Shown here piece by piece: positions 1 through 32,000 of a DNA stretch of 32,000 bases. The notes beneath the pieces are model-generated. The model searched no databases, had not been told where the DNA came from, and saw nothing but the letters and a program-made list of their open reading frames with translations. Both the position numbers and the translations under genes were made by a program. The stretch is from Microcystis aeruginosa NIES-843 (GTDB taxonomy: Bacteria > Cyanobacteriota > Cyanobacteriia > Cyanobacteriales > Microcystaceae). Position 1 is the stretch's first letter. Each line of letters starts with the position of its first letter. The stretch covers positions 2,130,001 through 2,162,000 of the forward strand of contig NC_010296.1 in assembly GCF_000010625.1 (NCBI RefSeq), given 5' to 3'.

Positions 1-1
1 C

Positions 2-766
2 TGTTGCAATCCCGTCAACGATCATTTGATGGAATTGTTGATCATGATTGATGCCTGTCGTCGTGCTTCTGCCCGACAAATTACCGCCGTAATTCCCTAT
101 TATGGTTATGCTCGCGCCGATCGCAAAACCGCCGGCCGGGAATCGATCGCCGCTAAACTGGTGGCTAATCTGATCACGGAAGCGGGGGCAAGTCGCGTGT
201 TGGCCATGGATTTGCATTCGGCCCAAATTCAAGGTTATTTCGATATTCCCTTCGATCACGTTTACGGTTCCCCAGTGGTGGTGGACTATCTTCTCAGTAA
301 ACAATTACCCGATATCGTCGTGGTTTCTCCCGATGTGGGTGGGGTGGCCAGGGCGCGGGCTTTTGCCAAAAAACTCAATGATGCTCCCCTAGCAATTATT
401 GATAAACGCCGGCAAACCCATAATGTGGCGGAAGTGATGAACTTGATCGGCGATGTTAAGGATAAAACGGCGGTTTTAGTCGATGATATGATCGATACGG
501 CCGGTACGATCGCTCAAGGGGCGCAGTTACTGAAAGCCAAGGGGGCGCGACAGGTTTATGCTTGTGCCACCCATCCGGTTTTTTCTGGTCCTGCGATCGA
601 GCGTTTATCCAGTGGCATAGTCGAGGAGGTGATCGTTACTAACACGATTCCCGTCCCCCAAGAACATCTTTTCCCGCAACTGAAAGTCTTGCCGGTTGCC
701 CCGATTCTGGGTGAGGCCATATGGCGCATTCATGAGGACAATTCCGTGAGTAATATGTTCAAATAG
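2..766 (+). CDS. prs: Ribose-phosphate pyrophosphokinase (PRPP synthetase), 5' end cut by window edge
   Basis: The frame is open from nt 2 (CCNPVNDHLMELLIMIDACRRASA...). Prs signatures are present: ITAVIPYYGYARADRK, DLHSAQIQGYFDIP, and the PRPP-binding loop VLVDDMIDTAGT. Stop at 764-766. Confidence 0.94.
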   Translation, partial: CCNPVNDHLMELLIMIDACRRASARQITAVIPYYGYARADRKTAGRESIAAKLVANLITEAGASRVLAMDLHSAQIQGYFDIPFDHVYGSPVVVDYLLSKQLPDIVVVSPDVGGVARARAFAKKLNDAPLAIIDKRRQTHNVAEVMNLIGDVKDKTAVLVDDMIDTAGTIAQGAQLLKAKGARQVYACATHPVFSGPAIERLSSGIVEEVIVTNTIPVPQEHLFPQLKVLPVAPILGEAIWRIHEDNSVSNMFK

Positions 767-776
767 ATGGCCGAAT

Positions 777-803
777 CCCCCTAAAACTAGGGGGAATTTT
801 TAT
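777..803 (+). terminator. Rho-independent terminator downstream of prs
   Basis: Stem ccccCTA (777-783), loop aaac, stem TAGgggg (788-794), then a T-run (797-801). It starts 11 nt after the prs stop. Confidence 0.65.
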
Positions 804-1040
804 ATTTAGCCCTTTTCTGTGGAAATGGGGTGGGTTAATGGCATTATCAACCACTCCATCTCGCAGAGAGAGGGGGAAGGTGTAGAGAGAGAATCGATCG
901 GAAAATTAAATATAGCAATTCTTAAACTTCACTGGTTATTTCACAGTCTTGCCGTACAATGGAGATGCAGAACAGTTCTTCCGATAGTTATTGTGTTCTA
1001 TTAGCTAAAAACGCTTAATATAGGAGATAAATAGCCTAAA

Positions 1041-1856
1041 ATGTCCAAAGTGGTCGATATTAACAATCCACTGATCGATCCAACTCCTCCAGAGGTTCAC
1101 TTAACTAATGCACCTCTAGTGTGTGTGCTTGGACAAGTACGGTTCCCACAAATTCTGGCCGTTGAGGATAGGAAATTTGTGACTCCATTTCAGGAAGCTA
1201 TTAGAACAAAGTATCCTAAGTTACGGCAGGAACGAACTTATCAATTAACTTTTGATAATCAAGAAAAAGATGCCGTCAGATCTCAAGCTGAGGTTATCTG
1301 GCAATTTACAGATGCCAATAATCATTGGCGAGTCTCATTAGCGTCTAATTTTGTAGCCTTAGACACATCAAAGTATGTCAGTCGTCAGGACTTTTTAGAG
1401 CGAATGAGAGAAGTTTTAACTGCGGTTAATGAACATATTCAACCCAACCTTGTTGAGCGAATCGGTATTAGATATGTTGATCGTATTGAGGGTATTGATG
1501 TAGGGAATATTTCTAATTTAGTCAGATCAGAACTGATAAATATCACCGCGTCAACATTTCAAGAACATATTCTTCAAAGTTATAATGAATCTCTGTTTCA
1601 GTTACCTAATACCCAAGGGACACTTGTAGCAAGATGGGGATTGATTCCCAGTAACGCTACTTTTGATCCAAATGTCCTTGAACCGATTGATCAACCGAGT
1701 TGGTTTCTTGATTTAGATATGTCTATTTCAGAGAATCAAGAATTTGACGTTGAAAAAATTTTAGAGGATGCAAAACGATTTTCTGAAAGAATTTATACTT
1801 TTTTTAGATGGTCAGTAACCGAAGAATTTCTAAGACGCTTTGGAGGTGAACAATGA
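1041..1856 (+). CDS. Uncharacterised 271-aa protein, TIGR04255-family-like
   Basis: Long ORF with AGGAG upstream. The N-terminal pattern ...NAPLVCVLGQVRFPQ... and the ~270-aa length resemble the TIGR04255 uncharacterised family as I remember it. This was not verified by HMM. The region is AT-rich relative to prs. Confidence 0.7.
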   Translation: MSKVVDINNPLIDPTPPEVHLTNAPLVCVLGQVRFPQILAVEDRKFVTPFQEAIRTKYPKLRQERTYQLTFDNQEKDAVRSQAEVIWQFTDANNHWRVSLASNFVALDTSKYVSRQDFLERMREVLTAVNEHIQPNLVERIGIRYVDRIEGIDVGNISNLVRSELINITASTFQEHILQSYNESLFQLPNTQGTLVARWGLIPSNATFDPNVLEPIDQPSWFLDLDMSISENQEFDVEKILEDAKRFSERIYTFFRWSVTEEFLRRFGGEQ

Positions 1857-2527
1857 GTAACTTAGTGATTGAACGTTCAAATACTTTTGGCTCAATCAAT
1901 CCTCAAAAACGATTTAGAATGATTCCTGGTATTGCGGAATCCAGTACCATTGGCTATGATAATCTTGCCGCTCAAAAGTTACTAGCGATTTCAGAAAGAA
2001 CTAATAGCGAAATAGTTGTTCCGAAGCACAATCCTCATCTTTTTCAAGATAGTCAAAAAGCGATTAATGAACTCAGAAAAACCAGTGGACTGACCTGGGA
2101 GCAAGTTGCCAAACTATTTAATGTTTCACGTCGAAGCATTCATTTTTGGGCAAGTGGACAGCCTCTAGCTAGTGACAATGAGGAGAAATTAAATAGATTA
2201 CTGGGAGTGATTAGATATATTGATCGAGGAAGTGCAAGTCTTAACCGTAAGTTATTATTGAATCCTAATGCTGATGGGGAACTGCCTTTAGACCAATTAA
2301 TATCAGGAGAATATGATAAAGTAAGAGAGAATCTTGGGCGTGGTAATCCACCCAAAAGACCGCAATTAAGACCTTTGTCTGAGGAGGAGAGTGAGCTTCG
2401 TAGGCCTTTACCACCGGAGATATTAATTGATGCTTTACAAGATTCTATTCATCATGATGTTGGACGTTCTAGACCTGCTAAAACATTGAGGAGTGGTCAA
2501 AATCGCAGTGGAAAGCAAACAGATTGA
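1853..2527 (+). CDS. HTH protein, Xre/MbcA/ParS-antitoxin-like (HTH plus DUF2384-like segment)
   Basis: ATGA start/stop overlap with the upstream gene, and GGAGGTG lies 5 nt upstream of the ATG. HTH-like LTWEQVAKLFNVSRRSIHFWASGQ is followed by LLLNPNADGELPLDQLISGEYDKVRENLGRG, which resembles the toxin-binding domain of Xre/MbcA/ParS antitoxins. The C-terminal tail is basic and disordered. Confidence 0.6.
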   Translation: MSNLVIERSNTFGSINPQKRFRMIPGIAESSTIGYDNLAAQKLLAISERTNSEIVVPKHNPHLFQDSQKAINELRKTSGLTWEQVAKLFNVSRRSIHFWASGQPLASDNEEKLNRLLGVIRYIDRGSASLNRKLLLNPNADGELPLDQLISGEYDKVRENLGRGNPPKRPQLRPLSEEESELRRPLPPEILIDALQDSIHHDVGRSRPAKTLRSGQNRSGKQTD

Positions 2528-3365
2528 TCTCATTAACAATGAGTTACAAACATGGTGTCAAGGGGATTTTGTTTTAGGAGAACAGTGGTTTGTTCATCGA
2601 TTTAATCCTCAATTTCCTCTTACACCTGATTCTACAAAGCAAGATGCTGAAGAAAATGATCTTGTAGAATCGGAAGTAAAAGGTCTAGTTGTTGTTACAC
2701 AAACTTGCGATATTGTCCGTTCTTGTTGTGAACGTCCTTTTCTAGAAGTTGTTCCTCTGGTAGAAATTGAAGCTGAAAAAATTAGTGAGATAAAAAAAGG
2801 CAGACGACCTCAATACGTTTACATTGAAGGAGTTGCCAAACTAAACTTAGTAGCTGATCTCGATAGGGTAATGACAGTCGAAAAAGCATTGATCTTACAA
2901 TGGAATCGTCAACAGGGTTGTGTAACTGATCAAGAAAAAAGACTCTTAAGACAAGCGATAGCAAGAAAAAGAATTCGTTTTGCTTTTCCAGATGATTTTG
3001 TTCAATTTGTCAGTAAACTTCAAAACCGGATGCAAGATAAGCATACTAAACAAAGTGATGAAGGGGAAGCCTTACGAGCTTTGCGGGAAATTAGAGTTAG
3101 TGCAAGACCTTCGTGGAATGATGAAAATCCTGAACTTATGTTTTATTTTATTCGTGAAGAAGAACAAGAGGACTATAATGACATTGGATGGGACAAATGG
3201 CTAGACAAGTGGTTAAATTTATTACCTAACTCTGGACGTTTTCAGTCTGATGGTTTAGTAGTAAGCTTAGAAGATATGACCGCAAAAGATTATGTTGAGA
3301 GTGATCAACTGGATCTTGAGCATTTGTCTATGGCCCAAAGCAATATTGAAAATTTAGATTTATAG
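2493..3365 (+). CDS. Orphan 290-aa protein, no family recognised (candidate effector)
   Basis: Long ORF overlapping the upstream gene by 35 nt if GTG 2493 is used. GTG 2508 is an alternative start, so the start is uncertain. Conspicuous motif GLVVVTQTCDIVRSCCERPFLEVVPLVEI. The C-terminus is acidic. No motif is known to me. Confidence 0.65.
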   Translation: MVKIAVESKQIDLINNELQTWCQGDFVLGEQWFVHRFNPQFPLTPDSTKQDAEENDLVESEVKGLVVVTQTCDIVRSCCERPFLEVVPLVEIEAEKISEIKKGRRPQYVYIEGVAKLNLVADLDRVMTVEKALILQWNRQQGCVTDQEKRLLRQAIARKRIRFAFPDDFVQFVSKLQNRMQDKHTKQSDEGEALRALREIRVSARPSWNDENPELMFYFIREEEQEDYNDIGWDKWLDKWLNLLPNSGRFQSDGLVVSLEDMTAKDYVESDQLDLEHLSMAQSNIENLDL

Positions 3366-3625
3366 AAAACTATAATTACAAAAGTTTTCCAAATATTGTC
3401 GCAATTCTGATACTGGTGAGATACAAAGTCTCCAGTTTTAGGGAAGAGGGAGAAACAAGCTGATGGCTAAAAAACTGATAACTGATATTAGTTACTGTAC
3501 CTCATAATACTGAAAAATCTCTAGTCATTTCGATCGGGATTGAGAAGACCAATATTAGACCAGTGGAGGCTTTCACCGGTCAAGAATGTCTAGAATTTAT
3601 TGAGAATGACTAAATTTTCTTGACA

Positions 3626-4228
3626 TTAATTCTGATTTATGGCAGCGTCGGGGTTGTCAAGTCCTCCCAGACGATCGAAGGGCCAAAAACGCACCACGGC
3701 GCGACCGATTAAGTTTTCCCGGGGAACGAAGCCCCAAGCGTGGGAATCATAACTATTATTGCGATTATCGCCCAAAACCAAATATTGATCGGGGGGAACT
3801 GTCACCGGTCCGAAAGTATAATTAGGTTCTTCGGCGATATACTTTTCCGCTAAAACTTTACCGTTGACGTGAACTAGACCGTTTTTGACTTCCACCTTAT
3901 CCCCCGGCAGTCCAATCACCCGTTTAATAAAAGCATCCTGAAAATTTTGAGCTTTCAGGGCGGCTGTCGGACTAAAAACCACTATATCACCCCGTTCTGG
4001 CTTCTGAAAATGATAGCTAACTTTCTCGATAATTAGGCGATCGTTAATCTGGAGAGTGGGTTCCATGGAAGAAGAGGGAATATAACGGGCCTCGGCCACA
4101 AAAGTGCGGATGCCAAAAGCCAAAATTCCAGCCGTGACAATGGTTTTAACTGCTTCTAGCCAAGGGTTTTCTTGGGGGACGGGAGGAGGAGAGGGTTTTT
4201 CGGATTTATGGTTCAAGCTTTCAGCCAT
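3626..4228 (-). CDS. lepB: Signal peptidase I
   Basis: N-terminal TM segment, catalytic Ser box SSSMEPTL, Lys box [10 protein letters not shown], and [16 protein letters not shown] box. Confidence 0.95.
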
Positions 4229-4522
4229 AGAATTTAAACTTTTGAGAAGGATTAAGCCAATACGCTCTTTAATGTTCTAGTCTAGTGATAGTAGCAGCGT
4301 AGATAATATTTTAAGACAATTTTCCCACATATACTGGATCACTGTTAATTTGTCAACGCCGCACCCTGCTGCCTGAAGGGGAATTTCCTCGGGGGTAGAA
4401 AAAGGCAATGCAGTCTCTCAAAAAGGCAAGTTTTTCGCCGCTATTAAAGTAAAAGCTTGATAATTCGAGGATTGAAGCCCTAATCTCCCTTAAAAGTCTC
4501 TTCTCCGTCACTACTTAGACCT

Positions 4523-6694
4523 ATGTTTGCACAAATTCCCGAACGATCAATGCACTATCTGCGATGGGTTGTTACCATCGCTTGGTTAATTCTGATATTT
4601 TCTCTGTTTTTTGACCCGATTTCGGCACAATTAACCGATACTAATAATCTCTCTAGTCCCCTGAGAGTTGCTCCCGATGTGTGCATTAAAGTCCAGGGAG
4701 TTTGCTTACCCCAATCCTCCTATCAGTTAGCTGCGCCGATTTTTTGGGGAATAGTGGTTCCTAGTAGCATTTTTATCTTATTAGTATTCGGTCACGAACT
4801 CTGGCGGCGTATCTGTCCTTTATCCTTTCTTTCTCAAATACCGCGCGCTTTGGGTAAACAGCGTCAGAAAAAATACACCGATAAATCGGGGAAAGTCCGC
4901 TATGAAATCTATAAAGTGCCGAAAAACTCTTTTTTAGCTCGGAATTATCTCTATCTACAATTAAGTCTGTTATTTTTGGGTTTATGCGGACGGATTCTCT
5001 TTGATAATTCCGATCGCTTAGTCTTAGGCAGCTTTTTAATCTTTACTATTCTAGTGGCGATCTTTGTGGGTTATTGGTATGGGGGCAAATCTTGGTGTAA
5101 CTATTTCTGTCCCATGAGTCCAGTGGAAAGGATTTACGGTGAACCGAGGGGTTTACTAAATAGTACCGCTCACGAAGACAGTCGCGGTGGGATTACTCAA
5201 TCTATGTGTCGTATTGTCCGGGAAGATGGTAGCGAACAAAGTGCCTGTGTTGCCTGTCAGAGTCCCTGTATCGATATCGATGCGGAAAGATCCTATTGGG
5301 ATGGGATAACCAACAGAGATCGCCAATGGCTTTATTACGGTTATTTTGGCTTAGTTTTTGGCTATGCTATCTATTATTATCTCTATGCTGGCAATTGGGA
5401 CTATTATTTCTCTGGAGCTTGGGCGCACGAAGAAAATCAACTAGAATCCCTCTTTAAACCGGGTTTTTATCTTGCTGGTCAGGCAATTGCGATTCCGAAG
5501 CTGGTAGCTGTTCCCTTAACTTTGGCAATCTGCACTTTTTTGGGTTACTTTCTCGGTAAAAAAGTTGAAAATGCCTACAAAGTCGATAGAATTCGCAAAA
5601 AGTCGCCTTTAACTACAGAAATTATCCGTCACCGCGTCTTTACTGTCGGAACTTTTCTGATTTTCAATTTCTTCTTTATTTTCGCTGGTCGTCCTTTTAT
5701 TAATCTTTTGCCAAAATTTTGGTATTATTTCGCTGATATTTTACCGGCTGTTTTGAGTAGTTTATGGTTATATCGCACCTGGACAAGGGATCCGGGCCGT
5801 TACCAACGAGAAGGACTAGCGGGAAGATTGCGTAAACAGTTGGGTAAACTGGGTCTCGATACGGCTAAATATCTTGATCGGCGATCGCTGGAAGCTTTGG
5901 ACGCGGATGAGGTGTATGTGTTAGCCAAGATACTGCCGGATTTCACACACCAGAAGTGTTTAAAAGCCTATAAAGCCTTGTTAAAAGAGGCTTTGGAGGA
6001 GGGATATACTGACTTCGGCCACAGCCTCGAAATCCTAGAACAAATGCGCTTAGAGTTGACGATTACCGAGGCCGAACATCAGGCAATTCTAACGGAGTTG
6101 GGTGTGGAATCGGCCGAACTTCTCGATCCGGACAAGCAGTATAGTCGCGAGGATTGGTTGCGTTTGCAGAGTTACCGCGATGCTTTGTTGGAAAGTTTGT
6201 TGGTGACTTGGAAAAAAGACCCCGATCGCCGGGTGGGGTCAGAATTGCTGCAAGTGTTAACCGGTAAGAGTTCCAGGGAGGCGATCAAGCATTTATTGAC
6301 GGAATTGCCGGCCTCGGAAACGGAAACTGTCGAGTCTTTGCGTCGGGAGTACGGAGTTACCGGTCAGGAGGAGGAAACGATTCTCCATCGTCCTCTGTCC
6401 CGTCAATTATGGCAAAATATCGCCCGCGCTTTTCAGGTCTTTGATCGTCTATCTTTTAGTAGTGACAGCGATCGTGATCAACAGGAAAGAATTTTATTGG
6501 AAAGATTCCAGCTATTCGATAGTGATGGTTCGGGACAAATTAGCCTTGAGGAGTTAAAAGCTTGTCTTCAGGCGATCGAACCGGGGGTGACAGACAAGGA
6601 AATCGAAGCTATGTTACAACAGGCCGATACCGGTCGCGATAATCAGATTAGTTTTCCGGAGTTTCGCAACCTACTGCACCAATTCCACAAATAA
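4523..6694 (+). CDS. Polytopic membrane protein with NapH/4Fe-4S-like Cys motifs and a C-terminal EF-hand pair
   Basis: Multiple hydrophobic segments. Cys motifs WRRICPLSFLSQ, KSWCNYFCPMSP and CVACQSPCIDID. A helical soluble middle region. Canonical EF-hand loop DSDGSGQISLEE plus a degenerate second loop DTGRDNQISFPE at ~6516-6690. Confidence 0.85.
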   Translation: MFAQIPERSMHYLRWVVTIAWLILIFSLFFDPISAQLTDTNNLSSPLRVAPDVCIKVQGVCLPQSSYQLAAPIFWGIVVPSSIFILLVFGHELWRRICPLSFLSQIPRALGKQRQKKYTDKSGKVRYEIYKVPKNSFLARNYLYLQLSLLFLGLCGRILFDNSDRLVLGSFLIFTILVAIFVGYWYGGKSWCNYFCPMSPVERIYGEPRGLLNSTAHEDSRGGITQSMCRIVREDGSEQSACVACQSPCIDIDAERSYWDGITNRDRQWLYYGYFGLVFGYAIYYYLYAGNWDYYFSGAWAHEENQLESLFKPGFYLAGQAIAIPKLVAVPLTLAICTFLGYFLGKKVENAYKVDRIRKKSPLTTEIIRHRVFTVGTFLIFNFFFIFAGRPFINLLPKFWYYFADILPAVLSSLWLYRTWTRDPGRYQREGLAGRLRKQLGKLGLDTAKYLDRRSLEALDADEVYVLAKILPDFTHQKCLKAYKALLKEALEEGYTDFGHSLEILEQMRLELTITEAEHQAILTELGVESAELLDPDKQYSREDWLRLQSYRDALLESLLVTWKKDPDRRVGSELLQVLTGKSSREAIKHLLTELPASETETVESLRREYGVTGQEEETILHRPLSRQLWQNIARAFQVFDRLSFSSDSDRDQQERILLERFQLFDSDGSGQISLEELKACLQAIEPGVTDKEIEAMLQQADTGRDNQISFPEFRNLLHQFHK

Positions 6695-6707
6695 ACTGTC
6701 TTCAGTT

Positions 6708-6735
6708 AAGGAGTCTTTATTTTCCCTGACTCCTT
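6708..6735. terminator. Hairpin between convergent genes (possible bidirectional terminator)
   Basis: aaggagtc (6708-6715) pairs with gactcctt (6728-6735) across a 12-nt loop. There is no clear T-tract, so this is weak. Confidence 0.35.
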
Positions 6736-6881
6736 ATTCCTTGAAAAAATAGCTGTTCGCAGGCAGGCACGGATTCCCATTATACTAGAAAGTATAAGGC
6801 AAGTTGAGGGATTTTGTCAAGCTTTTTTGAGAAAAAATTTCGAGGTTTCGCTGAACTGTATGAGGGTAAATCCAATAGGGA

Positions 6882-7553
6882 CTATAGAGAGGGAGATTTA
6901 ATAGCAAAATGTAGTATATTCGTTTCTATTTCAGTTATGGTTTCTGGAAATCGCTGATTGTTAAAATTGATCTGCTCGGAATATAGATGATAGGCTGTAT
7001 TGTAAAAGTTACGAAGGATAAAAGCAATAAATATGCTGGGTGTTAAAGGGGAGGACACTGGAATTCGGCAGTTTTTGAATTGTCCTAGGGTGAGATGACA
7101 TCTGGGGTGATGAATCTCTTGAAAATTATCAGGATCGTAATCAAATCTAATCGGTACAGCTACAATATTTTTGTCGATAATATCGGCAAATATCTCATCT
7201 TCTTCATATAGTTCTGGCTCATTTTGAAAAGATTCTAAATAAGGGGATGAGAAGAAAGCTAGTCTATGGGATAATAACTGCGATCCTTGGAAGCGATAAA
7301 GTAATTGAATCAAGGCTCCATCAATCATTTTAATATTATAATTCTTACCGCGATCAAGCTCATCATAAATATCTTGATAGGCAACATTTTTTAGGGCAAT
7401 GGATAAGTCGGAACTATTGGCATAGCTAATCTCAGAAATATTTTGACTCAATTTATTCAAAGTCGGAAAGTTCTGCTGACTTGATAATCCTACTTCTATC
7501 AATTTAGCCGTTAAATTTTTAACATCTTTAAAGATATTCTGAACATTAAGCAT
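6882..7553 (-). CDS. 223-aa partner protein of the upstream helicase (uncharacterised; possibly DUF2290-type)
   Basis: ORF starts 7 nt after the helicase stop on the same strand and is very AT-rich. I recognise no catalytic motif. The DUF2290 suggestion rests only on gene-pair architecture. Confidence 0.6.
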   Translation of the reverse strand: MLNVQNIFKDVKNLTAKLIEVGLSSQQNFPTLNKLSQNISEISYANSSDLSIALKNVAYQDIYDELDRGKNYNIKMIDGALIQLLYRFQGSQLLSHRLAFFSSPYLESFQNEPELYEEDEIFADIIDKNIVAVPIRFDYDPDNFQEIHHPRCHLTLGQFKNCRIPVSSPLTPSIFIAFILRNFYNTAYHLYSEQINFNNQRFPETITEIETNILHFAIKSPSL

Positions 7554-7560
7554 TTCTTAA

Positions 7561-9657
7561 CTATTCTTGGAATATTTTGATAATTTCGTTTTTTTCATCT
7601 GATGAAAATTCTATACTTTTTAACTTGGCAATTAATTCTTGCTTTTCCCTGTCATTTTTATATCTCTTGGTATTAAGAGTATCTCGATAAACCTTCTTCA
7701 TTTGTTGAAGTTCTTCGGGGGTTGGATAGGTAAACTCAAGAGCAAAATTTCTCGATTTAATTTCCTGAAATTCCCTCTCTAAAGCTTGCATATTTGCTCC
7801 ATAACCAATAACTCTTAACCAAGCTTTACTTCTAGTCATCGCTGTAAATAAAATATTGCGGTTACTAGCAATTTGTGAACCAGATAAACATTCTTGAGCG
7901 TTAATGAAATAAACCATTGCCGCTTCATTGCCTTTTGCACGATAAATCTGTGTAAAAGCAATCGAGTTTTCTTGAAAAAACTCATCGGGAGAAGATGTGC
8001 TGCCTGCTAAATGAGAATTAATATTTTTTGTAAATAACATTTCTCTAGCTTTTCCAAAAACGTTGCGAGCATTTTTAGGTATTGGATGGATAACCATAAT
8101 ATCTTGGCATCTTAATTCATCTTCCTTGAGATTCTTGGCAATTTGTTCCACTAGCCATTCAAATTGCTCCTGATTGTTATCGAAAGATTTAAAGTTGATA
8201 ATATCATCGATAGAAGAATGTTCTTCAAGGAATTTAGGACTGGTTTTGGGGGTTCTAATCAGTTTAACAAATTCTCCTGATTTTAATTCTCCTTCTTCAA
8301 CCTCATAACCAATATCTTGCCATAATTGACGATTATCAAACATTTGAATTAGTCCCTGTGGATAATAAACTCCAAAACCTAGAGCATGAGCAGAGGACAG
8401 AATAGGACGAGAATTTCTGTAACAAGTATTTAAAACCACATCTTGTTGGGGTTCGCTGGGTAAATTCTCCAATTTAACTCTAGGATTACCATGATTATCA
8501 TTTCCAAAAATAACTTCGGGAGAATGCATGACTTTACTATTTAAGCTTTGCAACTCATCATAGGCATAAACTAAACGTTTATCATCTTTCAAGATTTCAT
8601 AGCAGAGTCTTAAGAAGTCTTGAGGAAAATCTTGAGCTTCATCAATTAAAATAAGATCATAATATTGATGAAATTTTTTAATCTCTCGGAAGGCTTTTTG
8701 ACAGGCAAAGTCAAAAGGTTCTTCATGCGAATATGTTAGGTTGTCTGCTTGACTAAAACCTAAATATTCAATATTATGTCGTTTACATAGCTCATAATAA
8801 ATTCCTTCTATCTTAGGACTTCCCCACGCATGAATAATTTTTACTTTTTCCCAGTCTGGTTCGGAATTTTTATGCTCATAACTAAACCGAGTAATTAAAT
8901 CTTTGTATTGATCCTTTAACGAGCGTGTATAGAAGGTAACAGCAATATTCCAATCGGGATGAGTTGCATGAAGATAAGCTACTTTCAGCGCTAAGACAAT
9001 TGTTTTTCCCGAACCTGCTAAACCTCTAATTCTTTGTACACCTTTAGTGGTTTCTAAAACAGCCTTATTTTGAGTTTCATCAAGATTAGCGATAGAATCT
9101 TCTAATTTTTTTAACTTTGCTCCCCTAGAATCTCGTTTAACAACATAACTGCGAGCGTCTTTTTTTCTAATGGTTGTAACAGCTTGTATAACTGAGTTGA
9201 CTTTCTCGAAATATTCAGAATCATTGCCTTGACATTTCTTGATAAAATTATCAAGATCTTCATCTTTAATAAGAACAGGATATTCCTCTCGGTTAATTGC
9301 TTCTGGATAATTATTCCAAATCGGTGCATAGGTGGCTACAGAAATGCTAACCATTAGCTTTCTTTTTTGAACAAGCTCTTTATAAGACAGCAGTTTTGCT
9401 TCTAACTTGGTTATGCTCTCGTCTTGAGTGCCTTCAATATCCAAATCATAATTTTTTCCCTCATCAATATTAAAAATAATAACCCCTTGCTGACGAGAGA
9501 CTAATAGAGCATCAATTTGATATCCTCCTTGGGGAGTTCCAATAATAGGATAGCCGATATACAATGTTCCCTCTATATCTGTTCTTTCCTCAAAATATTT
9601 AGCTAATCTTTGAGAAGATACAGGTTTAGCTGAAGAACCGCGAATAACGTTAACCAT
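7561..9657 (-). CDS. Superfamily-1 (UvrD/DUF2075-like) helicase with an N-terminal nuclease-like (NERD/PD-(D/E)xK-like) region
   Basis: Walker A GLAGSGKT (~9003-9026), motif II LILIDEAQDF (~8632-8660), CYRNSRPIL, IYRAKGNEAAMVYFI, LFTAMTRSKAWLRVIG. The N-terminus ...YQIDALLVSRQQGVIIFNIDEGK... resembles a D...(D/E)xK core, but this is tentative. Confidence 0.85.
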   Translation of the reverse strand: MVNVIRGSSAKPVSSQRLAKYFEERTDIEGTLYIGYPIIGTPQGGYQIDALLVSRQQGVIIFNIDEGKNYDLDIEGTQDESITKLEAKLLSYKELVQKRKLMVSISVATYAPIWNNYPEAINREEYPVLIKDEDLDNFIKKCQGNDSEYFEKVNSVIQAVTTIRKKDARSYVVKRDSRGAKLKKLEDSIANLDETQNKAVLETTKGVQRIRGLAGSGKTIVLALKVAYLHATHPDWNIAVTFYTRSLKDQYKDLITRFSYEHKNSEPDWEKVKIIHAWGSPKIEGIYYELCKRHNIEYLGFSQADNLTYSHEEPFDFACQKAFREIKKFHQYYDLILIDEAQDFPQDFLRLCYEILKDDKRLVYAYDELQSLNSKVMHSPEVIFGNDNHGNPRVKLENLPSEPQQDVVLNTCYRNSRPILSSAHALGFGVYYPQGLIQMFDNRQLWQDIGYEVEEGELKSGEFVKLIRTPKTSPKFLEEHSSIDDIINFKSFDNNQEQFEWLVEQIAKNLKEDELRCQDIMVIHPIPKNARNVFGKAREMLFTKNINSHLAGSTSSPDEFFQENSIAFTQIYRAKGNEAAMVYFINAQECLSGSQIASNRNILFTAMTRSKAWLRVIGYGANMQALEREFQEIKSRNFALEFTYPTPEELQQMKKVYRDTLNTKRYKNDREKQELIAKLKSIEFSSDEKNEIIKIFQE

Positions 9658-9811
9658 AATTTTTACCTCGGGAGTTCTTTTAGCAGAATCATTAGATGCC
9701 TATTGATTCTTGAGGAGGGCAACAAAATTACTATAGCATTTTTTCAACCATCAAGTCATGTTATGCTCATCGGTTAATCCCCAGTTTTGACCTAAAGCTA
9801 TAAATTATAGC

Positions 9812-9908
9812 TATTAAGTAGGGAGGCACAATTATTTGTAGGATGGGTTAGCGGTAGCGTAACATGAGTGGGCGTTGGGTTTCATGCTTCAACCCAACCT
9901 ACGTTCTA
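9812..9908 (+). repeat. ~97-bp dispersed hairpin repeat (MITE-like), copy 1
   Basis: Near-identical to 27425-27521 in the same orientation. It contains the inverted arms gtaggatgggtt ... aacccaacctac. It sits directly 3' of the mrpB stop. Confidence 0.9.
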
Positions 9909-9928
9909 TAGATATAGATATTAACCTC

Positions 9929-10591
9929 TCACAATAAACCGCGATAGCGGATAAAAACGAGGATTACTGCCCAGGAACCTAAAGCTACTTTAACGGCGAC
10001 TAAAATATTTAGTATCGGTAAAATACCACCACTAAATAGCGCCCCTAATTCCCCGTGGGGTAACTCAAATCCTGAGAGAGTAATGGCGGCTAAAACAATA
10101 AAAACTAAGACGGAAATTTTCTCCCATGTTGCCGCTTGCCAACGGCGATAAATTGCTTGCATCCATTCGGGAGACGAGATAATTGCTATTAAACCAATTG
10201 CCGTACCTCCGGCGACTCCGGCGGCAAAACCTCCCCCCGGACTTAAATGGCCGCGGATAGCTAATTCAATGCCCACTAAAGCGGCAATTGTTGACCCCAA
10301 ACGGGCTAAAATAATTGAAGGTTGGTCGGTAAATTGATGGATTTTACTGGCGGGTTTTTCGGTGGCTAGAAGAAAATTCGCCCCCATAATGGCAATGGTA
10401 AAAACAACCACTTCATAGATGGTGTCGTAGAGACGATTACGAAAAATAACCACCGAAACCGCATTAGGAACACCGCCGTCGTCCACCAGGGATTTAACAA
10501 TTTCTAAGGATGATACAGAGGAAGCAGTATTGGGAATAATTACCATTTTGACAGCGAAGGCAATGGCGGCTAGAGTGTAAATCCATTTCAT
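9929..10591 (-). CDS. mrpB: Na+/H+ (monovalent cation/H+) antiporter subunit B (MnhB domain)
   Basis: 220-aa polytopic protein that is last in an operon after E-F-G and a DUF4040 protein. Gly-rich TM segment SPGGGFAAGVAGG. Overlaps the upstream stop by 1 nt. Confidence 0.8.
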   Translation of the reverse strand: MKWIYTLAAIAFAVKMVIIPNTASSVSSLEIVKSLVDDGGVPNAVSVVIFRNRLYDTIYEVVVFTIAIMGANFLLATEKPASKIHQFTDQPSIILARLGSTIAALVGIELAIRGHLSPGGGFAAGVAGGTAIGLIAIISSPEWMQAIYRRWQAATWEKISVLVFIVLAAITLSGFELPHGELGALFSGGILPILNILVAVKVALGSWAVILVFIRYRGLL

Positions 10592-11133
10592 TAGTGTTTC
10601 TCCTCTAATTTTGGGGTTTCAATACAGGTTAAAATCGTGTTGGCTGCCGTTAATTCATTTTTAAAAATATCGTAGAGATAGGGTAATCTAATTGTGGTTT
10701 CGTAGGGGATGGTTTCTGGATTGTCTTGACGGATACAGACGGCATGAATATCCTTATCCATAAGTGCCTGTTGCAAAGCTTGCCTGTCACTGTAGGCAAC
10801 TAATTCTAAACGCATAAAACGTTTACTTAAAACCGTTTGTAGTTGAGTTTTTAACTGTTCTAAAACCGTATCGGTTTCCTCGGCAATTACTCCTAAACGC
10901 ATCACTAAAGAGGAACGAATCGCCACCGCGTAGAGAGTTACGGCTAACATGGTTCCCATCAAAGCTTCGGTTAAAGATACATCTGCTGCCCCTAATAAAG
11001 CATAGACTAAGGCTGCTATTGCCCCTAAAACCCCGCGAATTACTAGAGCTTGGTAGGGATTAGATTGTAACATCACCATCGCCGCAGTTAAAGGCAAGAG
11101 GGCAACAATAACATAGAGATAACTTTCATTCAT
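10591..11133 (-). CDS. DUF4040-type small MrpA-like subunit with a soluble C-terminal extension
   Basis: The N-terminal ~75 aa form two or three TM helices (LPLTAAMVMLQSNPYQALVIRGVLGAIAALVYALLGAADVSLTEALMG), typical of the DUF4040/MrpA C-terminal region. The position between mrpG and mrpB matches the cyanobacterial mrp...GAB order. Confidence 0.7.
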   Translation of the reverse strand: MNESYLYVIVALLPLTAAMVMLQSNPYQALVIRGVLGAIAALVYALLGAADVSLTEALMGTMLAVTLYAVAIRSSLVMRLGVIAEETDTVLEQLKTQLQTVLSKRFMRLELVAYSDRQALQQALMDKDIHAVCIRQDNPETIPYETTIRLPYLYDIFKNELTAANTILTCIETPKLEEKH

Positions 11134-11141
11134 CTTTAATT

Positions 11142-11411
11142 TTACTCTCGATCGCTAGAAGTATAAGCTAAAACGTAGCCTAACATGGTGTTCCAAATTG
11201 CTAGGGAAATTATTGCCAATAATAATAAAGGCCAATTTTGGGGAACTTTCAAAAGTAGCCCGAAAATAATCGCCATGGAACCCAAAGTATCAGCGACAGA
11301 TAGACCGTGTAATTTATATAATACCGAGCGCTTGTCTAAAAGATGCGCCGTTCCCCAAAACCAGAAAAAAACTCCGATAGCGATGCAGATATAACTGAAA
11401 ATGTCAATCAT
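11142..11411 (-). CDS. mrpG: Antiporter subunit G
   Basis: 89 aa with three TM segments. MnhG-like KLHGLSVADTLGSMAIIFGLLL. 4-nt overlap with mrpF. Confidence 0.8.
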   Translation of the reverse strand: MIDIFSYICIAIGVFFWFWGTAHLLDKRSVLYKLHGLSVADTLGSMAIIFGLLLKVPQNWPLLLLAIISLAIWNTMLGYVLAYTSSDRE

Positions 11412-11659
11412 GATTCGTTCAATCGTTTAAGAATTTGTGCTAATAACATAAAACCAGCATTACCGACACTGAGAATAATCACTGCTACCACTCCAATCAT
11501 CCAATCATCCCGCAGAACTGACACCACTAGAATAATAATCGATGATTTACTGGAAGCACTGGCAAAGGCGGCCATTTTTTGCCAGATGTCATCATTTTTT
11601 GCCACTTCATAAAGGGGAATTAATAGGGCGACAATCATGGCAATGAGAACAATATTCAT
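11408..11659 (-). CDS. mrpF: Antiporter subunit F
   Basis: 83-aa three-TM protein between E and G, with 4-nt overlaps on both sides. Confidence 0.75.
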   Translation of the reverse strand: MNIVLIAMIVALLIPLYEVAKNDDIWQKMAAFASASSKSSIIILVVSVLRDDWMIGVVAVIILSVGNAGFMLLAQILKRLNES

Positions 11660-12039
11660 CCCTGGGAACTCCGTTTAATTACATGAACTTCATAACCCTC
11701 ATTTTCCTTGTATTCGGTGACGATAGTTTTCGGGGTAAAGGTAATGAGAAATATATCCCAAAAAGCTAATCTGGGTGAACGTTTACCCGAAATTCTCTCG
11801 AAAATAATTTCTTCTTCCTTGTGGGGACGAAAGATGATTTCAAACGCTTCCTTATAAGCTTGGGGAATAGCCATAAAGACTTTAATTATTACCTTTAACC
11901 AATCGCCTAAAGTTTCGCTAGAGGCGAAATTACGGGGCAAAAGAAAAGCAATAGCAACCCCGATCATAATATTAGCAGGGGTGAAATTAGCGGTGAGCAA
12001 AAACCACATAGTTAAACGCAGAATTATATGTCCGATCAT
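11656..12039 (-). CDS. mrpE: Antiporter subunit E
   Basis: MnhE-like, with an ITFTPKTIV motif (compare ITLTPGT). I prefer ATG at 12039, which forms an ATGA overlap with the mrpD stop. The ORF-track start at 12054 is a TTG. Confidence 0.8.
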   Translation of the reverse strand: MIGHIILRLTMWFLLTANFTPANIMIGVAIAFLLPRNFASSETLGDWLKVIIKVFMAIPQAYKEAFEIIFRPHKEEEIIFERISGKRSPRLAFWDIFLITFTPKTIVTEYKENEGYEVHVIKRSSQG

Positions 12040-13469
12040 GCGAATACCATCCAAAATAATAGAACTAACATTATACTCATCATACCGACGAGATTATCAA
12101 ATTGTTCCCAGGCTCGCGATAATTTTATGGATAACTTTTTGAAAACTCCCAGATATAACCACCACCCGGCACCGATGACAGCTAAAGCTTTGATAATATT
12201 GGGTAGATTATAAGCTTCAACATAGACGGCATTGGATAAAAATAGGGCGGCAAGGAGCAGAATTATTGCTGTCCAGAAACCGATAGTTAGCTTCTGTTTG
12301 CTTTCGCCACCTGCGTGGGGTAAAAAGATAAATTTAGCAAAGGAAATCGCCGTCCCCACCGCCACAAGATTGATCATAATCTCTTGCCAAGGTAATAAAT
12401 TTTTCATCGTTAACGCTTTCGCCCCAAAACCGGATAATAAGGGGAATCCAGAGATGGAAAAACTGGCGATAACAATAGCAATCCAGAGGGAATTAGGGAG
12501 CGATTGTTGCTGTAATTCTTTAAAATTGCGACTGGGTAAAACTCCCACTAACAGAAATAGGGAAGATTTAACTAATCCGTGGGTAAGGGTATAAAAACCG
12601 CTCACCGGTGGGGCAGCCAAAATAAAACCCAGCTGCACGATCGTGCTAAAGGCTAACATCCGCTTGCTATCCTTTTCAAAAATCATATAGGGTACACCAA
12701 AAATCGCCGTTAGCACCCCGAAAAGCCGAATTAGTCCATCCAAATCCTCTAGGATTAAAGCACAGCGCAGGAGGGGAAAAATGCCCGCTTTTACCACCAC
12801 CCCTGACATCAGCGCCGAGACAGAGGTTTCCGATTCCGAGTGTGTCATCGGTAGCCATAATCCCGAGACAAAGATTCCCCCTTTGACTAATAATCCCATG
12901 AAGATTAAAGCCAAGGCTTCGGGAGGTGCGTCCTTTAAACCAGCAAAAGCAAAGGAATTATTGGCTTTATAGACTAAAACTGCGCCAATAAGGTAAAATA
13001 ACATCGCCACATTGCTGATAAACAGATAACGCAGGGCAACCCAGAGAGAGCGATCGCTGCGAGGATAGGCAATCACCAGAAAAGCGGCAATACTAATTAC
13101 TTCTAAGGCAACGTAAACGCTAATAAAATCTTCACAGACGAAGACAGAATTAATGCTGCCGTGGAGAATGATAGCTTGGGCGTAAAAAAAGGCGGTTTTG
13201 CTACTTTCCCAATTATAAAAGATCACCGCCATGGTCACCAGGGCATTGGTGAGGATAAAATAGGCACTTAACTGATCGGCTACCAGTTTCACGCCATAAT
13301 TATCCAGTAGGTTGAGGGTTATGGGGGCGGATTGGCCTAATAGAAGGAAGGAATGGCCAGAGGATAATATGGCGGCGAGAGCAAGATATTTGTCTAATCG
13401 CGGCAATAAATAGATGATAAAGCCGATCAAAAAGGGTAAACTTATCCAAGCGATCGTTAAAGTATTCAT
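12036..13469 (-). CDS. mrpD: Antiporter subunit D / NuoN-M-like proton-pumping subunit, paralogue c (477 aa)
   Basis: Polytopic protein with the NADH-quinone oxidoreductase chain M/N-like core (WLPMTHSESETSVSALMSGVVVKAG). The central ~0.7 kb is identical to the other two copies. The C-terminal ~110 aa are distinct. Confidence 0.9.
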   Translation of the reverse strand: MNTLTIAWISLPFLIGFIIYLLPRLDKYLALAAILSSGHSFLLLGQSAPITLNLLDNYGVKLVADQLSAYFILTNALVTMAVIFYNWESSKTAFFYAQAIILHGSINSVFVCEDFISVYVALEVISIAAFLVIAYPRSDRSLWVALRYLFISNVAMLFYLIGAVLVYKANNSFAFAGLKDAPPEALALIFMGLLVKGGIFVSGLWLPMTHSESETSVSALMSGVVVKAGIFPLLRCALILEDLDGLIRLFGVLTAIFGVPYMIFEKDSKRMLAFSTIVQLGFILAAPPVSGFYTLTHGLVKSSLFLLVGVLPSRNFKELQQQSLPNSLWIAIVIASFSISGFPLLSGFGAKALTMKNLLPWQEIMINLVAVGTAISFAKFIFLPHAGGESKQKLTIGFWTAIILLLAALFLSNAVYVEAYNLPNIIKALAVIGAGWWLYLGVFKKLSIKLSRAWEQFDNLVGMMSIMLVLLFWMVFA

Positions 13470-13813
13470 GGTGTGTTATTTTTTTCTATCTCGCTGCTGT
13501 CGAGGGTGGGGTTATCTTTGGCTAATTTCATCACTCCCACCAGCATTAACGCCTGAATGGAAAAACCGATGACGATCGCTGTTAAAATCACTGCTTGGGG
13601 TACAGGATCGGCGTAATTTTGCTGTTTAACTGTACCGAGGATGGGAGTAAATAAACCGTCACGGGAAGAAATCACCACATAGTAGGCGATAACGCCCGTA
13701 CTCATGACATCCATGGCGATAATCTTCATGATTAAGTTTTTTTTCAGGAATGTTCCTAAAAATCCGCACAAAACGGTGGCGAATACAAACAACTCTAGCA
13801 GGGGAATCGTCAC
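13466..13813 (-). CDS. mrpC: Antiporter subunit C (NuoK-like), copy 1
   Basis: 115 aa with three TM segments. ADPVPQAVILTAIVIGFS motif typical of MnhC/NuoK. 4-nt overlap with the downstream mrpD. Confidence 0.88.
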   Translation of the reverse strand: MTIPLLELFVFATVLCGFLGTFLKKNLIMKIIAMDVMSTGVIAYYVVISSRDGLFTPILGTVKQQNYADPVPQAVILTAIVIGFSIQALMLVGVMKLAKDNPTLDSSEIEKNNTP

Positions 13814-13859
13814 TGGGCTTCTTGATTAGATTTGGTTATGAGTCAAAATACTTTTTCTA

Positions 13860-13889
13860 ATTATCCTCGATCGAGTCCCAATTGATCAA
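13860..13889 (-). promoter_or_regulatory. Promoter-like core upstream of mrpC copy 1
   Basis: Minus-strand reading is TTGATC (13889-13884), an 18-nt spacer, then GATAAT (13865-13860). It lies inside a ~50-nt block conserved at four sites in the window. Confidence 0.4.
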
Positions 13890-13956
13890 AAAATTCTCAG
13901 GCTTTGCCGCTTCTTCCTTGAATCATCGGTGAATTGGTGAAGATCTATAGTTACTA

Positions 13957-15423
13957 TTAGCTAAAAGCTAGGAATGAGGGAGCTAATTGGGCTAGAATTG
14001 AAAGGAACAACAGCATTAATATAACAGCCATCATACCGACGAGATTATCAAATTGTTCCCAAGCTGTTGATAATTGTAAGGACAGCTTTTTAAATATCCC
14101 TAGATACAACCCCCAACCGATAGCAATAATCCCTAAAGCTTTGCTGATATTTCCCAGATTGTAGGCATCGAAATAGACAGCATTGGCTACAAATAAGGCA
14201 GTTAACAATAGTATTATTCCTAACCAACCACTCAAGGTTAACTTTCTCCCAGTGGTAACTTTTGCGTGGGGTAAAAAGATAAATTTGGCAGTGGCGATCG
14301 CTGTACCTACGGCTGCTAAATTGATGGCTACCTCTTGCCAAGGTAATAAATTTTTCATCGTTAACGCTTTCGCCCCAAAACCAGATAATAAGGGGAATCC
14401 AGAGATGGAAAAACTGGCGATAACAATAGCAATCCAGAGGGAATTAGGGATCGATTGTTGCTGTAATTCTTTAAAATTGCGACTGGGTAAAACTCCCGCT
14501 AATAGAAATAGGGAAGATTTAACTAAACCGTGGGTAAGGGTATAAAAACCACTGACTACCGGGGCGGCTAAAATAAAACCCAGCTGCACGATCGTGCTAA
14601 AGGCTAACATCCGCTTGCTATCCTTTTCAAAAATCATATAGGGTACACCAAAAATCGCCGTTAGCACCCCGAAAAGCCGAATTAGTCCATCCAAATCCTC
14701 TAGGATTAAAGCACAGCGCAGGAGGGGAAAAATGCCCGCTTTTACCACCACCCCTGACATCAGCGCCGAGACAGAGGTTTCCGATTCCGAGTGTGTCATC
14801 GGTAGCCATAATCCCGAGACAAAGATTCCCCCTTTGACTAATAATCCCATGAAGATTAAAGCCAAGGCTTCGGGAGGTGCGTCCTTTAAACCAGCAAAAG
14901 CAAAGGAATTATTGGCTTTATAGACTAAAACTGCGCCAATAAGGTAAAATAACATCGCCACATTGCTGATAAACAGATAACGCAGGGCAACCCAGAGAGA
15001 GCGATCGCTGCGAGGATAGGCAATCACCAGAAAAGCGGCAATACTAATTACTTCTAAGGCAACGTAAACGCTAATAAAATCTTCACAGACGAAGACAGAA
15101 TTAATGCTGCCGTGGAGAATGATAGCTTGGGCGTAAAAAAAGGCGGTTTTGCTACTTTCCCAATTATAAAAGATCACCGCCATGGTCACCAGGGCATTGG
15201 TGAGGATAAAATAGGCACTTAACTGATCGGCTACCAGTTTCACGCCATAATTATCCAGTAGGTTGAGGGTTATGGGGGCGGATTGGCTAAATAGAAGGAG
15301 AGAATAGGCGAGAGAGATAATAGTGGCGGCGAGAGCAAGATATTTGTCTAATCGCGGCAATAAATAGATGATAAAGCCGATCAAAAAGGGTAAACTTATC
15401 CAAGCGATCGTTAAAGTATTCAT
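13957..15423 (-). CDS. mrpD: Antiporter subunit D, paralogue b (488 aa)
   Basis: Same family as above. The last ~440 aa are identical to paralogue a. The first 33 aa and the central tract are identical to paralogue c. Confidence 0.9.
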   Translation of the reverse strand: MNTLTIAWISLPFLIGFIIYLLPRLDKYLALAATIISLAYSLLLFSQSAPITLNLLDNYGVKLVADQLSAYFILTNALVTMAVIFYNWESSKTAFFYAQAIILHGSINSVFVCEDFISVYVALEVISIAAFLVIAYPRSDRSLWVALRYLFISNVAMLFYLIGAVLVYKANNSFAFAGLKDAPPEALALIFMGLLVKGGIFVSGLWLPMTHSESETSVSALMSGVVVKAGIFPLLRCALILEDLDGLIRLFGVLTAIFGVPYMIFEKDSKRMLAFSTIVQLGFILAAPVVSGFYTLTHGLVKSSLFLLAGVLPSRNFKELQQQSIPNSLWIAIVIASFSISGFPLLSGFGAKALTMKNLLPWQEVAINLAAVGTAIATAKFIFLPHAKVTTGRKLTLSGWLGIILLLTALFVANAVYFDAYNLGNISKALGIIAIGWGLYLGIFKKLSLQLSTAWEQFDNLVGMMAVILMLLFLSILAQLAPSFLAFS

Positions 15424-15767
15424 GGTGTGTTATTTTTTTCTATCTCGCTGCTGTCGAGGGTGGGGTTATCTTTGGCTAATTTCATCACTCCCACCAGCAT
15501 TAACGCCTGAATGGAAAAACCGATGACGATCGCTGTTAAAATCACTGCTTGGGGTACAGGATCGGCGTAATTTTGCTGTTTAACTGTACCGAGGATGGGA
15601 GTAAATAAACCGTCACGGGAAGAAATCACCACATAGTAGGCGATAACGCCCGTACTCATGACATCCATGGCGATAATCTTCATGATTAAGTTTTTTTTCA
15701 GGAATGTTCCTAAAAATCCGCACAAAACGGTGGCGAATACAAACAACTCTAGCAGGGGAATCGTCAC
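15420..15767 (-). CDS. mrpC: Antiporter subunit C, copy 2 (identical to copy 1)
   Basis: The 115-aa translation is identical to 13466-13813, at an exact +1954 offset. Confidence 0.88.
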   Translation of the reverse strand: MTIPLLELFVFATVLCGFLGTFLKKNLIMKIIAMDVMSTGVIAYYVVISSRDGLFTPILGTVKQQNYADPVPQAVILTAIVIGFSIQALMLVGVMKLAKDNPTLDSSEIEKNNTP

Positions 15768-15813
15768 TGGGCTTCTTGATTAGATTTGGTTATGAGTCAA
15801 AATACTTTTTCTA

Positions 15814-15843
15814 ATTATCCTCGATCGAGTCCCAATTGATCAA
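15814..15843 (-). promoter_or_regulatory. Promoter-like core upstream of mrpC copy 2
   Basis: Exact +1954 copy of 13860-13889. Confidence 0.4.
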
Positions 15844-15910
15844 AAAATTCTCAGGCTTTGCCGCTTCTTCCTTGAATCATCGGTGAATTGGTGAAGATCT
15901 ATAGTTACTA

Positions 15911-17377
15911 TTAGCTAAAAGCTAGGAATGAGGGAGCTAATTGGGCTAGAATTGAAAGGAACAACAGCATTAATATAACAGCCATCATACCGACGAGATT
16001 ATCAAATTGTTCCCAAGCTGTTGATAATTGTAAGGACAGCTTTTTAAATATCCCTAGATACAACCCCCAACCGATAGCAATAATCCCTAAAGCTTTGCTG
16101 ATATTTCCCAGATTGTAGGCATCGAAATAGACAGCATTGGCTACAAATAAGGCAGTTAACAATAGTATTATTCCTAACCAACCACTCAAGGTTAACTTTC
16201 TCCCAGTGGTAACTTTTGCGTGGGGTAAAAAGATAAATTTGGCAGTGGCGATCGCTGTACCTACGGCTGCTAAATTGATGGCTACCTCTTGCCAAGGTAA
16301 TAAATTTTTCATCGTTAACGCTTTCGCCCCAAAACCAGATAATAAGGGGAATCCAGAGATGGAAAAACTGGCGATAACAATAGCAATCCAGAGGGAATTA
16401 GGGATCGATTGTTGCTGTAATTCTTTAAAATTGCGACTGGGTAAAACTCCCGCTAATAGAAATAGGGAAGATTTAACTAAACCGTGGGTAAGGGTATAAA
16501 AACCACTGACTACCGGGGCGGCTAAAATAAAACCCAGCTGCACGATCGTGCTAAAGGCTAACATCCGCTTGCTATCCTTTTCAAAAATCATATAGGGTAC
16601 ACCAAAAATCGCCGTTAGCACCCCGAAAAGCCGAATTAGTCCATCCAAATCCTCTAGGATTAAAGCACAGCGCAGGAGGGGAAAAATGCCCGCTTTTACC
16701 ACCACCCCTGACATCAGCGCCGAGACAGAGGTTTCCGATTCCGAGTGTGTCATCGGTAGCCATAATCCCGAGACAAAGATTCCCCCTTTGACTAATAATC
16801 CCATGAAGATTAAAGCCAAGGCTTCGGGAGGTGCGTCCTTTAAACCAGCAAAAGCAAAGGAATTATTGGCTTTATAGACTAAAACTGCGCCAATAAGGTA
16901 AAATAACATCGCCACATTGCTGATAAACAGATAACGCAGGGCAACCCAGAGAGAGCGATCGCTGCGAGGATAGGCAATCACCAGAAAAGCGGCAATACTA
17001 ATTACTTCTAAGGCAACGTAAACGCTAATAAAATCTTCACAGACGAAGACAGAATTAATGCTGCCGTGGAGAATGATAGCTTGGGCGTAAAAAAAGGCGG
17101 TTTTGCTACTTTCCCAGTTATAAAAAATAACTGCCATCGTCACCAGGGCATTAGTGAGGATAAAATAGGCACTTAACTGATCGGCTACCAGTTTCACGCC
17201 ATAATTATCCAGTAGGTTGAGGGTTATGGGGGAGGATTGGCTAAATAGAAGGAGAGAATAGGCGAGAGAGATAACAGAAGTAATTAAGGACAGATATTTA
17301 GCCCAGCGAGACAGTAAATAGCCAATAAAGCCGCTCAAAAAGGGAACGACTATCCAAGCGATCGTTAGAGTATTCAT
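15911..17377 (-). CDS. mrpD: Antiporter subunit D, paralogue a (488 aa), first gene of the array with no mrpC in front
   Basis: Identical to paralogue b up to nt 17116. The 5' ~260 nt diverge, first synonymously and then with amino-acid changes (MNTLTIAWIVVPFLSGFIGYLLSRWAKYLSLITSV). Confidence 0.9.
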   Translation of the reverse strand: MNTLTIAWIVVPFLSGFIGYLLSRWAKYLSLITSVISLAYSLLLFSQSSPITLNLLDNYGVKLVADQLSAYFILTNALVTMAVIFYNWESSKTAFFYAQAIILHGSINSVFVCEDFISVYVALEVISIAAFLVIAYPRSDRSLWVALRYLFISNVAMLFYLIGAVLVYKANNSFAFAGLKDAPPEALALIFMGLLVKGGIFVSGLWLPMTHSESETSVSALMSGVVVKAGIFPLLRCALILEDLDGLIRLFGVLTAIFGVPYMIFEKDSKRMLAFSTIVQLGFILAAPVVSGFYTLTHGLVKSSLFLLAGVLPSRNFKELQQQSIPNSLWIAIVIASFSISGFPLLSGFGAKALTMKNLLPWQEVAINLAAVGTAIATAKFIFLPHAKVTTGRKLTLSGWLGIILLLTALFVANAVYFDAYNLGNISKALGIIAIGWGLYLGIFKKLSLQLSTAWEQFDNLVGMMAVILMLLFLSILAQLAPSFLAFS

Positions 17378-17572
17378 GGTGTAGGATTTTCTGATCTTTA
17401 CTTTGTCTAGGGCAGGGTTTTCCTAGACTAATCTGCTCAATTTCACCAGCAAAGATACTTTTTCTAATTATCCTCGATCGAGTCCTATTGATCAAGAATT
17501 TTTCGGGTGGCAAATAGATTGTTTTGGATCTATAATTATTATTGAAAAAAATAAAAGCAAGCGGTTTCGCTT
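17363..17572. repeat. mrp leader/promoter block, copy A (~210-bp direct repeat with 18705-18916)
   Basis: It runs from cgttagagtattcatggtg... to ...aagcaagcggtttcgctt. It includes the first 5 codons of mrpD(a), the promoter-like core and a terminator-like hairpin. Confidence 0.9.
17467..17495 (-). promoter_or_regulatory. Promoter-like core upstream of mrpD(a)
   Basis: Minus-strand reading is TTGATC (17495-17490), a 17-nt spacer, then GATAAT (17472-17467), ~90 nt upstream of the ATG at 17377. Confidence 0.45.
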
Positions 17573-17573
17573 G
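17541..17573 (-). terminator. Terminator-like hairpin upstream of the mrp promoter
   Basis: Minus-strand reading is caagcg-aaac-cgcttg followed by cttttattttttt. It would insulate the mrp promoter from upstream minus-strand transcription. Confidence 0.5.
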
Positions 17574-18001
17574 TTTGGTATGAAGGTGGCAATCGCAGTT
17601 TTTTCAACTGTGTTTGTAGCCTTTAACCAAGCTTATAAAGGAGCCAATTCTGTAGCCCTAGAATAGATTGACACACTTAAAGGAATGAATGCGTCTCGTT
17701 CCCAGATTTTTCAAAAGGTTTTTGAGAGTCCCAATCCGATTGTCTGGCACTAACATCGGATTTTAACAGGTCAAAAGCCTTATTTTAAAAGGGTTTTACC
17801 ATTATTCAGAAAACCCTATGTAAATGACCAAAACCGCCAAACCAATAGCTATACTGTTATAAGAGCTATTTCCCGCAATTAGACCGCCAAGAAAAATTGA
17901 ATGCCAACGATAACAAAAGAAACCCTTAAGCAAGAACTCGATCGCCGTAATAATCAACAACGTCAAATCTTAAATATTCAACCTTAAAAGGAGCAAACCT
18001 A

Positions 18002-18226
18002 ATGACAACTAGAGAAAGACTGATCCAAGAAATATCTCAAATCTCCGAAGAAATTGTTGAAGAACTGCTTGACTTTTTATTATTTACCCAAGCCAGAAGG
18101 AATCAACAAAAAGAGCCAAAAACGCCTAGACCCTACGCCCTCTGTCAAGGAGAATTTACCGTTCCTGCTGACTTTGACGATCCCTTACCCGATGAAATCC
18201 TACAGGACTTTGAAAACCCTTTATAA
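18002..18226 (+). CDS. vapB: Type II antitoxin (DUF2281/VapB-like) of the adjacent PIN toxin
   Basis: 74 aa with AAGGAG 6 nt upstream. N-terminus MTTRERLIQEISQISEEIVEELLDFLLF and C-terminus PADFDDPLPDEILQDFE are typical of cyanobacterial antitoxins paired with VapC. It ends 5 nt before the toxin start. Confidence 0.8.
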   Translation: MTTRERLIQEISQISEEIVEELLDFLLFTQARRNQQKEPKTPRPYALCQGEFTVPADFDDPLPDEILQDFENPL

Positions 18227-18231
18227 AAATC

Positions 18232-18618
18232 ATGCGACTTTTACTCGATACTCATATCTTTCTCTGGTTTCTTAATGGAGATCCTCAACTTTCACAAGAT
18301 TTTTGTGATGCCATTAAAGACGCTAAAAATAGCGTATATTTAAGTGTAGCCTCCATCTGGGAAGCCATTATTAAATATCAATTAGGTAAACTTCCCTTGC
18401 CAGAATCACCAGAAGTTTATCTGCCCAAACAACGCGATCGCCATCAAATAGCGAGTTTAACGATTGATGAAGAAAGCATCGCCTATTTAATGAAATTACC
18501 TCCCTTGCATCGTGATCCCTTTGATAGACTGCTAATTTGTCAAGCAATCCAAAATGATTTAATCATTATTACAGTTGACCAAAAAATTCGCTCCTACCCA
18601 ATCATTACAACCTTATAA
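18232..18618 (+). CDS. vapC: PIN-domain ribonuclease toxin VapC
   Basis: MRLLLDTHIFLWFLNGDP... carries the first acidic residue. SIWEAIIKYQLGKL and HRDPFDRLLICQA are PIN signatures. 128 aa. Confidence 0.92.
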   Translation: MRLLLDTHIFLWFLNGDPQLSQDFCDAIKDAKNSVYLSVASIWEAIIKYQLGKLPLPESPEVYLPKQRDRHQIASLTIDEESIAYLMKLPPLHRDPFDRLLICQAIQNDLIIITVDQKIRSYPIITTL

Positions 18619-18632
18619 TTAATCAGACAAAA

Positions 18633-18710
18633 ATGGCAGAAGTAAACGTTTATTATGATCCAATGGGTAACACCTTAACCGTTGGGTTTGGCGCACCGCA
18701 CGACCGTTAG
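18633..18710 (+). pseudogene. Truncated DUF2283-like fragment (25 codons)
   Basis: MAEVNVYYDPMGNTLTVGFGAPHDR* matches the N-terminal pattern of DUF2283 proteins (...YD.e.d.L.i.f), which are normally ~70-80 aa. The reading frame runs into repeat copy B, and its stop lies inside the repeat. Confidence 0.55.
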
Positions 18711-18737
18711 AGTATCCATGGTGTAGGATTTTCTGAT

Positions 18738-18779
18738 CTTTACTTTGTCTAAGGCAGGTTTTTCCTAGACAAAGTAAAG
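18738..18779. other. Perfect 14-bp-stem hairpin inside orphan leader copy B
   Basis: ctttactttgtcta (18738-18751) and tagacaaagtaaag (18766-18779) are perfect reverse complements across a 14-nt loop. The equivalent site in copy A (17396-17430) keeps only ~5 bp of pairing. Confidence 0.8.
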
Positions 18780-18810
18780 CTCAATTTCACCAGCAAAGAT
18801 ACTTTCTCTA

Positions 18811-18839
18811 ATTATCCTCGATCGAGTCCTATTGATCAA
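18811..18839 (-). promoter_or_regulatory. Orphan promoter-like core pointing into the 3' end of vapBC (antisense)
   Basis: Minus-strand reading is TTGATC (18839-18834), a 17-nt spacer, then GATAAT (18816-18811). This is identical to the core at 17467-17495. Confidence 0.4.
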
Positions 18840-19148
18840 GAATTTTTCGGGTGGCAAATAGATTGTTTTGGATCTATAATTATTATTGAAAAAAATAAAA
18901 GCAAGCGGTTTCGCTTTAATAATGTATATCTTGCCAGAGGGAGCAATCAGTAATGTTTTGGAAATCTTTGATATTTTTGCTGGCAATAATAACCCGACGA
19001 CTGGGATATTTTTCTTTGAGTAGAGTCCAGAATTACAATCACTCTTTTAATCCCATCCCTGAACTTTTCTGGCTCTCCTAAACTGGTTATAGCAAATTAG
19101 TAGTTTAAATCAGCCTAAACCCTTAAATAGTCTGGAATCTAACAAAGC

Positions 19149-19301
19149 AAAAAGCTTTTGGCTCTTCTGGTTTCTGTGTGGAAACGAGGTCTATACTGAT
19201 AGAATATCCGCAAAATAGCCCTAAAAGTCTTGCCCGATAAGCATTTCACGACTCCATAAGCAAAAATTATCACACAAAGTCGAGAAGAGCCAGCTTTTTT
19301 T
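19149..19301. repeat. 153-nt element bounded by ~18-nt imperfect inverted repeats (MITE or structured RNA)
   Basis: aaaaagcttttggctcttct (19149-19168) against agaagagccagcttttttt (19284-19301). There is an inner small hairpin gtttc-tgtgtg-gaaac. It lies in the 435-bp non-coding stretch downstream of ptuB. Confidence 0.5.
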
Positions 19302-19421
19302 ATTAAAATTGCTTTTTTGAATTCTGGTGAGCCTTACTTCTTTTAACCGTCCGTTGCATTTCAGTTGTTATTTGTCTGTTTTAGGTTTTAATTTAGAGCA
19401 TATTTATCAAGAGGGTTGCTC

Positions 19422-20066
19422 TTAAGCTTGGAGCCAACTTCTCAAGATATTAATTACTACTGGAGTGAAAGGTTCCATTTGATCTTGCTGAGGTTGTGAT
19501 AGGTCATCGATTAATATATTTAATATTTCATCATCCTCTAAGCCGTCATCTGGATTTATGCCATTTTCCCATAATAAAACATTAGACAACTGCTTCCGTG
19601 TTTCGATCAAAGCACGGTTATTTTTTTCATGGTCACCCAAATTTAAAACTCGAATCGTGACAGCTGCCCGATCGCTCAATCCTTCTACCCGTCCACTAAT
19701 TTTGAATCGCAGTTCTGTTTCACATTCTGTCATCAGGGGAGTTAGGGGTAGGTGTTGAGATTTATGTGCATCACCGCATTGATTAGGGGTATTACAACTA
19801 GCAACAATATTTGAAAAGTCGAGCGTACGTTTAGGATTTAGCTTTTGAGCTTCTATATGCTCATTATGGCAAGCATTAATTTTTTCGATTCGCTGGCAGC
19901 AATAGGCACAAAGATAAAACTGCTCATTAAGAGCATAGTCTCGAATCTTTGCCCGAACGACTTTCCCTTCTTCTGTTTTATCTAAATCATCGTATGCCCC
20001 ATGAGGGTTCTTCCTTTTCCAAGCTTTTAAACAACAAGGTTCAGCCCCTTTACTAATGGTTCGCAT
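19422..20066 (-). CDS. ptuB: Septu PtuB-like HNH endonuclease (TIGR02646-type)
   Basis: Cys-rich HNH core FYLCAYCCQRIEKINACHNEHIEAQKLNP...NIVASCN (~19800-19930). 214 aa, immediately downstream of an AAA/ABC-type ATPase. Confidence 0.8.
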   Translation of the reverse strand: MRTISKGAEPCCLKAWKRKNPHGAYDDLDKTEEGKVVRAKIRDYALNEQFYLCAYCCQRIEKINACHNEHIEAQKLNPKRTLDFSNIVASCNTPNQCGDAHKSQHLPLTPLMTECETELRFKISGRVEGLSDRAAVTIRVLNLGDHEKNNRALIETRKQLSNVLLWENGINPDDGLEDDEILNILIDDLSQPQQDQMEPFTPVVINILRSWLQA

Positions 20067-20097
20067 AAGGTTCAGCCCCTTTACTAATGGTTCCCAT
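20036..20097. repeat. 31-bp tandem duplication (2 copies, 1 mismatch) spanning the ptuA stop and ptuB start
   Basis: 20036-20066 is aaggttcagcccctttactaatggttcGcat. 20067-20097 is aaggttcagcccctttactaatggttcCcat. Confidence 0.95.
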
Positions 20098-21457
20098 GAC
20101 GCAATTCTTGTTTACGGAGCAGTAGTTTTGCTTTGACCAATTCGAGATGATTGGCAGGTAGTTCCTCACTTAATTCTGCCAGCAATTGTTGAGCCTCGGT
20201 TAGCTTTGAATCTTGTATGGCATCTAGCAGATCGTTCAATTCAGTATCAATTTTCTCATTACGAATGCTGGTATTCATGACATCTAATAAGACAGTATTA
20301 GCATCTTGCCCATATTGAGATGGTAACTGTCGCAATTCGCCATTAGCTAAAGTGTAGATCAAAACATTTTTACAATCACTGATCACTAGAGGTGAATGGG
20401 TTGTCAGCACAAACTGACAATTTGGGAAAGTTTCGGTCAGGCGCTCGCAGAGGCGACGTTGCCAAGAGGGATGTAAATGCAAATCGACTTCATCAATCAA
20501 AACGATACCATCACCTGCTAAAGGATTTTCTAAGGCAGGGTTCAGCATGGCTAGACGGCGGGCAATATCACCAACAAGAGCCATTAGGGATTTTTCGCCT
20601 TGTGAAAGTTGGGCGACGTTGAGGGTTTCACCATTTTTGTCCACTGCCATGTAGAGACGAGGTTTACGACGGACTCTAAGGTTATCCAGATGGGGCATAA
20701 ATCGGCCAATGGCGGTGCGAACTGCTGTTAATTGCCGATCTTTAGCGGAGGCATTGCGTTCGTTTAACCATTGCCATACGTCTTGATTGGTTTCAGCCAT
20801 TATTGGTCTTAGTTGGTTGAGAACGTCTTCTGGAACTCCTGATTCATTTTCGGTATCTTCCCGTTCTCGGAACCATTCAAAAAAGCGGCGAAAGTCAACG
20901 CCCTGACTTAAGGAGTTATCATAACCGTCCAATTGCAAAAAGGTATGCTTAGTCCTAATTTTTAGTGGAATATCGAGTACGACACGCTCGACAGGATAAA
21001 ACGCAATTAGGGGTAGGCTAGTTTTGTCATCATGGGTGAGGGCATCACGATAACGATTGGCCAAGCGCGTACAGTCATTAAGGTTGCTATTATATTGGGC
21101 TTTACGTCCTTTTCTATTTTTTGCAAGAATCCATCTGAAATAATGGTCAATATCGCTTTGATCAGGATTGTTTAATGATTTGGAGGAATCCCAGACTTCG
21201 ATTTCAATGCTGCCAGCATTAGCAGTATTAAATATGGCATCTTCAGAAATAGGGTTACCACTCCCTTTTTCTGTAAGTAAACGAGCAGTAAACCAACTAA
21301 GAGAAGTTGCTAATGCTTTTAGTATAGCAGTTTTACCAGCCCCGTTATTACCAACAAAAACGGTAATGTTGCTTGGGTTTTGCTCTGTAGGCGCCAAGGA
21401 AATTTCCAGCTTTTCAAATAGCCCGATGTTATTTAAGATGACCCGTTGAATTTCCAT
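20084..21457 (-). CDS. ptuA: Septu PtuA-like AAA/ABC-type ATPase
   Basis: Walker A GNNGAGKT (~21329-21352), signature-like LSQGEKSLMALVGDIA, Walker B IVLIDEVDLHLHP, H-loop TTHSPLV. 457 aa. Confidence 0.85.
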   Translation of the reverse strand: MEIQRVILNNIGLFEKLEISLAPTEQNPSNITVFVGNNGAGKTAILKALATSLSWFTARLLTEKGSGNPISEDAIFNTANAGSIEIEVWDSSKSLNNPDQSDIDHYFRWILAKNRKGRKAQYNSNLNDCTRLANRYRDALTHDDKTSLPLIAFYPVERVVLDIPLKIRTKHTFLQLDGYDNSLSQGVDFRRFFEWFREREDTENESGVPEDVLNQLRPIMAETNQDVWQWLNERNASAKDRQLTAVRTAIGRFMPHLDNLRVRRKPRLYMAVDKNGETLNVAQLSQGEKSLMALVGDIARRLAMLNPALENPLAGDGIVLIDEVDLHLHPSWQRRLCERLTETFPNCQFVLTTHSPLVISDCKNVLIYTLANGELRQLPSQYGQDANTVLLDVMNTSIRNEKIDTELNDLLDAIQDSKLTEAQQLLAELSEELPANHLELVKAKLLLRKQELRHGNH

Positions 21458-21548
21458 ATCGGTGAGAGTGGCGAGGGATATGCTGACTGCTGATAGACTA
21501 GGTATAAAACCGTAAAACAGTTAGAAGATAGGGAAAATATCTGGCTTC

Positions 21549-21687
21549 CTAAGTAGGTAGGTGTTAAAAGTTCTCAAATGCCCCCCTTATTAAGGGGGGA
21601 TTAAGGGGGGATCGGCACCCCCCTTATCAAGGGGGGCAGGGGGGATCAGACGCAAAATCTATCTTCAATTTAATTATAACTACTTAC
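21549..21687 (+). repeat. ~139-bp MITE-like element with G/C-run palindromes, copy 1
   Basis: ctaagtaggtaggtgttaaaa ... ccccccttattaagggggg ... caccccccttatcaaggggggcagggggg ... ttaattataactac. It is the reverse complement of 30632-30766 with a few indels and SNPs. Confidence 0.85.
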
Positions 21688-21711
21688 TTAATCGCTAAAT
21701 AAAACTATAAG

Positions 21712-22758
21712 TTAAACTCGATCGCGATGACGGCGATCAGCGATAAAAGACTCCACCAATTTAACATCTTCGACACTACCGATCACTAAAGGTGTGCGGT
21801 AGTGTAATTTATCGGGAACGATATCTAAAAGATTTGTCACCCCATCACTAGCTTTACCTCCTGCCTGTTCAATTAAAAAAGCAAGGGGGGCAGTTTCATA
21901 AATTAAGCGCAATTTTCCCTGGGGATTTTTAACAGTACCCGGATAGAGAAAAACTCCACCCTGCATTAAAATTCGATGGATATCTCCCACTAATGCCCCA
22001 CTGTAACGGGCCGTGTAACCATCATGACGGTGGACATAACGAGTATAGTCGCGAATTGCCTCATCCCACTGCCAAAAATTGCCCTCATTGGTACTATAAA
22101 TCGGACCGTGATCGGGGATAATAATATTCTCTTGGGCGAGGATAAATTCCCCTAAACTGGGGTCAAGGACAAAGGCATGAACACCGCGACCGATCGAGTA
22201 AACTAAAATAGTCGAGGGTCCGTAGAGAATATAACCGGCGGCGATTTGTTTACGACCATTTTGCAGTAAATCCCGCGCCTCTCCGTCTAAATCATTGTCT
22301 TCCTGTTGACGGATGGCAAAAATCGAACCCACATTTAGGTTAATATCCACATTGGAAGAACCATCGATCGGGTCGTAGAGTAGGGTATAGCGACCGATGG
22401 GACAGTTTTCTGGGATATAATAGGGTTTATCCATTTCCTCGGAAGCAAGACGGCAAACTAAACCACTTTGCTTAAAAACCGAGATAAATACCTCATTGGC
22501 AAAAACGTCCATTTTCTTGACCGATTCCCCTTGGACGTTGGTTTCTCCAGTAAAACCTAGCACATCCGCCATTAATCCCGCTTTACTGAGACGACGGGCA
22601 ATTAATTTCCCCGCTAGGGCAATCCGACTCATAATTGCGCTTAAATCCTGCGCGTCGGAGGAAAAGCTTTGTAGTTGTTGCAGGACGTGACGGGAGAGGG
22701 TGGTACAATCTCGATCGAGGCTATGTTCGGGGATAGAAAAGGGAATATTGCTAACCAT
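21712..22758 (-). CDS. fbp: Fructose-1,6-bisphosphatase class 1
   Basis: [21 protein letters not shown] metal-binding motif, and [32 protein letters not shown] prefer the start at Met18 (22758, [17 protein letters not shown]...), giving ~348 aa. The ORF-track start at 22809 adds a hydrophobic extension that looks unlikely. Confidence 0.92.
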
Positions 22759-22935
22759 AACTGTAATTGCCAGTAATAAAGTAAAAAAGGGAAACCCGTC
22801 TAGTCTCAATTGTGACTATGATTTGATCCTAGCCAAGATTTTCCCTATTGCGGTCCAATTTTTAGATCAGTTTTAGAGTTGGCTAATTTTCCCCTCATTG
22901 ATCATTAAATCCCGGTCAATAGTTGCCCTCTCAAT

Positions 22936-23718
22936 TTAAGTCGATGGGGATACACCGGGCAAGCGTTTATATTTCAAGTAATAGGCAAAACCTGTTATTA
23001 AAACAATAACTATTGTGCCGATACCTAAATAGTTAGGAACCCAAAAAGCTGCCGCAATGGTGTTAATTTCTCCTGGTTTTAAATGCCAAATTAACTGATC
23101 ATCAACTTTTTCTACCGGGGGATTTAATCCTGAGTCATCTTCAAGATTTTGACCAGCTAAGGGAGTCTTTAAAGCGAAGTCGATATCGACTAAAGAACCG
23201 GGGCTAATGATAATATTTCCCTGTTCGGAAAGCACACCTAAAGCCCGCAAATCAACGGTTAATTTTAAGTTTTTCTGGGTCAAAAAGAACCAATCTTGTT
23301 CTGTCACTGCCAGTTTTGAATCTAGTTGCAGTAACTTTATATCATCGGTATTAGGGGAATTTTTGATTTTAAAGGAAGAACTAGGATCAAAAAATTGATT
23401 GAATTTTTCCTCTAATTCCTGACTATTACTAAAGGGAATAGTGACAATTATTTCTCGTTCGGAAATATGATCGGTTTTCCCCTTAAGTAATTTTGCCCTC
23501 TGTTCGATACTATTTAACCATTTAGTGGCTTCGGTTTGACTGAGACTGGTTAAACGTTGTCCGAGGGTGATATGTTGAATAATTTCCCCGTGGTGTTGGT
23601 GGGGAAAATTAATGCCCACATCATAACGGACACAGCCAGTTAAAAAGAGAAAAATACCGCATAAAAAGGGCAGAATAAAGCGGGTTTTCCCGATTTTTTC
23701 GGTGGTTGGTTGATTCAT
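22936..23718 (-). CDS. Predicted lipoprotein with a C-terminal TM anchor (conserved cyanobacterial hypothetical, possibly DUF3153-type)
   Basis: Lipobox LFLTGC after a basic/hydrophobic signal. C-terminal TM segment LGIGTIVIVLITGFAYYL. It begins 3 nt after the rnr stop, so it is likely co-transcribed. Confidence 0.75.
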   Translation of the reverse strand: MNQPTTEKIGKTRFILPFLCGIFLFLTGCVRYDVGINFPHQHHGEIIQHITLGQRLTSLSQTEATKWLNSIEQRAKLLKGKTDHISEREIIVTIPFSNSQELEEKFNQFFDPSSSFKIKNSPNTDDIKLLQLDSKLAVTEQDWFFLTQKNLKLTVDLRALGVLSEQGNIIISPGSLVDIDFALKTPLAGQNLEDDSGLNPPVEKVDDQLIWHLKPGEINTIAAAFWVPNYLGIGTIVIVLITGFAYYLKYKRLPGVSPST

Positions 23719-23720
23719 AA

Positions 23721-25973
23721 TTAATCTTCTTCTAAGTCGTCATAACTTGCTGAACTGCCACCGCTAACCGTAACTAGATCGATTTGCTGACGATAATAGT
23801 CTACATCTTTTACTTCCACTTCCACCTCATCACCGAGACGATAGGCAACGCGATTTTTCCGTCCTACCAAACAGCTATGACGGGCGCGATATTCATACCA
23901 GTCATCCTTGAGAGAAGAAACATGGACCAACCCTTCCACTAATAAATCGGAAATTTCCACGAAAAAACCATAGGATTGTACACCGGTAATTAAGCCGCGA
24001 AAAACTTGACCCATTCTTTCTTTCATTTTCTCGGCTTTTTTCAATCCTTCTAGGTCTTTTTCCGCATCTTCAGCAATTTTTGAGCGATCATTAAGATGGG
24101 AAACAATGAGGTGGCTTTCTTCTTCTAACTCCTCCTGAATTTGACTTGGGAGAATATTCCAATGAATCTGTCCATGACAGCTATTACTGCCCAAATTAAC
24201 CCCGACTTTGACGATTTTGCTGCGGCGATCTTTCCCCTCTGTTAATAAGATTTTTAACACCCGTTGTACCCAAAGATCGGCATATCTTTGCAGGGGTGAG
24301 AGACAGTGGGTATAATTGCTAGGATAGGCCAAACCAAAATGCTGTAAAGGATGGCTGCTATATCTAACTAATTTGAGAGTTTCTTGCAGGAGATAATTGA
24401 GGACTTTCACCGATGTGGAAGCGGAAAAAATGCGGGTGAGATTTTGATAGTCATTGGGTTTAATCTCCTCCTCGGCAGTTAAATTTAATTCTGCCCCTAA
24501 ATTATTGGCTAATTTGAGTAAATCCTCCAATTCATCCCAATCCGGTTCCGATTGTCCACAGTAGATACAGGGTAAGTGTAAAGCTTGCAAATGTTCAGCG
24601 ACGACTTTGCCGGCTAAAATTGCCACTTCTGTCAGTAAAGAACGGGCCGGTAAATTATTAGAAGCGAGAACAGTCCCCCCCCGTCCTTCGTCTTTGTAGG
24701 GAGAGATTTTGTCTAATTGAATATCAAAACTACCCCGCTGCAGACGTTGGGATTTTAGGGTGGGGCAAACGCTAAAAAATAAATCTTTCAGGGTTTCAAC
24801 GGTATCGGTGGGGGCAGCTTCGCTATCTTCTTCACTGAGCAGATCGCGCACCTGTTGATAGGTAAAATGTTGATCCACTTGGATGAGGCTGCGGGTGATT
24901 TCGTACTCCACTAGCTCCCCCTTGTCATCGAGGGTGACGAGGATAGAAATAGCGGGGCGCTGTTCTTGCGGTGACAGGGAACAACGACTGGTAACGGCAG
25001 CCGGGACTAATGGCAGCACTTTTTCGCCTAAATAGACGGCAGTTCCCCGTTTTTTGGCAACTTTATCCAATAATCCGCCCCGTTCAATGTAACGGGCCAC
25101 ATCGCTGATATGAATGGCGACTCGCCAGCGATTTTGGTTGATTTTCTCTAAAGAAAAGGCATTTTCAATGATCGGGGGATAATCCAGGGGGTTGTCATCT
25201 TCGATGGTAAAGGTGAAGAGTGGGGTTAAATCTCGCAGTTGTTCTTTTTCGCCACTATCGAAGAAATCCGCTAAATTATCGGCAATTTCGAGGGCTTCTG
25301 GCGGAAAATTATGGGGTAGATCGTGTTTACAGGAGACGATATCGGTGTCGGCAGCGGCCTCGGCCGTGGAACCGAGAACACGAGTAACTTTACCGATGGG
25401 AGGCATTTCCCCTAGGGGATAACGGAGGACGGAAACATGAACGAGGTGATCGATGTTTTCTTGGAGATTTTGACCGTTTTCGAGGAGATTAAGGGTAAAT
25501 TTCAGGCGATCATCCAGGGGAACCGCCACAAACCGCTCATTTTCCTGTTTTACTTGCGCTAGAAGCGAAGGATTAGCTCGTTCGAGAATTAATCTCACCT
25601 CTCCTTCTGGGGAACGACGACGGGTTCCCTCGCGGATGATTTTGACTAAAACTCGATCGCCATTCCAAGCGTTACTTAAATGATTTTTCGAGACGTAGAT
25701 GTCATCAGCATCTTCGATATCTTGGATAGCAAAGCAAAATTCTTTGCTGGAACAGCGCAGCTTTGCTTCTACGACATTTTCCTCGATCACACGACGATAG
25801 CGCCCGCGTTCTTTGACAACCATTCCCAGACGTTCCAAAGCATCGAGAATCACTTGCAATTTTTCGCAGCTTTCGGGATCGTCTTCGCAGCCCAGTTTTT
25901 TTTCGAGAAGTTTACCCGTAGCTAATTTATCATCACTAAGATGAGAGAGGAGTGTGGCGATCGAGAAGTCCAT
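23721..25973 (-). CDS. rnr: Ribonuclease R / RNase II-family 3'-5' exoribonuclease
   Basis: RNB-domain core (AFSLE..., AIHISDVARYI, YLGEKVLPLVP, RYADLWVQR) and a C-terminal S1 domain FRGLITGVQSYGFFVEISDLLVEGLVHVSSL. 750 aa. Confidence 0.9.
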   Translation of the reverse strand: MDFSIATLLSHLSDDKLATGKLLEKKLGCEDDPESCEKLQVILDALERLGMVVKERGRYRRVIEENVVEAKLRCSSKEFCFAIQDIEDADDIYVSKNHLSNAWNGDRVLVKIIREGTRRRSPEGEVRLILERANPSLLAQVKQENERFVAVPLDDRLKFTLNLLENGQNLQENIDHLVHVSVLRYPLGEMPPIGKVTRVLGSTAEAAADTDIVSCKHDLPHNFPPEALEIADNLADFFDSGEKEQLRDLTPLFTFTIEDDNPLDYPPIIENAFSLEKINQNRWRVAIHISDVARYIERGGLLDKVAKKRGTAVYLGEKVLPLVPAAVTSRCSLSPQEQRPAISILVTLDDKGELVEYEITRSLIQVDQHFTYQQVRDLLSEEDSEAAPTDTVETLKDLFFSVCPTLKSQRLQRGSFDIQLDKISPYKDEGRGGTVLASNNLPARSLLTEVAILAGKVVAEHLQALHLPCIYCGQSEPDWDELEDLLKLANNLGAELNLTAEEEIKPNDYQNLTRIFSASTSVKVLNYLLQETLKLVRYSSHPLQHFGLAYPSNYTHCLSPLQRYADLWVQRVLKILLTEGKDRRSKIVKVGVNLGSNSCHGQIHWNILPSQIQEELEEESHLIVSHLNDRSKIAEDAEKDLEGLKKAEKMKERMGQVFRGLITGVQSYGFFVEISDLLVEGLVHVSSLKDDWYEYRARHSCLVGRKNRVAYRLGDEVEVEVKDVDYYRQQIDLVTVSGGSSASYDDLEED

Positions 25974-26394
25974 CTAACAATAATCCTTACTTACAAGACA
26001 CTGACGGAATCGTGAATAATTAAGTTTAAATACTTAATAATGGGAAGATTGATTTAAACTATTGACTCGAGAGATTATCTCTGTCGGGGTAATTGCGATC
26101 GCTGGTGGTGACAGTGAAGGTAAACTGACCAAGCATCGAACACCCGAACCTACCCTGAGAATTATCGAAGCCTTCGTTAGTATAAGCCAATAGCGAACAC
26201 CGGCAAACTTTTTGGCGATCGCTAGTCTTTCTGGCAGAAGCTTCAGCCTAGTAGAATCTTGTTGCTGTGGGCAAGGCTAATCCTAGGACTGAAAATTTTA
26301 TCTAACCTTTAATCTTAGCAAGAACTTGCTACATTTTTCCAGAATTGCGATAGAGTATTCTAATATAAGTACAAAAGAACTCGAAAAAGTCACC

Positions 26395-27216
26395 ATGTTG
26401 CAAAAGTTACGCCAACGTTACCCCCAAGTTGCCCTGATTAGCGAGTTAGTTCAAATCGATCACGGCAAGTATATTGTGAAAGCGATCGTCGAAATTGAGG
26501 GAAAAACGGTCGTTACAGGTTTAGCTGCGGCAGATACGGTGGAAATCGCCGAAGATAGAGCCAGAGAACGGGCTTTACTGCTTTTAGAGGCTGAAAGCAC
26601 CCCCGATCTCCAGCTTGTGGAAAAAGTCAGCCCCAATAATATTTCTCTACCAGAAGATTTACCTAAACCCGTCGCTAGTGCCAAAAAATCGACCAAAACG
26701 CCTAAAGTCACTGAAATACCTCGTCCTGAAGCTAAAATTGAACCGGAATTACCTCAAGTTAAGGATATTCCCCCAGCTAAAATTGAACCGGAATTACCTC
26801 AAGTTAAGGATATTACCCCAGCTAAAATTGAACCGGAATTACCCCAAGTTAAGGATATTCCCCCAGCTAAAATTGAACCAGAATTACCCCAAGTTAAGGA
26901 TATTCCTTTACCGGAACCAGAGCCTTTATTATTAGAAATGGAAACCGATAATTACTCCTTATTATCAGAATTGCCAGAAGAAGCGAGTTTAACCGAAGAA
27001 GAACCCCCAGAACCGGAACCAGTTGTTGTTATTCCCGAAGAAATCGATTATTCAGTTCTTAAAACTAAAATTGATGTGGAGATGAAACGATTAGCTTGGA
27101 CCACAGAAAAAGGTCGGGAATACCTGATTTCTACCTATGGCAAAAAGTCCCGTTTACTGCTAACTAATGAGGAGTTATTAGAATTCTATAACTACTTATC
27201 TAGTATCAGTGCCTAA
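26395..27216 (+). CDS. Hypothetical protein with four 15-aa Pro/Glu-rich tandem repeats
   Basis: I prefer ATG 26395 (MLQKLRQRYPQVALISE...). It has a folded-looking N-terminal ~90 aa, a repeat/acidic linker, and a conserved-looking C-terminal ~60 aa (RLAWTTEKGREYLISTYGKKSRLLLTNEELLEFYNYL). Confidence 0.75.
   Translation: MLQKLRQRYPQVALISELVQIDHGKYIVKAIVEIEGKTVVTGLAAADTVEIAEDRARERALLLLEAESTPDLQLVEKVSPNNISLPEDLPKPVASAKKSTKTPKVTEIPRPEAKIEPELPQVKDIPPAKIEPELPQVKDITPAKIEPELPQVKDIPPAKIEPELPQVKDIPLPEPEPLLLEMETDNYSLLSELPEEASLTEEEPPEPEPVVVIPEEIDYSVLKTKIDVEMKRLAWTTEKGREYLISTYGKKSRLLLTNEELLEFYNYLSSISA
26731..26910 (+). repeat. 45-bp in-frame tandem repeat x4 (AKIEPELPQVKDIPP)
   Basis: Units start at 26731, 26776, 26821 and 26866. 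They differ by only a few substitutions (c/t and c/a). Confidence 0.95.
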
Positions 27217-27424
27217 TCACTAAACCTGCTGCATAAATCAAAAATCTTCCGTTAAGTGAGAAGTCTCCGAGCCAGTATTCTCCGAGTCAGGAGAAGCAGA
27301 AAGAAATAGATTATTTCCTGGCAGTAGAAAAGCGATCTTTTTCTGTAAAAATCCTTAAATTAAGGACTTTAATAGCATCTGCGATTAAAAACTCAATTTT
27401 GCGGGAGATATAATAAAAAAGGAA

Positions 27425-27521
27425 GCTATTAAGTAGGGAGGCACAATTATTTGTAGGATGGGTTAGCGGTAGCGTAACATAATCGGGCGTTGGGTTTCAT
27501 GCTTCAACCCAACCTACGTTC
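27425..27521 (+). repeat. ~97-bp dispersed hairpin repeat, copy 2
   Basis: ctattaagtagggaggcacaattatttgtaggatgggttagcggtagcgtaacat...gggcgttgggtttcatgcttcaacccaacctacgttct matches 9812-9908 except for ~4 nt in the centre. Confidence 0.9.
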
Positions 27522-27525
27522 TTTT

Positions 27526-27570
27526 TCTCCCTATCTCCCTATCTCCCTATCTCCCTATCTCCCTATCTCA
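27526..27570. repeat. Octamer microsatellite (tctcccta) x5 plus a partial unit
   Basis: Direct reading of 27526-27565 gives five perfect units, then tctca. Confidence 0.95.
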
Positions 27571-27645
27571 CTGATAACTGATAACTGATAACTGATAACT
27601 GATAACTGATAACTGATAACTGATAACTGATAACTGATAACTGAA
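27571..27645. repeat. Heptamer microsatellite (ctgataa) x10 plus a partial unit
   Basis: Ten perfect units at 27571-27640, then ctgaa. The array ends at the base before the stop codon (27646-27648) of the minus-strand gene. Confidence 0.95.
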
Positions 27646-28842
27646 TTAGTTTCTCACCGCTTCTGTTTCCACTTCTTTGGGAACAACAACTGGCACTCCG
27701 CTGACTGTTTCGATTTGATAAATAACGCGACTTAATTGGGAAGGACAACAGAGAGGATCCGTGTCTTTATAGCGATTAAAAACCACAATAATTCGATCGC
27801 TATTTTGTAAAACAATTCTCTGAGATGCTCCATCAGTGCGGGAATCCATCGGTCGCGGGGAAAGAGTGCCAGCGAATTTACCATCGACAAAAACAAAGTC
27901 TTGATAACCCATCGGTCGGCACATTCCATCCACTCCACTCATGGCCGAAATAACGCTAGTTTTACCATAGGTTTGCACGGACCCGTACAGTAACCATCCT
28001 GCTTTATTAAGCGCTTGATCATTGGCAGTAATTGCCGGACGAACCTGTTCACGACACTGGTTATCAATCACGGTTTTAACGGGAGATTTGGGGATAGGTG
28101 CCTTGGCTTTATTCCAATTAGTTAACGGTCGATCAAACCAAGCTCGCGGAGTCTCTTTTTCTGGGGTTTGGCTAATAACTTCTAATAGCTTCCATGTTTC
28201 CGAATTTTGATTATTAGCTGGATTGGAGACGGTTTCAATGCTAACTTTAATTTGATAGAAAAATCCTGGTTTATAATCAAATCCCTCGATACTATTGGCG
28301 AACAATCTCCAGTTTTCCTCTGGTTTTTCTCGTATCTGTAAACAGTCTTTGGTTGGTCCTTGGCTACAGGGTTGTTTCCTAGAATTGATATAAATTGTCT
28401 TTTCCGTGCGCGTGGTGGTCGGTGCGGGGGTAAAAGTGAGTATTCCTAAACCTTCGGGAGTACGATAAAATAATTGTAAATCGCCTTTAACTGTTACTTG
28501 GAATTGTTCCACTCCTTGCAAGGCGGCCAGATATTGATTTTCTTGTTTCATCTGCGGTTCCGGACAAGCTTTTTTGGTAGTAGCGATCGCTTGGTTGATC
28601 TGGAACGTGCCATTATTGACTTGATAGCCAGTATTATACTGGTTGCATCCGGCCGAACCACTGAGGATATTTTTCTGGAAAGCGGCAGTAATTTCCGTTT
28701 CTTTCACCAAACTTCCAGCTGTCCACCCCCTTAGTTTCCATCGAGTCCCCTCCAAAGGGGAAGTATTAGCGATCGCCGCTTTCCCCGCTAAAGCACAACT
28801 TAGGGCAATTGTCAAGAAAATTCCCGTTTTTTTGGCGTTCAA
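27646..28842 (-). CDS. Secreted multi-domain protein: META (HslJ-like), DUF4377-like and LppP/LprE-like C-terminal domains
   Basis: LEGTRWKLRGW...GSAGCNQYNTGYQ...TKKACPEP is the META pattern. IYINSRKQPCSQGPTKDCLQIRE...FDYKPGFFYQIKV is DUF4377-like. The C-terminal domain is Cys-containing. I prefer TTG 28842 (GAGGAG 10 nt upstream), which gives the signal peptide MNAKKTGIFLTIALSCALAGKAAIA. The ORF-track ATG at 28974 adds 44 non-signal residues. Confidence 0.8.
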   Translation of the reverse strand: MNAKKTGIFLTIALSCALAGKAAIANTSPLEGTRWKLRGWTAGSLVKETEITAAFQKNILSGSAGCNQYNTGYQVNNGTFQINQAIATTKKACPEPQMKQENQYLAALQGVEQFQVTVKGDLQLFYRTPEGLGILTFTPAPTTTRTEKTIYINSRKQPCSQGPTKDCLQIREKPEENWRLFANSIEGFDYKPGFFYQIKVSIETVSNPANNQNSETWKLLEVISQTPEKETPRAWFDRPLTNWNKAKAPIPKSPVKTVIDNQCREQVRPAITANDQALNKAGWLLYGSVQTYGKTSVISAMSGVDGMCRPMGYQDFVFVDGKFAGTLSPRPMDSRTDGASQRIVLQNSDRIIVVFNRYKDTDPLCCPSQLSRVIYQIETVSGVPVVVPKEVETEAVRN

Positions 28843-29105
28843 AATTGCTATTCTCCTCGTCAAAGCAACAATTGTATTATGGCGTGGGGTAATCGACTGA
28901 GTGGTTAGGATAATTTTTCGGATTTCTCTTTCTGACCATCCCGTGACGGATGAAGAGAGAACAAGTTCCCTCAAACCTTAACCCAGTCAGAAAGTCATCG
29001 TTGTCAATAATCACTTTTTGCCCTCAAATGGCCAAAAGTTGCTCCGAGTTCACCTTAAGCAGTACAATAAAAACCTTGAGTGACCCCTTAAACAAAAAAA
29101 ACATT

Positions 29106-29450
29106 ATGGCACAAGGACAAGGATTCGGATTCGGTCTCGGTAAGATTAAAGAATTACAAGACGCTTTCCAAAAAGCGCAACAGGTGCAACAAGGGGCCAA
29201 AGTTCTGCAAGAAGAACTGGAAAATATGGAAATTCCCGGCCAGAGTGAAAATGGCTTGGTGACAGTCTATCTCAGTGGCAACCAAGAACCCCGGGGGATT
29301 GAAATCGATCCGGCTCTCCTCTCCCAAGATCTGGAGATTGTGGCTGGGTCTATTCTAGAAGCCATGAAAGTCGCCTATGATGCCTCCACGGAAACCATGC
29401 GCAGCAAAATGGAAGAACTGACCAGTGGTTTAAATATCCCCAGTATGTAA
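29106..29450 (+). CDS. ybaB: Nucleoid-associated protein YbaB/EbfC family
   Basis: [69 protein letters not shown]... has the typical length (114 aa) and pattern. The upstream ORF extension (28950-29105) overlaps the divergent gene and was rejected. Confidence 0.88.
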
Positions 29451-29509
29451 TCGCTTTTGACGGCAATGGTAAGATGGAAAGTTGGACTAACAAACAAGGA
29501 GGTTCAACT

Positions 29510-30232
29510 TTGCTGACTTTGGGTGTCAATATCGACCATGTGGCCACAATTCGCCAAGCGCGCCGCACCGTGGAACCGGATCCCGTGGCGGCGGCAGTTT
29601 TGGCCGAAATCGGTGGTGCTGATGGCATTACCGTTCACTTGCGCGAGGATCGTCGTCATATCCAAGATCGCGATGTGCGGATTCTCCGGCAAACGGTGCG
29701 GACTCATCTGAATCTGGAAATGGCCCCGACGGAGGAAATGATCGCCATTGCTCTCGATATTAAACCCGATTATGTCACCCTTGTCCCCGAAAAGCGCCAG
29801 GAAGTGACCACGGAAGGGGGGATCGATATGCTGGGCAATTTTGACCGTTTTTGTCGGGTTGTAGAGCGCCTGCAAGCGGCTAATATCCCCGTTAGTTGGT
29901 TTATTGATGCCGATTTTGCCCAAATTCAAGCGGCCGCTAATACGGGGGCGAAATTTATTGAACTCCATACCGGTCAATACGCCGAAGCACAACAGGAGAG
30001 CGATCGTCAAGCATTGTTAACAATTCTTAAAGAAGGTTGTGAATACGCTTCCTCTCTGGGTTTGCGGGTGAATGCTGGTCACGGTTTGACCTATGGGAAT
30101 GTTTATGCCGTCGCCTGTTTGCCCAATATGGAAGAATTGAACATTGGTCACACAATTATCAGTCGTGCGGTTTTGGTCGGGTTGGAACGGGCTGTTAGGG
30201 AAATGAAATTGGCTATGCGTGGACAATTGTAA
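29510..30232 (+). CDS. pdxJ: Pyridoxine 5'-phosphate synthase
   Basis: [66 protein letters not shown] prefer TTG 29510 (AAGGAGG 6 nt upstream), giving 240 aa. The alternative is ATG 29474. Confidence 0.93.
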
Positions 30233-30296
30233 AAGCCATCAGCTATCAGCTAATCTACCGACTAACGAACAATTACACTGAAAAATTAAAGGAAAG

Positions 30297-30611
30297 ATGA
30301 TGACAACTTATTATTATTTGGTAGCCAGTCAAAAGTTTTTAGAAGAAGAAGCGATCGAAAAGGAAGTTTTGAAGGAAAGAATCAGGAATTATCAAGAAAA
30401 AGGTCAAGAAATTGATTTTTGGTTAATTGCCAATCCAGCTTTTTTAGATACTCCCGCTTTTGCCGATATCAAAAAGAAAACTCCCCAACCGGCAGCGGCG
30501 ATTGTTTCTCTCAATCAACAGTTTATTACTTGGCTGAAATTGCGTCTAGAATACGTTATTACTGGACAGTTTGAAGCTCCTTCCGATAGTATTCCCGAAC
30601 CGTTAAAATAA
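30297..30611 (+). CDS. ycf54: Ycf54 (Mg-protoporphyrin monomethyl ester cyclase complex factor, DUF2488)
   Basis: (M)MTTYYYLVASQKFLEEE...IDFWLI..PAFL...PQPAAAIVS.N.QFITWLKLRLEYVITGQFEAPS matches my memory of Ycf54/Slr1780-type proteins. Confidence 0.8.
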   Translation: MMTTYYYLVASQKFLEEEAIEKEVLKERIRNYQEKGQEIDFWLIANPAFLDTPAFADIKKKTPQPAAAIVSLNQQFITWLKLRLEYVITGQFEAPSDSIPEPLK

Positions 30612-30631
30612 CCCTTTTTTGTCTGTGGTAA

Positions 30632-30766
30632 ATAAGTGGTTATAATTAAATAGAAGATAGATTTTGGGTTCGATCCCCCCTGCCCCCCTTGATAAGGGGG
30701 GTGCCGATAGGCGGGGGGATCCCCCTTAATAAGGGGGGCTGACGATTTTAACACCTACCTACTTAG
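30632..30766 (-). repeat. MITE-like element with G/C-run palindromes, copy 2 (inverted relative to 21549-21687)
   Basis: The reverse complement reads ctaagtaggtaggtgttaaaa...ccccccttattaaggggg...caccccccttatcaaggggggcagggggg...ttaattataaccac. Confidence 0.85.
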
Positions 30767-30830
30767 CTTGCCGTAACAAGGGAAAATTGCTAGTTTTTGT
30801 CTATGGCAAAAAATACAGACGAGGCACTGA

Positions 30831-32000
30831 TCACCAGCTGACTTTGCCTTTGAGCTTGCTAATTTTTCCCTGACCGATTCCCGATACTCGATCCAAATCT
30901 TCTAGGGAAGTAAAGGGTTTTTGTTGCCTGGCAGCGATAATTTTTTCGGCTAATTTGCCACTGATACCGGGTAAACTATCTAGTTCTTCTTTGGTGGCGG
31001 TGTTTAAATTAATTAAGCGATCGCTTTTAATTGTTACAGATTGGGGGCAGTTTTTTCTATCCTGTTCGATCCGATTTTTAATAGTTTCCGGCAGTCCTAA
31101 TTTAGCGGTACGGTAAAGATATTGAAATTCTCGATCGAAATGAGCGGCAACGGTGGGATTATCGATAATAACTAAAGCTTCATCGTTTTGATGGTTAGCG
31201 GCTCTTGACCAATTATGAGAACCAGTAATCACAATTTTATCATCGATTAAACCGAATTTATGGTGTAATTTATCTCCCCGGGCTAGATCGGGAACTCCTA
31301 GAGTATTAATTGGGTTTTGCCAAGGCTGATTATCTGGTTCATAACGACATTTATTACTGAGAGCAACTCCTAATAAATCTAATCCTTCGCTATAGTATCG
31401 GAAGGCAAAACTAGGATCAATTAAAGCTTTAATTTCTATCCCTTTTTGATGTCGTCTGGCGAGAATATTAGCTAGAGGCTGTTCCGTAAAGACAAACAGG
31501 GCTAAATCCACGGATTTTTCAGCTTTATTTAAAGTTTCACCGATCAGACCATTGCTAGTAATTGCCCAGGGATAAGCGGTAGAATCGGGGGAAAATTTGA
31601 CCGTCAGACTACTATTACCGATAGGAATTTTTTGCGGTTTTCTTTGGGGTTTATCTAACCCAAATTTAGGCCGATCTTCCCTTCCCCACATCAGATTAAA
31701 TTCTTGTTGAAAAACTCTAGCTAGTGGGGGATTATTAATGACTAATAAGTGATTGGCATTCCCGACAGTTTGGGTATTAGAAAAGTCTCCATGAATATCA
31801 CTTAAGGTATAGTTAGCTGAACTGATTAAAGTAGTGTAATTATCAATAACCATGAATTTATGGTGCATTAAACCGCTACCTTTTGAGCGATCTGCCCTAT
31901 CATCAATTAGGGGAATACCAGCTTTTTTGAGGATAGTAATTGCATCTCTTTGGGCGATTTCCTCCGCACTTAATTTACCATCTCGATTTAGATCAACTAA
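30831..32000 (-). CDS. Phospholipase D-family (two HKD motifs, Nuc-like) protein fused to a C-terminal ComEA-type helix-hairpin-helix; 5' end beyond the window
   Basis: HKD 1 is HHKFMVIDN. HKD 2 is HHKFGLIDDKIVITGSHNWS. The C-terminus is INLNTATKEELDSLPGISGKLAEKII...LDRVSGIGQGKISKL. The frame stays open to nt 32000 (LVDLNRDGKLSAEEIAQRDAITILKKAGIPLIDDRADRSKGSGL-MHHKF), so the Met at 31868 is internal. Confidence 0.88.
   Translation of the reverse strand, partial: LVDLNRDGKLSAEEIAQRDAITILKKAGIPLIDDRADRSKGSGLMHHKFMVIDNYTTLISSANYTLSDIHGDFSNTQTVGNANHLLVINNPPLARVFQQEFNLMWGREDRPKFGLDKPQRKPQKIPIGNSSLTVKFSPDSTAYPWAITSNGLIGETLNKAEKSVDLALFVFTEQPLANILARRHQKGIEIKALIDPSFAFRYYSEGLDLLGVALSNKCRYEPDNQPWQNPINTLGVPDLARGDKLHHKFGLIDDKIVITGSHNWSRAANHQNDEALVIIDNPTVAAHFDREFQYLYRTAKLGLPETIKNRIEQDRKNCPQSVTIKSDRLINLNTATKEELDSLPGISGKLAEKIIAARQQKPFTSLEDLDRVSGIGQGKISKLKGKVSW

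What the first reader, a model, noticed from the sequence alone, without database searches (positions are those of the whole stretch)
1041..3365. Three-gene translationally coupled cassette (TIGR04255-like / Xre-MbcA-ParS-like HTH / orphan 290-aa protein) between prs and lepB: best candidate for an undescribed conflict system
Seen directly:
- Three same-strand ORFs are tightly coupled. There is an ATGA overlap at 1853-1856 with GGAGGTG in front, and a 35-nt overlap at 2493-2527.
- The block is visibly more AT-rich than the flanking prs and lepB genes.
- I found no GCGATCGC site in it, although such sites recur every 1-2 kb in the core genes of this window.
- It is bounded by the prs terminator hairpin on one side and the convergent lepB on the other. 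This is the footprint of an inserted accessory cassette.

From knowledge: the middle protein combines an HTH with a segment (NPNADGELPLDQLISGEYDKVRENLGRG) resembling the toxin-binding domain of Xre/MbcA/ParS antitoxins. Their canonical partner is a RES-domain NAD+-consuming toxin.

Neither neighbour looks RES-like. One looks like the uncharacterised TIGR04255 family. The other is an orphan with a striking GLVVVTQTCDIVRS...PFLEVVPLVEI motif.

Inference: an Xre-type antitoxin/regulator has been recruited to one or two non-canonical effectors. This would be a three-component toxin-antitoxin or phage-defence module that I cannot match to any named system.
Basis: partly seen in the sequence, partly recalled or inferred. 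Interest (0 to 1): 0.8.

Follow-up and report, generated by a model that had tools for sequence, protein, structure and literature searches.

The report
Mobile three-gene toxin–antitoxin-like cassette
A 2.8-kb mobile insert in a Microcystis genome carries a three-gene operon (an uncharacterised TIGR04255 protein, an antitoxin-like DNA-binding protein and a protein with a MazF-toxin-like fold), and this unnamed, untested operon recurs with its own conserved control site across many bacterial phyla, plasmids and a few prophages.

Summary
Three same-strand, overlapping ORFs (1041-1856, 1853-2527, 2508-3365) lie in a ~2.8-kb low-GC3 insert (~809-3614). The insert is absent from the prs-lepB junction in 8 of 14 related Microcystis contigs.

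- **P1** is a true TIGR04255 member.
- **P2** is an Xre-type HTH protein remotely homologous to the RES-antitoxin MbcA (hhalign 93.5%). It meets no curated family threshold, and no RES toxin is present.
- **P3** is not an orphan. It has more than 2,000 homologues. Its confident model (pLDDT 93) has an N-terminal MazF/PemK-like fold plus an extra C-terminal domain.

The trio keeps the same order in almost all of about 90 related loci from eight or more phyla, and in remote form on conjugative plasmids. A tandem TTCACA repeat (12-bp period) overlapping the promoter accompanies it in 70 of 72 loci. I read this repeat as the P2 operator.

P3 is repeatedly inactivated, twice by IS elements, while P1 and P2 stay intact.

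Best reading: an autoregulated tripartite TA-type conflict module with P2 as antitoxin-repressor, P3 as toxin and P1 as an accessory of unknown fold. PADLOC, Pfam, PHROGs and the literature have no name for it. Toxicity and any defence role are untested.

The parts
776..795 (+). prs intrinsic terminator hairpin. It belongs to the flank and lies just upstream of the insertion point.
   Evidence: An 8-bp G+C-rich stem followed by a T-run. It is retained in the empty-site contigs.
809..3614 (.). Inserted accessory segment of about 2.8 kb (boundaries good to 1-2 nt). It is present or absent among Microcystis strains.
   Evidence: 8 of 14 metagenome contigs join window ~808 directly to ~3614. GC3 of its genes is 23-26% against 45-53% in the flanks. 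No terminal inverted repeats and no recombinase gene were found.
928..945 (+). Tandem direct repeat TTCACT-N6-TTCACA with a 12-bp period. I interpret it as the operator of the cassette's HTH protein, overlapping the promoter.
   Evidence: It is the only match in the 32-kb window; 0 matches occurred in 100 shuffles. The TTCAC-N7-TTCAC motif lies within 250 nt upstream of P1 in 70 of 72 loci from all phyla, against 7 matches in the remaining 1.37 Mb. Related 12-bp-period repeats occur in the remote plasmid versions. Binding by P2 is inferred.
955..960 (+). -10-like hexamer TACAAT, 9 nt downstream of the second repeat.
   Evidence: A TAnnAT element follows the repeats at the same distance in the cyanobacterial loci. 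In Gemmatimonadota loci the second repeat lies 17 nt before TATGAT, in the -35 position. No transcript data are available.
1041..1856 (+). P1: TIGR04255-family protein, 271 aa. Fold and function are unknown.
   Evidence: NCBIfam TIGR04255 scores 181 bits against a cut-off of 30. There is no Pfam, PDB or PADLOC match even with family profiles. It is the first gene of the trio in nearly all loci.
1844..1856 (+). Translational-coupling junction between P1 and P2: the Shine-Dalgarno sequence GGAGGTG and the ATGA start/stop overlap.
   Evidence: Read directly from the sequence. The same 4-nt overlap occurs in Crocosphaera, Stanieria and Pseudanabaena.
1853..2527 (+). P2: 224-aa Xre-type HTH protein. 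It has a variable N-terminus (residues 1-65), an HTH (residues 72-107, nt 2066-2173), an MbcA-like region (residues 79-161, nt 2087-2335) and a conserved tail (residues ~175-205). Proposed role: antitoxin and autorepressor.
   Evidence: HTH_3 gives E = 1.8e-4, below threshold. HTH families match 47 of 50 family members. The family profile hits MbcA 6fkg_C at E = 0.0047, and hhalign gives 93.5%. P2 is never disrupted on its own in about 90 loci.
2508..3365 (+). P3: 285-aa protein (an alternative GTG start at 2493 gives 290 aa). It has an N-terminal MazF/PemK-like domain (residues ~14-135, nt 2547-2912), which contains the invariant TQTCD motif (nt 2697-2711), and a C-terminal alpha/beta domain (residues ~140-275, nt 2925-3332). 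Proposed role: toxin or effector.
   Evidence: The AF2 model has pLDDT 93.4 and pTM 0.86. The nine best Foldseek PDB hits are all MazF toxins, with probability 0.98-1.00 and target-normalised TM-score 0.46-0.59. The viral library returns PemK-like and endoribonuclease proteins. There is no sequence-level link to MazF. P3 is disrupted in six loci, twice by IS elements.
3626..4228 (-). lepB (signal peptidase I). This is the convergent flanking core gene, not part of the cassette.
   Evidence: The ORF is listed. The product carries Peptidase_S26. In empty-site strains it directly abuts the prs terminator.

Best explanation
The block is a horizontally acquired, self-contained, autoregulated three-gene module of the type II toxin-antitoxin kind.

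Proposed working:
1. One promoter drives P1, P2 and P3 as a translationally coupled operon.
2. P2 binds through its Xre-type HTH to the tandem TTCACA repeats that overlap the promoter, and so represses the operon.
3. Through its MbcA-like C-terminal region and conserved tail, P2 holds P3 inactive.
4. P3 carries a MazF/PemK-fold domain with its own invariant polar residues (Q18, D20, T64-Q-T-C-D68, R71), plus a C-terminal domain with a basic RKRxRFAFPDDF patch. When P2 is lost or displaced, P3 arrests growth, most plausibly by acting on RNA.
5. P1 (TIGR04255) is a nearly obligatory third subunit that is not needed to neutralise P3. It most likely modulates or triggers the P2-P3 switch as a sensor or adaptor.

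What is shown: the gene anatomy, the insertion polymorphism, conservation of the trio, the conserved repeat, the P2-MbcA homology and the MazF-like fold of P3.

What is inferred: DNA binding by P2, P2-P3 neutralisation, P3 toxicity and its target, and the role of P1. The biological role, addiction or stabilisation of mobile DNA versus abortive phage defence, is open.
For: - Overlapping co-directional genes.
- The trio keeps the same order in almost all of about 90 close loci across Cyanobacteria, Gammaproteobacteria, Myxococcota, Acidobacteriota, Gemmatimonadota, Planctomycetota, Deinococcota and Rokubacteria. It also occurs in remote form on plasmids of Rhizobium, Sinorhizobium, Sphingomonas, Kocuria, Paenarthrobacter, Vibrio and Acinetobacter, and in 6 viral contigs.
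- Its flanks differ between genera, and Microcystis strains with an empty site exist.
- GC3 is foreign to the host genome.
- The TTCAC-N7-TTCAC motif is present in 70 of 72 loci and overlaps the -35/-10 region. Co-varying repeats occur in the remote versions.
- P2 is remotely homologous to the antitoxin MbcA, and the antitoxin-then-toxin gene order matches.
- P3 has a MazF fold.
- P3 is broken in L016, L047, L056, L082 (IS630 insertion), L091 and L109 (IS605 TnpB) while P1 and P2 stay intact. P2 is never broken alone.
- P1 is replaced by an unrelated ORF in L040 and frameshifted in L077 while P2 and P3 stay intact.
- MazF-like domains serve as effectors in a validated defence system (PMC13069673).
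Against: - No experiment shows toxicity, neutralisation or DNA binding.
- The MazF link rests on a predicted fold only. PemK_toxin (PF02452) is not matched, and hhalign against MazF/Kid gives 0.2%. The catalytic Arg of MazF has no obvious equivalent. The same fold is used by the non-nuclease CcdB.
- P2 fails every curated antitoxin threshold.
- The disruption counts are small (6 for P3, 1-2 for P1, 0 for P2), and some could be assembly errors in MAGs.
- L041 keeps an apparently intact P3 without P2, although an IS removed the upstream genes and the promoter.
- The nearest neighbours are mostly housekeeping genes, so there is no clear defence-island signal.
- The fold of P1 is unknown, so it could itself be the effector.
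Confidence: 0.55

Rival explanations
1. This is the same three-gene conflict module, but P1 (TIGR04255) is the toxic effector that P2 restrains. P3 would then be the sensor, adaptor or a second effector.
For: - P1 is as strongly conserved as P3, with many invariant Arg, Trp, Tyr and Asp residues.
- P1 is the constant partner. Distant P1-like genes occur with unrelated downstream genes in a Rhizobium plasmid and in Burkholderia phages, in one case beside a HigBA pair in the gpA-gpQ accessory region (PMC9122126).
- The fold of P1 is unknown, so an enzymatic toxin is not excluded.
Against: - In Xre/MbcA-type pairs the toxin lies downstream of the antitoxin (from knowledge of mbcA-mbcT and parS-parT).
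- P3 is the gene with a known toxin fold, and it is the gene most often inactivated.
- P1 is lost or replaced in L040 and L077 with no sign that this was selected more often than loss of P3.
Confidence: 0.15
2. This is a non-toxic accessory operon of mobile elements. An HTH regulator controls two proteins with some other function, for example element regulation, exclusion or nucleic-acid processing, and there is no toxin-antitoxin relationship.
For: - No toxin or antitoxin family threshold is met by any of the three proteins.
- The neighbours are heterogeneous and mostly housekeeping genes.
- On plasmids the trio often lies beside relaxase, T4CP, ssb or primase-type genes.
- SH3-like barrels such as the MazF/CcdB fold are also used for binding functions.
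Against: - The antitoxin-like architecture of P2 and its homology to MbcA.
- The MazF fold of P3, with nine of the nine best PDB hits being MazF toxins.
- The sporadic distribution through horizontal transfer and the presence/absence polymorphism.
- The selective decay of P3.
- The promoter-overlapping operator typical of autoregulated TA operons.
Confidence: 0.17
3. This is a canonical Xre-RES (MbcTA/ParST-like) NAD+- or Prs-targeting system in which one neighbour is a cryptic RES-domain ADP-ribosyltransferase. The adjacency to prs would then be meaningful.
For: - P2 is the closest thing to an MbcA/ParS antitoxin.
- From memory, ParT is known to modify Prs, and the cassette abuts prs.
Against: - No RES (PF08808) signal appears at E <= 1 in P1, P3 or 31 P1 homologues.
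- Profile searches of P1 and P3 do not retrieve MbcT or ParT from the PDB.
- The fold of P3 is MazF-like, not ART-like.
- The prs adjacency is specific to Microcystis. Other genera have other flanks.
Confidence: 0.03

Closest known systems
Xre-RES type II TA systems (MbcA-MbcT of M. tuberculosis, ParS-ParT, COG5642-COG5654)
   Same: - The antitoxin architecture: an Xre-type HTH followed by a helical C-terminal region containing the P-x-D-L-x3-G-E-Y-x2-V helix. The P2 family aligns with MbcA at 36% identity over 77 columns.
- The antitoxin gene lies upstream of, and overlaps, the presumed toxin gene.
- The distribution is sporadic and plasmid-prone (PMC2701414).
   Different: - There is no RES-domain toxin. 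The downstream gene has a MazF-like fold plus an extra domain.
- P2 has a ~65-residue variable N-terminal extension and a long conserved tail, and it falls below all curated family cut-offs.
- A third gene, TIGR04255, is nearly always present.
- The operator is a tandem direct repeat, not a palindrome.
MazEF / PemIK / Kis-Kid type II TA systems
   Same: - The N-terminal domain of P3 has the MazF/PemK fold. The nine best PDB hits are MazF toxins, and the viral library returns PemK-like hits.
- The gene is downstream of, and overlaps, a DNA-binding partner gene.
- The operon appears to be autoregulated.
   Different: - There is no sequence-level similarity.
- P3 is about 2.5 times larger and has an added C-terminal alpha/beta domain.
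- Its conserved residues differ (QGD, TQTCD, R157).
- Published surveys list AbrB, RHH, PHD or winged-HTH antitoxins as MazF partners, not Xre/COG5642-type ones (PMC2701414, PMC3879964).
- The system has three genes.
Tripartite TA systems (HipBST; omega-epsilon-zeta; PaaR-PaaA-ParE; toxin-antitoxin-chaperone TAC)
   Same: It is a three-gene operon in which an HTH protein and a further protein accompany a toxin. The layout is compact and translationally coupled, and the module is inherited horizontally.
   Different: None of the three protein families here is shared with those systems. The role of the third component (P1) is unknown, and P1 is the first gene rather than a downstream chaperone.
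Type II Gabija (GajB + MazF-like GajC; PMC13069673)
   Same: A MazF-like fold has been recruited as the presumed effector of a multi-gene conflict system.
   Different: The partners are different: a UvrD helicase there, and an HTH protein plus TIGR04255 here. GajC is a split MazF domain. PADLOC finds no match for any of the three proteins.

Membership tests
TIGR04255 family (P1) | Score above the curated cut-off of the NCBIfam TIGR04255 model, over its full length | tested here: met
   181.4 bits against a cut-off of 30. Residues 21-268 match model positions 2-252 of 252.
Xre/MbcA/ParS antitoxins (P2) | Xre-like HTH domain (Pfam PF20432) above the gathering score | tested here: not met
   14.2 bits against 25.8. 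35 of 50 family members match below threshold, with a best E of 5e-4.
Xre/MbcA/ParS antitoxins (P2) | C-terminal toxin-binding domain (Pfam PF09722; middle domain PF23125) | tested here: not met
   Neither family is listed for the window P2 at E <= 1. Neither is among the 25 most-matched of the 33 families hit by the 50 members. PF23125 appears only at E = 0.086 in the Vibrio homologue.
Xre/MbcA/ParS antitoxins (P2) | NCBIfam NF049845 (Xre_ParS_antitoxin) above its cut-off | tested here: not met
   15.7 bits against a cut-off of 90. 25 of 50 members match weakly, with a best E of 5e-4.
Xre/MbcA/ParS antitoxins (P2) | Detectable homology to a structurally solved member across both the HTH and the C-terminal helix | tested here: met
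   The family profile against PDB hits MbcA 6fkg_C at E = 0.0047. hhalign gives 93.5% probability, E = 2.2e-7, over 77 columns at 36% identity.
Xre/MbcA/ParS antitoxins (P2) | A cognate RES-domain toxin encoded next to it | tested here: not met
   No PF08808 hit in P1 or P3 at E <= 1. MbcT and ParT are not retrieved from the PDB by the family profiles. The fold of P3 is MazF-like. The fold of P1 was not determined.
MazF/PemK/CcdB toxin superfamily (P3 N-terminal domain) | Match to Pfam PemK_toxin (PF02452), or profile-level sequence similarity to MazF/Kid | tested here: not met
   No Pfam hit at E <= 1. hhalign of the P3 family against a MazF/EndoA/Kid alignment gives 0.2% probability.
MazF/PemK/CcdB toxin superfamily (P3 N-terminal domain) | The MazF/CcdB fold | tested here: met
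   The AF2 model has pLDDT 93.4. The nine best Foldseek PDB hits are MazF toxins, with E from 8.8e-5 to 1.4e-2, probability 0.98-1.00 and target-normalised TM-score 0.46-0.59. BFVD returns PemK-like and endoribonuclease hits. This rests on a predicted structure.
MazF/PemK/CcdB toxin superfamily (P3 N-terminal domain) | The catalytic Arg/Thr pair and sequence-specific RNase activity | not testable with these tools
The family conserves a different set of polar residues (Q18, D20, C67, D68, R71, R157). An RNA-cleavage assay is needed.
Type II toxin-antitoxin module | A compact co-directional operon with overlapping genes and a DNA-binding antitoxin upstream of the toxin | tested here: met
   The overlaps are 4 nt and 20 nt and are conserved in other genera. 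P2 has an HTH.
Type II toxin-antitoxin module | An autoregulatory operator at the promoter | tested here: inconclusive
   A conserved tandem repeat overlaps the -35/-10 region in 70 of 72 loci and co-varies in the remote versions. Binding by P2 is not demonstrated.
Type II toxin-antitoxin module | The toxin inhibits growth and the antitoxin neutralises it | not testable with these tools
   There is only indirect support. P3 is inactivated in six loci with P1 and P2 intact, and P2 is never lost alone.
Known anti-phage defence systems (PADLOC-DB v2.0.0) | Any component matches a model of a named or candidate system | tested here: not met
   There are no hits for P1 or P3. P2 gives only a chance-level HTH hit, mad1 at E = 0.036.

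The most novel reading that the evidence does not exclude
TIGR04255 proteins are the constant, trigger-sensing subunit of a previously unrecognised and very widespread class of tripartite conflict systems. The effector pair is exchangeable. The main form has an MbcA-like HTH antitoxin plus a MazF-fold toxin. A second, unrelated pair occurs in a Rhizobium plasmid and in the gpA-gpQ accessory hotspot of Burkholderia P2-like phages. The cassette carries its own operator across phyla. It would act as an abortive-infection or mobile-element exclusion system, not as a simple addiction module.
Probability: 0.22. Interest if true: 0.8.

Novelty: new variant of a known kind. Interest (0 to 1): 0.62.

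Why it matters
- If the model holds, it gives TIGR04255 its first functional context. That curated family has had no known role, and I found no paper mentioning it.
- It would define a large unannotated family (P3, over 1,000 clusters at 50% identity, with no Pfam, NCBIfam, PHROG or PADLOC model) as a divergent two-domain MazF-fold toxin.
- It would show that the MbcA/ParS-type antitoxin scaffold is not restricted to RES toxins.
- It offers a portable repressor-operator pair conserved from Cyanobacteria to Actinobacteria.
- For Microcystis, it is a strain-variable element of the kind that shapes phage susceptibility and genome plasticity in bloom populations.
- The predictions can be tested directly with standard toxicity, EMSA and phage-challenge assays.

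Tried and rejected
1. **Sequence-level identification of P3.** Pfam, NCBIfam, PADLOC, PHROGs, and PDB searches by phmmer and by profile all found nothing.
2. **First AF2 run of P3.** A shallow alignment of 40 cyanobacterial sequences gave pLDDT 54 and was unusable. The run with 136 diverse sequences solved it.
3. **By-eye MazF motif matches.** QGD resembled MGD, TQT..PFxEV resembled CTTQ..PFEVV, and MTVEK resembled RTIDK. I rejected these as evidence because hhalign gave 0.2% probability.
4. **P1-linker-P3 fusion alignment.** The aim was to obtain both structures in one job. MAFFT superimposed the two unrelated halves, so I abandoned it. P1 therefore has no structure here.
5. **P1 fold by other means.** A broadened profile against PDB and Pfam found nothing. 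There is no internal duplication and no relation to the P3 or P2 domains.
6. **Defence-island test.** I bulk-scanned 120 nearest-neighbour ORFs. Only a few were RosmerTA, AbiL-like or Uma2 genes, partly confounded by ABC-F ATPases, and there was no background rate to compare with. I did not count this as support.
7. **Transposon-like ends.** No terminal inverted repeats or target-site duplication were found. Only a TTTTCT hexamer lies near both junctions.
8. **Strict HIP1 depletion.** It is not significant.
9. **Literature.** Searches for TIGR04255, its aliases, and MazF-Xre three-component systems found no description.


Full report
**Observation.**
The three ORFs exist as described: 1041-1856 (271 aa), 1853-2527 (224 aa) and 2493-3365 (290 aa), all on the + strand. 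The first junction is an ATGA start/stop overlap preceded by GGAGGTG (1844-1850). For the second junction the longest ORF starts at GTG 2493, giving a 35-nt overlap. However, the N-termini of homologues (for example Crocosphaera MENNQIDLINNELEKW) and independent gene calls of 285 aa point to GTG 2508 and a 20-nt overlap.

The block is AT-richer than its flanks. The clearest signal is codon position 3: GC3 is 23-26% for the three genes, against 53% for prs, 45% for lepB and 44% for the next gene.

The window has only 12 GCGATCGC sites, none before position 5881, so prs and lepB also lack them. The chance of seeing none in the insert is 0.32. The half-sites GATCGC/GCGATC do support depletion, with 0 observed against about 6 expected.

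**It is an insertion.**
I scanned metagenome contigs for the 3' end of prs and obtained 14 Microcystis contigs. In eight of them, window position ~808 is joined directly to ~3614 (…GGGGGAATTTTTATATTTA|TTTTCTTGACATT…). Four contigs carry the cassette. One carries it with most of P3 replaced by another element, and one is rearranged.

The insert (~809-3614) begins 13 nt after the prs terminator hairpin (776-795). It has no terminal inverted repeats and no recombinase. How it moves is unknown. All contigs that encode the identical LepB carry the cassette.

**The trio is a widely conserved unit.**
P3 is not an orphan. It has more than 2,000 homologues in the 5.8-billion-protein set and 1,169 representatives at 50% clustering, 304 of them at E <= 1e-30.

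A scan of one genome per species found 313 loci with a single strict peptide pattern. The best 80 come from Cyanobacteria, Gammaproteobacteria (for example Thiocapsa), Myxococcota, Acidobacteriota, Gemmatimonadota, Planctomycetota, Deinococcota and Rokubacteria. In every locus with enough upstream sequence except one or two, P1, P2 and P3 homologues occur in the same order and on the same strand. The flanking genes differ between Crocosphaera, Stanieria and Pseudanabaena.

All 12 TIGR04255 genes found on plasmids are followed by two further genes. In ten of them these are an HTH gene and a P3 relative, some very remote. Examples:
- Vibrio furnissii pMT14 third gene: hhalign 95.9%, motif SQSCD.
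- Paenarthrobacter: motif LTQTCD.

Six IMG/VR viral contigs carry the full trio. No isolated phage genome has P3.

**A conserved cis-element.**
Upstream of P1, 27 of 29 cyanobacterial loci share ACTTCACAC-N3-ACTTCACAC, followed 9 nt later by a TAnnAT element. In the window this is TTCACTGGTTATTTCACA (928-945) followed by TACAAT (955-960). It is the only match in 32 kb, with none in 100 shuffles.

Across all phyla, TTCAC-N7-TTCAC lies within 250 nt upstream of P1 in 70 of 72 loci, against 7 matches in the other 1.37 Mb of both strands. In Gemmatimonadota loci the second repeat sits 17 nt before TATGAT, which is the -35 position.

The remote plasmid versions keep a 12-bp-period tandem repeat with a related core:

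| Host | Repeat |
|---|---|
| Rhizobium | TTTCACTTTAC x2 |
| Kocuria, Paenarthrobacter | TGTGAAG x2 (opposite orientation) |
| Vibrio, Acinetobacter | TGTGTAA x2 |

Host promoters are not conserved between phyla. A DNA motif that travels and co-diverges with the cassette is therefore best explained as the operator of the cassette's own HTH protein. This is inference; binding has not been shown.

**The proteins.**
P1 is a full-length TIGR04255 member (181 bits against a cut-off of 30). Nothing further could be learned about it:
- No Pfam, PADLOC or PDB match, even with broadened family profiles.
- Only a PHROG of unknown function.
- No internal duplication and no relation to P2 or P3.
- No paper mentions the family.

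P2 has a variable N-terminal ~65 residues with short conserved Thr/Ser-rich motifs, an Xre-type HTH (residues 72-107) and a conserved C-terminal part. HTH models match below threshold. The family profile hits MbcA (PDB 6fkg_C), the antitoxin of the RES toxin MbcT, at E = 0.0047. hhalign against that MbcA segment gives 93.5% probability, E = 2e-7 and 36% identity over 77 columns. Still, PF20432, PF09722, PF23125 and NF049845 are never reached. P2 is therefore a remote relative, not a member.

For P3, an alignment of 136 diverse sequences gave a confident AF2 model (pLDDT 93.4, pTM 0.86). The nine best Foldseek matches in the PDB are all MazF toxins, from S. aureus, M. tuberculosis, B. subtilis and E. 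coli. They have probability 0.98-1.00, E from 9e-5 to 1.4e-2 and target-normalised TM-score 0.46-0.59, over about 95-144 columns. The viral library returns 'PemK-like protein' and 'Endoribonuclease'. This covers the N-terminal ~135 residues. The C-terminal alpha/beta domain (~140-275) has only low-probability matches.

There is no sequence-level support for the MazF link. PemK_toxin is not matched. hhalign against a MazF/EndoA/Kid alignment gives 0.2%. I had recalled those sequences from memory, and the EndoA one was verified against 4me7_A. The residues conserved family-wide (Q18, G19, D20, G59, T/S64-Q-T/S-C67-D68, R71, D117, K126, R157) are not the MazF catalytic pair. P3 thus has a MazF/CcdB-type fold with its own conserved site. 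Its activity is unknown.

**Which gene is costly?**
Among about 90 close loci, P3 is disrupted with P1 and P2 intact in six: L016, L047, L056, L082, L091 and L109. In L082 an IS630-type element (HTH + DDE_3) sits inside P3. In L109, a Microcystis strain, an IS605 OrfB/TnpB gene replaces most of P3.

P1 is frameshifted once (L077) and replaced once by an unrelated 167-aa ORF (L040), with P2 and P3 intact in both. P2 is never disrupted alone. The only P3 without P2 is L041, where an IS4 transposase has replaced the upstream genes and the promoter.

If disruptions fell in proportion to gene length, six or more of eight in P3 would have a probability of about 0.03 (my calculation). This is suggestive, not decisive.

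**Mechanism proposed.**
The pieces fit an autoregulated type II TA-like module:
- P2 represses the operon at the tandem repeats and neutralises P3 through its MbcA-like region and tail.
- P3 is the growth-arresting effector, most plausibly acting on RNA.
- P1 is a nearly obligatory accessory that is not required for neutralisation. It may be a sensor or modulator.

Published surveys pair MazF toxins with AbrB, RHH, PHD or winged-HTH antitoxins, and pair COG5642-type Xre antitoxins with RES toxins (PMC2701414, PMC3879964). The combination here is therefore non-canonical. MazF-like domains have been shown to act as effectors in a validated anti-phage system, type II Gabija (PMC13069673).

**Defence or addiction?**
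This is open. Points bearing on it:
- The nearest neighbours are mostly housekeeping genes, with a few RosmerTA, AbiL-like and Uma2 genes.
- On plasmids the trio often lies near relaxase, T4CP, ssb or primase genes.
- Distant P1-like genes occur with an unrelated pair of downstream genes in a Rhizobium plasmid. There they lie next to a multiubiquitin-ThiF-DUF6527 cluster and an IS110.
- The same arrangement occurs in Burkholderia pseudomallei P2-like phages, between the replication/integrase genes and the portal gene, beside a HigBA-like pair. That position corresponds to the gpA-gpQ anti-phage hotspot of P2-like phages (PMC9122126).
- In the window itself, a DUF2290 + UvrD-like helicase pair lies 3.5 kb away. 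Rousset et al. list this as an anti-phage system.

These points are circumstantial.

**Verdict.**
This is a real, mobile, unnamed three-gene conflict-type module with an MbcA-like HTH protein and no RES toxin. However, the 'orphan' is a member of a very large family with a classical toxin fold.

I rate it a new variant of a known kind: a tripartite type II TA-like module with a non-canonical antitoxin-toxin pairing, a new accessory family and a portable operator. Interest is moderately high, because the module is widespread, entirely unannotated and directly testable. It is limited by the lack of any functional data and by the unresolved fold of P1.

Noticed in passing
window 6882-9657 (minus strand): This low-GC block (32-35%) encodes a DUF2290 protein (223 aa, E = 4e-70) and a UvrD-like helicase (698 aa). 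Rousset et al. 2022 list the 'Helicase + DUF2290' pair among anti-phage systems. It is a second accessory or defence locus only 3.5 kb from the cassette.
   Followed up: partly
window 12036-17377 (minus strand): Three tandem paralogous genes (477, 488 and 488 aa; period ~1,954 bp) of the Proton_antipo_M family (NdhD/MnhD-like) lie next to MnhB/MbhD/MbhE-like genes. The array explains the strikingly regular HIP1 spacing (1244, 707, 1247, 707). TRF missed it because its maximum period is 500.
   Followed up: partly
L109:1986-3339 (Microcystis metagenome contig VYKR01000018.1): In this strain the end of P2 and most of P3 (window 2438-3275) are replaced by ~1.35 kb encoding an IS605 OrfB/TnpB-like protein (405 aa). 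This is a natural knockout of P3.
   Followed up: partly
L082:3872-4983 (Synechococcales MAG): An IS630-type element (HTH ORF + DDE_3 ORF) is inserted within P3, between residues ~51 and 52. It is flanked by ATTTAAATTG on both sides.
   Followed up: partly
L040:3754-4257 (Anabaena lutea FACHB-196): P1 is replaced by an unrelated, low-complexity 167-aa ORF that overlaps the P2 start. P2 and P3 are intact. This suggests the first gene can be swapped.
   Followed up: partly
L114:3471-5644 (Rhizobium sp. CB3060 plasmid) and L123:4477-6507 (Burkholderia phage vB_SBP21): TIGR04255-like genes here are followed by two genes unrelated to P2 and P3. The third proteins resemble each other (HVGVLYRYGD...HLWWHHRL against HVGIAFHTPKDG...HLAWHRQL). 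This may be a second type of TIGR04255-led trio. In the phage it lies beside a HigBA-like pair between the integrase and the portal gene.
   Followed up: partly
window ~999; L102:2691-2811, L106:3337-3458, L109:4778-4898: Some Microcystis strains carry an extra ~120 bp in the leader between the operator repeats and the P1 start. I did not examine its sequence.
   Followed up: no
window 1853-2047 (P2 residues 1-65); alignment A3: The otherwise variable N-terminal region of P2 contains three short conserved Thr/Ser-rich motifs (TSAxG, GTS, TTSG) about 20 residues apart across phyla. They could be docking or modification sites.
   Followed up: no
window 813-818 and 3615-3620: The hexamer TTTTCT occurs 4 nt inside the left end of the insert and again immediately outside its right end. 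This could be microhomology from the insertion or deletion event, or it could be chance.
   Followed up: no
L091:3420-4278 (Logan SRR28374904): In one near-identical Microcystis strain, P3 is split into 164-aa and 106-aa ORFs by a frameshift, while P1 and P2 are intact.
   Followed up: partly
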